Of a DNA stretch of 64,000 bases, positions 1-64,000 are shown piece by piece. This DNA comes from Dehalococcoidia bacterium (GTDB lineage: Bacteria > Chloroflexota > Dehalococcoidia > Lucifugimonadales > UBA3495), in contig JASLXV010000033.1 in NCBI GenBank assembly GCA_030740155.1, positions 971-64,970 of the forward strand. The letters are read 5' to 3'. The notes beneath the pieces are model-generated. The model saw only the letters and a list, made by a program, of their open reading frames with translations. It searched no databases and was not told the origin of the DNA. Position 1 is the stretch's first letter, and each line of letters begins with the position of its first letter. Both the position numbers and the translations under genes were made by a program.

Positions 1-669
1 ATCCCGCCAGGAATAGAAGGCGATCTTATCGCCGTCTGGGGACCAGTCGGGGTCTAGATCTCCGCCCGGGTTGTTAGTGAGCCTGGTCTGGTCGGAACCG
101 TCAACGTTCATCACGTATATCGCCCAGCTGCCGCGCCGGAAGGACGAGAAGGCGATCATAGCGCCGTCAAGAGACCAGGCCGGGTCCGAGTCCCAAGCAG
201 GGTGGTTGGTAAGGTTGGTCTCGCCGGAGCCATCGATGCCCATCACGTATATCTCGCCATTGTCGGGCCTGGTGGAGGCGAAAGCGATCCTTGTGCCGTC
301 AGGAGACCACGCAGGTAACTGATAGTATTTCTGTGGATCGCTGGTCAACCTGGTCTGGCTGGAGCCATCGGTGTTCATTACGTATATTTGGTATGAGCTG
401 TCCCGTAGAGAGTAAAAAGCGATCCTGGCACCGTCAGGAGACCACGAAGGCGCACTGTCATTGCCCACGTGGTTGGTCAGGTTGGTCTGGCCTGAGCCGT
501 CAGCGTTCATTACGTAGACCTCGTAGTTTCCGTTCCGGGTGGAATCGAAGGCGATCCAGCCGCTTTTGAGTGTCGTCGGCGGCGGGGGAGTAGCGGTAGG
601 GACTAGTGTGCCAGGGCCACCACAGGCCGCCGTAGCCAAGAGCACCAACGTGGCTGCCAGAAAGACCAT
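1..669 (-). CDS. PD40/TolB-type beta-propeller repeat protein, probable secreted/lipoprotein (N-terminal part; C-terminus lies off the left edge)
   Basis: Own translation of the minus strand; the frame is missing from the ORF track because it runs off the window. ATG at 669-667, then MVFLAATLVLLATAACGGPG (signal peptide ending in Cys). At least four repeats follow with the pattern WSPDG..IAF.S.R.G...IYVMN.DGS.QT.LT. Confidence 0.8.
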   Translation of the reverse strand, partial: MVFLAATLVLLATAACGGPGTLVPTATPPPPTTLKSGWIAFDSTRNGNYEVYVMNADGSGQTNLTNHVGNDSAPSWSPDGARIAFYSLRDSSYQIYVMNTDGSSQTRLTSDPQKYYQLPAWSPDGTRIAFASTRPDNGEIYVMGIDGSGETNLTNHPAWDSDPAWSLDGAMIAFSSFRRGSWAIYVMNVDGSDQTRLTNNPGGDLDPDWSPDGDKIAFYSWRD

Positions 670-754
670 CAGCAGCCTCGGTGGCTGGTCGGGCGCATGA
701 TGAAGGCTAACTTGTCTTCCGGCTTCAGCTCTGAAGCCACGTTCCAAAGTGCTC

Positions 755-1177
755 CTACCCGAGTCCGGCGGCTGTAGGCAGGGGGATACCCGGAGAACGG
801 CCACCGCATGAAGATGTAGGCGGCCTGGCCAGGCCGAGCACCTGGTAGCGGGAGATTGCCCCTTCCTTCTCGAAGCGGAACTTCCCTCGCCAGAGCGTCC
901 CGGCGCAATCACCTTGGAACCGGAAAGACAGGGTGATGACGTAGCAGTCCTCGTCTTCCGTAGACTATAGGACCTCGAATTCCATGCTGACACCGCTGAA
1001 CCCACCCTCCGTAGTGTTGGCAACCAGCACAAATGGGACACATTGGGACCCGAGAGATCAGGTGTGCGGTAGAGCCTGGGTGAACTCCCTGAGGGTCCGG
1101 TTATGAAGCCTTGGCCTGTCGATAGTCTGAGCCTTCACCCTGACGGCGGTGTCTTTGCTGATTACTGACTCGGACAC
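755..1177 (-). pseudogene. Candidate decayed gene: one reading frame in three open segments separated by in-frame TGA (1060-1058) and TAG (967-965)
   Basis: GTG at 1177 is preceded by AAAGGAGCAGAT. The segments read VSESVISKDTAVRVKAQTIDRPRLHNRTLREFTQALPHT / SLGSQCVPFVLVANTTEGGFSGVSMEFEVL / STEDEDCYVITLSFRFQGDCAGTLWRGKFRFEKEGAISRYQVLGLA.... No family recognised. Confidence 0.25.
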
Positions 1178-1417
1178 ATCTGCTCCTTTCTGGAAGTAAT
1201 GTACCTTCGTTCCAGGAACTCACGCCACCTCCATTCTCTCGGGTTTTCTTACCCCCCAATGTGTCCCATTATCGCTGACGGTCTACACTCGCCGGGACCC
1301 TCGGTAGCGGGCCAAATGTCAAAGAAGGTTTGGCGAAAAGACGAGTCGCAATGACTGAAGCTGAGAATTACCGCAACAGATACGAATCAATCTAACGCTG
1401 AATTATGCTGGTGGGTA

Positions 1418-2233
1418 CTAGTTCTTGGAAGGTGCGTGGCGTTCCAGTTGGGCCAGGGGCCACTCCAGTACCCGGTCGTCGGAGTAGCGCACGGAGACTG
1501 ACTCGTGGAGCCGGTGGCCCACGATGACCGTGGCCAGCCCCTTGGGTGTGCCCACCTCCTCGCCGATGCGGGGGAAGGCCCGGTTGATCTGCCGGTACTG
1601 CTCGTACTCGAATCTCAGGCAGCAGCGTAGCCGGCCACAGCCGCCGGCCAGGCCCTCGGCGCTGATCGGCAGGGCCTGCTCTTTGGCCATGCGCACGGAT
1701 ATGGCGTCGAACCTGGTCAGCCAGGCGCTGCAGCACAGGCCGCGGCCACAGCGTCCCAGCCCGCCCGCCGCTTTGGCGACATCCCGTTCACCCACTTGCC
1801 GCAACTCGACCCGGCAGCGCAACGCCGAGCCCAGCTCGCGGAGAAGGGGGCGAAAGTCCACCCGCCCCTCGGCGCCAAAGGTTATCTTGAGGCGGGTGCG
1901 ATCGAAGGTGTAGTGGGTTTCGATGATCTTCATTGCCAGGCGCAGGTCGCGGACCTTGCCGCGGGCCAGATCGAAGGCTTCACTCTCCATTTCCCTGATC
2001 TGTTGCAAGCGGCCAAAATCCGACGAGGTCGCCTTGCGCACCAGCGTTGCCCCGGGCTCTCCCTCGGGCTGGCTGCAGACCAAGTCGTTGGGCTCGCGGA
2101 CGACCCAGCCCAATTCCTGACCCTTGTCCGCCTGGACTACCACGTAGCTGTTGCGGTGCAATTCCAGTTCACCTGCATCGACGTAGACGATGGGGTCCGC
2201 GCGGCGCCAGCGAATCCCTACTATCCGGCTCAA
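1418..2233 (-). CDS. yaaT: PSP1-domain protein (YaaT/RicT-like)
   Basis: The C-terminal 270 aa of track ORF 1418..2650 carry a PSP1-like sequence (KIIETHYTFDRTRLKITFGAEGRVDFRPLLRELG, Cys-rich GRCGRGLCCSAWL). The classic holB-yaaT gene order is present. The upstream 140 aa of the track ORF overlap holB out of frame, so the start is moved to TTG 2233, which overlaps the holB TGA. Confidence 0.8.
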   Translation of the reverse strand: MSRIVGIRWRRADPIVYVDAGELELHRNSYVVVQADKGQELGWVVREPNDLVCSQPEGEPGATLVRKATSSDFGRLQQIREMESEAFDLARGKVRDLRLAMKIIETHYTFDRTRLKITFGAEGRVDFRPLLRELGSALRCRVELRQVGERDVAKAAGGLGRCGRGLCCSAWLTRFDAISVRMAKEQALPISAEGLAGGCGRLRCCLRFEYEQYRQINRAFPRIGEEVGTPKGLATVIVGHRLHESVSVRYSDDRVLEWPLAQLERHAPSKN

Positions 2234-3252
2234 GCTTTCACCGTTGTGATCGGCAAATCCAGCATTAACATCTCCAGCGCCAATCTGGCGCGAGCGTTTC
2301 GATCCAGGGCCTCCAGTGTCTCCAACAGCCGTTTGACGAAGCGGACGATTTGGACCGACGTGAGCTGGGCCGCCTGCAGGCGCAGGTCGGATTGCCGGTC
2401 GATGTTGAGGACGTACTCCTCGCCGCCTTCCTTTATCAGCAACAGGTCGCGCCACCACCGCAACCAGAGGAAAAGCTGCTGTTTGACCGAGTCCCGGTCC
2501 TTGGAAAACAATGTGGCAAGCTCGCCGGCGTAGTTGAAGCGCGCGCTCAGTCCGGACTCGCACGTCTCTTTCAGCCGCTCCAGCTGCTCCTCGCGCCGCT
2601 CCAGCACCTCTTCCCCTTCGGCCAGGGCCGTGATGGCCCAGCCCGGGCAACCCCGGGCCAGCCGGGCCAACCGCTCGGCCTCTTCGGGGCTGGTGTGGTG
2701 CTCCTTTACCAGCGTCTCGACCATCCTATCCTTCGGTACTGGCAGGAGGACCAGGGGGCGGCAGCGAGACCGAACGGTGGGCAGGATTCCCTCCGCGTCG
2801 GCCGTTAAAAGCAGGATCAATACCTGGGGAGGAGGTTCCTCCAGGGTTTTCAACAGAGCGTTAGCAGCATCCTCGCTCATCAGTTCGGCCCGGTCGAATA
2901 TGATAACGGTGCAGGCGCCCTCGTAGGGCTTCAGGTTAACCTGCCTCAGCACCTCTCGGACATCGCCGATTCCGATTACGGTTCTGGCCGGTTCTCCCTC
3001 TTCGCTATGGCCCAGGCCCACAACCCGAAGATCGGCGTGGTGACCCCGGGAGATGCGGGTGCATTGCCCGCAATCGCCGCACGGTTCTCCAGGGCCCCGC
3101 AGACAATTTACGCCCTGGGCCAGGTTCAGGGCAAGGGTCATCTTACCCACATGTGGCGGGCCTACCAGCAGGTATGCGTGGGCCGCTCGGCCCTGTTTGA
3201 GGCTGGCCTCCAGCTGCCGGAATATGTGGTCCTGCCCGTATACCTGCCACAT
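2230..3252 (-). CDS. holB: DNA polymerase III subunit delta prime
   Basis: AAA+ clamp-loader N-terminus AHAYLLVGPPHVGKMTLA, Cys cluster CGDCGQC, and the SRC motif (TVRSRC). Confidence 0.85.
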   Translation of the reverse strand: MWQVYGQDHIFRQLEASLKQGRAAHAYLLVGPPHVGKMTLALNLAQGVNCLRGPGEPCGDCGQCTRISRGHHADLRVVGLGHSEEGEPARTVIGIGDVREVLRQVNLKPYEGACTVIIFDRAELMSEDAANALLKTLEEPPPQVLILLLTADAEGILPTVRSRCRPLVLLPVPKDRMVETLVKEHHTSPEEAERLARLARGCPGWAITALAEGEEVLERREEQLERLKETCESGLSARFNYAGELATLFSKDRDSVKQQLFLWLRWWRDLLLIKEGGEEYVLNIDRQSDLRLQAAQLTSVQIVRFVKRLLETLEALDRNARARLALEMLMLDLPITTVKA

Positions 3253-3368
3253 AGTTAGCCTTCAGCAGTCAGCGGTCTGCTTGCTGCTTCATAGCCGCGC
3301 AAATTCGCGGCAATTCCGAATGTTCTTGGACAGAGTTACTGTTTGTGGTTGACGGCAGTTGATCTCCT

Positions 3369-3701
3369 TTAGCCTAAAGCCAGAAATGATCCCTGCTCAT
3401 CCTGATCGAACGTAATCAAATTCTCAGAGTGGGTTCGAAGCAGCGCCTCGACTTCCGTCGTCGAGCAGTTCCCGAGGCGTATCCAGATAACCTTAGGAGG
3501 GTGCCCGAAAAGGAAACTGCGTTGGCGAAAGTCAGAATCTTTGGACACGATGGTAAGCCCTTGCTCCGCCGCGTAGCGCCAAACATCTTCATATTGCGCA
3601 GCGTGAAGTCCTACGTCCCGAACATGGGTGGTTCCTGGATATACGTCTGACAGGAATTCCTTCAACTTTGGAGACAGGTTCTCGTACAAAAGAAGCCTCA
3701 T
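3369..3701 (-). CDS. DUF5615-like (PIN/Mut7-C-like) putative toxin
   Basis: MRLLLYENLSPKL...VRDVGL...IVSKDSDF matches the DUF5615 pattern. The start is set at ATG 3701, which overlaps the upstream stop as ATGA. Confidence 0.6.
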   Translation of the reverse strand: MRLLLYENLSPKLKEFLSDVYPGTTHVRDVGLHAAQYEDVWRYAAEQGLTIVSKDSDFRQRSFLFGHPPKVIWIRLGNCSTTEVEALLRTHSENLITFDQDEQGSFLALG

Positions 3702-3931
3702 GAGGGAGGGGAAGATGTAAACTTTCGTTCCCGATCGGCCGCGAACGCGAGGCACGCGCGGATGTCCTCACGCCTGAGGTCGGGAAAGTCCGCGAGGATC
3801 TGGTCTTCCGACATTCCCGACGCCAGGTATTCCAGGACATCATAAACAGTGATCCGCAACCCCCTGATGCAGGGCTTGCCGCCACGTTTTCCCGGCTCGA
3901 TTGTTATTAGCGATTGATATTTCATATTCAA
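3698..3931 (-). CDS. DUF433-domain putative antitoxin
   Basis: GGKPCIRGLRITVYDVLEYLASGMSEDQILADFPDLRREDIRACLAFA is the typical DUF433 core. It has a 4-nt overlap with the downstream DUF5615 gene. Confidence 0.65.
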   Translation of the reverse strand: MNMKYQSLITIEPGKRGGKPCIRGLRITVYDVLEYLASGMSEDQILADFPDLRREDIRACLAFAADRERKFTSSPPS

Positions 3932-4061
3932 AGATTACGGTGGCAGTCGGGTAGCTGTCAATCTGGTCACGAAGTCGCGAGCTATGGGCGAATGATGCGA
4001 AGACCGTTACGTGGATCGGAGACGACGCTCGCGGTGTGATCCTGGTCTCTTCGGGCTTCTG

Positions 4062-4610
4062 CTAATCGATCTCATGCGGGCGGGGCTGGGCTGCCAATCC
4101 GTCAGCCTCCGCCATCAGCTCGATGATCTGCGACTTGATCTCGTTGTACCTGTGCCACTCCTCCGGATATTTGTTTTGCGCTCGCCCCAAGTTGACCTCT
4201 GTGGCGTACTTGAGAAGATATGTTTCAATCGCCTGCTCGATCCGCCTGAACTCAGCCAGGTTCTCTATGCGCGATCGCAAGAACTCTCGCCAATCCTTGT
4301 TCCCCTTCGACGAGTTGCAATCACGGCAGCACGGCACAAGATTGCCGATCTGATGGCCGTAGCCATTCAGTTTCGAGTCCTTGACCAGCCCCACCAAATG
4401 ATCCCACGTCTCGGCTGCGGAGTCGCAGTACACGCAACGGAGGTCATCAAGGTCGGTCTGGCCGAGCAGGGCCATGGCCTCAGCCACCCGATTCTCATCG
4501 TATTCGTCGCATGGGGCCAGGGCGGAGGCAAATGCGTGGTTGATCGTCGTCTTTCGCCGCTGGACCATCGAGTATGGACGCAGGTGCCGTTTGATGCCAG
4601 AAGGTTTCAC
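4062..4610 (-). CDS. HNH endonuclease-family protein
   Basis: CVYC...WDH...N...CCRDCNSSKGNK is a Cys4 plus H-N-H arrangement. The region is visibly more AT-rich than its flanks. The start is uncertain (M1 or M15). Confidence 0.7.
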   Translation of the reverse strand: MKPSGIKRHLRPYSMVQRRKTTINHAFASALAPCDEYDENRVAEAMALLGQTDLDDLRCVYCDSAAETWDHLVGLVKDSKLNGYGHQIGNLVPCCRDCNSSKGNKDWREFLRSRIENLAEFRRIEQAIETYLLKYATEVNLGRAQNKYPEEWHRYNEIKSQIIELMAEADGLAAQPRPHEID

Positions 4611-4677
4611 GTTAGCGCTCCGCGATCACCAGTTACCGTCTATCCCAAAACCCTCACTTCCGTCCCCAAGCCAACCT

Positions 4678-5991
4678 TCACTCCACATCGCAGTGCATCA
4701 TGTCCTGGTAGGTCTCGCGGCGGCGGATCAGCCGGCTCCGGCCGTCCCGGACCAGGACGATCGGCGGCCTGGGATTCATGTTGTAGTTGCTGGCCATGGA
4801 CGGGGCATAGGCCCCCGAGGCGGGGATGGCGATCAGGTCGCCCGCTTCCAGGATGGGAAGCATTATATCGGAGGCCAGCACGTCTCCCGACTCACAGTAT
4901 TTTCCGGCAATGGTGACTTTTTCCTGGGGCGGCCGGTCGGCCTTACCCGCGGCCACCACCTCGTAGGCCGCCTGGTACAGCGCGGGACGGATGTTGTCCC
5001 CCATGCCGCCGTCGACGCTGACGTACTTGCGCACCCCGGGAATATCTTTAATGGCACCGACCCGGTACAGGGCAACCCCCGCCGGTCCCACGATGGCGCG
5101 GCCCGGCTCTATGATCAGGTTGGGCTTCGCCATGCCCAGGTCCTCACAGGTAGAGGTAAGCGTAGAAACGATGGTCTCGGCGTAATCCCCAATCTCCGGC
5201 GGTTTCTGGTCTCCGGTATACGCGATGGCAAAACCGCCTCCGGGGCTGAACTCCCGGAGGTCCAGGCCCTCTTCCAGGAACTGGGCGGCGAAGCGCAGCA
5301 CCAGCTCGGTGGCCACGCGGAAGGGCTCCAACTCGAATATGGGAGAGCCCAGGTGGAAGTGCAGCCCCCGCAGCTTCAGGTTCCGGGCCGCCAGGGCCAC
5401 TTGGATGGCTTCGGCAGCGTGGCCGGTCTGGATGGAAAAACCGAACTTGGAGTCGAGGATCCCGGTGGTGGTGTACACGTGGGAATGGGGGTCTACCCCC
5501 GGCGACACTCGGATGAGAACGTCCTGCACCTTTCCGGCGGCGGATGCGATGTGCTCCAGCAGGTCCAACTCGTGGAAGCTGTCCACCACCACGTAACCAA
5601 CGCCGTGCTCCACCGCCTCGGTCAACTCCGCGGGTGTCTTGTTGTTTCCGTGGAAGTAGACATGGTCCAGGGGAACACCGGCGCGGAGGGCGATGGCCAA
5701 TTCCCCGCCCGAAACCACGTCCAGTCCCAGGCCTTCCTCGTGGAAGAGCTGCGCCAGGGCTGGATTGATGTAGGCCTTGGAGGCGTAGGCAACCTGGGAC
5801 GCGGGATAGCGTTGCCGAAACTCTTGGATGAAGCTACGGCAGCGGGCCCGCAGTGTCTCTTCGTCCAGGATGTAGACCGGAGTGCCGTACTCGGCGGCAA
5901 GCTCCAGGGTGTTGCAGCCGCCAATGACCAACTGGCCTTCGGGGTTGACCTGGGTGGTATCGGGGAACACCGCTTGGGAAAACGTCGCCAT
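4678..5991 (-). CDS. lysA: Diaminopimelate decarboxylase
   Basis: Full-length PLP-dependent Orn/DAP/Arg decarboxylase pattern (YASKAY, HFHLGS, EPGRAIVG, CESGD). Confidence 0.9.
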   Translation of the reverse strand: MATFSQAVFPDTTQVNPEGQLVIGGCNTLELAAEYGTPVYILDEETLRARCRSFIQEFRQRYPASQVAYASKAYINPALAQLFHEEGLGLDVVSGGELAIALRAGVPLDHVYFHGNNKTPAELTEAVEHGVGYVVVDSFHELDLLEHIASAAGKVQDVLIRVSPGVDPHSHVYTTTGILDSKFGFSIQTGHAAEAIQVALAARNLKLRGLHFHLGSPIFELEPFRVATELVLRFAAQFLEEGLDLREFSPGGGFAIAYTGDQKPPEIGDYAETIVSTLTSTCEDLGMAKPNLIIEPGRAIVGPAGVALYRVGAIKDIPGVRKYVSVDGGMGDNIRPALYQAAYEVVAAGKADRPPQEKVTIAGKYCESGDVLASDIMLPILEAGDLIAIPASGAYAPSMASNYNMNPRPPIVLVRDGRSRLIRRRETYQDMMHCDVE

Positions 5992-6013
5992 CCTTCTTCA
6001 ACTCCAGCGCAGT

Positions 6014-6051
6014 GCTGACAGCCCTGAGCCGATCCGCTGCGGGCTGTCAGC
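6014..6051. other. Perfect 11-bp stem hairpin (GCTGACAGCCC / GGGCTGTCAGC, 16-nt loop) in the lysA-surE divergent region
   Basis: Read directly from the sequence. Followed by TTGTTT on the plus strand. Lies 23 nt upstream of the lysA ATG on the minus strand. Confidence 0.5.
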
Positions 6052-6108
6052 TTGTTTACACGGGCCATCATAGGCCCAATGAGCAATCTTGCGCAACCGG
6101 GATACCCG

Positions 6109-6137
6109 TTGACTCCCGCGACGGCCGAGAATATACT
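6109..6137 (+). promoter_or_regulatory. Sigma70-like promoter candidate (TTGACT-17 nt-TATACT) upstream of surE
   Basis: Hexamers and 17-nt spacer read directly. It would give a leader of about 110 nt before the TTG start at 6252. Confidence 0.4.
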
Positions 6138-6251
6138 CCGGTGCGTTCCGCCTCACGGGCTCTCAGTGCCACCTCGACCGGCTACCATTCCGCGGCGGGG
6201 CGGCTTGTTAGGGCAACCCGAAGGTCAAGACCGATCTGAAGGATCAACTAG

Positions 6252-7082
6252 TTGAAGATACTCCTGACCAATGACGATGGCGTCCGGGCCCCCGGCGTGT
6301 GGGCGGCGGCGCGGGCCCTGCGCCAGGTGGGGGAGGTGTTCGTGGTGGCGCCGGAAATGGAGCAGAGTGGCGTCGGCACCGCTCTCACCCTCCACTCGGC
6401 GGTGAAGGCCGCCCCGGCGCCGGTGGACCCCGGCCTGCCCGCGGGCCCCGGCCATATCGAAGACGGTGACGCGTTACACCCGGTGGTGGCCTACTCCGTG
6501 GCCGGGACGCCGGCCGACAGCTGCGTCCTGGGGCTGGAGAGTCTGGTGGGCGCGGTTGACCTGGTGGTGTCCGGGATCAACGCCGGGTCCAACCTGGGCT
6601 GGGACGTGGTGGTCTCGGGAACGGTGGGTGCGGCGATCCAAGGCTACGTCCGCGGCTACCCAACCATCGCGATATCGGTCGGCGCGGTGCACAATCCCCA
6701 ATTCGAGGGGGCCGCGCGGCTGCTTCGGTTGCTGGCCCGGCGGCTGAGTCAGGCGCCGGCAAGCTCCGGATTCTTTCTGAACATCAACGTGCCCAGCATT
6801 CCCCCGGAGCGAATCTCCGGGGTCGAGGTCACCAGGTTGGGCCACCGCTCCTATGCGGAGTCGGTGCGCGTGGAGGGAAGCGGGACGGACAAGGGGTACC
6901 GGATCTCCCGGAACCGGCCGGTCTCCGGGGATCCCCAACCGGGCACCGATATCTGGGCGCTGAAGAGGGACCTGATCTCCATTACCCCGCTGGGGATCAT
7001 CCTGGGCCACCGGGAGATGACGCCGGAGATCGAGGGCCTGGTGTCCGGCCTTTCCGCTCAACTGTTGGACCGCCCCGACTGA
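6252..7082 (+). CDS. surE: 5'/3'-nucleotidase SurE
   Basis: (M)KILLTNDDGVRAPG is the canonical SurE N-terminus. TTG start. Confidence 0.9.
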   Translation: MKILLTNDDGVRAPGVWAAARALRQVGEVFVVAPEMEQSGVGTALTLHSAVKAAPAPVDPGLPAGPGHIEDGDALHPVVAYSVAGTPADSCVLGLESLVGAVDLVVSGINAGSNLGWDVVVSGTVGAAIQGYVRGYPTIAISVGAVHNPQFEGAARLLRLLARRLSQAPASSGFFLNINVPSIPPERISGVEVTRLGHRSYAESVRVEGSGTDKGYRISRNRPVSGDPQPGTDIWALKRDLISITPLGIILGHREMTPEIEGLVSGLSAQLLDRPD

Positions 7083-7094
7083 TCCGCCGCCCGG

Positions 7095-8216
7095 TTACTC
7101 CGGGGCGGCCAGCAGCGCCACCCGCCCGGCCAGGGCCGACACGACGATGTACTCATGGTCGGCGTGGGGGCCTTCGCCCACTCCCCCCATGCCGTCCAGG
7201 ACCGGGATTCCCACGGCCGCCGCGAACTGCCCGTCGGAGCCACCCCCCACCTGGGCTTCTTTGAGATCGATTCCCAGGGGCCCGGCCATGCGGCGGGCCG
7301 TGTCCAGCAGCCGGGCCGTCGCCTCGGTCTTCTCCATGGGAGGCCGGTTCAGCCCACCGGTTACCTCGACGCTGGCTCCGGGCAGCGTGGGGGAAAGCCC
7401 CAGGATCTCCCGGGTGACGCGGTCGGCTTCGGCCACGGTAGCCACCCGCAGGTCCACCAGGGCTTCCGCGGAGGGTGCGATCTGGTTCCGCACACTGCCG
7501 CCTTGCATAACCCCCACGTTCACGGCGGTGCCCGTCTCGAAATTGGTGAGGCTGTGGAGCCGCAGGACCTGGTAGGCCATCTCCTCGACGGCGCTGATGC
7601 CTTTCTCCGGGTCGTTGTCGGCGTGGGCCGCCCTCCCGGTCACCTTGACCTCGAAGATGCCCACCCCTTTGCGGCCGACCTTCAAGGCCCCCTCTTTTCC
7701 CGCCCCTGGTTCCAGGCAGAACGCGTGGGTGCTCTTGCGCGCTTCCTCCTGGATGAGCGCCCGAGAGGTGGGGCTGCCCACCTCTTCATCGGAGTTGAGC
7801 AGGAGCCTCACCCGTTGCCGGGGAGACCGGCCCAGGGCCGCTATTGCTTCCAATGCGTGGAGGGTGATGGCGATCCCCGCTTTCATGTCCAGGACGCCGG
7901 GGCCTCGGGCCAGTCCGCCCTTCACGCGGAAGGGGTTTTGCTGGATGGTCCCCGTGGGCCAGACTGTGTCCATGTGGCAGAGGATGAGGACCTGCTCCGC
8001 TCCTTCTCCCACATCGGCCAGCAGGTGGTCCCCGGCCTCTTCCTGGGGCACCACCTGCACCCAGGCGCCCAAGGCCTCCAGCCGCCCTTTGATGTAGGAC
8101 CCCAACGCGTCCACCGAGGGCTTGTCCGAGCTGAAGGACTCCATCTCGACTATATGCCGCAGGCTGCTCAGGATATCCGCGGCGTGGGCTTGGGCGTAGT
8201 CTAGTAGCTCTTTCAT
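7095..8216 (-). CDS. M20-family metallopeptidase (carboxypeptidase G2-like)
   Basis: CHMDTVWP, GPGVLDMKAG, NSDEEVGSP and a C-terminal GGGSDG are M20 zinc-ligand motifs. Confidence 0.8.
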   Translation of the reverse strand: MKELLDYAQAHAADILSSLRHIVEMESFSSDKPSVDALGSYIKGRLEALGAWVQVVPQEEAGDHLLADVGEGAEQVLILCHMDTVWPTGTIQQNPFRVKGGLARGPGVLDMKAGIAITLHALEAIAALGRSPRQRVRLLLNSDEEVGSPTSRALIQEEARKSTHAFCLEPGAGKEGALKVGRKGVGIFEVKVTGRAAHADNDPEKGISAVEEMAYQVLRLHSLTNFETGTAVNVGVMQGGSVRNQIAPSAEALVDLRVATVAEADRVTREILGLSPTLPGASVEVTGGLNRPPMEKTEATARLLDTARRMAGPLGIDLKEAQVGGGSDGQFAAAVGIPVLDGMGGVGEGPHADHEYIVVSALAGRVALLAAPE

Positions 8217-8241
8217 GGCGGTTCCTCTCCGGGGACTCTCT

Positions 8242-9237
8242 TCAGTCTGGGGCGGCTTTCATGGTAATCCGCGTCCCCACCGTGTTTTGGACAAACGCGT
8301 CGGGCCGGGCTTGATACACAGCGCAGGCTGCCCGGTAGCCGGCGCAGTGGGCGGGAGAGATGATGGCGGGGTCAAGGGCTACCAGCGCGTCCACGACGGT
8401 GCCAATACGGTCGTGGAAAAAGGTCGGGCCCAGGTGAAAGCCGCCGATGACCGCATGGACCTGCGGAATGCCGGTGATGGCCTGGGCATGATGGACCGTG
8501 TTGACGATCCCAGCGTGTCCGCAACCGGAGAGCACCACCAGTCCCTTCCCTCGAAGGCTCACGACCAGGCCCTGGTCATCGCAAATCAACGGATCCGGTT
8601 CCAGGACCCCGTTTCTTATGGCTTGGTGAGCGGGCCAACCGGTCTCGAAGTCATTGGTGCGGGCCACTTGGCCGGTGACTAGAGCCATCCCCTCTACGAC
8701 GAAGGACGGGTTCTTGGTTTCGATTAGCTCGACGCCGGCGTCCCGGAGACCTTGCCGGGACGGTGGGATCAGCTGGTTCTGAACTTCGCCGTTGGGTCGA
8801 AGGGTAGCCCGATTCAGGTAGGCGTCTGGATGAAGAGTGAGAGGAAACCTCAAGTGTCCTAGCCGTTGACGCAAGCCGATGAGGCCCAGAGTGTGGTCCC
8901 AATGGCCGTGGGAGAACACAATACAGCTCCAGTCCTGGGGTTTCAACTCCAGGCAGTCCATGTTGTGGACCAACCCTTCCGGGGTCCCACCGGCATCGAA
9001 AAGGACCGAGCGGGTGATGCCGCCGCGGGTCAATCGGACGAGCATCGAGAGTCCGTGCCCGCCAACAAATTCAGTGTGCATCTCACCGTTGAGGAGGTTC
9101 GAGACGACCATGTTGTCTGCTCGAACATCAAGACGTTCGATGGCGCCGCCGCCCGCGGTGGTCCGATCAACGAGGTTCTCAAAAAGCGTGGTGATCTTGA
9201 CTTGGTCCACCGGGTCTAGCTGAATCGCCTCGCTCAT
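8242..9237 (-). CDS. MBL-fold metallo-hydrolase
   Basis: HGHWDHTLGL (HxHxDH) plus a later GCGHAG motif. Confidence 0.7.
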   Translation of the reverse strand: MSEAIQLDPVDQVKITTLFENLVDRTTAGGGAIERLDVRADNMVVSNLLNGEMHTEFVGGHGLSMLVRLTRGGITRSVLFDAGGTPEGLVHNMDCLELKPQDWSCIVFSHGHWDHTLGLIGLRQRLGHLRFPLTLHPDAYLNRATLRPNGEVQNQLIPPSRQGLRDAGVELIETKNPSFVVEGMALVTGQVARTNDFETGWPAHQAIRNGVLEPDPLICDDQGLVVSLRGKGLVVLSGCGHAGIVNTVHHAQAITGIPQVHAVIGGFHLGPTFFHDRIGTVVDALVALDPAIISPAHCAGYRAACAVYQARPDAFVQNTVGTRITMKAAPD

Positions 9238-9324
9238 CCCTTGAGATTCCTCCCAGATGCCGGCTCAGTCGCCGCGTTTCGCGACCCTCGTTGCCCGGGC
9301 TCGGCGTCAGTTGCGGGACCGGCC

Positions 9325-9969
9325 CTAGTCCGCCGCCGGTGCGGGCTTCGGCTCCAGGGCGCCGGTCACGCCGATCATGCTCTCCTGGGTGACCAACTCG
9401 GCCAGCTCTTCCTCGGTCATATGCTCGGTGTTGGCGGGACGCTTGGGCAAAATCAGGTAGCGCAGGTCCGCCGTGCTGTCCATCACCCGCACCTCGACAG
9501 ATTTGTCAGGCTCGAAGCCGAACTCCCGCATCACGGACCGGGGGCTGCCCACCACGCGTGAGCGGTAGGCAAAGCCCTTGTACCAATCGGGCGGCCGGCC
9601 CAGGATGGACCGGGGATAGCAGGAGCAGAGGGTGCACACCGCCACGTGATGGACCAGGTCGGTGTTCTCCAAGACCGCGAGTCTGGTGACGACCTCGTGC
9701 AGCGAGTACCCCAGCTCTTGAATGGCGAACTCGGGGACGCCGATCAGGCGTTTCTTGAACTCCGGGTCCACCCAAGCGCGGGCCACAACCCGGGCGCCGT
9801 CCTTTGGCGATCGGGCGTCCAGAGCGTTCCCGGTTGCTTCCAGCTCTTCCGCCGTGAAGATTCCCTTCTCCACACACAGGGCCACGAGGGCCTCGGACCT
9901 GAGGGCGTAGTAGGCCGCGTTGGCCCCGTGGTGACTAGCTTGGGCATCATGCTCGTTGGCGCTACTCAT
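9325..9969 (-). CDS. Nitrile hydratase family alpha subunit, cobalt-type metal site
   Basis: VCTLCSCYP metal-binding claw (Thr, as in the Co type). The ATG at 9969 is preceded by AGGAG, which overlaps the upstream stop. The track ORF starts 6 nt earlier at TTG. Confidence 0.85.
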   Translation of the reverse strand: MSSANEHDAQASHHGANAAYYALRSEALVALCVEKGIFTAEELEATGNALDARSPKDGARVVARAWVDPEFKKRLIGVPEFAIQELGYSLHEVVTRLAVLENTDLVHHVAVCTLCSCYPRSILGRPPDWYKGFAYRSRVVGSPRSVMREFGFEPDKSVEVRVMDSTADLRYLILPKRPANTEHMTEEELAELVTQESMIGVTGALEPKPAPAAD

Positions 9970-9978
9970 GAACAACTC

Positions 9979-10293
9979 CTAATCGGCGGCAGGTTCCAGC
10001 CAGTGTTGATAGATGTCGATCAGTAACTGGTCGATCGCCGAGCCATGGTAACTTTCCCACACCTCGGTCTGGTCAAACTGAACCCGGTAGAGGGGCTGCT
10101 TGGGCAACCCCGAGCCTCCGTAGGCCAGGGACTCCGGATTGGGGAACACGCCGCACAGGGTTTCCACCTGTCCGGTCTTGCCTTGAATATACGCGGGGGT
10201 CCGGATGTGGTGAGGCGACAAGCCGACCCGCACCTGGACCCGGTCACCGGGCTGGTATCTGACCGGTTCAGCGTCGCCTCCAGCGGTTCCCAT
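9979..10293 (-). CDS. Nitrile hydratase beta subunit, C-terminal half as a separate polypeptide
   Basis: YQPGDRVQV...HIRTPAYIQGKTGQVE...PLYRVQF is the SH3-like C-domain of NHase beta. It has its own ATG 5 nt after GGGAGAGAGGG. Confidence 0.75.
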   Translation of the reverse strand: MGTAGGDAEPVRYQPGDRVQVRVGLSPHHIRTPAYIQGKTGQVETLCGVFPNPESLAYGGSGLPKQPLYRVQFDQTEVWESYHGSAIDQLLIDIYQHWLEPAAD

Positions 10294-10295
10294 GA

Positions 10296-10598
10296 TTACC
10301 CTCTCTCCCGTTCCAGCTCCGACATCTTCCGGTCGATCTCCTCGGTGGTCATGACCCCGCGTTCGACCAGCAGGGCCTCGTAGGCTGCGGTGAATCTTTC
10401 GTAGTAGCTGAGGGTTAGATACTGTTCGGGGCCCAGGCTCTCGATGGCCCGGCGCAGCTCATCGGTCTTCTTGAACCCCTTCTCGCCAAGAATGCTGTTC
10501 AGCGAGTCCACCCTGCGCTCCCAGGCCTCCATCTCGTGCTCGGTCCGGTCAATCGGCTGGTCCGTGGGCAATCCGCCCAAGTCGTGAACTTTCCGCAT
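10296..10598 (-). CDS. Nitrile hydratase beta subunit, N-terminal half as a separate polypeptide
   Basis: The HDLGG start and helical N-domain pattern (WERRVDSLNSIL..KG) are present. TAA stop lies 2 nt before the next ATG, in a different frame. Confidence 0.75.
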   Translation of the reverse strand: MRKVHDLGGLPTDQPIDRTEHEMEAWERRVDSLNSILGEKGFKKTDELRRAIESLGPEQYLTLSYYERFTAAYEALLVERGVMTTEEIDRKMSELERERG

Positions 10599-10664
10599 CC
10601 CGGCCTCCTTCCCAAAGAGTGTTGCTGATGATAATAATTCTTGCCGTCAAGGTTGGCAAGGGAG

Positions 10665-11480
10665 TCACCGGCCGGCCCACAGCTCAGCCACCTCCTGGCA
10701 GCGCATGAACTCCACGTTGGGGAAGCCGCGGATGTAGGTGATAAGCCGCTCCAGCATGAGCAACCGGCCGGGACGCCCGATGTACTGAGGATGCATGGTC
10801 AGGTGGAAGGCCCGCCCGTAGCGATACAGGCCATCGAACTCGGCGGACCAGGACCCGTAGACCTCTTCGGGGTTGCGCATGGGGCCGAGGCGGCCGGCCA
10901 CCGGAGCGTAAACGAAGTTGGGAGCGTCGTCCAGCAACCAGGATACGGGGATCTCCACTATGCTCTCGCCCGGCGAGCCGGTGTCGGCCAGGTAGGGAGC
11001 GTCGTCGCCAAACATGCTGCTGTCGTAGAGGAAGCCGCGGGAAGCCAGCAGCCCCAACGAGCGCGTGCTCAGGTCCCAACTCGGCGACCGGTAGCCACAG
11101 GGCGTCTGGCCCGTTATGCCCTGGAGGATGACCGAGCATCTCTCGAGCATCTGCTCCTCCTCCTCGGCCGAAAGGCTGAACGCGGGCTCGTGCATATAGC
11201 CGTGGAGGCCCACCTCGTGGCCGCGGCGGACGATCTCCTCGACCAGGCCGACGTGGGTCTCGGCCACGTAGCCGGGCACGAAGAAACTGGCCTTGATGGA
11301 TTGGTCATCCAGCAGGTCCAGTATCCTGGGGACCGCCACGCTGGGGCCGTACTCGGCCATGGACATCAGGCTGGGGTGGTCTTTGAAGCCGGGATTGCGG
11401 TTGAGCCACGAGGAGACGCCGTCTACATCGAAGGTCAGCATCGTCACTAATTGGGTGTCGCCTGGCCAGATACCGGACAT
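10665..11480 (-). CDS. Polysaccharide deacetylase (NodB-homology/PuuE-like) family protein
   Basis: LTFDVDG...FFVPG...GHEVGLHGYMHE motifs. Confidence 0.75.
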   Translation of the reverse strand: MSGIWPGDTQLVTMLTFDVDGVSSWLNRNPGFKDHPSLMSMAEYGPSVAVPRILDLLDDQSIKASFFVPGYVAETHVGLVEEIVRRGHEVGLHGYMHEPAFSLSAEEEEQMLERCSVILQGITGQTPCGYRSPSWDLSTRSLGLLASRGFLYDSSMFGDDAPYLADTGSPGESIVEIPVSWLLDDAPNFVYAPVAGRLGPMRNPEEVYGSWSAEFDGLYRYGRAFHLTMHPQYIGRPGRLLMLERLITYIRGFPNVEFMRCQEVAELWAGR

Positions 11481-11525
11481 CGTTGGCCTCCTTGGCTTGC
11501 CGGTTCAGGAACGGGTGCGGGGTGA

Positions 11526-11570
11526 CCCCATCCTAATCTCCCCCTTCGTAAGGGGGAGATTAGGATGGGG
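11526..11570. repeat. REP-like palindrome: perfect 21-bp stem around a CCCCCTTCGTAAGGGGG core, with a TAGGATGGGG tail
   Basis: CCCCATCCTAATCTCCCCCTT cgt AAGGGGGAGATTAGGATGGGG, read directly. Lies between the serS stop and the deacetylase start. Confidence 0.8.
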
Positions 11571-11629
11571 TTTCAAAATGTCTAGCTTACAGCGGCAACG
11601 ACGGAAGGCTGTGGAGAGAGGCCGGCGGT

Positions 11630-12916
11630 CTAGGCGCCCGGCTTTACGGGAATCCGGTCGAAGCCGGTGTAGGGGCGCAGGATATCCGGGATCACCACCG
11701 AGCCGTCGGCCTGCTGGTAGTTCTCTAGGATGGCGATGACCACCCGGGGCAGCGCCAGGCCCGAGCCGTTGAGGGTGTGGACCAACTCGGGACGGGCCTT
11801 CGGCTCCGGCCGGTAGCGGATGCGGGCGCGGCGGGCCTGGAAGTCGGTGCAGTTGGAGCAGGAGCTGACCTCCAGCCACTCCTGGCAACCGGCGGCCCAG
11901 GCCTCGATGTCGTAGGTCATGGCCGAAGGGAATCCCAGGTCTCCTTTGCAGAGTTGCAGGACCCGGTAGGGCAGCTCCAACCGGCGGCAGACATCTTCGG
12001 CGTCGGCCACCAGCTTCTCCAACTCGTCCTCCGAGGTCTCGGGGGTCACGAACTTGTACATCTCCACCTTGTTGAACTGGTGGACCCGCTTGATGCCCCG
12101 GGTATCCCGTCCGGCGGCGGCCTTCTCCCGGCGGAAGCAGGGCGTGTGGGCCACGTAGTTGCGGGGCAGGGAGCCGGGGGGCAGGACCTCGTCCCGGTAG
12201 AGATTGGTGATCGGCACCTCGGCGGTGGGAATCAGCCAGAGGTCGTCTTCGTCGTCGTGGTAGAGGTTTTCGCCGAACTTGGGCAGGTTGCCGGACCCTT
12301 CCATGGTCTCCCGTTTGACCAGCAGGGGGAGCATCGCCTCGGTGTAGCCGTGCTCCCGGGTGTGCAGGTCCAGCATCCAGGAGATGAGGGCTCGTTCCAG
12401 CTTGGCCCCGGCGCCGAACATGGTGTAGAACCGGCTGCCGGAGAGTTTTACGCCCCGCTGGAAGTCGATGAGGCCCAAATTCTCGCCCAGTTCCCAATGG
12501 GGAAGGGGAGTGAAGTCGTGGGTGCCGGGCTCTCCCCACGAGCGCACCACGACGTTGTTCTCTTCGCTGAGGCCGGGGGGCACGTTGGGCAGGGGAAGGT
12601 TGGGCATGCCCATCAGAATGGTGTTGAGCCGCTCTTCCAGGCCCCGGACGCTCTGTTCCAGCTGGCTGATGCTCTCGCCCACCCGGCGCATCTCCTGGAC
12701 GATCTCCGGTCCGGGCTCCTGGCCGGAAGCACGGGCCTGGCCGAGGCTCCGGCTGACGCGGTTGCGTTGTCCCCGTAGCTCGTCGCCCTCGGCGATGCCC
12801 CGGCGTCTCTGGGCGTCCAACTCCAGAAGCTCGGCCAGAGGGTCATCTTCTCCCCGCGATTCCAGCGCCCGCCGAACTAGGTCCGGGTCTTTTCGTATCA
12901 GGTCGATAGATAGCAT
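11630..12916 (-). CDS. serS: Serine--tRNA ligase
   Basis: Full-length class II aaRS with an N-terminal coiled coil (MLSIDLIRKDPDLVRRALESRG) and a conserved core. Confidence 0.95.
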   Translation of the reverse strand: MLSIDLIRKDPDLVRRALESRGEDDPLAELLELDAQRRRGIAEGDELRGQRNRVSRSLGQARASGQEPGPEIVQEMRRVGESISQLEQSVRGLEERLNTILMGMPNLPLPNVPPGLSEENNVVVRSWGEPGTHDFTPLPHWELGENLGLIDFQRGVKLSGSRFYTMFGAGAKLERALISWMLDLHTREHGYTEAMLPLLVKRETMEGSGNLPKFGENLYHDDEDDLWLIPTAEVPITNLYRDEVLPPGSLPRNYVAHTPCFRREKAAAGRDTRGIKRVHQFNKVEMYKFVTPETSEDELEKLVADAEDVCRRLELPYRVLQLCKGDLGFPSAMTYDIEAWAAGCQEWLEVSSCSNCTDFQARRARIRYRPEPKARPELVHTLNGSGLALPRVVIAILENYQQADGSVVIPDILRPYTGFDRIPVKPGA

Positions 12917-12970
12917 AAGTCTGGTGCCAACCTTACCACATGGCAGAGCGTCCCGGTCATGGCCCGCCCG

Positions 12971-14521
12971 TCACTCCGCAGCTTCGGGAGAAGACTCGGC
13001 CCCCTCCGCCTCCGGGCCGGGTTTGCCGGTGCGCATCTGGGGAAACAGCACCACATCCCGGATCGACGTTTGGCCTGCCAGCAGCATCACCAGCCGGTCG
13101 ATGCCCATTCCAAGCCCGCCGGTGGGCGGCATCCCGTATTCCAGGGCCAGCAAAAAGTCCTCGTCCAGGCGGTCGGCTTCGTCATCTCCCATCACCCGAT
13201 CCTGTTGCTGGCCTTCCATCCGCTGCCGCTGCACCGCTGGGTCGTTCAACTCGGAGTAGGAGTTGGCGATCTCCATCCCGGCGGCGAAGGCCTCGAAGCG
13301 TTCCACGTATCCAGGAGCGCCCGGTTTGGCCTTGGCCAGGGGAGACATCTCCACGGGGTAGTCCAGCAGGAAAGTGGGCTGGATCAGTTGGGGTTCCACG
13401 AAGGTGGATATCAGCTGGTCCACCAGCCGCCCCCGGCTCTGCCTCGGAGGAGCGTCCAGCCCTCGCCGGACCGCCTCCGCTGCCAGGGAGGCCTCGTCGG
13501 GGAATTCGTCGATGTCTATCCCGCTGCGGTTCTTCAACTCCTCGCGGAGGGAGACCCGCCGCCACGGGGGCGTGAAGTCGATGACGTGCTCCCCATAGGG
13601 TATCTGACAGGTGCCCTGGACCTCCTGGGCCACGCCGGAGACCATCGACTCGACCATCTCCATGACGGAGTTGTAGTCGGCGTAGGCCTCGTAGCTCTCT
13701 AGCAGAGTGAACTCGGGGTTGTGGTCCTGGTCGATTCCCTCGTTGCGAAAGACCCTCCCCAGCTCGTACACCTTGTCGAAGCCGCCGATAATCAGCTTTT
13801 TAAGGTACAACTCCGTGGCGATGCGGAGGTATAGCTGCTGGTCCAGGGCGTTGTGGTGGGTGACGAAGGGCCGGGCGTGGGCGCCGGCGGCCACGGGTAC
13901 CAGGACGGGGGTGTCCACCTCCAGAAAGCCCCGCTCGTCCAGGAATCTCCGGACGGTTCTGATTATCCAGCTACGCTGCTCGAAGACGGTCATCACGTCC
14001 GGATTGGAGATCAGGTCCAAGTACCTCTGCCGGTAGCGTATCTCCACATCCCGGAGGCCGTGCCATTTCTCAGGAAGGGGGCGCATCCCCTTGGCCGTCA
14101 GCGTGAGCCGGTGGGCCTCGATGGTCACCTGGCCGGTGCGGGTGCGGATCATGGGGCCGTTGACGCCCAGGTGGTCGCCAAGGTCCAGGTCCTTCAGCAG
14201 GTCGAAGGCCTCGCCCAGCACGTTCTGCCGCAGCAGTGCCTGGACGGTCCCGGAAGCGTCCCGCAGGTCCAGGAAGGCCGCCCGGCCCATGACCCGGATG
14301 GAGGTGATGCGTCCGGCCAGGGCCACTTCTCGGGTCTCCGGCTTCGGCTCCGCGCCGCTCTCCACGGCCTCGAAGAGCGCGATGGCGGCGGCGGCATAAC
14401 TGGTGCGCTCGAAGCGAGGAGGGTAGGGGTCGATTCCGAGCCCGCGAATGTGCTCCAGCTTGGTTTGGCGGCTGGCCAGCAGCCCTTCTTCTCGGTCCGG
14501 CATGTTATATCTGTCTCCCAT
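12971..14521 (-). CDS. lysS: Lysine--tRNA ligase (class II)
   Basis: OB-fold N-domain plus class II core (FRNEG, GMGIDRLVM). Confidence 0.95.
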   Translation of the reverse strand: MGDRYNMPDREEGLLASRQTKLEHIRGLGIDPYPPRFERTSYAAAAIALFEAVESGAEPKPETREVALAGRITSIRVMGRAAFLDLRDASGTVQALLRQNVLGEAFDLLKDLDLGDHLGVNGPMIRTRTGQVTIEAHRLTLTAKGMRPLPEKWHGLRDVEIRYRQRYLDLISNPDVMTVFEQRSWIIRTVRRFLDERGFLEVDTPVLVPVAAGAHARPFVTHHNALDQQLYLRIATELYLKKLIIGGFDKVYELGRVFRNEGIDQDHNPEFTLLESYEAYADYNSVMEMVESMVSGVAQEVQGTCQIPYGEHVIDFTPPWRRVSLREELKNRSGIDIDEFPDEASLAAEAVRRGLDAPPRQSRGRLVDQLISTFVEPQLIQPTFLLDYPVEMSPLAKAKPGAPGYVERFEAFAAGMEIANSYSELNDPAVQRQRMEGQQQDRVMGDDEADRLDEDFLLALEYGMPPTGGLGMGIDRLVMLLAGQTSIRDVVLFPQMRTGKPGPEAEGAESSPEAAE

Positions 14522-14633
14522 ACGCCCGGAGCGGGCGATGCCGGACGGAAATCAAGCGGCTCAGGCGGGCTCTTTCCCAGGGTCCTTTGGGGAAACCAGC
14601 GCCGGCCTATCGCAAGCGGCCGGCTGTGACACC

Positions 14634-15101
14634 CTACTCGATGGCAATGACTTCGAGCTTGATCTTGCCGGCCGGCGCGCTAACCTCGGTAATCTCGCCA
14701 ACCCGCTTCCCCAGCAGGCTCTTGCCGATGGGGGAGATGTTGGAAATCTTCCCTCTGGCGGGGTCGGCTTCGGCGCTGCCGGTGATGGCATACTGGTAGG
14801 TCTTTCCGTCCTGGTGATGTACCGTTACCTTGGCGCCCACCTCTACCGTTTCCCGTGCTCCTCGGCTTTCCTCAATGATGACGGCGTTGTTGATCATATT
14901 GTCTAGCGTGAGGGTGCGTCCCTCGATGAAGGCCATCTCGTTCTTGGCCTCCTCGTACTCGGCGTTGCCGGCGATGCTGCCCCGCTCCCGGGACTGCTGT
15001 ATTCGCTCCGCCACGTTGTGCCGCCCTACGGTCCGGAGACGCCCAAGCTCCGCCTGCAGGTTTGCCAGCGCTTTCCGGGATAAATAACTGGGCTGCGCCA
15101 C
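14634..15101 (-). CDS. greA: Transcription elongation factor GreA
   Basis: The GreA pattern runs from YLSRKALANLQAEL to the end. The start is moved to GTG 15101, 5 nt after GGGAGGAAAG. The 71-aa N-terminal extension in the track is Pro/Gly/Arg-rich junk. Confidence 0.85.
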   Translation of the reverse strand: MAQPSYLSRKALANLQAELGRLRTVGRHNVAERIQQSRERGSIAGNAEYEEAKNEMAFIEGRTLTLDNMINNAVIIEESRGARETVEVGAKVTVHHQDGKTYQYAITGSAEADPARGKISNISPIGKSLLGKRVGEITEVSAPAGKIKLEVIAIE

Positions 15102-15387
15102 AGCTCTTTCCTCCCAAGTACCCAGGCCAAGTACCCAGGCCAGACACGCAGGAAAAAACAATGCGGGAAATGGCGGACAGGGCCACCACTTCCCTTTCCC
15201 AGATTCTAATCCACCATATCCCTCGTGTAAAGCGGCGCCGGCGGCTGGAACCGGTGTCCGGCTCGGCCGGATCGGTCCCTTCCGCCGCGACAACCCGCTG
15301 CCTCGACGGGCCATCAGCTATCGGCGGGCTTCATGCCTGGCCGTCGCCGGAACGGGGGCGTGAATAGTGAGAGGAGGAGAACTGGGC

Positions 15388-15642
15388 GTGAAAAGGATCT
15401 TCTATCACCCGGGTTTACTGGCCGGGGCGGTGGCCGTGGTGCAGCACAATTTCGGGGTGTTGGGGAACCACTTTTCGGAGGTTGCGGAGGATCTGACCCG
15501 GACGTTGCGGGCCTTGGGGCCCGCAGCCGGTGGTCGCCCCCACCTGGATGGGGCATTTTCGGCGCCGGAGGCCGTGTCCCCGGGGGGGGCACGCGGGCCG
15601 GCGTTTTTTCGCTATACCGAGGAGACGCTGGTCATCTTCTGA
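15388..15642 (+). CDS. Hypothetical small protein (84 aa)
   Basis: GTG lies 8 nt after GAGGAGGAG, and a hairpin GCCGTG...CACGGC sits just downstream. No recognisable family. It lies in an otherwise empty 600-bp gap. Confidence 0.3.
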   Translation: MKRIFYHPGLLAGAVAVVQHNFGVLGNHFSEVAEDLTRTLRALGPAAGGRPHLDGAFSAPEAVSPGGARGPAFFRYTEETLVIF

Positions 15643-15704
15643 CCGCTGCCGTGAACGGGCCTGGCGCCCGGCACGGCGGGAGAAGCGATCCGGCCGGCCT
15701 GCCT

Positions 15705-16358
15705 CTAGGCCTCGGCGTCCGGACTCTCCCCATCAGCCGGCGTTTCATCGGCGCCAGCTTCTTCCGCGGAGACCGCTTCTTCTTCGGCCGCCACCCTGGG
15801 TTGCTCTATCCGGACCACCACGTCATCGGGGTCGGTCAGCACCGTCACGTTGCCGGGCAATTGGATGTCACCGGCCCTCACCACACCATCCGGATCGGTC
15901 AGAAGGTTCAGGTCTACCTCCGCGTGGCTGGGCATCTCCAGAGGCAGTGCTTCCACATCCAACTCGTGAAGCTGATGCATTATCGTACCGCCGGACATCT
16001 TGGCGCCCGGCGACTCGCCGGTGAGGGTGATGGGCACCTGCGCCCGTACCGGCTTGCTGACTTCCGCCACTAGCAAATCCACGTGGAGGAGATCGTCCCG
16101 CCTGGGGTCCCACTGGATCTCCCGGGCGAAGGCCAGTTGGTCGCCCTTCTCGCCCCGCACGCTGACCGTGATGGGCGTGCTGCCGCCGGCCTGGACCAAC
16201 GCCTGGACTAGCTTCGGGGCCTGGCACTGCAGGGCGCGGGACTCCACCCCCGGTCCATACAGGTGGACCGGGATGATTCCCAAGCGCCGCAACTGTTTTA
16301 CTTTCTTGCCCAGCGTGTCCCTGGGCTCTAGCTCTAATTTGATCGCCTGGCTGGTCAT
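15705..16358 (-). CDS. ctc: 50S ribosomal protein L25/general stress protein Ctc
   Basis: N-terminal L25 domain (LELEPRDTLGKKVKQLRRLGIIPVHLYG) plus a Ctc-type C-domain and an acidic tail. Confidence 0.85.
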   Translation of the reverse strand: MTSQAIKLELEPRDTLGKKVKQLRRLGIIPVHLYGPGVESRALQCQAPKLVQALVQAGGSTPITVSVRGEKGDQLAFAREIQWDPRRDDLLHVDLLVAEVSKPVRAQVPITLTGESPGAKMSGGTIMHQLHELDVEALPLEMPSHAEVDLNLLTDPDGVVRAGDIQLPGNVTVLTDPDDVVVRIEQPRVAAEEEAVSAEEAGADETPADGESPDAEA

Positions 16359-16537
16359 AGGAACCGATTCTCCTCACTGGGTTGGGTCACCCGGCAACGG
16401 CCCGCGTGGGGCCCATAGTTTCGCCGTTCAATGATAGCACCAGCCTCGGAGAAAGGAAACCTCAGCCCTGCCGCCCGGCCGGACAACCTTGACAACCGGG
16501 TTATCATGGGTTTGCAACTAGCCTGGGAGGTTAAGAA

Positions 16538-17449
16538 ATGGCGTCTTCCACCGAGGGTGGGGTAGGCCTGTCACTCTATGATGCAGCCCGCCAGATGGGC
16601 GTGCCGTTCGCCGCTGAGAGCAAGCCAACCGATAAGAACATTCAAATCAATGGAATGAACTTCCATTACTTGGAGTGGGGCGACGCCGCCAACCCGACGA
16701 TCCTCATGCTCCACGGTAATTCCCAGCAGGCCCACAGCTGGGACTTCGTGAGTCTGGCCCTTTCCGACAAGTATCACGTCCTGGCGATGGATCAACGGGG
16801 CCATGGGGATAGCGACTGGGCGCCCGAGGCTGACTATTTGATCGACTCCTTTCAGAGAGACATCGACGGGTTCGTCGAGGCCATGGGGCTGGACAAGTTC
16901 GTCCTGTTCGGCCACTCCATGGGAGGCCGCAACAGCTACGTTTGGGCCTCGCGCCATCCGGGGGCACTGAAGGCACTGGTAATCGTGGACACCGGGCCCA
17001 AGAATGCGCGCCGCGGCCAGGAACGGATGGCCCGGTTCCGCGAGCTTCCCGACGAGCTGGACTCCTTCGAGGAGTTCGCCCAACGGGTTATCGAATACAC
17101 CGGGCGCAGCCGGGAACAGGTGTTGGGCGCGTTGCAGTACAGTATCCGCGAGCGCTCCGACGGCAAGTGGATCTGGAAAGCCGATAAAATCTGGCGCACC
17201 CCGGGCCGCCGGGAAACCGGCTATACCTCGGATCAACTGTGGGACTGCGTGCGCAAGCTTGAATGCCCCACCCTGGTGGTCCGAGGCAGCGACAGCGATG
17301 TTTTCCCGGTAGAGACGATGCAGCAGATGGAGGAGATCATCCCCGGCTGTGAGACTGTAACCATATCCGGGGCCGGGCACCTGGTCCAAGGAGACAACCC
17401 GGCGGACTTCGTGACGGCGGTCAATAAGATACTGGCCCGGGTGCGTTAG
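16538..17449 (+). CDS. Alpha/beta hydrolase
   Basis: ILMLHGNSQQAHSWD, the nucleophile elbow GHSMGG, and a C-terminal GAGHL. Confidence 0.8.
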   Translation: MASSTEGGVGLSLYDAARQMGVPFAAESKPTDKNIQINGMNFHYLEWGDAANPTILMLHGNSQQAHSWDFVSLALSDKYHVLAMDQRGHGDSDWAPEADYLIDSFQRDIDGFVEAMGLDKFVLFGHSMGGRNSYVWASRHPGALKALVIVDTGPKNARRGQERMARFRELPDELDSFEEFAQRVIEYTGRSREQVLGALQYSIRERSDGKWIWKADKIWRTPGRRETGYTSDQLWDCVRKLECPTLVVRGSDSDVFPVETMQQMEEIIPGCETVTISGAGHLVQGDNPADFVTAVNKILARVR

Positions 17450-17701
17450 TATCCCGTATTTCCCAACCTAGTCTCTCTGCTCCGGCAGCCCATCTACAGC
17501 CGTCTGGCCGGCCACGATGACACCAATCCGCCTCCGGCGTACAGAACGTCTTGCCCAAGACCCAGCCATGAGAGACGTGGTGGATTCGCAAGACTCAGAC
17601 AGCAACACCGCCAGCACCAGCGAGACGGGGCGGTTTGAGACGGAGACCTTGACCCAGAAGGAGATCCGCATTGGGCCGCGCGCTCAATCGGCTCGCCGCG
17701 G

Positions 17702-17730
17702 TTGACGGGGCGAGGGGCCGTTGCTAGACT
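17702..17730 (+). promoter_or_regulatory. Sigma70-like promoter candidate (TTGACG-17 nt-TAGACT)
   Basis: Read directly. Upstream of the acyl-CoA synthetase pair. Confidence 0.4.
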
Positions 17731-17853
17731 CACTCCGTCGGCGGTACAAGCTCTAGCCCCGTGACGCCGGCGAATCTAGGAACTATCCAAGAATTCGTGA
17801 CGGAGCCGCCGGGAGAACCCGGGGCTCGCGAATTTGAATTACAGGAGAATCCA

Positions 17854-18552
17854 ATGGCAGGTAAGGACATGATCTCCACGGCGCGCGACGCCGGGCGACG
17901 GCTTCTAACCGAGGTAGAGTCCAAGGAACTCCTCCTAGAGGCGGGCATTCCCACGACCTCCGCGCTGCTGGCCACCAGCAGGGAGGAGGCGACTCGATTG
18001 AGTCGCCAGATCGGCTTCCCGGCGGTCCTGAAGATTGCTTCCACAACCATTGTCCACAAGTCCGATGCGGGCGGGGTAAGGCTTGGCCTGTCCAGTGAGG
18101 ACGAGGTTGGGCTGGCCTACGATGAGATGATGGCCGCTATCAAGAAAGGGAATCCCGACGCCGATATTCAGGGCGTATCCGTGCAGCCGATGGCCCGGCC
18201 GGGGATCGAGCTAGTCATGGGCATGTCCAAAGACCAGCAATTCGGCCCCGTGCTCATGTTCGGTCTGGGAGGAGTGCTGGTGGAAGTGCTGGGAGACGTG
18301 GCTTTTCGCATCGTGCCGCTAACGCCTCGGGACGCGGCGCAAATGATCCGGGAGGTCAAAGGCTTCCCCATCCTGGAAGGCTATCGTGGTCAGGAGCCCG
18401 TCGACATCGCCGCACTCGAGGAGAGCTTGCTGAAGCTTTCCCGCTTTGTCGACGAACGACCCATGATCAAGGAAATGGACCTGAACCCGGTGTTCGCATA
18501 CAGCGACGGTCTGACCGTGGTTGACGCGAGGATCGTGCTAGAAGACGCGTAA
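17854..18552 (+). CDS. ADP-forming acyl/acetyl-CoA synthetase, beta (ATP-grasp) subunit
   Basis: LTEVESKELLLEAGIPT...FPAVLKI...HKSDAGGVRLGL is an ATP-grasp_5-type sequence. The start is moved to ATG 17854, after CAGGAGA. Confidence 0.75.
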   Translation: MAGKDMISTARDAGRRLLTEVESKELLLEAGIPTTSALLATSREEATRLSRQIGFPAVLKIASTTIVHKSDAGGVRLGLSSEDEVGLAYDEMMAAIKKGNPDADIQGVSVQPMARPGIELVMGMSKDQQFGPVLMFGLGGVLVEVLGDVAFRIVPLTPRDAAQMIREVKGFPILEGYRGQEPVDIAALEESLLKLSRFVDERPMIKEMDLNPVFAYSDGLTVVDARIVLEDA

Positions 18553-18574
18553 AGATCGCGAGAGGGAGAACAGC

Positions 18575-19987
18575 GTGAAGATCGCCAGAGAAAGGATTGA
18601 CCAAGCCCTGAATCCCCGCGTTGTGGCTGTTGTAGGAGACAAGGCGGCCTCGGGCTACCAGTGGCTGAAGAGCATGAGCACCTTTAAGGGGGACGTGTAC
18701 TCTGTACAGATAGACCCAAATGACATTCCGGGCATCGAGGCAATGGGGGTTCCCAACTACCCCAGCCTCATGGATATACCGAAAGACGTGGATTACGTTG
18801 TCGTGGCCGTGCCCCGTCGCGTAGCACCTTTCGTCTTCAAGGACTGCATCCAGAAGAACGTGGCGGGGGTAGGCATGTTCAGCTCCGGGTTTGCCGAGAC
18901 CGGCAACCCCGAGGCGGTGGAACTCCAGGAGAAAATAACCCAGATGGCTCGGGATTCCGGCATAGTGCTACTGGGTCCCAACTGCATGGGGCTGTACAAT
19001 CCCGCCCTGGGGGTACGCTTTTCGAGAGAGCAGTTCGCGGGCGAGGGCGGACCGGTAACATTCGTGTCGCAGAGCGGCGGGCACGCCGGGGCCTTCAGCC
19101 TCGCCGCTCATGCCAACGGTATCGGGATCAACAAGGTCGTCAGTTTCGGCAACGGTGTGGTGCTGGAGAGCCCCGACTACCTGGAGTATTTCGCCCAAGA
19201 CGCCGAGACTAAATTTATTGCCATGTACATCGAAGGAGTAAAAGACGGCCGCCGCTTTTTTGAATTGCTGCGGGAGACTACCCCGAAGAAACCGGTGATC
19301 ATCTGGAAGGGAGGTCAGACCGCTGAAGGGAAGCGAGCCACCTCATCCCACACGGGCTCCTTGGCGGAGTCGATGGATACTTGGGAGGTGCTCATCCGGC
19401 AGTGTGGGGCAATCCGGGTTGATTCCATGATCGAGTTGTCAGACGTGCTAAAGGCGCTGGTATCGCTGCCGAAGTTTACCGGGGATGGCGTGGGTCTCAC
19501 CGGGGGATCAGGAGGGCAGTCGGTCTCCATGACCGACGCCTTCGTCAAGTCGGGGCTCCGCGTGCCGATGTTCAGTCAGGAGTCGCTCGACAAACTGGGG
19601 GAGTTCTTCCAGTTGATCGGGGCCAGCTACCTCAACCCGGTGGACATCGGAGGCATGAACCGCGACATGACCGGGGCCATAGTGGACATCCTGAACTCAG
19701 ACCCCAACATTCACGTCGTCGCCATGCAATTGAGTACCCAGGCGTACGCGCGGAACCCCAAGCAGATCGATGATCTGATAGCGGCGCAGATGTCGGCCAG
19801 AGACAAGACCCAAAAACCCGTGGTCACAATACTTTTCTCGCCCGATCCCTACGGAGACGGCCACACTCTCAAGGACTTGGACCTCAAGCTACAAGAAGCG
19901 GGGATGCCCAGCTATCCGACCTACGAGCGGGCCGCCCTGGCCCTCAAGAAACTGGTGGACTACTATCGCTTCCATGAAGGTGCGTAG
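18575..19987 (+). CDS. ADP-forming acyl/acetyl-CoA synthetase, alpha (CoA-binding/ligase-CoA) subunit
   Basis: A VAVVGDKA CoA-binding start, GPNCMG and SQSGG motifs. Confidence 0.8.
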   Translation: MKIARERIDQALNPRVVAVVGDKAASGYQWLKSMSTFKGDVYSVQIDPNDIPGIEAMGVPNYPSLMDIPKDVDYVVVAVPRRVAPFVFKDCIQKNVAGVGMFSSGFAETGNPEAVELQEKITQMARDSGIVLLGPNCMGLYNPALGVRFSREQFAGEGGPVTFVSQSGGHAGAFSLAAHANGIGINKVVSFGNGVVLESPDYLEYFAQDAETKFIAMYIEGVKDGRRFFELLRETTPKKPVIIWKGGQTAEGKRATSSHTGSLAESMDTWEVLIRQCGAIRVDSMIELSDVLKALVSLPKFTGDGVGLTGGSGGQSVSMTDAFVKSGLRVPMFSQESLDKLGEFFQLIGASYLNPVDIGGMNRDMTGAIVDILNSDPNIHVVAMQLSTQAYARNPKQIDDLIAAQMSARDKTQKPVVTILFSPDPYGDGHTLKDLDLKLQEAGMPSYPTYERAALALKKLVDYYRFHEGA

Positions 19988-20128
19988 CTAGGACTCAGTC
20001 AACTTGGTTTTGGCAGGATGTCATTCTTAGGAGTCCTTCCGCGGAAGGACGACGAAGAATCTCAGCGTAACAATGAGATTCTTCGCTTCGCTCAGAATGA
20101 CAATTCGCAGATTGAAGTCGACTGAGTA
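19988..20128. repeat. 141-bp composite palindromic element that fills the gap between two convergent stop codons exactly
   Basis: The outer inverted repeat matches 16/18 (CTAGGACTCAGTCAACTT vs CTAGTACTCAGTCGACTT in reverse complement). Inner stems are GTCCTTCC/GGAAGGAC (8 bp), GAAGAATCTCA/TGAGATTCTTC (11 bp) and TGTCATTCT/AGAATGACA (9 bp). It contains the motif GTCATTCTGAGCGAAGCGAAGAATCTC. Confidence 0.8.
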
Positions 20129-21370
20129 CTAGGTCACCAGCCTTGGTATTACGTCACCCAGGCCATATCCGATGGCGGCGGAGACGACGCCGATGCCGAG
20201 AATCTCCAGGCCCTGTAGCACGGGCGATTTCCGGACCAGGCGTCCTTTACCCATCCCCAACGCGAACAGGCCCACGAGGGCCGCCACCACGGAGACCGCA
20301 ATGGCCGTCCCCCCATCCAGCAACATGTGGGGAACGATGGGCACCATAGCGGCCAGGATGAAGGAAAGCCCCATGGCGGCGGCGTCCTTGATGGGGCTGG
20401 CGGTCGTGTCGGGGCTGATGCCCAGTTCCTTCTCCACCAGGGTCCGCAGCCACAGGTCTTTATCTTCGGCGATCTGGTCGGCCAGGCGTCGGGCCTCAGC
20501 GTAGCTCTTCCCTTCGCGCTGGAAGATCACCGTCAGCTCCGCCAGCTCCTCCGCGGGGTTGGCTTCCAGTTCCGCGGCTTCTCGGGCAATCTCGGCGCGC
20601 CAAACGTCCTGCTCGGCCCGGGAGCCAAGGTAGGCCCCCGTCGCCATCGAGATCATCCCGGCCAGGGCACCGGCCATCCCGGCTACCAGCACGGTAGAGG
20701 TTTGGTCTACCGCCACGGCCACCGAGGTAACCAATGCCAGCGTGCTCAAGACGCCGTCCTGGGCCCCGAAGACCACCTCTCTGAGCCTACCCAACGAAGC
20801 GACCCGCCAGCGCTCCCGGTCTACCTCCATGGCCGCGTTGACGTAGATATCCAGCTCCGAAGCGGGGAAGCTTGCCCCTTCCTCTCCCGCCGCCGGGGCG
20901 CTCCCCACGGGCTGGCCGGGTTCCGCCGGTGCGGTGGCTGTGGCCGCCGTTGCCACGGGTCCGGACCGGCGCGCTTCCAGTCGTTCCAACGCCTCGGTGA
21001 ACATCTCCAGGTGGTGGCGCTCCCGTTCCAGGGCCATGCCAAACGAATCGGCGGCGTCGGTGCGGCCCTCCGCCAGGGCGTCCCGGATCATCCGGGGGTA
21101 CAGGATGCTGGCTTCTTTGGATTCCCCGATTGCGACGGCGCGCAGGTTCTCCGCCGTGGTCCCGATGTCGCCGGAAACCCGCAGGTGGTTTATGCCGTGA
21201 ATCGTCTCGGCCCCCGACACCTCCTGAAAGATCTGGGCCACCTCGGGCAGGCCTTCTTCCAGTGCCTTATGGGCGTAGGCGTTGTATTTCAGGTGCGCCA
21301 ACGCCTCGGCCACGATGGCGTTCCACAGGTTTCTCTCGGTCTTGGTCAGGGCGGGGGAATCAGTGCTCAT
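20129..21370 (-). CDS. mbfA: Erythrin-VIT1 (MbfA-like) membrane-bound ferritin/iron exporter
   Basis: The N-terminal rubrerythrin/ferritin-like four-helix domain has E..H pairs (AEALAHLKY, GAETIHGINH, ERERHHLEMF). The C-terminal VIT1/CCC1 membrane domain has VFGAQDGVLSTLALV. Confidence 0.75.
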   Translation of the reverse strand: MSTDSPALTKTERNLWNAIVAEALAHLKYNAYAHKALEEGLPEVAQIFQEVSGAETIHGINHLRVSGDIGTTAENLRAVAIGESKEASILYPRMIRDALAEGRTDAADSFGMALERERHHLEMFTEALERLEARRSGPVATAATATAPAEPGQPVGSAPAAGEEGASFPASELDIYVNAAMEVDRERWRVASLGRLREVVFGAQDGVLSTLALVTSVAVAVDQTSTVLVAGMAGALAGMISMATGAYLGSRAEQDVWRAEIAREAAELEANPAEELAELTVIFQREGKSYAEARRLADQIAEDKDLWLRTLVEKELGISPDTTASPIKDAAAMGLSFILAAMVPIVPHMLLDGGTAIAVSVVAALVGLFALGMGKGRLVRKSPVLQGLEILGIGVVSAAIGYGLGDVIPRLVT

Positions 21371-21647
21371 GATTGGTGACCTCTCGCGGGTGTTGGCCTA
21401 AACAGAGTGGCGGGTGAAGGGGTGCCCTCAGGCTTGGCGGGAAAGGCCGCCGGGAAGGAGGAGATGACCCGCCTCGGCCCCGGCGTGCGGGACTAGCCCA
21501 GCATCCCGGGCCCCTGCCCCCAGGCCAGACGTGGCTGGAAGCGGGGACCGCGGACCTGGGAGTACCGGCGCAACGGTTCTGACCAGGGCCGCCGCCAAGA
21601 AGACGGCTCCCGGCAGATGCCATGCCGGTCCCGGATACGGTTGAAAT

Positions 21648-21688
21648 CGAGTCGTGTTCTCCTTCCGGATGAGAGGGAACACGACTCG
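21648..21688. terminator. Perfect 12-bp stem hairpin (CGAGTCGTGTTC...GAACACGACTCG), a possible terminator downstream of the NIPSNAP gene
   Basis: Read directly. It lies 66 nt past the minus-strand stop at 21754. Flanking T-tracts are weak (ATTTC / TCGTATTTCGTT). Confidence 0.35.
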
Positions 21689-21753
21689 TCGTATTTCGTT
21701 CCCGCGTTGACTCTCCATGCGGGCCCGAAGGTCAAGCGAACTTGCCGGATTGC

Positions 21754-22380
21754 TCAGTGCATCGGCGAGAAGGAGGCGGGCACCAATATCTTGTTCTCCT
21801 GCTTGACCAGGAATTCCCGGGTGGCCGGCGGCCAATGGGGACTCGCGGAGGCCTCGGCCCGGACCCGATTGCGCTCGGCCAGGTCCTTGTAGGGCCAGAT
21901 GTGGACCCACTTGTTCAGCCCGCCGATTTCGCTGTACATGCCGGCCGCCAGAGGTGAAAACTTCTCCCGGTGGGGAACCGCCTCCTCCCACAACTGGACT
22001 ACCTTGGACATGGTTCCGGTCCGGTAAGTGTAGGTGCGCATCTCGTAGATGTCGCCCAAGGCCTGGTCGCCACCCAGGGGCCGCATAAATGAGGCGGGGA
22101 GGAAGATCTCCGACTCCTGGGCGATGTACATCGCGGGATCATTGTGTGGGGGCCAGTTGGGGTCCTTCGACGCCTCAGCGCGAATACGATTGCGCTCCTC
22201 CACACTCTCGTAGGGCCAGACGTGGATCACCTGGTTCAGGGGTCCGATTTCCGTGTGCCAGAAAGCGCCCAGCTTGGAGAACTTCTCCCGGAAGGGTAAT
22301 GCTTTGGCGAAATTCTCCTCGAACTGGGGCACCGACCCGGGCTTGAGAGTATAGGTGCGGACTTCGTAGATCATGGCCAC
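21754..22380 (-). CDS. Tandem NIPSNAP-domain protein
   Basis: Two copies of the pattern Y(E)(V/M)RTYT...G..........G.LNQ/KW.HIWPY..L.ER..VRAEA...P.WPP. Confidence 0.75.
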   Translation of the reverse strand: MAMIYEVRTYTLKPGSVPQFEENFAKALPFREKFSKLGAFWHTEIGPLNQVIHVWPYESVEERNRIRAEASKDPNWPPHNDPAMYIAQESEIFLPASFMRPLGGDQALGDIYEMRTYTYRTGTMSKVVQLWEEAVPHREKFSPLAAGMYSEIGGLNKWVHIWPYKDLAERNRVRAEASASPHWPPATREFLVKQENKILVPASFSPMH

Positions 22381-22657
22381 TCCTTGCTCCGATTTGTATC
22401 AATGCCTGCCCACATCGGTGGGTGGCTGTGGCGAAGGCGCTCGATTCACCGGCCTAGTGTAGCAAAAACCGTGTGCGCGGGCAAACACTCGCGGCCGCGG
22501 TGTGCCCGGCCTTGAGGATACTTGCCCTGACGTCCCGAGAGAACCCCGCGCATTTGCGATCCAGTCCCGCTTCAGTGGACTGGATCGGGGGGCCGGCTCG
22601 GGCGCGGTGTCGCCGTCGGCCCAGGCAGGTGATAGAATCTCACCAGGCGTACAGATC

Positions 22658-23425
22658 ATGACTCAAAGAGCGGGCCCAGCCACAACTCAACCAGGTGAAC
22701 TCTTGAGCAAGGCGAGGCTCGAGGGGCTGCTGGCCGGCCGGAAGCCGTCGACGGATGGTCCGGCGTCCTCGGTGTACCTTCGCTCCGGGGAAGCGGAGGC
22801 TTTCTTGAAGGCGTCCGGCCCCGAAGGCCGGGAGTGGCGCGAGCTTCTGCAGCGGATAGGCCCCCCGGTGTTGAACTCGGACACCGGCATCGCCGGTCTG
22901 AGGGCTGGCCCTGAGGCGGTGGTGATCCTGCCGCCCTTTCCGCTGGCCGCAAGCGAGCTGATCCCCGCCTGGGATGTCTCTCCCCTGTTGGGAGTGTTGG
23001 AGACGAAATACACTGTTGGGGTGGTTTTGCTCCGGCTGGGCCGCTTTCTGATCGCGGTCTACCGGGGCGGGCAGGTCCTGTCCTCAAAGACCGATACCCG
23101 GTATGTGAAGGGGCGCCACCATGCCGGCGGTACCTCGCAGAAGCGTTTTCAGCGCATCCGGGAGGGCCAGGTGCACCGGCTCTACGTCAAGGCCTGCGGG
23201 TTCGTCCGGAGTCAGTTCGACCCCTTCAGCGAGCAGCTTGACTACATCTTGTTGGGCGGCGAGAGATTTACCCTGGATGGGTTCATGAAGTCGTGCGATT
23301 ATCTGGAGCGCTGGCGGGGTAAGATCCTGGGCCGCCGGTTGAACGTGCGCGAGCCGAAGCACGATACCCTGGAAAGGGTGGGTGGCATGCTGCTGGAAAG
23401 CCGGGTCTGGGTCATCGAGTGGTGA
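22658..23425 (+). CDS. eRF1/Vms1-like release-factor-fold protein (acVLRF1-type putative peptidyl-tRNA hydrolase)
   Basis: The loop YVKGRHHAGGTSQKRFQRIREGQ resembles the eRF1 GGQSxxRFxRLR catalytic loop, and its context (VGVVLLRLGRFLIAVYRGGQVL, LLGGERF) matches the acVLRF1 pattern I recall. The start is moved to ATG 22658. Confidence 0.6.
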   Translation: MTQRAGPATTQPGELLSKARLEGLLAGRKPSTDGPASSVYLRSGEAEAFLKASGPEGREWRELLQRIGPPVLNSDTGIAGLRAGPEAVVILPPFPLAASELIPAWDVSPLLGVLETKYTVGVVLLRLGRFLIAVYRGGQVLSSKTDTRYVKGRHHAGGTSQKRFQRIREGQVHRLYVKACGFVRSQFDPFSEQLDYILLGGERFTLDGFMKSCDYLERWRGKILGRRLNVREPKHDTLERVGGMLLESRVWVIEW

Positions 23426-23435
23426 CGCGGACCCG

Positions 23436-25868
23436 ATGTGTGGGAATGGTTTGTTCGACGACGCTGCTGAAATAACCCGCGGTGAGCCCCAGGTTGACGC
23501 CGTGGGGCCAGCCAGCATTGTGGGAGGGTTTTCCGAGTCGGTGCGCCTGCTGGAGTTCGACCAGATCCGGCGAAAACTGGCTTACTACGCCCGCACCGTT
23601 ATGGGCCGCGAGGCGGCCCTCTCCCTGACTCCGTCCGCCGACCTGCTGGAGATCGTCGCCCGGCAGCAGGAGACTTCGGAGGCCCGGCGGTTCCTGGACG
23701 ATGGCGGGGCTTTGGAGTTCGGCCCGGATATCGATTTCCGGGAATACGTCCATCGGGCTTTACTGGGCGGCCTCTTGCGTGGCGAGGAGTTGTGCGCCAT
23801 CCAGGGGCTGCTGGCGTGCGCCCGTTACGACCGGACCAACCTCTCCCGCCACGAGAGAACGCCCCTGCTCTCCGGAGTGGGGGATAACCTACCGGACTTG
23901 GGGGCCCTCGAGAGAGCCATCGGTTCCGCGATCAGCCCTGCGGGAGAAGTCCTGGATGGCGCCAGCCCGGCCTTGGGCCAGCTTCGCCAAGAGGCCCGGT
24001 CGGCCCACGGACGATTGAACGAGGTCATGGAGCGCAACCTCCGCCGACTGCAACGCCAGGATGTGATCCAGGAGCCGATCGTTACCCAGCGCAACGGCCG
24101 GCTGGTGCTGTTGATCCGGGCCGAGTTGAGGTCTCGGGTTCCCGGCATCGTCCACGACGTTTCCGACAGCGGGGCCACCGTGTTCGTCGAACCGTTGCCG
24201 GCCATCGACCTGGGCAACCGGTGGCGGGAAAACCGGCTGGCCGCGGAGCGGGAGGAAGAAAGAGTCCTGCGGAGCCTCTCCGACGCGGTGGGCCGGGCCG
24301 GCGAGGACCTTCTACTGACACTGGACCTGCTGGCCCGCCTGGACCTGGACATGGCCAAAGGACGCTACTCAGCGGCCGTGAAGGGCGTTGCGCCGGAGGT
24401 TTCCGACCAGTCCGGCCAAATGCGCCACCTGCGGTTATCCGGAGCGCGCCATCCCCTGCTCTCCGCGGCCGTGGTCCCCGTTAGCCTGGAGTTGGGAGGT
24501 GAGGAAGGGGTGATGCTGATCACCGGGCCCAACGCCGGAGGGAAGACCGTCACCCTGAAGACGGTGGGGCTGCTGGCCCTGATGGCTCAGGCCGGGCTTC
24601 ACGTTCCAGCCGATGAGGCCCTCTTTCCCCGGCGGGATGGAATTTTCGCCGACATCGGCGACCAGCAAAGCATCGAGCAGTCCCTGTCCACCTTCAGCTC
24701 TCACATCCACAATATCCTCTCCATTATGGAGCGGGCGACGGTCGACTCCCTCGTGCTGCTTGACGAGCTGGGTACCAGTACCGACCCGGAGGAGGGCTCG
24801 GCCCTGGCCGGAGCCATCTTGGGCCACTTTCGAGACCAAGGCGTATTGTTGGTGGCGACCACCCACCACCGGGGCGTGGCCCGGTACGTCCAGGAGCAGC
24901 CGGGGATGGTCAATGCCAGCGTGGACCTGCATCCCCAGACCCTGGAGCCAACGTGTAAGGTCACCCTGGGCCTGCCGGGGCGCAGCTACGCTCTGACCAT
25001 CGCAGCCCGCCTTGGCCTGCCCCCGGACATCATCGAGCAGGCCAGAGCCTCCCTATCGCCGGAGGCGCGGACCACCGAGGACCTGCTGGGCGAGATTCAA
25101 GAGGAGCGACGGGTCATCGATGTTTTGCGCCGGGAAGCCGAAACCGCCCATCTCCAGGCCAAGCAGCAGCAGGCGGAGGTTGAAGCCCAGCTAGCCTCGG
25201 TGGAAACCTCGAAGGTGGAGTTGGTCGAGGAGGCCCGGCAGGAGTTGCAGGACCGGATCAGTGACCTGCTGGCCCGGCTTCAAGAGGCGGAGCGGGCGCT
25301 GGACCGGCCCGCCCCCCGCAAGGTGCTCCAGGAGGAGCGAGACCGGCTCACCGAAACCCGCCGGCAGCTCAGCTCGCCTCGTTGGGAGCCGATTGAGGTG
25401 CGGCGGATTCCGTGGCAGGAACGGATCAAGAGCGGCGACCGGATTCACGTTCGGGGCATCGCTCGCTCGGTGGAGGTGATCACCCCGCCCGACGACCAGG
25501 GCTTGGTGGAGGTGCTGGTGGGAACCATGCGGGCCAAGATACCGGTGTACCAGGTGGAGCACAAGGTGGAGGGTCATCAAGCCGCGGCCGAGCATCAGGT
25601 GTTCTTCAGCCGCCCCACCGGGCGCCGGACCGCCACCGAGATCGACGTCAGAGGCCTTCGAGCCGACGAGGCGTTGGCCCAGGTTGAAGGATTGCTGAAC
25701 GACGTTGCCCTAGATGGCTTGCGCTCAGCTCGCATCATCCACGGCAAAGGCACCGGCGCGTTGCGCCTGGCCGTGCGGAACTACCTGCATGGACACCCCC
25801 TGGTGGCGGCGGCGGCCTCCGCCGAAGGCCCCGGTGGAGAAGGGGTAACCGTGGTGGAGTTGAAGTAA
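23436..25868 (+). CDS. mutS2: Endonuclease MutS2 (MutS-family ATPase with C-terminal Smr domain)
   Basis: Walker A ITGPNAGGKTVTLKT, DELGTSTDP, a long coiled coil, and a C-terminal Smr domain (IDVRGLRADEA...IIHGKGTGALR). The first 18 codons of the track ORF overlap the upstream gene, so ATG 23436 is used (provisional). Confidence 0.9.
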   Translation: MCGNGLFDDAAEITRGEPQVDAVGPASIVGGFSESVRLLEFDQIRRKLAYYARTVMGREAALSLTPSADLLEIVARQQETSEARRFLDDGGALEFGPDIDFREYVHRALLGGLLRGEELCAIQGLLACARYDRTNLSRHERTPLLSGVGDNLPDLGALERAIGSAISPAGEVLDGASPALGQLRQEARSAHGRLNEVMERNLRRLQRQDVIQEPIVTQRNGRLVLLIRAELRSRVPGIVHDVSDSGATVFVEPLPAIDLGNRWRENRLAAEREEERVLRSLSDAVGRAGEDLLLTLDLLARLDLDMAKGRYSAAVKGVAPEVSDQSGQMRHLRLSGARHPLLSAAVVPVSLELGGEEGVMLITGPNAGGKTVTLKTVGLLALMAQAGLHVPADEALFPRRDGIFADIGDQQSIEQSLSTFSSHIHNILSIMERATVDSLVLLDELGTSTDPEEGSALAGAILGHFRDQGVLLVATTHHRGVARYVQEQPGMVNASVDLHPQTLEPTCKVTLGLPGRSYALTIAARLGLPPDIIEQARASLSPEARTTEDLLGEIQEERRVIDVLRREAETAHLQAKQQQAEVEAQLASVETSKVELVEEARQELQDRISDLLARLQEAERALDRPAPRKVLQEERDRLTETRRQLSSPRWEPIEVRRIPWQERIKSGDRIHVRGIARSVEVITPPDDQGLVEVLVGTMRAKIPVYQVEHKVEGHQAAAEHQVFFSRPTGRRTATEIDVRGLRADEALAQVEGLLNDVALDGLRSARIIHGKGTGALRLAVRNYLHGHPLVAAAASAEGPGGEGVTVVELK

Positions 25869-25889
25869 GCCAGGCAGGTCCGGCCGGCG

Positions 25890-27200
25890 TCAGCTACCGC
25901 CGAACTCCGCCCGGAATTCTCCGTCCAAGCTGAACTCCTGCACCCGGTGGTTCCCCGTATCGGCAACGAAGATGAATTCTGCTTGGTCAACCGCTATCCC
26001 GGCCGGATCCCTGAACTGGCCCTCGCCGCTGCCCTCGGTGCCCCATTCCCTGAGAAAGGTTCCGCCCGTCAGGAATTTCTGCACCCTGTGATTGCCGGTA
26101 TCGACGACGTATATCCGATCTTCCGACTGCTCGTAAACGATACCGCCGGGGCTCTGGAATTGGCCATCACCGTCGCCCTGGATTCCCCATTGCCTTTGGT
26201 ACAAACCGGAAGAGGTGAACTTTTGCACCCGGTGGTTCCCCGTGTCGCTGATGTAGACAAAGCCGTCGTCGTCCCTGGCTATGCCACCGGGATCCTGGAA
26301 CTGGCCGTTGCCGCTGCCCTCGGAGCCCCACTGGTCGAGGAATATGCCGAGGGAGGTGAATTTCTGCACCCGGTGATTCCCGGTATCGACCACGTAAACG
26401 AACTTCCTATCCTCATCGACGAAGACGGCAGATGGCGAGATGAACTGGCCCTCGCCGCTTCCCTCACTGCCCCACTCGATGACCAAGGCGCCGGTGGTGG
26501 TAAATTGTTGTATCCGGTGGTTACCGGCATCGGCCACGTAAAAAGACCTGTGTTCTGAGTCGAACGCCGCGCCCGCTGGCTCCAGAAACTGGGCTGCGCC
26601 GGGTCCCTCGCCGCCCCACTCAATGACAAAGTTGCCGGTCCCAGTCAACCGTTGCATCCGGTGATTCCCAGTATCGCTTACATATAGAAACGCATTTGTT
26701 TGATCGAAGGCTATTCCCTCGGGCCGCTTGAACTTGCCCTCCGCACTGCTTCCGGCTGGAGTGGGAGTCGGCGTGGGGGTAGCCGTGGGGGCCGCCGTGG
26801 GTGTTGGCTCCGGGGTAGAGGTCGGCGCCGGTGTTGACGTTGGCATAGGGGTCGCCGTCGGGACCTTCGTGGGTGTGGCAGTGGGATTGGGAGTCGGCGC
26901 GGCAGTGGGGACCGGCGTGGGAGTAGCTACCGGGGCTGGCGTGGTAGTGGGGACGGCCACGGGTGTTGGTGTAGGCGTTGGGGCCGGGCTGGGTGTCGCG
27001 GTACTGGTAGGCTGTGGGGTCGCGGCCGGGACCAAAGTGGCCGTGGGTTGAAGAGAAATCGTTGGAACCGGCAGCGCGGTAGTGGGGACCGGGGTGGCCG
27101 TGGGGACTGCGGTGGGAGTGGAGGTGCGCGGTGAGACGCCGCAGGCCACCGCCAAAGCTAGTAATGCTGAAACCGCGAATGCCTGAGCTAGTTTCCTCAT
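25890..27200 (-). CDS. Secreted/lipoprotein NHL-repeat (six-blade) protein with a long Pro/Thr-rich linker
   Basis: Signal peptide [20 protein letters not shown], about 120 aa of PT-rich low complexity, then six repeats of (Y/F)V(A/S/V)DTGNHR(V/I/M)Q(K/Q/E/R)(F/L). Confidence 0.85.
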
Positions 27201-27209
27201 GCAGAAGCC

Positions 27210-28013
27210 TTACGCTCCATGAAATTTGGGCTGACGTTTTTCGGCGAACGCCCGAATGCCTTCCTGGAAGTCTTGGGTCAGGCAGGAGTTGCTAATCCAC
27301 TCGGTCTCGGCGTCGAGCTGGCTTTCCAAGGAGGCTTCCCAGGAGCTATTGAACAGGGCCTTCACCCGGCCGTAGGCCACCGTGGGGCCCTGGGCCAGCC
27401 TCATGGCGGCCTCGCGGGAGTGCTGTTCCAGCTCCTCCGCGGGGCACACCCGGGTGACCAGGCCCATTTCCAGGGCACTCTCGGCGCTGATGGGCTGACC
27501 GGCTAGATAGATCGCCATCGCCTTGGCGCTGCCCACCAACCGGGGAAGCAGATAGGTGGAGCCGCCGTCGGCGGTGGCCCCAATGTTGGCATAGGCCATG
27601 AGGAACCTGGCGTCGCTGGAGGCGATGCGAATGTCGCAAGCGAGCATCAGGCTGAAGCCGCCCCCCGCGGCCACACCGTTTATGGCGGCTACCACCGGCT
27701 TATCGAGGCGGCGCAGGCCCAGCACCACGTCTTTGTGCAAAGCTCCGGCCAAGCGCCTCACGTGCTCGGCGAGGGCTTCGGGGCCTCCATCATCCAGTTG
27801 CTGCACGAAATCTTTGACGTCGGCGCCGGCGCAGAAAGCTTTTCCGCTACCGGTGAACAAGACGGCGCGCACGTCTGATTCGCGGCACGCCTGGATCGCC
27901 CGTCCCAACTCCCCCACCATTTCCGGGTTCAGGGCGTTGCGGGCCTCGGGGCGGTTAAGGGTAATCACGGCGAGGCCGTGTTTCTTGCTGAATTCCACGG
28001 TTTGGGCAGCCAT
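27210..28013 (-). CDS. Enoyl-CoA hydratase/isomerase (crotonase) family protein
   Basis: ITLNRPEARNAL...FCAGADV...AAINGVAAGGG are crotonase oxyanion-hole motifs. Start at ATG 28013, after GAGGAAG. Confidence 0.85.
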   Translation of the reverse strand: MAAQTVEFSKKHGLAVITLNRPEARNALNPEMVGELGRAIQACRESDVRAVLFTGSGKAFCAGADVKDFVQQLDDGGPEALAEHVRRLAGALHKDVVLGLRRLDKPVVAAINGVAAGGGFSLMLACDIRIASSDARFLMAYANIGATADGGSTYLLPRLVGSAKAMAIYLAGQPISAESALEMGLVTRVCPAEELEQHSREAAMRLAQGPTVAYGRVKALFNSSWEASLESQLDAETEWISNSCLTQDFQEGIRAFAEKRQPKFHGA

Positions 28014-28141
28014 CTTCCGCTTCCTCAATTGAGTGGGACCGGCTAACTATCTCACAACCGCACAACTTGGAAAAGCCGGGCCTTCGACAATTTCAGGACA
28101 GGAATGCCGTTCCGAGTGTTGAGATAGGTCACTGAGCCGGA

Positions 28142-29794
28142 CTAGTAGACACCCTCCATGTATCCGCTGATCTCTTCCAACTGAAAGCCGGACACCGCCA
28201 CCTCCGGCGCCCAAGTCACCTGGTCGGAGGACCAGCGCACGGTGCCCCGGCGCTCCGAGCCGACGCCCAGAATGTTGTTGATCATTCGTAAAACGTTGTC
28301 GTTCATACGCAAGGTGTTGGGTTTCAGCGGCGCGGCCCGCCTGCCGTTTTTGATGATGTAGGAGTCGCCGACAATCGTGCCGCTAAAGTCTCCCGCCGTG
28401 ATCCCGTTGACCGGATAAGTGTACCAGATTCGCCCGATGTAGATACCGTCGCCCACCAGCTGCATCAGGTCTTCGTGGCGTGACTGGTCCTGGCCTTCGA
28501 TAATCAAATTGGTTGGGGTGGTGGAGGGTGAAGAGCCGAAGTCGCGGCCGCCGCCGTTGCCGGGGCGAAAGCCGTTGCGGGGCGCGATTCCCTGGGCCGC
28601 CTCCGCAGGTTCAACCCCAAGCTTTTCCCGGCCCTTCGGATCGTGCAGCATGCGTTGGTAGCCGTAATAGTCGGACAGGGCCCCGGAGAAAACCCCCTGG
28701 GTGATCAGTTCGGTGCGGCCGGTGGGCAGGCCCTCGTCAGTGATCGACTTGGAGCCGGCGAGCCCCGTCGCGGCGCCGTCGTCGTAGAGGGTCAGGATCT
28801 CCGAGGCCACCTGCCGCCCGAACCGGCCCATGAACGGGGAAGCCCCCGCATGGAACATGTCTAGGTGCAGCCCCGGCAGCAGCACCCACTCCAGAATCTC
28901 GGCCAGGGGTTGAGGGCCCAGGATCACCCGGTAGCTGCCGCCGGGCACCCGCCGCCCGTTCAACGAGCCGATGGCGTTGCGGGCCGCCTCCGCGGCGGAA
29001 CCTCCGTCGAAGTCAACGAGATGGCGGCCCACCGACCAGCCGCTGCCCTTGGCGGCGTGTTCTTCTACCATGGCGGTGGCGAAGGACAGCGCCATGGTAG
29101 ACTCGTCCGTCTGCACCCTCGGCATATGGGTGGAGGCGATCGCCATCCGCTCCTGAAGCAGGATAACGTCGCCGCCCAGGATCAGCCCCAGGTCGCCGAG
29201 CCGGTCCGGCGAGCCGGCCAGGGAAATCAGTTCCTCCGACGATTGGAACGCCTCCAGGGCCCGGTCGACCATCCGCCAGCCGGTCTCCAGCAGCCGGGTG
29301 TTGTTCAGCCGCATGATGGCCGGGCCGGGGTGAGGAGCGGGGTGCGGACCCCCCCTGGCCCCCCCTTCGTAAGGGGGGGTAGTAGGTCTTTGCTGCCCCT
29401 GGGTAGGCGGGATGCTACTTTGTTGCCCCCCCTTACGAAGGGGGGGTTGGGGGGGGCTCGGCAACGAGACGAACTCGTTGTCCAGGACCGCTCCCGTCCG
29501 GGCTTTTCCCAAGGCGCTTTTGACCCCTTCCAGCGAGAGGTCGGCGGGCTCACTGCCGAAGCCGGTTTTCAGGCCTTCAGGGGTGCGAAAGGCGACCCGG
29601 AGGCCCAGGCCATGGGACTCCACCGACTTGGGCTCTTCAACCCCATTGCTGGGGATATGGGAGGTGTAGTTGAGCCGGACGGTCAGGTTGACGTTGGCCG
29701 AAGCGAACACTTCGGCCTCCGCCACGCCGGGCTGGGCTGCGACGTAGGCTAGGGCTTCCTTGGTGGCGGTGCGTAGCTTGGCAAGTGGCAGCAT
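28142..29794 (-). CDS. pmbA: PmbA/TldE-family protein (non-catalytic partner of TldD) carrying a repeat-derived in-frame insertion
   Basis: TldD/PmbA fold pattern without HExxxH, adjacent to tldD. At 550 aa it is about 100 aa longer than I would expect for the family. Confidence 0.8.
   Translation of the reverse strand: MLPLAKLRTATKEALAYVAAQPGVAEAEVFASANVNLTVRLNYTSHIPSNGVEEPKSVESHGLGLRVAFRTPEGLKTGFGSEPADLSLEGVKSALGKARTGAVLDNEFVSLPSPPQPPLRKGGQQSSIPPTQGQQRPTTPPYEGGARGGPHPAPHPGPAIMRLNNTRLLETGWRMVDRALEAFQSSEELISLAGSPDRLGDLGLILGGDVILLQERMAIASTHMPRVQTDESTMALSFATAMVEEHAAKGSGWSVGRHLVDFDGGSAAEAARNAIGSLNGRRVPGGSYRVILGPQPLAEILEWVLLPGLHLDMFHAGASPFMGRFGRQVASEILTLYDDGAATGLAGSKSITDEGLPTGRTELITQGVFSGALSDYYGYQRMLHDPKGREKLGVEPAEAAQGIAPRNGFRPGNGGGRDFGSSPSTTPTNLIIEGQDQSRHEDLMQLVGDGIYIGRIWYTYPVNGITAGDFSGTIVGDSYIIKNGRRAAPLKPNTLRMNDNVLRMINNILGVGSERRGTVRWSSDQVTWAPEVAVSGFQLEEISGYMEGVY
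29345..29460. repeat. Intragenic REP-like element: two inverted CCCCCCCTTCGTAAGGGGGGG cores
   Basis: The cores are at 29359-29379 and 29426-29446 (reverse orientation). They are translated in frame as ...PPLRKGG...PPYEGGARGG... inside pmbA. Confidence 0.75.
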
Positions 29795-29843
29795 ATCAGC
29801 GATTCTTCCGTACTAGATTCGGGCTAGATTTCGTTGCGGGGAG

Positions 29844-31412
29844 TTATCCGGGCCCGGTCAGGCGGGCGATACCCCGCATGGTGGGACCGCCGTTGCTCAT
29901 CCGCTTGGCTTGCATCGGCTGGCCCTTACCGCAGTTGGGGATGGGGTTGACCCGCAGGTCGTCGCCCACGGCGTCGATGGAGGTGAAGTAGTTGCGGGAG
30001 TCGGCGGTGATTCCGCCGTCGCGGTAGAGCCGGCCCAGCTGGCCGTTCTTGATCTCGTACACCTTCACGGCGGTGATGCGAAAATTCTCCCGGGACTCGG
30101 CGATGGACGGGGTGCGGTGCCCGGCGATGTAGTAGCCCGAATCCACCTCGGCGATGATGTCCTGGGGGCTCTGTTTGCCGGGAGCGAAGATGGTGTTGGT
30201 CATGCGGATCAGGGGCACCAGGTGGGCGTCGGTGGCGCGGGCCGAGCCGTTGGGCTCCACACCCAGGATGGCGGCGGTCTGCCGGTTGTTCAGGAACCGC
30301 TCCAGCACCCCGTCACGAAGGATATAAGCCCGGCGGGCCGGTGTGCCCTCGTGGTCGTACTTGAAGGAGCCGTAGCCTTCCAACAAGGGGTCGGAGAAGG
30401 CGGTGACCAGAGGAGACGCGATCTGCTTGCCGATCTGGTTCTCCCGCAGGTTCTTCAGGAACCAGGAGCGTCCGGCGTAGGCCGTCTCGTACTTCAGGGC
30501 CCGGTCCAGCTCGGCGGGGTGGCCTACCACCTCGTGCACCAAGAGGGTGTTGAAGTGAGGGTCGGTGACCACCACCACCTCCTCCTTGGGGGGACTCAGT
30601 GGTGGAGCGGCGGCAACCTCGGCGGCGTCGGCGCCCAACTTCTTGCAGAAGTCGATGAAATTGGGAAGGATGATCGGCCCGTTGTCGTACCCCTGGGTCA
30701 AGACCTCCCAACCCCGCTGGTGGCCGGTGAAGTCGTACAGCTCGAAATTGCCGTGCTCCCCGGCGCAGATGGCGATGGCGAAGCCCTCGGTCTGGGCGAA
30801 GCTCTGGTCGATGTCCGCGCCGTCGGAGCTGAGGAACAGTTCCCGGAGCAGGAAGGTGCTGGTGGACGTGGCGGCGTAGACTATCTCGTCGCTCTGGCCC
30901 CGGAGCGCCTTGCACCCGTCGACCGCCATTTGCACCGTCTCGGAGAGGGGTACGGATCTGGGGTCCGTGAGGTAGGTGGCCGGGACCGTGTCGCGGGCGA
31001 TGGCCACCGGGGCCAGGGAAGTCCCGGTGATGCTCTGGCCCAGGGCCCCGAACCGGCCCCGAGTCTGGGCCTTGAGGCGGGCGCTGGCCCGGGCTCGCTG
31101 ATGGGCCTGGCGGATCCCCTCCCAGACCACGGCCTCGATGTTGCCGGCATCAGTGGCGCCGAGGACGCGGCCGTAGTAGCCGGCGGCGGGCGTACCGGCT
31201 CCGGCGATGACGCGGACCCCGAAGTCGAAGGCGTAGTCCTCGGCGCTGGCCTTCTCGCTGCCGTTCTCGGCCAGCGCGCCCTTCTCCTCCCGGACCTCGA
31301 TGCGCAGGTCGCAGTAACCCATGGCGGGCAGCTTCCTGGCGCGCTCCATGACGAGCGACGCCAGGTCGGGGCGCATCCGGTCCAAGATGTCGACGGTTAG
31401 TTGTGGAGGCAT
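29844..31412 (-). CDS. tldD: Metalloprotease TldD
   Basis: HEVVGHPAELDR (HExxxH) in a full-length TldD/PmbA fold. Confidence 0.85.
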   Translation of the reverse strand: MPPQLTVDILDRMRPDLASLVMERARKLPAMGYCDLRIEVREEKGALAENGSEKASAEDYAFDFGVRVIAGAGTPAAGYYGRVLGATDAGNIEAVVWEGIRQAHQRARASARLKAQTRGRFGALGQSITGTSLAPVAIARDTVPATYLTDPRSVPLSETVQMAVDGCKALRGQSDEIVYAATSTSTFLLRELFLSSDGADIDQSFAQTEGFAIAICAGEHGNFELYDFTGHQRGWEVLTQGYDNGPIILPNFIDFCKKLGADAAEVAAAPPLSPPKEEVVVVTDPHFNTLLVHEVVGHPAELDRALKYETAYAGRSWFLKNLRENQIGKQIASPLVTAFSDPLLEGYGSFKYDHEGTPARRAYILRDGVLERFLNNRQTAAILGVEPNGSARATDAHLVPLIRMTNTIFAPGKQSPQDIIAEVDSGYYIAGHRTPSIAESRENFRITAVKVYEIKNGQLGRLYRDGGITADSRNYFTSIDAVGDDLRVNPIPNCGKGQPMQAKRMSNGGPTMRGIARLTGPG

Positions 31413-31423
31413 GAGAGACCCTC

Positions 31424-31465
31424 TAGCAGTCAGCGTTCAGCGGTCAGCCGTCAGCTATCAGCTTT
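31424..31465. repeat. Tandem heptanucleotide array, six units of (C/T)AGCNNT
   Basis: tagcagt cagcgtt cagcggt cagccgt cagctat cagcttt, read directly. It overlaps the last codons of the 31451..31927 ORF. Confidence 0.7.
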
Positions 31466-31927
31466 GTTCAGGCGATCACGCAAGGTGTTCCAATTATTCT
31501 TGTGTCCTTCAATCTCTTCGATTCTAGGATGCCAGCGCCAGCGGCTAAGAGTTTCAAACCTCTTGAAATACTCCCGAATCTGTTTTGACGGGACGAAAAA
31601 CACATCGGGAACTTCATCTCCGCCCACCTTGAGGTCTACGAATGCGAAGAACAATCCCGGATGATTCAGCTTCGCCGATTTTTCACCTACGTCCCACTCG
31701 TAATGATGAGGCTGCTTGTTGCGGCCTCGCCCTCGGGTTCGTAAGGCCCACTGAGATGTCTTGACTTGCAGGGAAATCGTCGATGCGCCGTCTCTGGACG
31801 CTACCAGTATGTCTACTGAGGGTGCATTGCCAAAGGTTACTGCCGCATGGAACCCCTGTTGAGCCAATTGGGATGCTACGTGATAGACCCCGGCGGTGCC
31901 GGTAAGGACACCTGACCGTTTCGGCAT
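31451..31927 (-). CDS. Hypothetical protein, probable PD-(D/E)xK nuclease fold
   Basis: GTAGVYHVASQLAQQGFHAAVTFGNAPSVDILVASRDGASTISLQVKTS fits the G..GE...L...G-(D)-(Q/E)xK layout of PDDEXK_5/Hjc-like nucleases. AT-richer islet. Confidence 0.45.
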   Translation of the reverse strand: MPKRSGVLTGTAGVYHVASQLAQQGFHAAVTFGNAPSVDILVASRDGASTISLQVKTSQWALRTRGRGRNKQPHHYEWDVGEKSAKLNHPGLFFAFVDLKVGGDEVPDVFFVPSKQIREYFKRFETLSRWRWHPRIEEIEGHKNNWNTLRDRLNKADS

Positions 31928-32058
31928 CGGTAGACCCCTTTGGCCGTCAGCAATAGCTGCTGACAGCTGAACGCTCCCCCAACCCCGTCACCGCAACTTC
32001 AGAGGCCGACCCGACCAGCTTGGCATACTTGCCCAGCCCGCCGGTGGCGCAACTCCGG

Positions 32059-32376
32059 CTAGCTCTCCAACCCCAGGGCGAAGTGGATGGCGGAATCTAC
32101 CGCTTGAAGCTTGATGAGGTGCAGGCTGGCAATGTAACGTTGGAGCGCAGCTTTGGGAACGGTGGTCATGCTGTCGAGATTCGCCGCACAACTCGTGGGC
32201 AAACCGTCTTCCGGCCCCAGCGGCACCTCCGTTGGTATCCCCCTGACTCGCCTCGTGACAGGAGCCACGGTAACCAATTCCCGGTAAATATAAGCTTCGT
32301 CACGAGAAATCAAGACCACTGGCCGGTGCCCGGCCGGAGGGGGTAGCTCGGCCCACCAGATTTCGCCGCGCCTCAT
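32059..32376 (-). CDS. mazF: MazF/PemK-family toxin (mRNA interferase)
   Basis: RRGEIWWAELPPPAGHRPVVLISRD...VAPVT...PTEV is the PemK pattern. ATGA overlap with the upstream antitoxin. Confidence 0.8.
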   Translation of the reverse strand: MRRGEIWWAELPPPAGHRPVVLISRDEAYIYRELVTVAPVTRRVRGIPTEVPLGPEDGLPTSCAANLDSMTTVPKAALQRYIASLHLIKLQAVDSAIHFALGLES

Positions 32377-32648
32377 CTGCTAAACTCTTCTTCCCATGAC
32401 TCCGCGTCGAAGGCGTAGTGTAAAGTCGACTCTGCCACCACGCGTTCATTTCGAGTCTCCGGATACTTTTGGTAGCCTCTTATGTACCGCTGTACGTCCT
32501 CCCGCTCTTTCACCCGCCGCAGGTGTTCCTCCAGCGCGCTACGGAAGACCTGGCTGCGGCTCGCGCCCGTGGAGTGGCGCTCTTGCTCCACCGCCTCCAA
32601 CAGTTCGTCGGGGATGCTGATCGCTATCTTGGCCATGGGCACACCCAC
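32373..32648 (-). CDS. Ribbon-helix-helix (CopG/MazE-like) antitoxin
   Basis: KIAISIPDELLEAVEQ....GASRSQVFRSALEEHL is an RHH motif. The start may be ATG 32636. Confidence 0.7.
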   Translation of the reverse strand: MGVPMAKIAISIPDELLEAVEQERHSTGASRSQVFRSALEEHLRRVKEREDVQRYIRGYQKYPETRNERVVAESTLHYAFDAESWEEEFSR

Positions 32649-32707
32649 TCTTCATACTCTGGTATGACCACAGTATGATACCAGGATAGTATTTAAGCAA
32701 TGGGCCC

Positions 32708-34396
32708 CTACCCCGTCACCGCGCCTTCGGAGGCCGACCCGACCAGCTTGGCGTATTTGGCCAGCACGCCGGTGGTGTAGTTGGGCGGGATGGGCTGCCA
32801 CTTGGACCGGCGACCGGCAAGCTCCTCCTCGGTGAGCTGAACGTCCAGGCGGCGGGCCGGTATGTCCAGGGTTATGATGTCGCCCTCTTGGACCAGGCCG
32901 ATGGGTCCGCCCACCTGGGCCTCGGGGGCTACGTGGCCCACCATGGGACCGTGGGTGGCGCCGGAGAAGCGGCCGTCGGTGATCAGGGCCACCTCGTCTC
33001 CCAGCCCCTGTCCCACCAGGGCGCCGGTGACGGCCAGCATTTCTCGCATGCCGGGGCCGCCCTTGGGGCCCTCGTACCGGATGACCATCACGTCACCGGA
33101 CTTGATCTCCCGGCGCTGGATGGCCTGGAAAGCGGCCTGCTCCTGGTCGAAGACCCGGGCCGGACCCTGGTAGACCCGCTCCTGGTGCCCGGCTACCTTG
33201 ATTACCGCGCCGTCGGGGGCCAGATTGCCGTGAAGGATGGCCAGCCCGCCGGTGGGAGCGCGGGGCGCATCGGTCGTATAAATGACCGGCTGGTCTTCGA
33301 TGGTCTCCGACGCCTCCAGGTTCTGCTGGAGGGTCTTTCCGGTGACGGTCATGGCGTCGCCGTGGAGCAGACCGGCCCCCAGCAGCCGCTTCATTACCAA
33401 TGCCACGCCGCCGTACCGGTCCAGGTCGGCCATGACGTAGCGTCCAGCGGGCTTCATGTCGGCGATGTAGGGGGTGCCGCGGCTGATGCGGTCGAAGTCG
33501 TCCAGGCTCAAGCTGACCTGAGCCTCGCGGGCGATGGCCAGCAGATGCAGCACCACGTTGGTGGAGCCTCCCATGGCCACCGCCACGGTGATGGCGTTCT
33601 CGAAGGCCTGTTTCGTCAGGATATCCCGGGGACGGAGGTCTTCTTGCAGCAGGCGCATCATCGTGCCGCCGGCCCGGCGGCTTAGCTCCACCTTGCGTGG
33701 GTCGGTGGCGGGGATCGATGCGTCTCCGGGCAGCGACAGACCCATAACCTCGATGGCGGTGGACATGGTGTTGGCCGTGAACAGGCCGGCGCAGGAGCCC
33801 TCTCCGGGGCAGGCGTGGCACTCCAGGTCCAGCAACTGCTCCGCGGTCATGTCGCCTTTGGCATGGGCGCCCACCGCCTCGAACACGTCCTGGATGTTGA
33901 CGTCGCGGCCCTCGAACCGGCCGGGCATGATGGTGCCCCCATAGACGAAAAGGGCCGGAATGTTGAGGCGGGCGATGGCCATCAGGCAGCCGGGCATGTT
34001 CTTGTCGCAGCCGGCCACCGTCAGCAGGCCGTCCATCCGCTCGCCGAAGGCCACCACTTCGATTGAGTCGGCGATGACCTCCCGGCTGACCAGGGACGCC
34101 TTCATGCCCTCGGTGCCCATGGAGATGCCGTCGCTCACGGTGATGGTGCCGAACTCGAAGGGGGTGCCGCCCGCCTGCCGGATTCCCACCTTGGCCGCCT
34201 GGGCGAACCGGTCCAGGTGGACGTTGCACGGCGTGACGTCGCTGGCCAGGTTGGCGACGGCGATGAAGGGCTGGTCCAGGTCGTCCTGGGTCAGTCCCAT
34301 GGCCCGCAGCATCGCCCGGCCCGGCGCCCGATCCGGCCCCTCGGTGATCTCTTTGCTGCGGTGCTTCAGCCTTAGCATGTCGCTGTTGATGGTCAC
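32708..34396 (-). CDS. ilvD: Dihydroxy-acid dehydratase
   Basis: Full-length IlvD/Edd pattern (CDKNMPG, TDGRFSG). The start is moved to GTG 34396, 9 nt after GGAGGAG. Confidence 0.9.
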
Positions 34397-34621
34397 GGTT
34401 TCTGTCTCCTCCTGCGGGCCGGTTGGCGAGCTTGGCCCATTATAAGCGGCCCCCGTCACCGGATACAACCTGATTCGGGGAGTGGAGCCGGTCAGCCTTC
34501 AGACGGGCGGTTCGCGAACAGACGGGCGCCCTGAACGGATTCTGCCGAGGGCTTGCGCGTCACATCGATTTTCGGTACGCTTGAATGGTCCCACTAAAAC
34601 AACACACGTGGAGGAGCGACT

Positions 34622-35098
34622 GTGTTTAACCCTTTCGGTTTATTCAGGGCGGAAATCGCCGAAGCCCACTGTGACATCCCGTGCGGGATTTACGATCCCA
34701 TAGCCGCCAAGATCGCCGCCCAGACGGTGCAGAAGATGGTGCAGCGAATCCAGGCCCTGGCGGTGCCCGACCCCAGCATGGATGCCGGCGCCATCCAGAC
34801 CTACATGAACACGGCGTCGCGGTACGTGGCCGTCAAGGAGGAACACGCCGAGATCTGCAAACACGAGCTTCGGGTCCTCTGGGCCGACTACTTCCGGCCG
34901 GAGCACGTTGAAGCCCACCCGGACCTGCACGCCACCTTCTGGAATGCGGAGAAGCTGGCCGGGCGCAACAAGCAGAGCGTGGACATGGAGGCGGCGCAGG
35001 AGCTGGTGGCGGTCGTCGACCGGATCAGCGAGATATTCTGGGCCACCAAGAACGTTACCTACAGCGATCCCAACGCCACCGTGCGGTACGGGTCGTAG
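34622..35098 (+). CDS. sodN: Nickel superoxide dismutase precursor
   Basis: A 15-residue propeptide ((M)FNPFGLFRAEIAEA) is followed by the Ni-hook HCDIPCGIYDP. GTG start after GGAGGAG. Confidence 0.9.
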   Translation: MFNPFGLFRAEIAEAHCDIPCGIYDPIAAKIAAQTVQKMVQRIQALAVPDPSMDAGAIQTYMNTASRYVAVKEEHAEICKHELRVLWADYFRPEHVEAHPDLHATFWNAEKLAGRNKQSVDMEAAQELVAVVDRISEIFWATKNVTYSDPNATVRYGS

Positions 35099-35120
35099 AA
35101 TCCGGTAGGAGAATGGCATT

Positions 35121-35148
35121 GTAGGGGCGCAGCATGCTGCGCCCCTAC
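35121..35148. terminator. 28-nt perfect palindrome GTAGGGGCGCAGC ATGC... just after the sodN stop
   Basis: GTAGGGGCGCAGCATGCTGCGCCCCTAC, read directly. There is no clear U-tract, so it may be a REP-type element as much as a terminator. Confidence 0.45.
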
Positions 35149-35186
35149 GTTCTGACGAGGCATAGGCCTGGCCGGCAAGAAACAGA

Positions 35187-35226
35187 ACCGGCTCCCCAAC
35201 TCAGGCTGGGGTGCCGGTCGGTTTTT
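35187..35226. terminator. Bidirectional intrinsic-terminator-like hairpin between convergent sodN and hemL
   Basis: ACCGGCTCCCCA...TGGGGTGCCGGT (12-bp stem, one mismatch). GTTTTT follows on the plus strand and TTCTGTTTCTT on the minus strand. Confidence 0.6.
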
Positions 35227-35249
35227 CTCCGGGCCCGGAAGCCGTCCGG

Positions 35250-36536
35250 TCAGGCCGAAGCCTTGAGCGCCGCCTCGGCGGACCCGATGGTCTGGTCGAT
35301 GTTGGCCTCGGTGTGGGCCACCGAGACGAATCCCGCCTCGAACTGGGAGGGAGCGGTGTAGACGCCCCTTTCCAGCAGGGCGTGGAAGTACCGGCCGTGC
35401 CGGGCCGCGTCCGACTTCTCCACCTGGGCCAGCGTTTGCACCGGCCCCGGGTTGAAGAAGCCGGTGAACATGGAGCCGACCCGGTTGATGGTAGAGGGCA
35501 CCTCAAGGCGGCCGAACACCTCGGACAAACCCCCGGTGAGCCTGCCCGCCAGGGATTCGAGTCCTTCGTAGACGCCGGGGCGCTGCAGCTCCTTGAGCGC
35601 CGCCGTTCCAGCGGCCACGGCCAGGGGATTGCCGGACAGCGTGCCCGCCTGGTACATGGGGCCCAGGGGAGCGACCACCTCCATGATGTCCCGCCGCCCA
35701 CCGTAGGCGCCCACCGGCAGGCCCCCGCCGATGATCTTGCCCAGGCAGGTGATGTCGGGCGCGATGCCGTAGAGACCCTGGGCGCCGCCGTAGGAGACGC
35801 GGAACCCGGTAATCACTTCGTCGAAGATGAGCAACGCCCCGTGTTGGGACGTCATTCTCCGCAATCCGTCCAGGAATCCGTCCGACGGCAGCACCACCCC
35901 CATGTTGCCCGCCACCGGCTCCACGATAATCCCGGCGATATCCGTTGGATAGGCGGCAAACAGCCGCTCCACCGAGGCCAGGTCGTTGTAGTCGGCCAGC
36001 AGCGTCTCGGTGGCGTAGGAGGCGGGGACCCCGGCACTGGTGGGCACCCCGTGGGTCAACGCCCCGGAGCCGGCCTTGACCAGCAGGCCGTCGGCGTGGC
36101 CGTGATAGCAGCCGGAGAACTTGATCACCTTGTCGCGGCCGGTGAAGGCCCGGGCCATGCGGATGGCGCTCATGCAGGCCTCGGTGCCGGAGCTGACCAG
36201 CCGCACCATGTCCACCGAGGGCAACGCCTCGCAGATGAGCCGGGCCAGTTCGACTTCCTGCTCCACCGGCGCGCCGAAGCTGGTGCCCCCCCCGGCGGCC
36301 TTTTTAACGGCGTCGACCACCGCCGGGTGGGCGTGGCCCAGCACCAGGGGGCCCCAGGAGCCCAGATAGTCGATGTACTCGTTGCCGTCCACGTCCCAGA
36401 CCCGGTCGCCCTGGGCCCGGTCGATGAAGGGAGGGGTCCCGCCCACGGCGCGGAAGGACCGCACCGGGCTGTTGACCCCGCCGGGGATGTACTTCTGGGC
36501 TTGTGAAAAGAGTTCTTCTGACCTGGAAAGATTCAT
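35250..36536 (-). CDS. hemL: Glutamate-1-semialdehyde 2,1-aminomutase
   Basis: Full-length class III aminotransferase with HemL motifs ([18 protein letters not shown]). Start set at ATG 36536. Confidence 0.9.
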
Positions 36537-36615
36537 AGACCGACCTTCAAGCAAATATCGTTTTCACCCCGTCTCGTTGACGGGGGGTAGTTCAGATTGG
36601 GGTGAGCGACGGAGG

Positions 36616-37599
36616 CTATTCTATCTCTTTTAGCCAGCGGGCGGCTTCTTTGGCGTGGTAGCTCAAGATGATGTCGGCGCCGGCCCGTTTGATGGAGGTC
36701 AATAGCTCCATGGTCACCATCTTTTCGTCGACCCAGCCCTGGCGGGCCGCCGCCTTGACCATCGAATACTCACCGCTGACATTGTAGGCGGCCAGGGGCA
36801 GGTCGAAACGCTCCCGCGCCTGGCGGATGATGTCCAGATAGGAAAGCGCCGGCTTGACCATGACGATGTCGGCGCCCTCGGCGATGTCGCTCTCTATCTC
36901 CCGCATCGCCATGCGGACGTTGGCCGGGTCCATCTGATAGCTGCGACGGTCGCCGAATTGGGGCGTGGAATCGGCGGCCACCCGGAAGGGCCCATAGAAG
37001 GCGGAAGCGTATTTGGCGGCGTACCCCATGATGGGCGTATCGGTGTACCCTTGATCGTTCAGTGCCTGCCGTATCGCCCAGACCTGCCCGTCCATCATGG
37101 CGGAAGGGGCGACCAGGTCGGCCCCCGCCTGGACGTGGGAGACGGCGGACCGGGCCAGCAGGTCCAGGGTCTTGTCGTTGTCCACCCGGCCATTTTCGAT
37201 GACGCCGCAATGGCCGTGGTCGGTGTACTCGCAAACGCAAACGTCGGTGATCACATGCATGTCGGGCACGGTCCGCTTGATGGCCCGGATCGCCTCCTGA
37301 ACGATGCCCTCCGGGTCATACCCCTCGGTTCCCAGAGGGTCCTTCTCCGCGGGCAGCCCAAAGAGGAGAACCGACGGAATGCCCAGCTCGGCCACTTCAC
37401 CAACCTCCCCGGTCAACTGGTCCAGGGAGAAATGGTAGCAGCCCGGCATGGGCTCGATGGGCTCGCGCACTCCGTTGCCGTGGGTGACGAACATGGGGTA
37501 GACGAACTGGGCCGGGGAGAGGCGGGTCTCCCGGATCATGTTTCTCAACGGTTCCTGTCCCCGCAGGCGGCGGAGCCGCAGCTCCGGAAAGCTAACCAT
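36616..37599 (-). CDS. hemB: Porphobilinogen synthase
   Basis: RLRRLR N-terminus, the Cys-rich zinc site DVCVCEYTDHGHCG, and VKPAL with the active-site Lys. Confidence 0.9.
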   Translation of the reverse strand: MVSFPELRLRRLRGQEPLRNMIRETRLSPAQFVYPMFVTHGNGVREPIEPMPGCYHFSLDQLTGEVGEVAELGIPSVLLFGLPAEKDPLGTEGYDPEGIVQEAIRAIKRTVPDMHVITDVCVCEYTDHGHCGVIENGRVDNDKTLDLLARSAVSHVQAGADLVAPSAMMDGQVWAIRQALNDQGYTDTPIMGYAAKYASAFYGPFRVAADSTPQFGDRRSYQMDPANVRMAMREIESDIAEGADIVMVKPALSYLDIIRQARERFDLPLAAYNVSGEYSMVKAAARQGWVDEKMVTMELLTSIKRAGADIILSYHAKEAARWLKEIE

Positions 37600-37645
37600 G
37601 GGTCCCTCCGATTTCGTAAGGGCTGCCGGGGACCCCCTCTCTTAT

Positions 37646-37701
37646 CTCCCCCTTCGTAAGGGGGAGAGGACCAGTTCCTTCCCCATTACGAAGGGGGAAG
37701 G
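37646..37701. repeat. Two REP-like hairpins of the CCCCCTTCGTAAGGGGG family in opposite orientation, with a TAGGATGGGG tail
   Basis: CTCCCCCTTCGTAAGGGGGAG (37646-37666) and CCTTCCCCATTACGAAGGGGGAAGG (37677-37701), followed by GTAGGATGGGGG. Confidence 0.75.
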
Positions 37702-37713
37702 GTAGGATGGGGG

Positions 37714-39243
37714 TTACCCCGCACTAAACCCACTTCCAAAGTGTTGGACGAGCGCTTCGACCAGCCCTTCGACGGTATGGCGCTCGGCCACCAGGTCGAC
37801 ATGCAAGCCCAACTCGCGGGCCGTGGCCGCGGTCGTCGGGCCGATGCACGCTATTATACTGGATTTCAGACCCGATCCGTCGCCGTCCAGCGCTTCCAGC
37901 AGGTTGCGCACCGTGGAGGAACTGGTGAAGGTCACCACGTCCAGCCGCTGGTCCAGGGCCTCCCGGGCCAGGGCGCCTATGTTCTCCGGAGTGACGGTGC
38001 GGTAGGCGGCCACTCGCTCCACCCTGGCGCCGAAACCGGCCAGTCCCCGGGCCAGTGCGTTCCGGCCGATATCGGCCGTTGGAAGGAAAACCGGCACGTT
38101 CGTCCAGTCGCGGCCCGAAAGCTCCTCCAGCACCGCCTCCGATACCGACCTGGCGGGCACGAAGTCGGCGATGAGGCCGTGACGCAGCAGCGCTTCGGCC
38201 GTAGCCGGTCCGATCGCTCCGATCAGCGCGTTCCCGAAGGCTCGGGCGTCCCGGCGGGTTTCACCCCGTTCCAGGCGGCCGAATACCGCCTCCACCGCGT
38301 TGATGCTGGCAAAAAACACCCAGCGAAAGTCGCCGAGCCGGGCCAACGTGGCGTCCAACTCGGCGTAATCGTCCAAGGGGGCCGTCTGAATAGTGGCTAG
38401 TTCCACCGGCTGGGCGCCCAGGTCCGCCAGCAGGCCCCGCAGCCTGGACGCCTGGGTCCGCGACCGGGTGATCAAGACCCTCTTGCCGAACAAGGGGCGG
38501 CGGTCGAACCAGCGGAGCTGCTCCCGCAGCTCCACCACCTTCCCGATGACGGCGATGACCGGCGGCTCCAGCCCGGCCTCCCGGCCGCGGGCGAGGATGT
38601 TGTCCAGGCGGCCGGTGACGGCAACCTGCCGCGGCCAGGTGCCCCAATGGACCAGGGCCACCGGCGTGTCCTCCGGCATCCCGTGGCGGTGGAGGGTGGC
38701 CAGGATGGATTCCAGCCCGGCCCAGCCCATCAGCACTACCAGAGTGCCGCCGACCCGAGCCAGGGCCTCCCAAGAAACGGTCGATTCCGGCTTCGACGGG
38801 TCCTCGCTGCCGCTGATCACGGTGAACGTCGTGGCAATGCCGCGGTGGGTGATGGGAATGCCGGCGTAGGCCGCCGCGCCAATGGGCGACGTTACTCCGG
38901 GGACAATCTCAAAGGTGATGCCGTGCTCGATCAGGGCCAGGGCTTCCTCACCGCCCCGGCCGAAGACGAAGGGGTCGCCGCCCTTGAGGCGCACCACATC
39001 CAGTCCGGCGAGGGCCCGGTCGACCAACACCTGGTTGATCTGCTCCTGGGTCAGGGCCTGCCTGCCCCGCTCCTTGCCCACGAACACCCGCTCCGCCGAA
39101 TCCGGGGCCGCCTGGAGGAGCGACGGGTCCAGCAGGCGGTCGTAGACCACCACCTGGGCCGATTCCAGGCATCGCAGCCCCTTTACAGTGAGCAGCCCCG
39201 GGTCGCCTGGGCCGGCGCCCACCAGGTAAACTCTACCGGGCAT
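37714..39243 (-). CDS. cobA-hemD: Fused uroporphyrinogen-III C-methyltransferase / uroporphyrinogen-III synthase
   Basis: N-terminal SUMT (VYLVGAGPGDPGLLTVKG) followed by a HemD-like C-terminal half of about 250 aa. Confidence 0.85.
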   Translation of the reverse strand: MPGRVYLVGAGPGDPGLLTVKGLRCLESAQVVVYDRLLDPSLLQAAPDSAERVFVGKERGRQALTQEQINQVLVDRALAGLDVVRLKGGDPFVFGRGGEEALALIEHGITFEIVPGVTSPIGAAAYAGIPITHRGIATTFTVISGSEDPSKPESTVSWEALARVGGTLVVLMGWAGLESILATLHRHGMPEDTPVALVHWGTWPRQVAVTGRLDNILARGREAGLEPPVIAVIGKVVELREQLRWFDRRPLFGKRVLITRSRTQASRLRGLLADLGAQPVELATIQTAPLDDYAELDATLARLGDFRWVFFASINAVEAVFGRLERGETRRDARAFGNALIGAIGPATAEALLRHGLIADFVPARSVSEAVLEELSGRDWTNVPVFLPTADIGRNALARGLAGFGARVERVAAYRTVTPENIGALAREALDQRLDVVTFTSSSTVRNLLEALDGDGSGLKSSIIACIGPTTAATARELGLHVDLVAERHTVEGLVEALVQHFGSGFSAG

Positions 39244-39267
39244 ATCCCTCGTCCCTCATCCCCCTGG

Positions 39268-39294
39268 CCCCCTTCTCCCGGAGGGAGACGGGGG
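39268..39294. repeat. GC-rich hairpin CCCCCTTCTCCC gga GGGAGACGGGGG
   Basis: Read directly. It is preceded by the string CCCCTGGCCCCC, which also occurs next to the pmbA intragenic element. Confidence 0.6.
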
Positions 39295-39361
39295 GAACCT
39301 TGGAGGATAGCAATTGCACTGGTTGTGACTTAGTGCTCCGCCAGCCCAGTTGCTGATAAAG

Positions 39362-39456
39362 GTCATTCCGGGCCCTTCGGCCAGGCTCAGGATAAACTCC
39401 GCGAAGGGTCTCGTTGTTGCGCCGAGGTTCCCCGTCGCTCCGCTTCCCGGAATGAG
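39362..39456. repeat. 95-bp element bounded by inverted GTCATTCCGGG / CCCGGAATGAG termini
   Basis: The termini were read directly. The interior contains CAGGATAAACTCCGCGAAGGGTCTC, a motif type common in REP/MITE-like repeats. Confidence 0.55.
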
Positions 39457-39529
39457 ATCCCGTATGAACCAATTTGACTAAGTACCGGGCAACGAAAAGC
39501 CCCGGCACCGCCGGTTGTTGGATCAAGCA

Positions 39530-40465
39530 CTAGCCCCGGGAATCCCCGTGCTCTTCCAGCAACGCTCCGGCGCCCTGTTGCAACAGGGACCGGTAGGCGT
39601 CGCCGACCAGCTTCGCCGAGTCGTGGGCCGGGCCCGCCGCTTCGGCCCGAAAGGCCTGTTCACCCTCCGGAGAGCCGAGGAACACGGTCATCAGCAACGA
39701 ATCGCCATCCCTCCGGGCGTAGGCACCGGCGGGCAACTGGCATCCGCCGCCCAGCATTTCCAGGAAGGCGCGCTCGGCGGTGACGGCGTCCCGGGTCTCC
39801 GCATGGTCGAGGGGCCGGACCAGCTCCAGCATCCGGTCATCGCCGGCCCGCACCTCCACTGCCAGGGCGCCCTGACCCGGTGGCGGCACGAACTGTTCGG
39901 GAGAAAGAAACTCGGCGATCTGCTCGGTTAGACCCAGCCGGATCAAGCCCGCCGCCGCCAGGATCGCGCCATCGCACTCTTCCCCTCGTGCCTTGCGGAG
40001 CCTGGTCTCGACGCTTCCCCGGATCGGCACGATGGTAACCTGGGGGCACAGGTTCTTGAGAAGGGCCTGCCGGCGGGGACTGCTGGTGCCGATGCGGGTC
40101 CCCTGGCGCAACTGGCCGAGGGAGCAGCTCCAGCGGTTGACCAGGATGTCTCGGGGGTCTTGCCGCTGCGGTAAGGCGCCGAGGACCAGCCCCGGCGGAA
40201 TGCTGGTCGGCAAGTCTTTGAGGCTGTGTATCGCCAGGTCCACCCGGCCATCGGCCAACTCCCGCTCCAACTCCGTGACGAAGACGCCCAGACCCATGCT
40301 GGCAAGGGGGGCCTGAGCATTGACGTCGCCGCGGGTATGCACCTCGGTGACCTGCAACGCCAGGTCTGGGTAGAGGGCTTGAAGCTGCGCCAGCACCTCC
40401 TCGGTTTGACGCAACGCCAGGGTGCTGCCCCGGCTTCCCAATCTTATGACCTTGTGTGAACCCAC
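39530..40465 (-). CDS. hemC: Hydroxymethylbilane synthase (porphobilinogen deaminase)
   Basis: IRLGSRGSTLALRQTE N-terminus and a full-length pattern. Start provisionally at GTG 40465. Confidence 0.85.
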   Translation of the reverse strand: MGSHKVIRLGSRGSTLALRQTEEVLAQLQALYPDLALQVTEVHTRGDVNAQAPLASMGLGVFVTELERELADGRVDLAIHSLKDLPTSIPPGLVLGALPQRQDPRDILVNRWSCSLGQLRQGTRIGTSSPRRQALLKNLCPQVTIVPIRGSVETRLRKARGEECDGAILAAAGLIRLGLTEQIAEFLSPEQFVPPPGQGALAVEVRAGDDRMLELVRPLDHAETRDAVTAERAFLEMLGGGCQLPAGAYARRDGDSLLMTVFLGSPEGEQAFRAEAAGPAHDSAKLVGDAYRSLLQQGAGALLEEHGDSRG

Positions 40466-40594
40466 TCCGCCCCAGGCGCCTCCATGGATGTATGAATGGA
40501 AGATTCCGGCCCCGGAGCCGGGGCCATTACCGCGGGACCATCCCTTTCCCACGATGGGGTTGCCGGCGTGCCGGCCAAACGTGGAGAAATAGGC

Positions 40595-41332
40595 TCAGCA
40601 CGCCGGTCCCCCGGGCTTGGCCGGGCAGCCTTCGGGCCGGCACCGGTCCACGTTGGGACAAAGGTCCGCTCTGCCTCCACCGGACACGTTGGCCGACGCG
40701 TCGGCGAGCAGGTCGGACATAAAGGCGGTCAGAGCTTCCTTTTCGCGCCCGGTTTGGGCCAGCTCCAGCAGATTCGGCGTGATGCAGCACTGCCACCGTT
40801 GAGGATCGACGGCCAGGCCCCGGTTTTTCACCTCTTGGCGCGCTCGAGACAACACTCCGGCCAGGTCGGTCCACTCCAGGGCCGGGCTGCCGGCCAGGGT
40901 TTCCCGCAGCTTCCTGGCCAGGGCCGGGCTGGTTCCGCCGGTGGATATGGCCAGGGTTACCGGACCGCGCTTCACGATGGAGGGGGCGATGAAGGTGCAC
41001 AGGGGCGTGTCGTCCACCACGTTGAGCAGCACACCCCGCTCTTCCGCCTCCTCGAATATCTGCAGGCTTACCGCGTGCACGTTGGTGGCGGCAACGCCTA
41101 TGAACGCTCCCGCCAGGTCCCCCGGCTGGTACTTCCGTTGGCGCCACTCCAACTCGCCCCTCTCGGCCGCGGCCTGAATGAAAGGGGTCGCATCGGGGCT
41201 GATGAGAGTGATTCTAGCCCCGGACTCCAGCAGCTTGGCGATCTTGCCCTCGGCCACGCCGCCGCCGCCGATGATGACGCACAGTTTGCCCTCGAGGTTG
41301 AGGTACACCGGATAGTAGATTGGCATGGTCAC
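40595..41332 (-). CDS. sirC: Precorrin-2 dehydrogenase / sirohydrochlorin ferrochelatase (SirC/CysG N-domain-like)
   Basis: YPVYLNLEGKLCVIIGGGGVAEGKI is a Rossmann start typical of the siroheme synthase N-domain. The start is GTG 41332 (GTGA overlap with ahbAB) or ATG 41326. Confidence 0.75.
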   Translation of the reverse strand: MTMPIYYPVYLNLEGKLCVIIGGGGVAEGKIAKLLESGARITLISPDATPFIQAAAERGELEWRQRKYQPGDLAGAFIGVAATNVHAVSLQIFEEAEERGVLLNVVDDTPLCTFIAPSIVKRGPVTLAISTGGTSPALARKLRETLAGSPALEWTDLAGVLSRARQEVKNRGLAVDPQRWQCCITPNLLELAQTGREKEALTAFMSDLLADASANVSGGGRADLCPNVDRCRPEGCPAKPGGPAC

Positions 41333-42426
41333 GCCCTGCGATTGCTGGTCCCCGGGGCCGGCGCTTTCCGCCTTCGGGCGCCGGTTGAAGCCTTCGCCCC
41401 AGATTCTTCAACGGGGTTTTCAACGGTGTTTTCAACGAAATAGCGCACCCGGGTCTTTTTGTACTCCCTGGTGCTGTAAAGGAACGCCCGCTCGGTGATC
41501 CCCGTGGCCTCGCCGATCTCGCGGCCAACCTTCTCGCAGCCTTCCGGAGAGGTCGCGTGGACCATCGTGAAATGGGTATAGGGCCAGTCGGGGAAAGTTG
41601 GGCGTTCGTAGCAGTGGGTGACGGCTGGATGTTGGGCCATGGCCGCGCCCACTTCTTCGGAACGCTCCGGCGGCACCTTCCAGACGATCATGGCGTTGGC
41701 GCGGAAGCCAGAGCGCCGGTGGTGAAGCACGGCGCTGTAGCGGCGCATAATCTTCCGCTCCTGGAATTCGACAGCCAGGGCCAGCAGCTCCGCCGTGGTC
41801 ATCCCCAGCCTCGTTGCCATGCCGTCGAAAGGCCGTTCGATCAGGTTCAGGTCTTCCTGTAGCTCTCGGATGGCCGCCTTGTCCGCCTCGGATAGGGGGA
41901 CCGGCTCGTTCCAGTCCTTATCCGGAGCACCGGCGGAGGCAGCCGGCGTGGAGATATCGGAAGACCCATTCTGCCCCACCATGTCGAAGGCGACCCCGAT
42001 CTTGAAAAACCGGATGGTCGGCAGGAGCCGGGCGTCGAGGGCCCCGGTGTCCCGGGCCATCCGTTCCACGGTGGCTTCAAGGTCGTGATCCGGGGGGACG
42101 GCCAGGGTGAACCACAGGTTGTAATAGGACCCTTCCCGGGCGTAGTTGTGGCTGACTCCCGGATGCCGGTTGATCCGGAGCGCCCCCTTGTGGAGCTTGT
42201 CCCGGTCGTGGGCCATGGCCACCAGGGTTGTCTTGTATCCGAGACGGCGGGTGTCGAAAATGGCGCTTATCTGCCGCACCACGTTTTGCCGCTTCAACTC
42301 GGTAAGCCGGTCGATTACTTCCTGCTCACCGATCTCCAGCGCCTCGCCCAGTTTCAGAAAAGGCCGGTCGGCGAGGGGGAAGGGCCCTTGGACCAGATTC
42401 AGTAGCTTACGGTCGGTCAAGTCCAT
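41329..42426 (-). CDS. ahbAB: Fused siroheme decarboxylase AhbA/AhbB (NirD/L-like, two Lrp/AsnC-type modules)
   Basis: There are two homologous halves. Each has an N-terminal wHTH (DRKLLNLVQ..FPL; DKAAIRELQEDLNL) followed by a ...GVSHNY / ...AVTHCYER core. Confidence 0.7.
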   Translation of the reverse strand: MDLTDRKLLNLVQGPFPLADRPFLKLGEALEIGEQEVIDRLTELKRQNVVRQISAIFDTRRLGYKTTLVAMAHDRDKLHKGALRINRHPGVSHNYAREGSYYNLWFTLAVPPDHDLEATVERMARDTGALDARLLPTIRFFKIGVAFDMVGQNGSSDISTPAASAGAPDKDWNEPVPLSEADKAAIRELQEDLNLIERPFDGMATRLGMTTAELLALAVEFQERKIMRRYSAVLHHRRSGFRANAMIVWKVPPERSEEVGAAMAQHPAVTHCYERPTFPDWPYTHFTMVHATSPEGCEKVGREIGEATGITERAFLYSTREYKKTRVRYFVENTVENPVEESGAKASTGARRRKAPAPGTSNRRA

Positions 42427-42950
42427 TGCTCTAGTCGAAACCTCCTCGATGATCCGCTCGGGAGGACCCAGGTTGCCGCGCTGCTCCGGAGTGCTCCGGT
42501 CGGAGCAGGTGCGCCTGATTAGACTCGATTACACCCATCGGCACTCGGCCGGCCAATGCCGGCATGATGGTCCGGGAAAAAGAAGGCCCCACGGTATGCC
42601 CGACGGTTTTAATGAGGGGCTTGCCTGAACCGGCCATCTCGGCCGCGTGCTCGCGGCCCGGCATGGAGAGCAGCCGGCGGAAGGGGGCTTGGCTCAGGTC
42701 CAAGAGGTGGCATGGGCCATTCAGGGGGAGCCGGCGAGTCGTATCGTCTGCCTGGAGGGCGTCCACGGAAATTCTGCTAAACCCTTGAATATTCTGGCGC
42801 AAGCTACGCGGAGTACAGCGAATGTGGCTTAATTGAGCCTAGCACAGAGGCCAGTTTGCGTCAACGGGAGCGCCCGGACGGGTTCGGGAGAGGCTGGGAC
42901 GCGGGGTCGTTGAGCGGCAAGCGGCATCGTGCTATAGTGGTTGTAAAGAA

Positions 42951-43616
42951 GTGCCGGGAGATATGGATAAAAACCTGATCAAATCCCGGAAGAGCCTTTT
43001 CAGTAGCCTGTGGCGCAATGTGCGTGCCGAATCGGTCATCCGGGCCATGGAACGAGTGCCCCGGGAGCGGTTCGTGCCCCCGGAAAGCCGGCACATGGCC
43101 TACCTGGACACGCCCCTGAGCATCGGCGAGGGCCAGACCATCTCCCAGCCCTACATCGTGGCCCTGATGGCTGCTGCCCTGGGCCTTCGTGGACGGGACC
43201 GGGTGCTTGAGGTTGGCACCGGGAGCGGCTACCAGGCGGCGATACTCTCTCTCCTCGTTCCCCAGGGACGGGTGGTTTCCGTGGAGTTGATTCCGGTTCT
43301 GGCCGAGCGGGCCAGGTGCCTTTTGAGGGAGATGGGTTACGGTAACGTCGAGGTGCAGGAGGCGGGTCCTACCATGGGCTGTCCCGGCCGGGCCCCCTTC
43401 GATGCGATTATCGTGGCCGCCGCCGCCCCAAGACTTCCCAAATCGCTGTTGTCCCAGCTTGCGCCCGGCGGCAGGCTGGTCATCCCGGTTGGGACGCTGG
43501 AGCAGCAAAACCTGGTGCAAGTCCTGCGCACCGACGAGGGGCTGTCGATCAGCATGCTGGGGCCGTGCCGGTTCGTGCCCCTGATCGGGTGGGAGGCCTT
43601 CCCCGCGCCCCAATGA
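42951..43616 (+). CDS. pcm: Protein-L-isoaspartate O-methyltransferase
   Basis: ISQPYIVA...LEVGTGSGYQAAIL...GRLVIPVG. The start is GTG 42951 or ATG 42963. Confidence 0.85.
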   Translation: MPGDMDKNLIKSRKSLFSSLWRNVRAESVIRAMERVPRERFVPPESRHMAYLDTPLSIGEGQTISQPYIVALMAAALGLRGRDRVLEVGTGSGYQAAILSLLVPQGRVVSVELIPVLAERARCLLREMGYGNVEVQEAGPTMGCPGRAPFDAIIVAAAAPRLPKSLLSQLAPGGRLVIPVGTLEQQNLVQVLRTDEGLSISMLGPCRFVPLIGWEAFPAPQ

Positions 43617-43923
43617 GGCCCGCCTCGCGGACGCTGGGGCGACAGATTAGATTTGATAATTCCCCTTCAGCCTCATCCTCGCGGTGGTCCAGCCTCAATT
43701 TCCCGTACTCGACGTGCCGGTAAACGTGCTCTACGCGGCTCCCGGCCTCAGGTCGAGCCGCGCCGGTCACCCTGGCAAGCCCCGTTCCCCTTGGCATTTG
43801 ACGTTGAAGCCCTCGGACCCTGGCACCTGCCGCCGCCCGGCGCGGCGCCCCCCCAAAGGCCCCGATATGCCGGCGGGTGGGATATGATACCGGGGAATTC
43901 GAGCAATACTGGAGCTGCAGGCG

Positions 43924-44730
43924 ATGGTTGAGCTAAACGAAGAGACCCAAGGCGAGTTGGAGCGGGCTGCCGAGGCTATCCTTGGCTCTAAACATCTGGT
44001 GGCGTTGGCTGGGGCCGGGCTTTCGGTGGAAAGCGGGATCCCGCCGTTTCGTGGCCCCGGCGGCCTCTGGACCAAGTACGGCGAACCGCCCATGCAGGGC
44101 TACCAGGAGTTTCTTCGTGACCCCCAGCTCTGGTGGGAGTCGCGGCTGCGCGATGAAGAGGAGCCGGACAACCCGGTGCACGAGTTGAAGCTAGCCTTGG
44201 AGGAGGCGTCGCCCAACGTCGGCCACTATTCCCTGGTCGACATGGAACAGATGGGACTGCTGAAGTGCACCGTGACCCAAAACGTGGACAACCTGCATCG
44301 CCGGGTGGGCAGCGAGGCACTCCTGGAGATTCACGGCAACCGCGCCTGGTTGCGGTGCATGGAATGCGGGGGCCGGCGCACTCGGGAGGGCTTCATCCTG
44401 GGAGACCTGCCGCCCCGGTGCCCGGACTGCGGCGGGATGGTCAAGATGGACACGGTGATGTTTGGAGAGCCGATTCCGCGGCAGGTGCTCCAGGATTGCT
44501 GGGAACAGGCGGAGCTGTGCGACTGTATGCTGCTCATTGGGACCTCGGGCTTGGTCACCCCCGCGGCCCGGCTCCCCGTGGTGGCGCAGGAAAGGGGAGC
44601 CACCTTGATTGAGGTCAACCCGCACCAGACTGCCCTCACCTCCGTGTGCGACATAACGCTGGCCGGCCCTTCGGGAGAGCTTTTGCCGCTGCTGGTGGAC
44701 CTAATCCGCCACGGCCAAGAGGGGGGTTAG
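43924..44730 (+). CDS. cobB: NAD-dependent protein deacylase, Sir2 family
   Basis: GAGLSVESGIPPFRG, QNVDNLH, and the zinc ribbon CxxC...CxxC. Confidence 0.85.
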   Translation: MVELNEETQGELERAAEAILGSKHLVALAGAGLSVESGIPPFRGPGGLWTKYGEPPMQGYQEFLRDPQLWWESRLRDEEEPDNPVHELKLALEEASPNVGHYSLVDMEQMGLLKCTVTQNVDNLHRRVGSEALLEIHGNRAWLRCMECGGRRTREGFILGDLPPRCPDCGGMVKMDTVMFGEPIPRQVLQDCWEQAELCDCMLLIGTSGLVTPAARLPVVAQERGATLIEVNPHQTALTSVCDITLAGPSGELLPLLVDLIRHGQEGG

Positions 44731-44772
44731 ACCGCACGCCGGAGGGATAGCCCAAGACCGGCGGCCGCCATG

Positions 44773-45174
44773 CTACGTGATTTTAGACGAATCGTGGCTT
44801 ACTTCACCCAGAGGTTGCCGGTCCTTGAAGACTTGCTCCGGCCCCGGCGGTGTGAGCAGAACGAGTATCTCAACCTGCTCGCCGGTCAAGTTGGCATGAA
44901 CGTGCTCGGTGCCCGGTGAGATGACGGCGACCGCCGCGGCCGGCAGGAGGTACTCTTCTCCATCTGCGAACAAGGTCAAGGTTCCCCGCTGGGTGATGAC
45001 CACCTCGGTAGTGGCCGGTTTGGTGTGGGGCTCCGACCTCTCTCCGGGAGGGAACAGCACCCGGACGCAGGAAACGCTGTCCACGCCGTCGCTGGGCTCC
45101 AGGATCACCTTGGTCAAGCGCCCCTTGCCGATGTAGGTCGGACGCTCTTCGAGCCGGATGAGATTCACGCCCAT
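44773..45174 (-). CDS. Cupin-domain protein
   Basis: Small beta-barrel pattern with PGERSEPH...G.......PGTEH. Confidence 0.6.
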   Translation of the reverse strand: MGVNLIRLEERPTYIGKGRLTKVILEPSDGVDSVSCVRVLFPPGERSEPHTKPATTEVVITQRGTLTLFADGEEYLLPAAAVAVISPGTEHVHANLTGEQVEILVLLTPPGPEQVFKDRQPLGEVSHDSSKIT

Positions 45175-45342
45175 GGCTTGTGCCCCCTTCGGTGATGATG
45201 GATTGTTGTCTGTCGCCGGAACGGCCTGAGGCGATCGAAGGCCGGGCCCCTTGAGCCGGGAAACCGGCTCCGGTGGTATAATCTCTCGAAGCTGCCGGTA
45301 CAGTAGTATAGCTCAATCCGCCTTGGCGCCGGCGCGCCGGCG

Positions 45343-46608
45343 GTGCACCGGCCGGAGTTTTATCAGGTAATGAATTTTATCCTGGTGCGTTTCGGATTGG
45401 GAGACCCGACGTGGCTGGATCCGGCCACCGCGGTGGGCATCGCCCTGATCTCCTTGATCGCGGCCGTAGTCTTTCACAAGCTGCTGTTTCGCCTCGTCCT
45501 GCGTTTAACCCAGTGGACCCCCAGCGACCTGGACTCAAGGATGGTGCGGGCCACCCGCTGGCCAATTACCCTGGGCATCATCGTGCTGGGCGTGTACCTG
45601 GCCATCATCATACCGCTGGACCTGAGCGCCGAGCAGAGGGATACCGCGGACACCATTGCCGGCTTGCTGGGTATCTTCCTGGGCATCTTGGTGGTGACCG
45701 CCTCGGTGTCCAATGGCCTTGATTGGTACTTGGAGAACCTCACGCGCACTCAGCACGTGGTTGACCTGCGGATGTTCCCCTTGCTGCGGCGGTTCACCGT
45801 TTCCCTGATCTACGGTCTGGGCGCCCTCCTGATTCTGGACCTCCTCGACATCAACATCAGCCCCCTGATCGCCGGTCTGGGATTGGGAGGGTTGGCCATC
45901 GCCCTGGCCATTCAGCCCACGCTGGCCAACCTGTTCGCCGGTACCTACGTGATGACCGAGGGGGTTGTTGCGCCGGGGGACTTCATCGAGTTGCAAGGCG
46001 GCGTCACTGGGTACGTGGTGGAAGTGGGCTGGCGCAGCACCCGCATCCGAACCTGGCGGAACAACCTGGTGGTGGTGCCCAACGGCAAGTTCGCCGAGAC
46101 CATCATCACCAACTACCAGCGCCCGGTGCCGGCGGTCAACGTATACCTCAGCTGCGGGGTGAGCTACGACAGCGACCTTTACGAGGTGGAGCGGGTCTGC
46201 CGGGAGGTCATGGATGAGGTGTTGGAGGCCGAGCCCAGCGCCGTCAAAGAGTACGGGGGCTGGTTTGGCTTCGACAACTTCGGCGACTCCAACGTGAATT
46301 TCTGGCTTTTCCTCCAGGCCAGGGACCGGTTGGGCAGCTTCACGGTTCAGAGCATCTTGATACAGAAGCTTCACCAGCGACTGAGAGAAAATGGCATGGT
46401 GATCAACTACCCGATGCGGAGCCTCCAGCTTCCCAAGGGTCTGTGTCTCGAAACATCGACGGCCCGTGTTGAGGGAGAGCCGGCGGGCCGGCCTCCTGCC
46501 GGCAGAGTCCGCGGGCGGCGCCGCCGCCGCCGCCCGCCCCGGGAGTTGCACGTCTCCCTGGAGGCCGATGGGGAACCGGATGGTGACGGAGATGTCGGGA
46601 GTCCTTGA
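45343..46608 (+). CDS. Mechanosensitive ion channel (MscS family)
   Basis: Several N-terminal TM helices, then a GDFIEL..V.G.V.EVGWRSTRIRTWRNNLVVVPNGKF MscS beta-domain. The start is uncertain (GTG 45343 or ATG 45370). Arg-rich tail. Confidence 0.8.
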   Translation: MHRPEFYQVMNFILVRFGLGDPTWLDPATAVGIALISLIAAVVFHKLLFRLVLRLTQWTPSDLDSRMVRATRWPITLGIIVLGVYLAIIIPLDLSAEQRDTADTIAGLLGIFLGILVVTASVSNGLDWYLENLTRTQHVVDLRMFPLLRRFTVSLIYGLGALLILDLLDINISPLIAGLGLGGLAIALAIQPTLANLFAGTYVMTEGVVAPGDFIELQGGVTGYVVEVGWRSTRIRTWRNNLVVVPNGKFAETIITNYQRPVPAVNVYLSCGVSYDSDLYEVERVCREVMDEVLEAEPSAVKEYGGWFGFDNFGDSNVNFWLFLQARDRLGSFTVQSILIQKLHQRLRENGMVINYPMRSLQLPKGLCLETSTARVEGEPAGRPPAGRVRGRRRRRRPPRELHVSLEADGEPDGDGDVGSP

Positions 46609-46633
46609 TACCCGGCCGGTCACTGGTTATAAT
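46605..46633 (+). promoter_or_regulatory. Near-consensus sigma70 promoter (TTGATA-17 nt-TATAAT) for tRNA-Ile
   Basis: Hexamers and spacer read directly. The -10 ends 21 nt before the tRNA 5' end. The -35 overlaps the MscS stop codon. Confidence 0.55.
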
Positions 46634-46654
46634 TCAAATACTACTGGCAATTGT

Positions 46655-46731
46655 GGGCCTGTAGCTCAGGCGGTTAGAGCGCGGTCCTGATAAGACCGAG
46701 GTCGTTGGTTCGAGTCCATCCAGGCCCACCA
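46655..46731 (+). tRNA. tRNA-Ile (anticodon GAT), CCA encoded
   Basis: Hand-folded cloverleaf: acceptor GGGCCTG/CAGGCCC, D-arm GCTC/GAGC, anticodon loop CTGATAA, T-loop TTCGAGT (one T-T mismatch in the T-stem), 3' ACCA. Confidence 0.85.
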
Positions 46732-46768
46732 AACCTCTCCTTCACTGGTCCCCCTCCGTCTTTCACAC

Positions 46769-47035
46769 CTACCCTTCCGGAAGTAGCCGCAACACGTCTG
46801 CATGGCAGGGCCGTAGAGCGTGGAAGTGGCGGCGGTCCAGCGTGGCCAGCTTGGGGTCGTTGAGCCGCTCGACGATCGCGAGGACCCCAGCGCCGACAAG
46901 CCCCACATCGGCGTCAGCGTACCGGTCACAGATTTCGCGGATACGCCGGTAATCCTCGGGCTGTAGTTCCTCGACACGATAGGCGCCGGAGACGATGTCG
47001 TCTATGAGGGCTCTGTTTCCAAGCGCGTTTCGCCG
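46769..47035 (-). pseudogene. 5'-truncated PIN-domain (VapC-like) toxin remnant
   Basis: Own translation; the frame has no start codon. ...EDYRRIREICDRYADADVGLVGAGVLAIVERLNDPKLATLDRRHFHALRPCHADVLRLLPEG* matches the C-terminal two-thirds of VapC (xTxDxxHF motif). The N-terminal 40-50 aa are missing, and an in-frame TAG lies just upstream. Confidence 0.5.
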
Positions 47036-47072
47036 CTATCATGGTGTGGAGAAGAAATCCGGAGGTGCGACC

Positions 47073-47420
47073 GTGAAAGGCGAAATCGGAAAGGCTCTTC
47101 TAGTGGTGTTCATGGAACCCAAAGCGGGGACGGAAGCGGAGTTCAACCGGTGGTACAACGAGCACCATGTTCCCGAGCGAGTATCGGTGCCCGGTATTCT
47201 TGGCGCCCGGCGGTACGAACTGTGCGAGGGGGAAGGAGCCACCAAGTATCTTGCCATCTACGAGTTGGAGGACGAGGGGGTCCTGCACGGCGAGGCCTAC
47301 CTGGAGCTGCGAGACAAATCCACACCCATGGACTTCGAACGCCCCAACGTCCAGCGGCTGGTCTACCGGCAGGTGTATCCGGAGACCGGCGCCTATGAGG
47401 ACAAGTCCGGGGCCCCTTAG
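47073..47420 (+). CDS. Small dimeric alpha/beta-barrel-type (EthD/DUF-like) protein
   Basis: ALLVVFMEPKAGTEAEFNRWYNEHHVPERVSVPGILGARRYEL. The start is moved to GTG 47073, 5 nt after GGAGGTG. The family assignment is tentative. Confidence 0.45.
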   Translation: MKGEIGKALLVVFMEPKAGTEAEFNRWYNEHHVPERVSVPGILGARRYELCEGEGATKYLAIYELEDEGVLHGEAYLELRDKSTPMDFERPNVQRLVYRQVYPETGAYEDKSGAP

Positions 47421-47628
47421 GCGGCCTCTCCCGGATACACCTGCCCTTCGGGGAGATCCCCGAGCCTCGTCCGAGTCCGTCAGTTGGGCGGGCCAGTAAA
47501 GTGTTACCCATATGCCCGGTTCTTCTGTTACCAGTCTCCCCGGTTTATACGACGGCCACCCCTCTCCCATCGGGAGAGGCGCCGGGGGTGAGGGCCGACG
47601 GTTCAGGAAGGAATCAACAGGAGGAGCT

Positions 47629-48624
47629 ATGGCGTTGAAGACGTGTTTCATCGACGTGACCCATTGGCACTCCCCCCACTACTACCCAACGATGCAGCAA
47701 CTGGCGGTAGTGGCGGCGATCAGTGCCAGAAACCCCGAAACCGGGCGGGAGGTGGCCGCCGGCCTGGGCTCCCGCTTCTACACTGATTGGCGGGAGATGG
47801 TGCAAAAGGAGCGCCCCGACTTCGTTTTCTCGCTGGGGCGGCACTGCGACATGGCGGAGACCGCCCGGTTCTTGCTGGAGGAAGGGGTGCCCTTCGCGAT
47901 GGAAAAGCCCATGGGTCTGAACCTCAAAGAAGTGGAGGAATTGGCGGCCCTGGCTAAGCGGAAGAACGCCTTCGTCGCCGTGCCCTTCTCGATACGGATG
48001 GCCCCCTGGGTGCGCAAGATCAAAGAGCTGGAAGGGCCTGCCGCGGACTTCTTCCACGCCAATTTCCGGTTCATCGCGGGCCCTGTGAGCCGCTACTACC
48101 GGAACGGCAACGTCTGGAACCTGAAGAAAGCCGAGGCCGGAGGGGGCTGCCTGACCAACGTCGGCATCCACTTCCCCGACCTGTACCTCCACCTTACAGG
48201 GAAGAAGCCAAAGAGCGTCTACGCTGTGATCAGCAACAGCGTTTACGGCGAGGAGGTCGAGGACTTCGCCCACCTGACGATGGAGATGGAAGATGGGGCG
48301 CTGTGCTCCATTGAGAGCGCCTACGTCCACACCCAAACGCCCCGGGCTCCCAGCGTCGAGTTCTCCCTGCACAGCAAGCGGTACCAGTTCCGCTCCATCG
48401 ACCGGAACACCATGCTCTGGTGTGATGAGCAGGGTAATCACAACTACCTGGAAGCTCCCCAGGACAACAGCTCCTTCTATCCCGCATTCGTGGCCGATAC
48501 CTTGGAGGCCCTCCAAAAGGGGAGGTCTCCCGTCGCCGGAATCGAGGACGACCTGGCCGCGATGCGCATCGTGGACGCCGCCTACCGGTCCGCCGCCCAG
48601 GGCACGGTGGTTCAGCTGGCCTGA
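47629..48624 (+). CDS. Gfo/Idh/MocA-family oxidoreductase
   Basis: EKP motif (FAMEKPMG) and the overall layout. Start at ATG 47629 after CAGGAGGAG. The upstream part of the track ORF is read from a REP-like hairpin (47561-47579). Confidence 0.7.
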   Translation: MALKTCFIDVTHWHSPHYYPTMQQLAVVAAISARNPETGREVAAGLGSRFYTDWREMVQKERPDFVFSLGRHCDMAETARFLLEEGVPFAMEKPMGLNLKEVEELAALAKRKNAFVAVPFSIRMAPWVRKIKELEGPAADFFHANFRFIAGPVSRYYRNGNVWNLKKAEAGGGCLTNVGIHFPDLYLHLTGKKPKSVYAVISNSVYGEEVEDFAHLTMEMEDGALCSIESAYVHTQTPRAPSVEFSLHSKRYQFRSIDRNTMLWCDEQGNHNYLEAPQDNSSFYPAFVADTLEALQKGRSPVAGIEDDLAAMRIVDAAYRSAAQGTVVQLA

Positions 48625-48958
48625 AAACACCCGCCGGCGGGTCCGGCACCCGGTCAGGGCCCGGGCGCCTACTGACCCAGGTATCGTTGGAAGCCTCACC
48701 GTGGCAGACCTTGCGACCAGCAACCTACCCTCCTCCTTTCTATAAGGGGGACACAGGGGGATTTCGTCCCTCACGCTCTCGGCGGATGTTGTCTCGAGGA
48801 CCAGCACATTCAACCGATACGACGCTTCGGATCGGCGCCTCCCGGCCGGCTCGGCACGAGCGGAAGAACCGCGGGTCGACCCGGCGGTGGCGGCGGGTTC
48901 TTGAGCAGATCGATTGTTTGCTGTTAGACTCCGGTGAGCCTATTGCGGAGGTGCAGGA

Positions 48959-49825
48959 ATGGCCAGAATCTACCTTTTGGGCACGGGAACACCAACGCCG
49001 ACGCCCGACAGGTTCGGTTCCTCCCATGTCATCGAGGTTGCCGGTGAATACCTGATGTTCGACTGCGGGCCGGCGGCCACCCACAAGCTCGTGAAGGCGG
49101 GCCTCTGGCCAACCCAGATCGACTACCTGTTTTTCAGCCACCACCACTTCGACCACGACGTGGACTACCCGTGCTTCTTGCTCTGCCGGTGGGACCAGAG
49201 CGTCGGCAAGGAGAATCAGCTGAAGGTGTACGGCCCCACCCTGACCGAGACCATCACCGACCGGATCCTGGGAGAGGAGATCGGCGCCTTCTCCCACGAC
49301 TGGAAGGCCCGAATCAACAACGCCGGCAGCCAGCGGGTCTACGTCAACCGGGGTGGCACTCTCCCCCGCAAGCCGCCGTCGGTTGATGTGCATGACATCG
49401 GGCCGGGATTGGTGCACACCGGCAAGGATTGGAAGGTCACGGCGGCCGTCGCGGAGCACGCTCAGCCGTGGCTTGACTGCTTGGCCTACCGGTTGGACTC
49501 CTCGGAGGGCAGCATCGTCTTCACCGGCGATACCCGTCCCTGCGAGTCGGTGACGGGCCTGGCCAAGGACGCCGACGTGATGCTATGCATGTGTTGGGGA
49601 CACACCGGCGATATGGACGCCACCGGAGAGGGTCAGACCAGCATGTGCGGCACCCTCGGAGCGGCGGCGATGGCCCAGGAGGCCGGGGTCAAGCGCTTGG
49701 TCCTGGTTCACACGGGTCCTGGCCTGTGCCGGCCCGGCTCCATGGAAAAAGGCATCGGTGACATCAAGAAGGTGTACGACGGGGAGCTGGTTTTCGGGGA
49801 AGAACTCATGGTGCTGGACGTGTAA
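48959..49825 (+). CDS. MBL-fold metallo-hydrolase (RNase Z/BN-like)
   Basis: MARIYLLGTGTPTP...FFSHHHFDHD. Confidence 0.75.
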   Translation: MARIYLLGTGTPTPTPDRFGSSHVIEVAGEYLMFDCGPAATHKLVKAGLWPTQIDYLFFSHHHFDHDVDYPCFLLCRWDQSVGKENQLKVYGPTLTETITDRILGEEIGAFSHDWKARINNAGSQRVYVNRGGTLPRKPPSVDVHDIGPGLVHTGKDWKVTAAVAEHAQPWLDCLAYRLDSSEGSIVFTGDTRPCESVTGLAKDADVMLCMCWGHTGDMDATGEGQTSMCGTLGAAAMAQEAGVKRLVLVHTGPGLCRPGSMEKGIGDIKKVYDGELVFGEELMVLDV

Positions 49826-49838
49826 CCCAGGCTCGGCC

Positions 49839-49866
49839 CCTGGTCCCTGGTCTCCGGTCCCCGGTC
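49839..49866. repeat. Four tandem heptamers (CCTGGTC CCTGGTC TCCGGTC CCCGGTC)
   Basis: Read directly. Starts 14 nt after the MBL gene stop. Confidence 0.65.
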
Positions 49867-49933
49867 CAACGAAGCGTGCCGAACCGGGCCATTCCAAATT
49901 TCCAACCCCGGGCAGGGAGAGCCTTAACCATCA

Positions 49934-50008
49934 CACCGGCGGAAGCCGGTGTCCAGGCAGGAAGCTGGCGCCAACACTCCATGGATTCCAGCCTTCGCCG
50001 GAATGACG
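49934..50008. repeat. REP-like element: CACCGGC-GGAA-GCCGGTG hairpin plus GGATTCCAGCCTTCGCCGGAATGACGG
   Basis: Read directly. The second part, in reverse complement, encodes the widespread ...VIPAKAGI... pseudo-peptide typical of such repeats. Confidence 0.5.
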
Positions 50009-50060
50009 GGCAGGTGACCGGCACACTGCCGCCGAGCCCAATCCGTAGGTCCCAAGGGCA

Positions 50061-50069
50061 TGCTATACT
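50061..50069 (+). promoter_or_regulatory. Extended -10 promoter candidate (TGcTATACT) upstream of the helicase gene
   Basis: Read directly. There is no good -35. It would give a leader of about 100 nt. Confidence 0.3.
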
Positions 50070-50177
50070 AGACTGGGCGAATGTTGTAAGGCATCGCCGT
50101 AATTTTAGATTGACCGTGACCACGAGGCTGAGAGTGCGACTTGGCTCGGGACAGCAGTCAAGGAGTAGGCTCTCTTA

Positions 50178-51557
50178 GTGAATTTCGAACAGTTTTCCCT
50201 TCACCCTCAAGTCTTGGCCGGCGTTAAGTCGGTCGGCTTCGTCAAACCCACCCCAATCCAGGAACAAGCCATCCCCCTGGCATTGGAAGGCCGGGATGTC
50301 TTGGGCCTGGCCCAAACCGGCACCGGTAAGACCGCTGCCTTCGCGCTTCCCATCCTCCATCGTCTGGCCAGTGGACCTCGCAAGCGAGGCGTCCGGGCCC
50401 TGGTCATCGCACCGACCCGGGAGCTGGCCGAGCAAATCCATCAGACCTTCATCGAACTGGGGCGGCACCTCCGCATAAAGAGTGTCACAATCTACGGTGG
50501 CGTCGGCAAAGGCCCCCAATTGGCCGGCCTGAGAAACGGGGCCCAGGTGGTGGTCGCCTGTCCCGGACGGCTGCTGGACCACCTGAACCAAAAGGACATC
50601 GACCTCTCCAACGTCGAGGTGCTGGTCTTGGACGAGGCCGACACCATGTGCGACATGGGCTTCCTGCCCGACGTGCAGCGCATCCTGGGGCGTCTCCCCA
50701 CCGAGCGGCAGACCCTTTTCTTCTCGGCCACCATGCCCCCGGAGATCCGGTCATTGGCCGTGAAGATTCTGCGGAACCCGGAGTTGGTCCAGATTGGGGC
50801 CATCGCCCCGGCCAAGACCGTTTCGCATGCGCTCTACCCGGTGCCGGACCAACTCAAGAAGAGTCTGCTGCTGGCCCTCTTGAAGCAGACCCCCACCGGC
50901 CGCGCCCTGGTCTTCACCCGGACCAAACACCGGGCCCGGTCCCTAGCTTTGGACCTGGCCAGGAATTCGTACCGGGTGGCGGCGCTCCAGGGCAACATGT
51001 CTCAAAACGCCCGCCAACGGGCCATGGACGGCTTCCGCGACGGTAAATTCGACATCCTGGTGGCTACCGACATCGCCGCCCACGGCATCGATGTCCCCGA
51101 AATCTCCCATGTAATCAACTTTGATTTTCCCAACACCTCCGACACCTACACCCACCGGATCGGCCGCACCGGCCGGGCCGAACAGACGGGCGAGGCATTC
51201 ACCTTTGCCGGGGCCGAGGACGGCGCCATGATCCGTCTGGTGGAGAAGGACCTGGGGGCGCGGATCGAACGGCGGCGTCTACCCGGCTTCGACTACGGAA
51301 ATTTCGCCCCAGAGCAACAGTTCCCGGAGGAACGGGCCAGGCCCAGCAACGGCGGCGGACCTCGCAACGGTATCGGGCCTCGCAACGGCAGTGGGCCTCG
51401 CAACGGCAGCGGGCCTCATAACGGCAGCGGACCCCGCCGGAGCACGGACGGCCGGGGACCGGGGATGGGCCGGGAGCAGTACCGTGGCAATGGCGCCGCC
51501 AGTCCCGGAAGCCAAACGGCAAGGCGAAATACATCCAGGAGAGTATTTGGCCGCTAG
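50178..51557 (+). CDS. DEAD-box ATP-dependent RNA helicase with Gly/Arg/Asn-rich repetitive tail
   Basis: Q-motif (F....L.......G...PTPIQ), AQTGTGKT, PTRELA, DEAD, SAT and HRIGRTGR. Confidence 0.9.
   Translation: MNFEQFSLHPQVLAGVKSVGFVKPTPIQEQAIPLALEGRDVLGLAQTGTGKTAAFALPILHRLASGPRKRGVRALVIAPTRELAEQIHQTFIELGRHLRIKSVTIYGGVGKGPQLAGLRNGAQVVVACPGRLLDHLNQKDIDLSNVEVLVLDEADTMCDMGFLPDVQRILGRLPTERQTLFFSATMPPEIRSLAVKILRNPELVQIGAIAPAKTVSHALYPVPDQLKKSLLLALLKQTPTGRALVFTRTKHRARSLALDLARNSYRVAALQGNMSQNARQRAMDGFRDGKFDILVATDIAAHGIDVPEISHVINFDFPNTSDTYTHRIGRTGRAEQTGEAFTFAGAEDGAMIRLVEKDLGARIERRRLPGFDYGNFAPEQQFPEERARPSNGGGPRNGIGPRNGSGPRNGSGPHNGSGPRRSTDGRGPGMGREQYRGNGAASPGSQTARRNTSRRVFGR
51358..51429 (+). repeat. 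Four tandem 18-nt units (GGGCCTCGCAACGGCAGC consensus) encoding GPRNG(S/I)
   Basis: Read directly inside the helicase 3' end. Confidence 0.8.
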
Positions 51558-51831
51558 CACCGCTCTTTGATGCTGGCACGCCAAGCATGACGCGTCCGGG
51601 TTGGAGCTGATTTAGAGCCGGGGGTTCCCGGCTCTTTTCATGCCCGATTCGGACAGGACCGGGCGCCGGCGTGGTGACCGAAGGGCCGCCGGAGCCTACC
51701 GGCCGCATCTCAGGCGTGGATACTTGTGCGATGATCGGTAATTAGCGTAGTGTTGGGCCGGGCGTCCGGCGCCCGCTACCCGGGCGCCAACCGGGTGGGT
51801 TTTCCTGCGGGCCAGATACGAGTGGAGGTCT

Positions 51832-53142
51832 ATGGCCGCTGACCGAAAAGATGAAGGGCAGGCCTCGCCCGCCGGGCGGGCCGGCAGCCGCGAAGCCACC
51901 ACCGTCCAATCCAAAGAGCGGCGCGGCGGCCTCAACACCTTCTCCTCTCTTCAGAACAACCGGGATTACCGCTTCCTCTGGGCCGGCAACCTGTGCGCCA
52001 ACGCCGCCCAGTGGCTTCAGATATTCACCATCGGATGGCTGGTGTTTGAAATAAGCGACGGGTCGGCATTGCACTCGGTAGCCGTGGCCGGGATACGGTC
52101 CTTTCCCATCCTGGTCATCGGTCCCTGGGCCGGGGTGCTGGCCGACCGGTGGGACCGCCGCATGATCACCGTCGTGACCCAATGCGGGCTGGCGGTCGTG
52201 GCCATCCTGTTCGCCCTGCTGGTGGCCAGCGGGCAGGTGGAGGTCTGGCACGCCTACGTTTACATGAGCTTCGCCGGCATCGGGTTCGCCGTCAAGCAGC
52301 CGGTGCGGCAGGCCTTGATTGCCAACACCGTGCGCCGGGCGGATTTGCCCAATGCACTGGCCCTCAACGCCATGACCGTTACCTCCATGCGCCTGGTCGG
52401 CCCCCTCATAGGCGGCCTGCTCATCGCGACGGTGGGCTTCAAGTGGAATTTCTTTTTTGAAGCGAGTCTCTACATCGCCATGGTGCTTTTGCTGTTGCCC
52501 ATGCGGACTCCATACCAGGAAGCCAGCACCGCCCGCCGAGCGTCGATGCTGTCCAACCTGGTGGAGGGTATCGGCTACATCCTTAAAAACCAGGTCATGC
52601 TGCGTCTCACCATATTGAACTTCATCCGCACCGCCGTGTTCATGCCCCTGGTGCTTTTGCTGCCGGTGTACACGAAGGAAGCCCTGGACGCCGGAATCGG
52701 CACCGGCACCGCCATGATCGCCGTCATGGGCAGCGGCGGGCTGCTGGCCACCTTCATAATGGCGACCTGGGGCTTTTTCACTCAAAAAGGGAGGGTGGGG
52801 CTGATAGCCCTGCTGGCAGGCTCCGCAATTATCCTCGCGCTGGGTTTTTCCAACTCGATATGGATCTCTCTGCCCCTGATGGCGCTTATGGGGCTGGCCC
52901 AGACGCACTTTATCGTCAGCAACCAGACGCTGATCCAGCTCGTGGTGCCGGACCGTTTGCGCGGCCGGGTGTCCAGCGTCTGGCATTACGAGTCGGGACT
53001 GATTCCCCTGGCCGCGGTCGGTATCGGCTGGATGGCCGATCGCATCGACATCAACTTCGCCCTGACCGCCGTGGGCGTGGGGGCTGTGATCGTGTCCGCC
53101 TTCTGCATGGTACGGTTCAAGGACATCCGGTCGCTGGACTGA
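51832..53142 (+). CDS. MFS transporter
   Basis: Twelve-TM-like hydrophobic pattern and a DRWDRR loop motif. ATG 5 nt after GGAGG. Confidence 0.8.
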   Translation: MAADRKDEGQASPAGRAGSREATTVQSKERRGGLNTFSSLQNNRDYRFLWAGNLCANAAQWLQIFTIGWLVFEISDGSALHSVAVAGIRSFPILVIGPWAGVLADRWDRRMITVVTQCGLAVVAILFALLVASGQVEVWHAYVYMSFAGIGFAVKQPVRQALIANTVRRADLPNALALNAMTVTSMRLVGPLIGGLLIATVGFKWNFFFEASLYIAMVLLLLPMRTPYQEASTARRASMLSNLVEGIGYILKNQVMLRLTILNFIRTAVFMPLVLLLPVYTKEALDAGIGTGTAMIAVMGSGGLLATFIMATWGFFTQKGRVGLIALLAGSAIILALGFSNSIWISLPLMALMGLAQTHFIVSNQTLIQLVVPDRLRGRVSSVWHYESGLIPLAAVGIGWMADRIDINFALTAVGVGAVIVSAFCMVRFKDIRSLD

Positions 53143-53272
53143 GCGAGCAATTCATTGATTGACTTTCCTCTTCCTGCCCACCTGCCCGAAGGAGAGGGCC
53201 TGCACCCGCGTCGCCATGCGTCCGCAGAATGTGTTAACCTTCGATCCTTGGCGTTCCTCCTTGGGTGCACCC

Positions 53273-53302
53273 CTGACAAGGGCTTCCGCACCATGCTAGA
53301 GT
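53273..53302 (+). promoter_or_regulatory. Promoter candidate (cTGACA-18 nt-TAGAGT, with TGc extended -10)
   Basis: Read directly, upstream of the first CoA-transferase. Confidence 0.3.
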
Positions 53303-53400
53303 GACTTGACCCCAGACGATGGCCCAGGCAGTTGCCGGGCTTGGACCACCACGCGGGGGCCGATGCCAAGAAACAGGCACAATTGATACCGGAGGTCCAG

Positions 53401-54591
53401 ATGGAAAAGTCTACCGCAGCGCTTCAGGGATTGAGGGTATTGGACCTGGGGCGGCACCAGGCGGCCCCAAGGGCGGGCCACATCTTAGCGCGCCTGGGCG
53501 CTGAGGTCATCAAGATCGAACCGCCGGGAAACAACGAGACCCGCACCGGGGTGCCCAGGGTTCGCGGCCTGAGCACCCACTGGATTTGCATGAACGCCGG
53601 GAAGAAAAGCCTGGGTATCGACCTGCGGACCGAGGAAGGCAAGGAGATAATCCGGGGGCTGGTGAAAGTCTCGGACGTGTTCATCCAGAACTTCCGGGTG
53701 GGGATGATACAGCATATCGGCTTCGGCTACGACGTGCTCAAAGCCCTCAATCCACGAATTATCATGCTCAACTGCTCCGCCTATGGGCAGACTGGGCCCA
53801 ACAAAGACCTGATTGGCTGGGACACCGTGGGCCAGGCGATGAGCGGCCACATGTCGGTGACCGGCTACCCGGAAATGCCGCCGGTGCGCACCTTCTTCTC
53901 ATTGGCCGACCGGACCACCGCCCTCCACGGCACCATCGGCGTACTCTCGGCCCTGCGCCAGCGGTCGATCACCGGAAGGGGCCAATCGATAGACGTGTGC
54001 CTGGCCGATTCCGGTTACACCTGGATGGAGGACACTCTCATCGCCTACCTGGCGGAGGGTATCGCGCCCCAGCGCCGCGGCAACCGGGGAAGGGGCGCCC
54101 CGATGAACAGCTATAAGACCAGCAACGGTTGGGTCTACGTTATCGCATCTCAAAAGAACCAGTGGGAGCGCCTCTGCAAGCTCCTGAACAAGCCCGAATG
54201 GCTGGCGGACCCGGAGTTGCAAGAGGGTGACGGCAGGATGCGGAAGATAGAAATGCTGGACGCGGAAATCGAGAAGTGGACCCTCCAGCACACCTCGGAA
54301 GAGGTGGAGCGGCTGATGAACGAGGCGGAGATCACGTGCGCCGCCGTCAACGATATTCCGACGGCGGCCGAGAATCCCCAACTGTGGGGGCGGGAGCTGC
54401 TGGTGGAGGTGGACCACCCCTACGACGACGGCAAGGTCCTCGCTCCGGGTATGGCCATCAAGCTGGGTAAGAGCGGGCATGTCATCGGCCCTCTATCCGC
54501 GCCCGGCCAGCACAACGAGGAAATCCTCACGGGTCTTCTGAATTACACCAAAGACGACATGGACCGGATGAAAGAGGAAGGAGTCATCTAG
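53401..54591 (+). CDS. Family III CoA-transferase (CaiB/BaiF), tandem copy 1
   Basis: LRVLDLGRHQAAPRAGHILARLGAEVIKIEPPG... Start at ATG 53401 after GGAGG. Confidence 0.85.
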   Translation: MEKSTAALQGLRVLDLGRHQAAPRAGHILARLGAEVIKIEPPGNNETRTGVPRVRGLSTHWICMNAGKKSLGIDLRTEEGKEIIRGLVKVSDVFIQNFRVGMIQHIGFGYDVLKALNPRIIMLNCSAYGQTGPNKDLIGWDTVGQAMSGHMSVTGYPEMPPVRTFFSLADRTTALHGTIGVLSALRQRSITGRGQSIDVCLADSGYTWMEDTLIAYLAEGIAPQRRGNRGRGAPMNSYKTSNGWVYVIASQKNQWERLCKLLNKPEWLADPELQEGDGRMRKIEMLDAEIEKWTLQHTSEEVERLMNEAEITCAAVNDIPTAAENPQLWGRELLVEVDHPYDDGKVLAPGMAIKLGKSGHVIGPLSAPGQHNEEILTGLLNYTKDDMDRMKEEGVI

Positions 54592-54646
54592 CGGCGGCTG
54601 GGCCTACCCATCCACCGTTTTCTACTGTCTACGAGGAGGTATCTTC

Positions 54647-55864
54647 ATGGCGGAAATCAAATCAGCCCTCGAAGGAATAAGGGTGCTGGACCTGGGCCGG
54701 CACCAGGCCGCCCCGAGGGCCGCCCATATCATGGCCAGATTGGGCGCCGAGGTGATCAAGATAGAGCCCCGGGGCAACAACGAGACCCGCACCGCGCTGC
54801 CGAGGGTACGGGGCCTGAGCACCCACTGGATATCCATGAACGCCGGGAAGAAGAGCCTGAGCATGGACCTGAGGACCGATAAGGCCAAGGAGATTCTGCG
54901 GGAGCTGATAAAGGTCTCCGACGTGTTCATTCAGAATTTCCGTCCCGGCACCATCGCCAAGATGGGGTTCTCCTGGGATGTGCTTAACGCCCTTAACCCC
55001 CGAATCATCATGTGCAACATCTCAGCCTACGGCCAATACGGCCCCTTCAACGAGCGGGTCGGCCTGGATGTTGTCGGTCAGGCCATGAGCGGCCACATGT
55101 CGCTCACTGGTTACCCGGAAACACCCCCGGTGCGCAGTTTCTTCTCCCTGGTGGACCGCACCACCGCGCTCCACGGCGTCATCGGCGTGCTCGCCGCCCT
55201 GAATGCCAGGGAGCTTACCGGCGAGGGACAGACCGTGGACGTCTGTTTGGCGGACTCGGGCTATAGCTGGATGGAAGACACCCTCATCGGCTACCTGTCG
55301 GATGGCACCGTGCCCGAGCGCCGCGGCAACCGGGCTCGGGGCGGCCCGGCGAACACCTTCCTCACCAAGGACGGCTATATCCTGATTCTGGCGTCCAACA
55401 AGAATGTCTGGGAGCGGCTGTGCCGCCTCCTGAACAAGCCGGAATGGCTCGCGAACCCGGAATTGCAGACCCAGGACGGCCGAATCAAACACGTTGAGAT
55501 GCTGGAGCGGGAGATAGGCGAATGGGTCAGCCAATACACCATCGACGAGGCGGCGAAGATCCTCAATAAGGCGGAAATAGCCTGTCAGCCGGTCAACGAC
55601 ATTCCTCGGGCTACTCAGGAAGCCCAACTCTGGGATCGAGGGCTCCTGTGGGAAGCAGAGCACCCCTACGACGGCGGCAAGGTCCACGTCCCCGGAATGG
55701 CCATAAAACTCAGCGATAGCAATCCGCCACAGGGGCCGCTATCCGCTCCGGGACAGCACACGGAAGAACTCCTCACCGGCGTCCTCAAATACTCGCAAGA
55801 GGATGTCGAGCAGCTACACCAGGACAAGGTGGTATACAAGATACAGCCGGGTATTCCCGAATGA
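54647..55864 (+). CDS. Family III CoA-transferase (CaiB/BaiF), tandem copy 2
   Basis: IRVLDLGRHQAAPRAAHIMARLGAEVIKIEPRG... It is collinear with copy 1 over its whole length. Confidence 0.85.
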   Translation: MAEIKSALEGIRVLDLGRHQAAPRAAHIMARLGAEVIKIEPRGNNETRTALPRVRGLSTHWISMNAGKKSLSMDLRTDKAKEILRELIKVSDVFIQNFRPGTIAKMGFSWDVLNALNPRIIMCNISAYGQYGPFNERVGLDVVGQAMSGHMSLTGYPETPPVRSFFSLVDRTTALHGVIGVLAALNARELTGEGQTVDVCLADSGYSWMEDTLIGYLSDGTVPERRGNRARGGPANTFLTKDGYILILASNKNVWERLCRLLNKPEWLANPELQTQDGRIKHVEMLEREIGEWVSQYTIDEAAKILNKAEIACQPVNDIPRATQEAQLWDRGLLWEAEHPYDGGKVHVPGMAIKLSDSNPPQGPLSAPGQHTEELLTGVLKYSQEDVEQLHQDKVVYKIQPGIPE

Positions 55865-56052
55865 GCTGACGTTTTCACCCGGGAGGGTCCTTTACCGTCG
55901 GCCCCGGCTTTTCGATTTTCGGAAGGCCGGGGCAAGGCGGTCATGGCCTTTGGCGGAGGGTCTAGGCTGCTAAAAAAGACTGTCCGCCAGGCTCCTCTCA
56001 ATGCTGATAATTGTCCTTCTTGGATATTGACCCAAGGGACGGGGGCAAGGCC

Positions 56053-56082
56053 ATTGTCATTCTGAAGCGAAGGGAAGAATCT
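56053..56082. repeat. Second locus of the TGTCATTCTGA(A)GCGAAG(G/C)GAAGAATCTC motif
   Basis: Near-identical to the reverse complement of 20074-20103. Confidence 0.7.
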
Positions 56083-56087
56083 CGGTG

Positions 56088-56139
56088 TGACAGCGCTGAA
56101 CTGCTCCTCGGAATGACAGTGCTGAACCGCTCCTCGGAA
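56088..56139. repeat. Two tandem 26-nt units (TGACAGYGCTGAACYGCTCCTCGGAA); a third partial copy at 56297-56316
   Basis: The units at 56088-56113 and 56114-56139 differ at 2 positions. The first 20 nt recur exactly at 56297-56316. Confidence 0.8.
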
Positions 56140-56450
56140 TCATTCATTCTGGTTGCCACCAGCACCACGGCCGACGAAAATGGGAGTCATCCCGAGTCCT
56201 TCGCGGGAAGGAAGAGGGATCTGGGGAGGTGGAGGAGAAGCCCCAGCGCAAATGCCTAGCCGCTGCGGCTGGCGCGGCACGACACTTTCGTACCAATGAC
56301 AGCGCTGAACTGCTCCCAGAAACGGTGGTGTCGGTTTGCTCGTGGAAATGGCGGCGTGGCTTCGCCCTTCGGAATGACGGTCTTGAGGCGAAGCTGTGAA
56401 AGCGGTCCCGCAGCCGATTACCGGTAGCCTTCCTCAGGGTCTGCAGTTCG

Positions 56451-57932
56451 CTACACCTTTCTGGTGGCGGCGTTCTCCCCGGCGATGCGGCCGAACGCGA
56501 TGCACTCGCTGATGTTGCCGCCTCCGGCGTAGAGCAGGCCGAATATGGACCCAAACTCCCCGGCTGAATAGAGCCCGGCAATCGGATCGCCGTCCACGTT
56601 CAACACCTGGGCCTTTTCGTTGCGTTTTGCCCCTCCCTGGGTGTTCATCCCTCCCGGCCACATGCGAATGGCGTAGAAGGGCGGCGCGTCGAGGGGAGTC
56701 AGGTCACTCGCGTCGCGGCCGAAATCGGAATCGTGGCCCCTGGCGCAGTAGCTGTTGTAGGTTGAGATCGTCTTGCCGACGGTGTCTGAATCCATGCCAA
56801 GGGCGCCGGCCAGATCTCGAACCGTGTCCCCGACGGAAATCCAGCCCCGTTCCAGCTCCACCGAGTTGTCCTGGCTCCAGGCATAGGCCTGCATCGGTCC
56901 GGTGATGCCACTGCTCAAGACCGGCACCGGCCCCGCGCTCATCCGCTTCCGGTCGAAGATCAGGTAGCTGGGTACCCGGGGATAGTCCAGCTTCCGGCTA
57001 TCGAAAAGCGCGGCTTCGTAGTACAGACCGTGGTTGCTGAACTCCTCACGGGTGAACCGGCGGCCGTACTTGTCCACCATAATGAACCCGCAGGGCTGTT
57101 CGATGCGGCTTCGTCCCATCGACATGCTTATCGCCACCGGAAGCTCGGGAAACTTGGCTACGTACCGGCCCGACACGCTGTTCATGTGCCATAGTTGGGC
57201 TCCCACGTCCATGGACATGCGGACGCCATCTCCCGTCGCCGACTCGCTGCCGGCGAAATGGGATGGGTAGACCCTAAGAAAGTTGAACTTCATCTCCTCG
57301 TCGAACTCAAACCCGCCCAGGGTCAGAATCACGCCCCTGGTGGCCCTGATGTTGATCTTCTTTCCCGGGTCCTCCCCGGTGGACGCCTGGACCCCCAACA
57401 CCTCGCCTTTGACGCTCGTGAGGAGCTTGAGGGCGCTGGTAGAATACATCACCTCGATGCCCTGGCCCTGGACCGCGTCCTTGAAGACCTTCATCATCCC
57501 AATTCCGGCATCGGGAAAACGGCAGACCCCGAAGCAATCGGCCCCCGGAAAGTCGTTCTCCGGCCTCCGGGCCGTCTCCGTTAAGGTCCCTCCGAGTCCT
57601 TCCACCCAGGTCTTGTTGAACAGCGCGTACTCGATATAGGCTTCAATCGGTTTATCTTCCGGCCAGCTGTTGGAAGGGGAATACAGAAGGCTGGTCTCCA
57701 GGTGGGACATGGCCCTGAAGTACTTCCGGGCTTCGCCGCGGTCGGAAAAATTCAGGAACCCGCCGGCGGCCATGTGGCTGGTGGAGTAGTGCTTACCCTC
57801 CTCCTGTTTTTCGATGACCAGCGCCTCAACCCCCCTTTCCTGGACGGTCAGGGCTGCCGCGGCGCCGGCGGCGCCGTAGCCTACGATCAAGACCTCGGTC
57901 TCCCGGTCCCATTTGCCATCGATTATGAGCAT
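56451..57932 (-). CDS. FAD-dependent oxidoreductase (FAD_binding_2; fumarate reductase/KstD-like)
   Basis: VLIVGYGAAGAAAAL dinucleotide fold and a C-terminal AGLYSAGEF. Start at ATG 57932, 8 nt after GAGGAG. Confidence 0.8.
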   Translation of the reverse strand: MLIIDGKWDRETEVLIVGYGAAGAAAALTVQERGVEALVIEKQEEGKHYSTSHMAAGGFLNFSDRGEARKYFRAMSHLETSLLYSPSNSWPEDKPIEAYIEYALFNKTWVEGLGGTLTETARRPENDFPGADCFGVCRFPDAGIGMMKVFKDAVQGQGIEVMYSTSALKLLTSVKGEVLGVQASTGEDPGKKINIRATRGVILTLGGFEFDEEMKFNFLRVYPSHFAGSESATGDGVRMSMDVGAQLWHMNSVSGRYVAKFPELPVAISMSMGRSRIEQPCGFIMVDKYGRRFTREEFSNHGLYYEAALFDSRKLDYPRVPSYLIFDRKRMSAGPVPVLSSGITGPMQAYAWSQDNSVELERGWISVGDTVRDLAGALGMDSDTVGKTISTYNSYCARGHDSDFGRDASDLTPLDAPPFYAIRMWPGGMNTQGGAKRNEKAQVLNVDGDPIAGLYSAGEFGSIFGLLYAGGGNISECIAFGRIAGENAATRKV

Positions 57933-58002
57933 TCGTCCGACTCCTCGCGCTGCGGCGCTGTTTTCCATTTGCCGGTGGGCCGGGGACGGCCCGCACACCG
58001 GG

Positions 58003-59358
58003 TCAGCCGACGGTGATGACGCCCAATCCGTCCGCGATCTCGATAGTGGTCCCGAAGGGCTTGGACATGCTCTGGAACCGCTCCAGTATCTCTCTGGCCA
58101 CCGCGCCCTGGGCCATGACCGGCCGCCCCCGCTGGCCCATGGGCAGCCCCATTCCTAGATCGATGGGATGCAGTTCGATGGTTTTGAGCCGCCCGGCCTC
58201 CCAGTTGGCCAGGGCCACGATGCTTTGCCAGTACACGGCCCCGACGTCCTGACCCCGGGTCTGTTTGCCGCTCCTAGCGTCATAGTAGTCCGCCGGGGTG
58301 GCTTCCCACCAGTCCAGCCCATACCTGGAGTAGGCGTCGGATGGTTGGAGCAGGACGGTGTCGTTCTGAAGGATGAAGTCGCCGATGCTGTAGAAGATGG
58401 GTTTGCCGTTGTAGATCTCGATGCCCTTGTCCCGGTGGGGGCCGTGGCCGATGAAGACATCGGCGCCCGCGTCGATGACGGCATGGGCCAACTCGATCAG
58501 GTGGTCGGCGGGTTCCGACGAGGAGGCGCCATGGTAGCCGCAATGGAAGCTGAACATGACCCAGTCGGCCATCCGGCGGGCGTCTCTCACATACTTGAGA
58601 TTCTGCTTGAGGTCTTCCGGGTCCATCATGGTGGTCTGGCCATAGCCTTCGCCCACGCGGAACTTGGGGGGTGCGATCCGCCGGCTGGCCCCGAACCGGA
58701 AGAACTCGCCGGTATCGGCCCACTTCTCTTGAGGCCACCTTCCCTGGCGGCGGGCGACCTTGCCCTGTTCCCAGCCTAGGGCCTCGCTGATGCGCTTGAG
58801 GTCGTTCATCGAGGCCTGGTCGATGGTGTAGGCCTCTTCCACGTGGATGAAGTTGACGCCGGGCTTGCCCTTCATGTCGGGGCGCTGGTTCACCGCCTCG
58901 CCGCCGGGCACCTGAAGGTGGTCGCACGCCGCCAGGAGGGCAACGCGCCCCTTGGCCGTATCCACGTAGGCGGGGGCCCGGGCCAGCGCCAGGTTGGCGC
59001 CGGTACCCGCGTGGGGCAAGCCGAAGTCGTCGAAGTTCTCGATGTTGACCAGCACACCGGTCTCACCGTAATCGTAGGCGTGGTTCATGGCGCAGGCCGC
59101 GATGTCGAATCCCGCCCACTGCAGCTCGCCGATCATGCTCGGCTCGGCCCGCATCCAGGTGCCGGGGTGTTCTATCCCCGGACAGCCTTCATAGTCGTGG
59201 AACAGCATCTCGGCGTTGGTGAAGCTCACGTCGGCATCGCGGAGCAGGTCAATAACCTTCAGGAAGCCCTCCTCGGTGAACGGAGAGAGGCTCCTCGTGA
59301 TGAGGGACTCCCCGGTGAGCGCCATGGTAATGTCGTTGCTTTGCGAATCGTAGAGCAT
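58003..59358 (-). CDS. CapA/PGA_cap-family (metallophosphatase-like) protein
   Basis: ALTGESLITR...DVSFTNAEMLF...NHAYDYGETG...FIGHGPH. Start at ATG 59358 after GAGAGGAGGAA. Confidence 0.75.
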   Translation of the reverse strand: MLYDSQSNDITMALTGESLITRSLSPFTEEGFLKVIDLLRDADVSFTNAEMLFHDYEGCPGIEHPGTWMRAEPSMIGELQWAGFDIAACAMNHAYDYGETGVLVNIENFDDFGLPHAGTGANLALARAPAYVDTAKGRVALLAACDHLQVPGGEAVNQRPDMKGKPGVNFIHVEEAYTIDQASMNDLKRISEALGWEQGKVARRQGRWPQEKWADTGEFFRFGASRRIAPPKFRVGEGYGQTTMMDPEDLKQNLKYVRDARRMADWVMFSFHCGYHGASSSEPADHLIELAHAVIDAGADVFIGHGPHRDKGIEIYNGKPIFYSIGDFILQNDTVLLQPSDAYSRYGLDWWEATPADYYDARSGKQTRGQDVGAVYWQSIVALANWEAGRLKTIELHPIDLGMGLPMGQRGRPVMAQGAVAREILERFQSMSKPFGTTIEIADGLGVITVG

Positions 59359-59488
59359 GATTCCTCCTCTCGGTTCGTGACGCCGCAATGCCGGTCGCGT
59401 GGCCGAGACCGGTACGCCGAATGGGCCGGTCCAACTCAGCGAATTCGCATTGATCGGTCAATCAACAGAAGCGCTGTCAATACCGACA

Positions 59489-59517
59489 GTTATAGGCATG
59501 TCCCAACCTGTTGTCAA
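59489..59517 (-). promoter_or_regulatory. Sigma70-like promoter candidate (TTGACA-17 nt-TATAAC) upstream of the CapA-like gene
   Basis: Read on the minus strand. It would give a leader of about 120 nt. Confidence 0.4.
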
Positions 59518-59952
59518 CGCCGCCGGTCTGAATCGGGTCCGCTCGCCGCGGCCGGTGTAGCCGTGGGACGCCTCTTCGGGCGATGGGGCATGAGAGATGG
59601 GAAAGGCTGGGGCGCAGAGGTATGCCGGAGGAAGAACTAGGGGAAGAATGCTCGGAAGCTGCCGTCGGGTGCCGGAGTTGGGACTGGCCAGCCCGGTCCG
59701 AAGAGGTGTTCCGTGGACCGGCGAAGACTCGGCTAGTGGGTGGCCATCAGGCACAGCCGCCGGGGAGGGCACGATTGATGAGAACGGTGGGATTCACGGC
59801 GCTCGGCGGACGCTCGTCCACGGTGCCGGACGGAGAATCATCGCCGGGCCGGACCGCGGCAAACGGACCGGCCCGGCGACGCATGACTGGTCAGCCGCCA
59901 AGGGAGCAATTCTTGGTGCTTAACCAAGTTAGATGCCAGCGATCGGACTCGC

Positions 59953-60261
59953 CTACGCCCCGTTCTTGCTCTCCACGACGATCGCGTAAACGTCCCGAGA
60001 GCCCACGTTTTCAACCTGGTGGGTCCACTCCTCGTGCCACATAACGTGCCCGTCGGGAATGTCCGCCTCCATGACCTCTCCGTTCGGGAGATGTATCTTA
60101 ACCGCGCCGCCCTTGACGAAATAGGCGACCTCCGAGGGGTGTGAGTGTACCTCGTCCTTCTCGCCCGCCTTCAACGTCATCTCCAAAACCCTGACGTGGT
60201 CGTTCTCCAACAGTGTCTTGTAGTGTGCAGGGGACGCCTGGACCGGGTCTATGTACGTCAT
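59953..60261 (-). CDS. Cupin-domain protein
   Basis: GEKDEVHSHPSEVAYFVKGG......G.......G.V.W......H.VENVG. Confidence 0.65.
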   Translation of the reverse strand: MTYIDPVQASPAHYKTLLENDHVRVLEMTLKAGEKDEVHSHPSEVAYFVKGGAVKIHLPNGEVMEADIPDGHVMWHEEWTHQVENVGSRDVYAIVVESKNGA

Positions 60262-60322
60262 GACTTCTCCTATTTTAGTGCCGGTTTTAGATTATGCGGT
60301 TGGTTCCGTGCGGTTTGTCGGC

Positions 60323-60478
60323 CTACTGCTCCGGTGCGGGAAGGACGCCCAGTTGCTGAATCATGCCGAATTGGTCCACCTCTTGCCACATCTCCGCGAA
60401 CTCGCCCGTGGCAACCCGGAAGTAGTCGAACCCGGTGGCCGAGTTCTCTTCGAACACGCCGGTATGTCCTTCGTACAT
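60323..60478 (-). pseudogene. Possible C-terminal remnant of a SnoaL-like ester cyclase
   Basis: Own translation: MYEGHTGVFEENSATGFDYFRVATGEFAEMWQEVDQFGMIQQLGVLPAPEQ*. It resembles the ...HTGEF.G...TGK......FR...GKI.E.W...D..G...QLG tail of that family. No N-terminal domain is present in this frame. Confidence 0.25.
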
Positions 60479-60824
60479 GAAGTGTAAATGGCCCTGGTAT
60501 AACGGAGGTCCATGGTGCGTTGGTGACCCAGCGTTGGCCCGTCGAGCGTGGAGTTAGCTCTGGTTTGCGGATCAGGCGCTGGAGTCCACCCCTCCTCCCC
60601 CGGCTTGATCGCAAACACTCGGCCGCCGCCAATCCGCGGTCTCGGGCCGGGTCCGACGGTGCCCGTCCCAGGCCTTCGCTCTTGAACCGAGGATGCTGTC
60701 CTGGGTTTTTCAAGAGGAATCGGCCTTTGGAACGAGGCCCTATATCAATAGTCGGGTATGCGACGCGCCATGAATAGGTGCAAACACATCAAAGATGCGA
60801 GGAACCGGGGCCAAACAGCAGGAT

Positions 60825-61511
60825 CTAGATAAGCCGCTTACGGGAAGCGTAGACCACGGCCTGGAGGCGGCTGTCGACTCCTAGTTTCGTGAGGAGCCTT
60901 GAAACGTGATTGCGTGCGGTGAGGGGCCGTATGCTCAGGGTCTCGGCAATCTGCTGGGTGGTCGTGCCGGCTGCCAGCAGGCGGAGCACCTGTATTTCTC
61001 GCCTTGAGAGCTTCGGCAGTGGTGTGGGGTCCTCTTCGACTTCCTCCACCGGGTCGCCGTTCTCTTCGCTCAAGAGTTGGTGGAGCGTGGTGCTGGCCTT
61101 TCGGGCGAACTCCTCGATGCGGCGGCGCTCGCTCACATCCCGGAAGAGGTAGAGGACCTGAAAGTCGTGCCGGTTCTTCCGGGACACGGCCACGGTCACG
61201 TTGAGGCGCTTTTCCAGGCCGGTGGTAGCCGTGCACAGGAGATCGTAGTCCACCGTCGTTCGGCCCCGGCGAGCATTGGCCATCACGGGGCAATCAGGCC
61301 TGCAAATGCGGTAATTGTCGGCGTCCTTTCCTCCCAATATCTCATAGCAGGGCCTGCCGACCACATCCTTGGCCGCATGACCAAGCAATTGCTCAGCGCT
61401 GGCGCTCCAGTACACGATCTTTTGTCCTGGGTCTACGGCAAAGGCCCCGTCGTGGGTCAGAAGGTCTTGCCACTTGTGAAGGTCAATGTTGTTCGCGCTA
61501 TCTTTTGCCAT
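60825..61511 (-). CDS. PAS-domain / LuxR-type HTH transcriptional regulator
   Basis: A PAS-like N-domain (WSASAEQLLGHAAKDVVGRPCYEIL) and a C-terminal LSRREIQVLRLLAAGTTTQQIAETLSIRPLTARNHVSRLLTKLGV. Start at ATG 61511 after GGAGG. Confidence 0.8.
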   Translation of the reverse strand: MAKDSANNIDLHKWQDLLTHDGAFAVDPGQKIVYWSASAEQLLGHAAKDVVGRPCYEILGGKDADNYRICRPDCPVMANARRGRTTVDYDLLCTATTGLEKRLNVTVAVSRKNRHDFQVLYLFRDVSERRRIEEFARKASTTLHQLLSEENGDPVEEVEEDPTPLPKLSRREIQVLRLLAAGTTTQQIAETLSIRPLTARNHVSRLLTKLGVDSRLQAVVYASRKRLI

Positions 61512-61845
61512 GAGATGCTGCCTCCGGTATATGTATTGATGATAACACATCAATCAAGCTGGTAGAAAGGGCAGCGGGGCCCTCCAGTGAGGGAAGGAGG
61601 GATCTTGAGAATGGGCCGGTTTGACAGTGGACGTTTACGTGAGGCCGGGGCGGCCGAGGTTGAGGACGAAAGAACGGCAGCGTGCCGGCCGGGAGGGAGA
61701 AAGTGACCGGGCCGGGGGCGGAAGAACCGGTGCCTCGGCCGGTGGGCGCCGTCACGGCGCCCGCCGGCCGGAAAGCGCGGCGGGGGCGGGCTGTGTTTGA
61801 AGCGCCCGACCGGTTTGTGGCTCTGGGTGTAGCCTGAGTCCTAAG

Positions 61846-63054
61846 CTAAATGACCTTTTCCTCTTTGAGCCGGGCCAGCTCCTCTTCACCGTAGCCGAAG
61901 AACTCTCGGAACACCTCGGCGTTGTGCTCGCCCAGGAGAGGTGAGGTGGTGACATCGGAGGGCGAGTCGGAGAGCTTGATGGGGTTGCCAGGCAGGTTGA
62001 GGGTCCCCCTCTTCTGGTGCTCCACGGGGGTGATCATCCCCCGCTGGAGGAGGTGCTCGTCCTGGTGCAGGTCCACCGCGTTGAGGGTGGCCCCGGCGGG
62101 AACACCGGCCGCGCCCAACAGCTTCATCACCTCGTACTTGTCCCGCTGCATGGTCCAGCTTTCGATCATCCCGTTCACCTCGTCGGCGTGGTCGACGCGC
62201 CACAGGGGATCGGAGTAGTTGGCGTCTCCCAGCAGGTCCTCCCGTCCGATGACCTCCAGCAGGGCGTCCCACATGCGGGGCCGTACCGGCTGGGTGTAGA
62301 TGTAGCAGTAGTCATCCGGGCCGCCCGGCTTGCACTTGTAGATGTCGCCGGGCACTCCGCCGCCAACGACCGTGTTGCCCGGCCGTCCAACGGGATTTCC
62401 CGTCTCGTAGTAGCTGCGCAGCCGGGGGCGGCAGAAGTTCACGATGCAGTCCTGCATGGCGACCTCCACCACCTGGCCCTTACCTGACTGCTGCCGCTGC
62501 CACAGGGCCCCCAGAATGCCGATGGCGGCGTGGAGGCCGGTACCCGTGTCGCCGATGGTCGGGCCGGGTTTGAGGGGAGGGCTGCCGGGGAACCCGGTCA
62601 TGGTCATGGCGCCGCCCATGGCCTGGGCAATCATGTCGAAGGCCTTGAAGTCGCTGTAGGGCCCGTAGCTGCCAAACCCCTTGATGCGGGCCATGATGAT
62701 CTTGGGGTTGACCTCACTGAGTACGTCGTAGCCCAGCCCCAGCCTTTCCATGGCGCCCGGGGCCATGTTCTCGGCCACGATGTCCGCCTGGCGCACCATG
62801 TCCAGGAACATGGTCTTACCCGTCTCGCTCCTGAGGTTGAGGGTCACACTACGCTTGTTCAGGTTCAGTACGATGAAGTAGTAGCTGTCGACCCCGGGCA
62901 CGTCCGTTCGGCTGCGCCGGCCTGGGTCGCCCTGGTTGGGCTCCTCCACCTTGATGACGTCGGCCCCGAGAAAGGCCAACGCCTCGGTACAAGAGGTGCC
63001 GGCTTCGAACTGAGTGAGGTCGATTACCTTTATTCCCTCGAGAGCTTTTGCCAC
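61846..63054 (-). CDS. Family III CoA-transferase (CaiB/BaiF; formyl-CoA-transferase-like)
   Basis: IKVIDLTQFEAGTSCTEALAFLGADVIKVEEP... full-length pattern. Confidence 0.85.
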   Translation of the reverse strand: MAKALEGIKVIDLTQFEAGTSCTEALAFLGADVIKVEEPNQGDPGRRSRTDVPGVDSYYFIVLNLNKRSVTLNLRSETGKTMFLDMVRQADIVAENMAPGAMERLGLGYDVLSEVNPKIIMARIKGFGSYGPYSDFKAFDMIAQAMGGAMTMTGFPGSPPLKPGPTIGDTGTGLHAAIGILGALWQRQQSGKGQVVEVAMQDCIVNFCRPRLRSYYETGNPVGRPGNTVVGGGVPGDIYKCKPGGPDDYCYIYTQPVRPRMWDALLEVIGREDLLGDANYSDPLWRVDHADEVNGMIESWTMQRDKYEVMKLLGAAGVPAGATLNAVDLHQDEHLLQRGMITPVEHQKRGTLNLPGNPIKLSDSPSDVTTSPLLGEHNAEVFREFFGYGEEELARLKEEKVI

Positions 63055-63314
63055 TTTGGGACCTCCTCTATCTTGCGCTGGGCGGCTATTTCGTCCTACA
63101 GGTTAGCATACATAACCCCTCCGGCGCACGCCGGGTCAAACTGGGGAAGAGACTAGTGAGAAAGAGGGGCTTCGGAGACGGGTGGGTGGCCCGGTGCGGT
63201 TCAAGAGATCAACGGGATGCCCGGCACGCCGGACAACGGTCACTCGCCGGCCACCCGGCATTGCGGCCCCAATGGGGCCTGGGCCGCCGCGAGAGTAATG
63301 AGGGGTTTGGCGCC

Positions 63315-64000
63315 TTACTTTTGCAACGGGCAGGTGGGTAAGACCATCGCGTTCCGGGTGGCTAACGGTGCGCCCGGACTTGGTCGCCTAGCCACCATCT
63401 CTAAAGGAGGCCGTTCTCGGTCCTTCGACAAGCTTAGGACGAGCGGGTTCTTTCCGTTCCCGCGGGTCTTCCCCGTTCGTGGTGAGCTTGTCGAACCACC
63501 AGACCTAGGTCCTTCGACAAGCTCAGGACGACGGTTACACAACTTACCCTGGCCCGTGGGTATCACGGTCTCGATGCGGACGCGCCCGTTCTCCACGGTG
63601 GCCCGTTCAACGACCAGCCTCAGTAGCTGCTGGCGCTGCTCGAAGGTCAGGGCATCCAGGCCCTTTGTCACTTGGTGACAGAACCGGTCCAAGTCCGCGA
63701 GGGCGCTTCGGCTATCTTGCTGTTGCTGCTGTCGCCGGTCAAGCTCCCGGGCGCACTCTTCCAGGTGCTCGCGCCGGTCGGCTAGCTTCCTGATCTCGTC
63801 GTCGTAGCGCTCCAGGTCCATCACCTCGTGGATGTAGGCGTCAGTGACCCGGTCTTCCTGGGTCTTGACCCGCTTCAGAGCCACGGCCAGCTGTTTTCGC
63901 TCCACATCAACTTTCTCGGGGTCCACCGCAGCCTCAGCCCGCCGCCGGTACTCCTCGGCCAGCACCTCCGGCTGCCGCAGGGCTTCCGTGACCGCCTCCC
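63315..64000 (-). CDS. Large serine recombinase, C-terminal coiled-coil region (N-terminus off the right edge); the 3' end reads through repeats
   Basis: ...KQLAVALKRVKTQEDRVTDAYIHEVMDLERYDDEIRKLADRREHLEE...LTFEQRQQLLRLVVERATVENGRVRIETVIP is the typical tail of large serine recombinases. The frame stays open to position 64000. Confidence 0.7.
   Translation of the reverse strand, partial: EAVTEALRQPEVLAEEYRRRAEAAVDPEKVDVERKQLAVALKRVKTQEDRVTDAYIHEVMDLERYDDEIRKLADRREHLEECARELDRRQQQQQDSRSALADLDRFCHQVTKGLDALTFEQRQQLLRLVVERATVENGRVRIETVIPTGQGKLCNRRPELVEGPRSGGSTSSPRTGKTRGNGKNPLVLSLSKDRERPPLEMVARRPSPGAPLATRNAMVLPTCPLQK
63419..63531. repeat. REP-like element: two 24-nt direct repeats GGTCCTTCGACAAGCT(T/C)AGGACGA flanking GTGAGCTTGTCGAACCAC
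   Basis: The copies are at 63419-63442 and 63508-63531 (1 mismatch). The pseudo-peptides VSLSNH and PFDKLR... are characteristic of a repeat class widespread in some high-GC phyla. Confidence 0.7.

Follow-up and report, generated by a model that had tools for sequence, protein, structure and literature searches.

The window, a 64,000-nucleotide stretch of DNA from a Dehalococcoidia bacterium (contig JASLXV010000033.1), carries an acVLRF1-family gene immediately upstream of mutS2, and the analysis establishes family membership, fold, motif conservation and an operon linkage that occurs in two gene orders. Judged by homology and gene linkage, this operon on balance probably encodes a two-step ribosome-rescue module. 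The pair may couple ribosome splitting to the release of the nascent chain, as an initial annotation of this DNA had proposed. The locus is organized as follows.

21754-22380, minus strand: NIPSNAP-family gene, divergent neighbour of the VLRF1 gene
22381-22657, no strand assigned: intergenic stretch separating the VLRF1 gene from the divergently oriented NIPSNAP-family gene (by position only)
22658-23425, plus strand: acVLRF1-family gene, 255 aa, predicted aeRF1-superfamily release factor resembling Vms1 (PF18859)
22658-23002, plus strand: acidic (pI 5.2) alpha/beta domain at the N-terminus, residues 1-115, with a PPFP motif at nt 22931-22942 (model secondary structure)
23003-23422, plus strand: predicted catalytic domain resembling the eRF1 middle domain (RNase H fold), residues 116-255, basic (pI 10.2; PDB profile and Foldseek matches)
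23099-23170, plus strand: loop and next helix RYVKGRHHAGGTSQKRFQRIREGQ, residues 148-171, equivalent to the GGQ loop of eRF1 and to the R288/GGSQ loop of Vms1 (alignment)
23426-23435, plus strand: 10-nt spacer from the VLRF1 stop to the first MutS2 ATG (sequence)
23436-25868, plus strand: mutS2, 810 aa from ATG 23436, alternative start GTG 23520 (TIGR01069)
24513-25055, plus strand: MutS domain V, ABC-type ATPase (PF00488, E 4.1e-34)
25434-25547, plus strand: candidate KOW/SH3-like MSSS domain (PF20297, E 1.6e-4, 21.8 bits, under the 26.8 cut-off)
25641-25865, plus strand: Smr domain (PF01713, E 7.7e-21)

The VLRF1 open reading frame runs from ATG 22658 to TGA 23423-23425 and encodes 255 aa. 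This ATG, and not the GTG 22502 that opens a longer frame, is the likely start because homologues are about 255 aa long and align from residue 1. The product passes the Pfam acVLRF1 profile PF18859 (83.1 bits, E 2.6e-23, residues 119-241; cut-off 27.1), and the baeRF_family10 and eRF1_2 profiles also match it. The same Pfam search returned neither eRF1_1 nor eRF1_3 and no further domain within the 255 aa. Against the NCBIfam acVLRF1 model NF041024 it reaches 107 bits, under the cut-off of 125, and relative to that model the protein is, by sequence, a member of a divergent subgroup. The NCBI name 'acVLRF1 family peptidyl-tRNA hydrolase' is itself a prediction.

An AlphaFold2 model (pLDDT 87.8) divides the protein into two domains. 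In the N-terminal domain, P92 of the PPFP motif is invariant and the remaining motif positions are invariant or nearly so, and an hhalign comparison with the subgroup that is not linked to MutS2 shows that the window's subgroup has an additional helical insert around residues 46-70. The catalytic domain matches the archaeal release factor aRF1 in PDB profile searches (4af1, E 1.8e-11; 3agk). The best PDB matches of the model in Foldseek are likewise aRF1 and eRF1 (E 9e-10), with an rmsd of 3.3 over 128 columns for 8hku_ARF1 and of 3.4 for 4crm; Vms1 on the 60S subunit (E 3.6e-4) has a query TM-score of 0.44, higher than that of any other PDB match, and Pelota and Dom34 are matched as well. According to the model and the Pfam search, the architecture thus combines an eRF1 middle-domain fold with a short, distinctive N-terminal extension, and comprises neither a stop-codon-binding domain nor the eRF1 C domain. 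The eRF1/Vms1-like fold that had been proposed from the letters alone is borne out by the PF18859 and eRF1_2 profiles and by the structural matches to aRF1, eRF1 and Vms1, and the protein is, as judged from profiles and model, a VLRF1-clade (acVLRF1) protein with a release-factor fold. Identity as a Vms1 orthologue was considered and rejected: the 255 aa hold only the VLRF1-type core, which makes the protein a clade relative.

Within the catalytic domain, YVKGRHHAGGTSQKRFQRIREGQ occupies residues 149-171 (nt 23102-23170). Its stretch GGTSQKRFQRIR (residues 157-168) combines a GGxSQ loop with a downstream helix whose arginines are conserved, the motif defined for acVLRF1 in PMC6514570, and GGTSQ aligns with GGQSA of aRF1 in the PDB profile alignment. 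H154, G157, G158, S160, R163, R166 and R168 are invariant among 81 sequences of the window's subgroup, and R153, H154, the Gly-Gly pair and S160 are invariant or nearly so across both MutS2-linked subgroups. The shifted catalytic Gln that the initial annotation had singled out is present in the window's protein, but the emphasis placed on it was too strong. Specifically, Q161 is kept in 74 of the 81 sequences and is Ala or Ser in the other seven, which fall in two clades, and Ala or Ser also takes its place in 65 of 117 proteins (56%) of the subgroup with reversed gene order. Since the Gln is swapped in both linked subgroups, what selection preserves is not a strictly GGQ-type mechanism. R153, G157 and G158 correspond to R288 and G292/G293 of Vms1, mutation of which abolishes activity, and Vms1 Q295L is a weaker allele (PMC5989216); this ranking of mutants fits the conservation pattern of VLRF1. 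Low pLDDT suggests that the loop is flexible.

The neighbour had been called mutS2, and this identification holds: the frame passes TIGR01069 with 735.4 bits (E 8.6e-221; cut-off 400) and carries MutS_V and Smr domains, with Walker A GPNAGGKT at 24525-24548 and Walker B LVLLDELG at 24750-24773. An alignment with disome-bound Bacillus subtilis MutS2 (7qv3_v, E 5e-137) pairs residues 37-810 of the window's protein with residues 7-785, and the MSSS region is collinear with the KOW region of that protein. The mismatch-binding domain I (MutS_I) had no Pfam match in this frame. The Smr motifs DVRGLR (25644-25661) and HGKGTG (25740-25757) align with DLRGER and HGKGTG of 7qv3_v; a D-x-R motif, as in the B. 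subtilis DLR, marks a non-cleaving Smr domain, and D-x-H marks the nuclease SmrB (PMC10897456). By sequence, the window encodes a genuine, full-length MutS2 of the B. subtilis type, which by homology would split ribosomes.

The two genes lie on the same strand, and the initial annotation correctly placed the VLRF1 TGA 10 nt before the first plausible mutS2 ATG. The alignment of MutS2 with family models and with the B. subtilis protein begins only at residue 34-37, and the stretch encoded by the 29 codons that follow ATG 23436 shows poor conservation against the closest relative (locus L031), so the real start could be GTG 23520; the gap would then be 94 nt. With either start, no terminator-like hairpin was found in the gap. 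The intergenic region upstream of VLRF1 is the presumed promoter region of the pair; neither a sigma-70-like consensus nor an Rfam family was found in it. Conserved linkage argues for a two-gene operon, for which co-transcription is predicted.

This linkage extends well beyond a single genome, the point on which the initial annotation had staked its proposal. VLRF1 is followed by MutS2 on one strand in 74 of 78 informative species-level Dehalococcoidia loci, and the other four, whose flanks are long enough, have no MutS2 nearby. The best conserved of the other neighbours of VLRF1 are found in 46, 29 and 26 of 80 loci. Measured from the stop codon of VLRF1, the conserved N-terminus of MutS2 lies at a median distance of about 138 nt. 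In the window's subgroup, larger gaps contain IS200-like or DDE transposases or a YafQ toxin and therefore look like secondary insertions; gene order and strand are kept despite these mobile elements. The same pair is present in four of five independent JGI metagenome contigs. In a Dehalococcoidales-type subgroup, the order is reversed, with MutS2 before VLRF1 in all four loci, separated by 55, 56 and 14 nt or, in L102, overlapping by 4 nt. VLRF1 is 34-38% and MutS2 about 39-40% identical there, and one of the four loci has a different upstream flank. On these comparisons, the adjacency is far above chance and background synteny.

The linkage is, on the loci compared, a property of two subgroups and not of acVLRF1 as a whole. 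A third acVLRF1 subgroup, which includes an actinobacterial (Gaiellaceae) member, is never adjacent to MutS2 (seven genes, eight loci), and a published survey found mutS2 in none of 3,213 Actinobacteriota genomes, so acVLRF1 proteins do not generally require MutS2. Beside one MutS2 of 49% identity, no VLRF1 gene is present. So far, every linked example comes from Dehalococcoidia or unclassified Chloroflexi, all of them uncultured. A literature search found no paper on a VLRF1-MutS2 linkage.

These observations are compatible with a model in two steps; its biochemical steps, their order and any physical contact between VLRF1 and MutS2 are what we infer. In the first step, MutS2 would split collided ribosomes, probably leaving the mRNA uncut because its Smr motif is D-x-R. 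In the second step, for which homology to Vms1/ANKZF1 and eRF1 and the gene linkage provide the basis, the basic RNase H-fold domain of VLRF1 would dock on the A-site side of the resulting 50S-peptidyl-tRNA complex. Its flexible R-H-x-x-G-G-x-S-(Q) loop would enter the peptidyl-transferase centre and detach the nascent chain, either by ester hydrolysis or by removal of the tRNA CCA end, the latter as reported for ANKZF1. Release of the chain would in turn free the 50S subunit.

Comparison with known systems places the pair between several of them. The protein shares with the acVLRF-1 family of Burroughs and Aravind (2019; PMC6514570) a score above the Pfam threshold, the GGxSQ loop and the conserved Arg of the next helix; it differs in falling under the NCBIfam cut-off, in its helical insert at 46-70 and in its operon link to MutS2, whereas that paper describes the family as stand-alone and does not mention MutS or Smr. 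With Vms1/ANKZF1 (eVLRF-1), which serves in RQC as the release factor for 60S-peptidyl-tRNA, it shares the VLRF-1 clade, the lack of a codon-reading domain and a loop of the form R-x-x-x-GG-(x)-S-Q, in which the Arg and Gly-Gly essential to Vms1 are conserved, and it is predicted to act likewise after a dedicated splitting factor. Unlike Vms1, it has no Rei1-like zinc finger, ankyrin, coiled-coil or VIM region and no Cdc48/Ltn1 context, its loop is one residue longer (GGTSQ versus GGSQ), its partner is the MutS2 ATPase instead of the eukaryotic splitting machinery, and its activity is a prediction. The B. subtilis MutS2-RqcH/RqcP-Pth pathway offers a full-length collinear MutS2, seen there on collided disomes, with the same ATPase and D-x-R/HGxG motifs; after splitting, however, it proceeds by RqcH/RqcP Ala-tailing and release by Pth, whereas in the window a Vms1-like gene is attached to mutS2. 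Like ArfB and other single-component rescue factors, VLRF1 would be a small codon-independent factor that releases peptides from stalled complexes, but it is built on an archaeo-eukaryotic RNase H-like domain and not on the unrelated bacterial RF-PH domain, lacks the C-terminal mRNA-channel helix and is linked to a splitting factor.

Several other readings of the pair can be weighed against a two-step rescue module. VLRF1 might be a mostly non-catalytic A-site partner that aids splitting by the MutS2 ABC ATPase and leaves release to Pth or RqcH, much as Pelota/Dom34 or eRF1 work with ABCE1. An aeRF1-superfamily protein paired with an ABC-type, subunit-separating ATPase does echo Pelota-ABCE1, as do the Foldseek matches to Pelota and Dom34, and the linkage stays tight even though 56% of the reverse-order subgroup, together with two clades of the window's subgroup, have lost the Gln. 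This reading nevertheless appears unlikely, since VLRF1 lacks the N and C domains by which Pelota and eRF1 contact the decoding centre and the partner ATPase or GTPase. The pair also differs from the Pelota/eRF1-ABCE1 system in that MutS2 is a MutS-type clamp and not an ABCE1-type twin-ATPase, and the pairing here is genomic. R153, H154, the Gly-Gly pair and S160 are invariant or almost so, moreover, and R153 and Gly-Gly match the residues essential for release by Vms1. Bacterial release factors also retain substantial hydrolysis activity when the Gln side chain of GGQ is exchanged for a small residue, which likewise weighs against a non-catalytic VLRF1. A role of MutS2 as a DNA anti-recombination endonuclease, its older assignment, with the RNase H-fold partner helping in nucleic-acid processing, is very improbable. 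Work in Thermus and Helicobacter has characterized MutS2 as a nuclease that suppresses recombination, and the core of VLRF1 does have an RNase H-like fold; the characterized members of its release-factor superfamily, however, all act on ribosomes, the window's MutS2 shares architecture and the D-x-R Smr motif with the ribosome-splitting B. subtilis protein, and a search for anti-phage defence families gave no significant match.

It is also rather improbable that the adjacency carries no functional meaning and that VLRF1 is a stand-alone, specialized release factor which merely shares the mutS2 neighbourhood in one bacterial class. The stand-alone label given to bacterial VLRF-1 members in 2019, the subgroup that is never beside MutS2 and the restriction of linked examples to Dehalococcoidia or unclassified Chloroflexi would fit this view. 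No flanking gene, however, exceeds 46/80 against 74/78 for the pair, which survives order inversion at 34-40% protein identity, overlaps by 4 nt in one locus and retains order and strand despite mobile-element insertions. Least probable, and disfavoured, is a Balon-like ribosome hibernation factor: Foldseek does match the model to Balon structures (8v9l_z, 8rdw_B), with E values from 4e-7 to 6e-5, but VLRF1 has two domains, a conserved GG-x-S-Q loop and a MutS2 neighbour. Balon, in contrast, has a three-domain aeRF1 architecture with a C domain that binds EF-Tu, lacks a GGQ-like motif and typically lies in stress operons beside RaiA (PMC10901736).

The proposed two-step rescue module bears on bacterial RQC, which is currently described as splitting by MutS2 or other splitters, then RqcH/RqcP Ala-tailing and finally release by Pth, an enzyme of general function. 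According to a 2024 paper, bacteria are not known to have a dedicated RQC termination factor. For this missing factor, the Vms1-like gene that has stayed beside mutS2 over deep divergence, in either order, offers a concrete candidate. It is possible, if doubtful, that some Chloroflexota use a minimal two-protein RQC in which splitting of collided ribosomes by MutS2 is followed by direct termination of the nascent chain on the 50S subunit, carried out by a Vms1-type factor that the operon also encodes; this would be the first dedicated bacterial RQC termination factor. Such a system might bypass tailing by RqcH/RqcP. As the Gln can be dispensed with and Arg, His, Gly-Gly and Ser are fixed, it might also cleave the tRNA 3' end in place of GGQ-type hydrolysis. 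A published survey reports RqcH from 26 of 41 Chloroflexota genomes; a tblastn search with the B. subtilis RqcH N-domain (7aqc_R) found none in the window and 92 loci, 1.44 Mb that represent tiny fractions of the genomes.

The pair joins two families that have been analysed apart, VLRF-1 in 2019 and MutS2 in 2022-2024. As a small, soluble two-protein system, it suits biochemistry on hydrolysis versus CCA cleavage, on the role of the loop Gln and on the handover of the substrate from splitter to releaser. Taken together, comparative genomics points to a candidate compact bacterial route for clearing stalled protein synthesis. If some Chloroflexota do run such a two-protein RQC, the partnership between a splitting factor and a Vms1-like releaser would predate eukaryotic RQC or would have arisen independently of it.

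Two genes of the window lie in tandem on the plus strand, and the sequence bears out the initial annotation in that the TGA of the first is 10 nt from the first ATG of mutS2 on the shared strand:

22658-23425, plus: VLRF1 gene, ATG 22658 to TGA 23423-23425, 255 aa; RYVKGRHHAGGTSQKRFQRIREGQ corresponds to residues 148-171
23436-25868, plus: mutS2, ATG 23436 to 25868, 810 codons

The longest possible VLRF1 ORF begins at GTG 22502; ATG 22658 is the likely start because homologues are about 255 aa long and can be aligned from residue 1. For MutS2, alignment to TIGR01069 and to Bacillus subtilis MutS2 begins only at residue 34-37, the first 29 codons from ATG 23436 are weakly conserved relative to the window's closest relative (locus L031), and pairwise comparison with L031 finds both ATG 23436 and GTG 23520 kept. 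Since the MutS2 start is thus less certain, the spacer is either 10 or 94 nt. No terminator-like hairpin was found between the two genes, and promoter/terminator and Rfam scans around the pair returned nothing exceeding background. The G+C of the two genes (0.64 and 0.67) matches that of the window (0.635). An anti-phage defence reading of the pair was discarded after a PADLOC search without significant match.

A translation/transcription gene cluster lies upstream of the pair (11630-16358, minus), with no pth present after its L25/Ctc gene. A tetrapyrrole biosynthesis cluster (35250-42426, minus) comprises a class III aminotransferase (HemL-like), ALAD/HemB, a methylase-HemD fusion, porphobilinogen deaminase and a NirDL/AhbAB-like siroheme decarboxylase, a gene set that suggests an alternative, siroheme-dependent haem route. 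Further features of the window are:

4474-6018, plus, and 4678-5991, minus: two long overlapping ORFs, either strand of which may code; the one on the plus strand (514 aa) is without a Pfam match
9325-9975, minus: 216-aa protein that matches the nitrile hydratase alpha chain at full length (E 2e-72) and, weakly, the Frankia-type ribosomally synthesised peptide family
11630-12916, minus: seryl-tRNA synthetase
12971-14521, minus: class IIb aminoacyl-tRNA synthetase
14634-15314, minus: GreA ORF (called gene, 155 aa)
15705-16358, minus: ribosomal protein L25/Ctc
25890-27200, minus: 436-aa NHL-repeat beta-propeller protein, directly 3' of mutS2 and transcribed towards it; its N-terminal linker is long and rich in Pro/Thr/Ala, and homologues occur in just 8 of 80 related loci
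about 32059-32636, minus: PemK-toxin and RHH-antitoxin pair, called in near-identical contigs (L001-L004)

The proposal that the 255-aa ORF encodes a release-factor-fold protein stands in both profile and structure comparisons. Specifically, VLRF1 matches Pfam acVLRF1 (83 bits, E 2.6e-23) as well as baeRF_family10 and eRF1_2, and scores 107 bits on the NCBIfam acVLRF1 model, under its 125-bit cut-off; NCBI names its relatives "acVLRF1 family" or "Vms1/Ankzf1 family peptidyl-tRNA hydrolase". Its GGTSQ loop, which the sequence profile aligns to GGQSA of aRF1, shares the GGxSQ motif attributed to acVLRF-1 by Burroughs and Aravind (PMC6514570). An AlphaFold model built from a 120-sequence alignment (pLDDT 87.8) predicts two domains: residues 1-115 form an alpha/beta domain at the N terminus (pI 5.2), and residues 116-255 a basic domain of RNase H-like fold (pI 10.2), with a flexible loop at residues 147-159. 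Among PDB structures, this model matches archaeal aRF1 (4af1, E 9e-10) and eRF1 best; Balon, Pelota/Dom34 and 60S-bound Vms1 come next, the last of which (6r84_R, E 3.6e-4) gives the highest query TM-score, 0.44.

The partner is equally recognizable. The window's MutS2 scores 735 bits on TIGR01069 and is collinear with B. subtilis MutS2 on collided disomes (7qv3_v, E 5e-137), with which it has the Walker A/B motifs and HGKGTG in common; it also carries a D-V-R motif and a stretch collinear with the KOW region. According to Park et al. (PMC10897456), D-x-R marks the non-cleaving, splitting type and D-x-H the nuclease SmrB.

The adjacency extends well beyond this genome. A VLRF1 scan covering a single genome from each GTDB species gave 80 loci. 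These belong without exception to Dehalococcoidia or unclassified Chloroflexota MAGs, and their VLRF1 proteins are 43%-80% identical to that of the window. A same-strand MutS2 gene lies downstream of VLRF1 in 74 of the 80, or 74 of 78 when two incomplete loci are left aside, and the conserved N-terminus of MutS2 begins a median of about 138 nt after the stop of VLRF1 (118 nt in the window). The most frequent other window neighbour, enoyl-CoA hydratase, occurs in 46/80 loci, NIPSNAP in 29/80 and rubrerythrin-VIT1 in 26/80; de novo clustering of the neighbours across these loci found no other near-universal gene. A MutS2-based metagenome scan, limited to close relatives by its single-protein query, gave 6 loci. 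Among the JGI contigs reached in this way, four of the five having upstream sequence carry VLRF1 directly upstream, and the fifth, with a MutS2 49% identical, has VLRF1 on neither side.

Wide gaps between the two genes often carry a transposase of the IS200-like Y1 or the DDE type, or else a YafQ toxin, and these have the appearance of later insertions; the remaining inserted ORFs have no family match. The short spacer is a repeated landing site of selfish elements, as in these related loci:

L012 9449-9898, L015 829-1380, L018 8991-9440, same strand as the pair: IS200-like Y1 transposases
L035 8941-10329, minus: DDE_5 transposase
L076 9087-9365: YafQ toxin gene

With a threshold of E 0.001, an exhaustive profile search returned 1,119 cluster representatives, from which two further subgroups were followed. 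In the Dehalococcoidales-type one, identity to the proteins of the window is 34-38% for VLRF1 and about 39-40% for MutS2, and the two genes are adjacent in all four loci in the order MutS2 then VLRF1:

L099-L102: MutS2 about 2580-5000, VLRF1 5001-5760, reversed order

The gaps are 55, 56 and 14 nt, with a 4-nt overlap in L102, whose upstream flank is unlike the others. A convergent SIR2-family gene directly follows the pair in 4/4 of these loci, and 3/4 carry a chagasin-like Inhibitor_I42 gene upstream of it; the window's SIR2-family gene (43924-44730) is distant from its pair.

The second subgroup, with a GGQSQRRFERNRE loop (L085-L092; 208-271 aa, from Chloroflexota and actinobacterial Gaiellaceae), is homologous to the window's across 240 columns, without the helical insert of residues 46-70. 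In the window's protein this insert is a candidate surface for contact with MutS2. Across its eight loci, SAR202 and Gaiellaceae contigs included, none of the seven genes checked has a MutS2 neighbour; in L089, L090 (a SAR202 contig) and L091, VLRF1 adjoins MR_MLE and GFO_IDH_MocA genes. Both acVLRF1 paralogues may be present together in some lineages. A tblastn search of plasmids for actinobacterial context matched solely haloarchaeal aRF1 genes. A published survey reports mutS2 and rqcH absent from 3,213 Actinobacteriota genomes.

All 81 sequences of the window's subgroup share H154, G157, G158, S160, R163, R166 and R168, and His at GG-3 and Ser at GG+2 are nearly invariant across all subgroups. 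The shifted Gln read from the loop by the initial annotation, supposed to be catalytic, is present in the window's protein but is not fixed: Q161 is Ala or Ser in 7/81 sequences, in two separate clades with MutS2 still adjacent:

L032, L036, L042, L050; L012, L015, L018: Q161-replaced loci, VLRF1 about 8001-8750 in most (L015, 70-813)

Among the reverse-order proteins, 52 have a GGSSQ loop, 50 have GGSSA and 15 have GGSSS (Gln replaced in 65/117), and MutS2 linkage is retained in the four loci examined for context. In bacterial release factors, the Gln of GGQ can be exchanged for a small residue. Judging from these alignments, the Gln side chain appears not to be needed for conserved VLRF1 chemistry. 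In yeast Vms1, R288A and G292A/G293A, at the counterparts of R153 and G157/G158, are null, and Q295L causes a strong but lesser defect (PMC5989216). The loop pattern would be compatible with backbone-assisted hydrolysis, and also with cleavage of the tRNA CCA end as by ANKZF1 (PMC7026593; PMC11317155).

We favour, as fairly probable, a model in which MutS2 and VLRF1 are made from one transcript: MutS2 would recognize and then split collided ribosomes, and VLRF1 would bind the A-site side of the resulting 50S-peptidyl-tRNA and detach the nascent chain. That VLRF1 instead helps in splitting, in the manner of Pelota-ABCE1, is unlikely, even with Pelota/Dom34 among its structural matches. Synteny without meaning is quite improbable: adjacency kept through deep divergence and an inversion of order is a classic signature of functional coupling, and this comparison argues strongly against inherited synteny as its cause. 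A DNA-directed role is very improbable for a pair whose MutS2 resembles a disome-bound homologue, and a Balon-like hibernation factor, rejected for its architecture and motif, is scarcely credible. The initial annotation further proposed that the pair may bypass RqcH/RqcP tailing; RqcH-RqcP has been shown to rescue E. coli ΔssrA ΔarfA. A survey of 41 Chloroflexota genomes lists RqcH in 26 and mutS2 in 35; an RqcH N-domain query had no match in 1.44 Mb of the window and related loci, which is uninformative on genome content.

A literature search with reading of selected papers found no earlier report of the linkage. The 2019 family-defining paper (PMC6514570) describes prokaryotic VLRF-1 as stand-alone and leaves MutS/Smr unmentioned, and the MutS2 papers examined contain no mention of Vms1-like neighbours. 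According to a 2024 paper, no dedicated RQC termination factor is known in bacteria (PMC11317155). The VLRF1-MutS2 pairing is well supported by comparative genomics. Both families were already known, and what is new is the attachment of a known releaser family to a known splitter.
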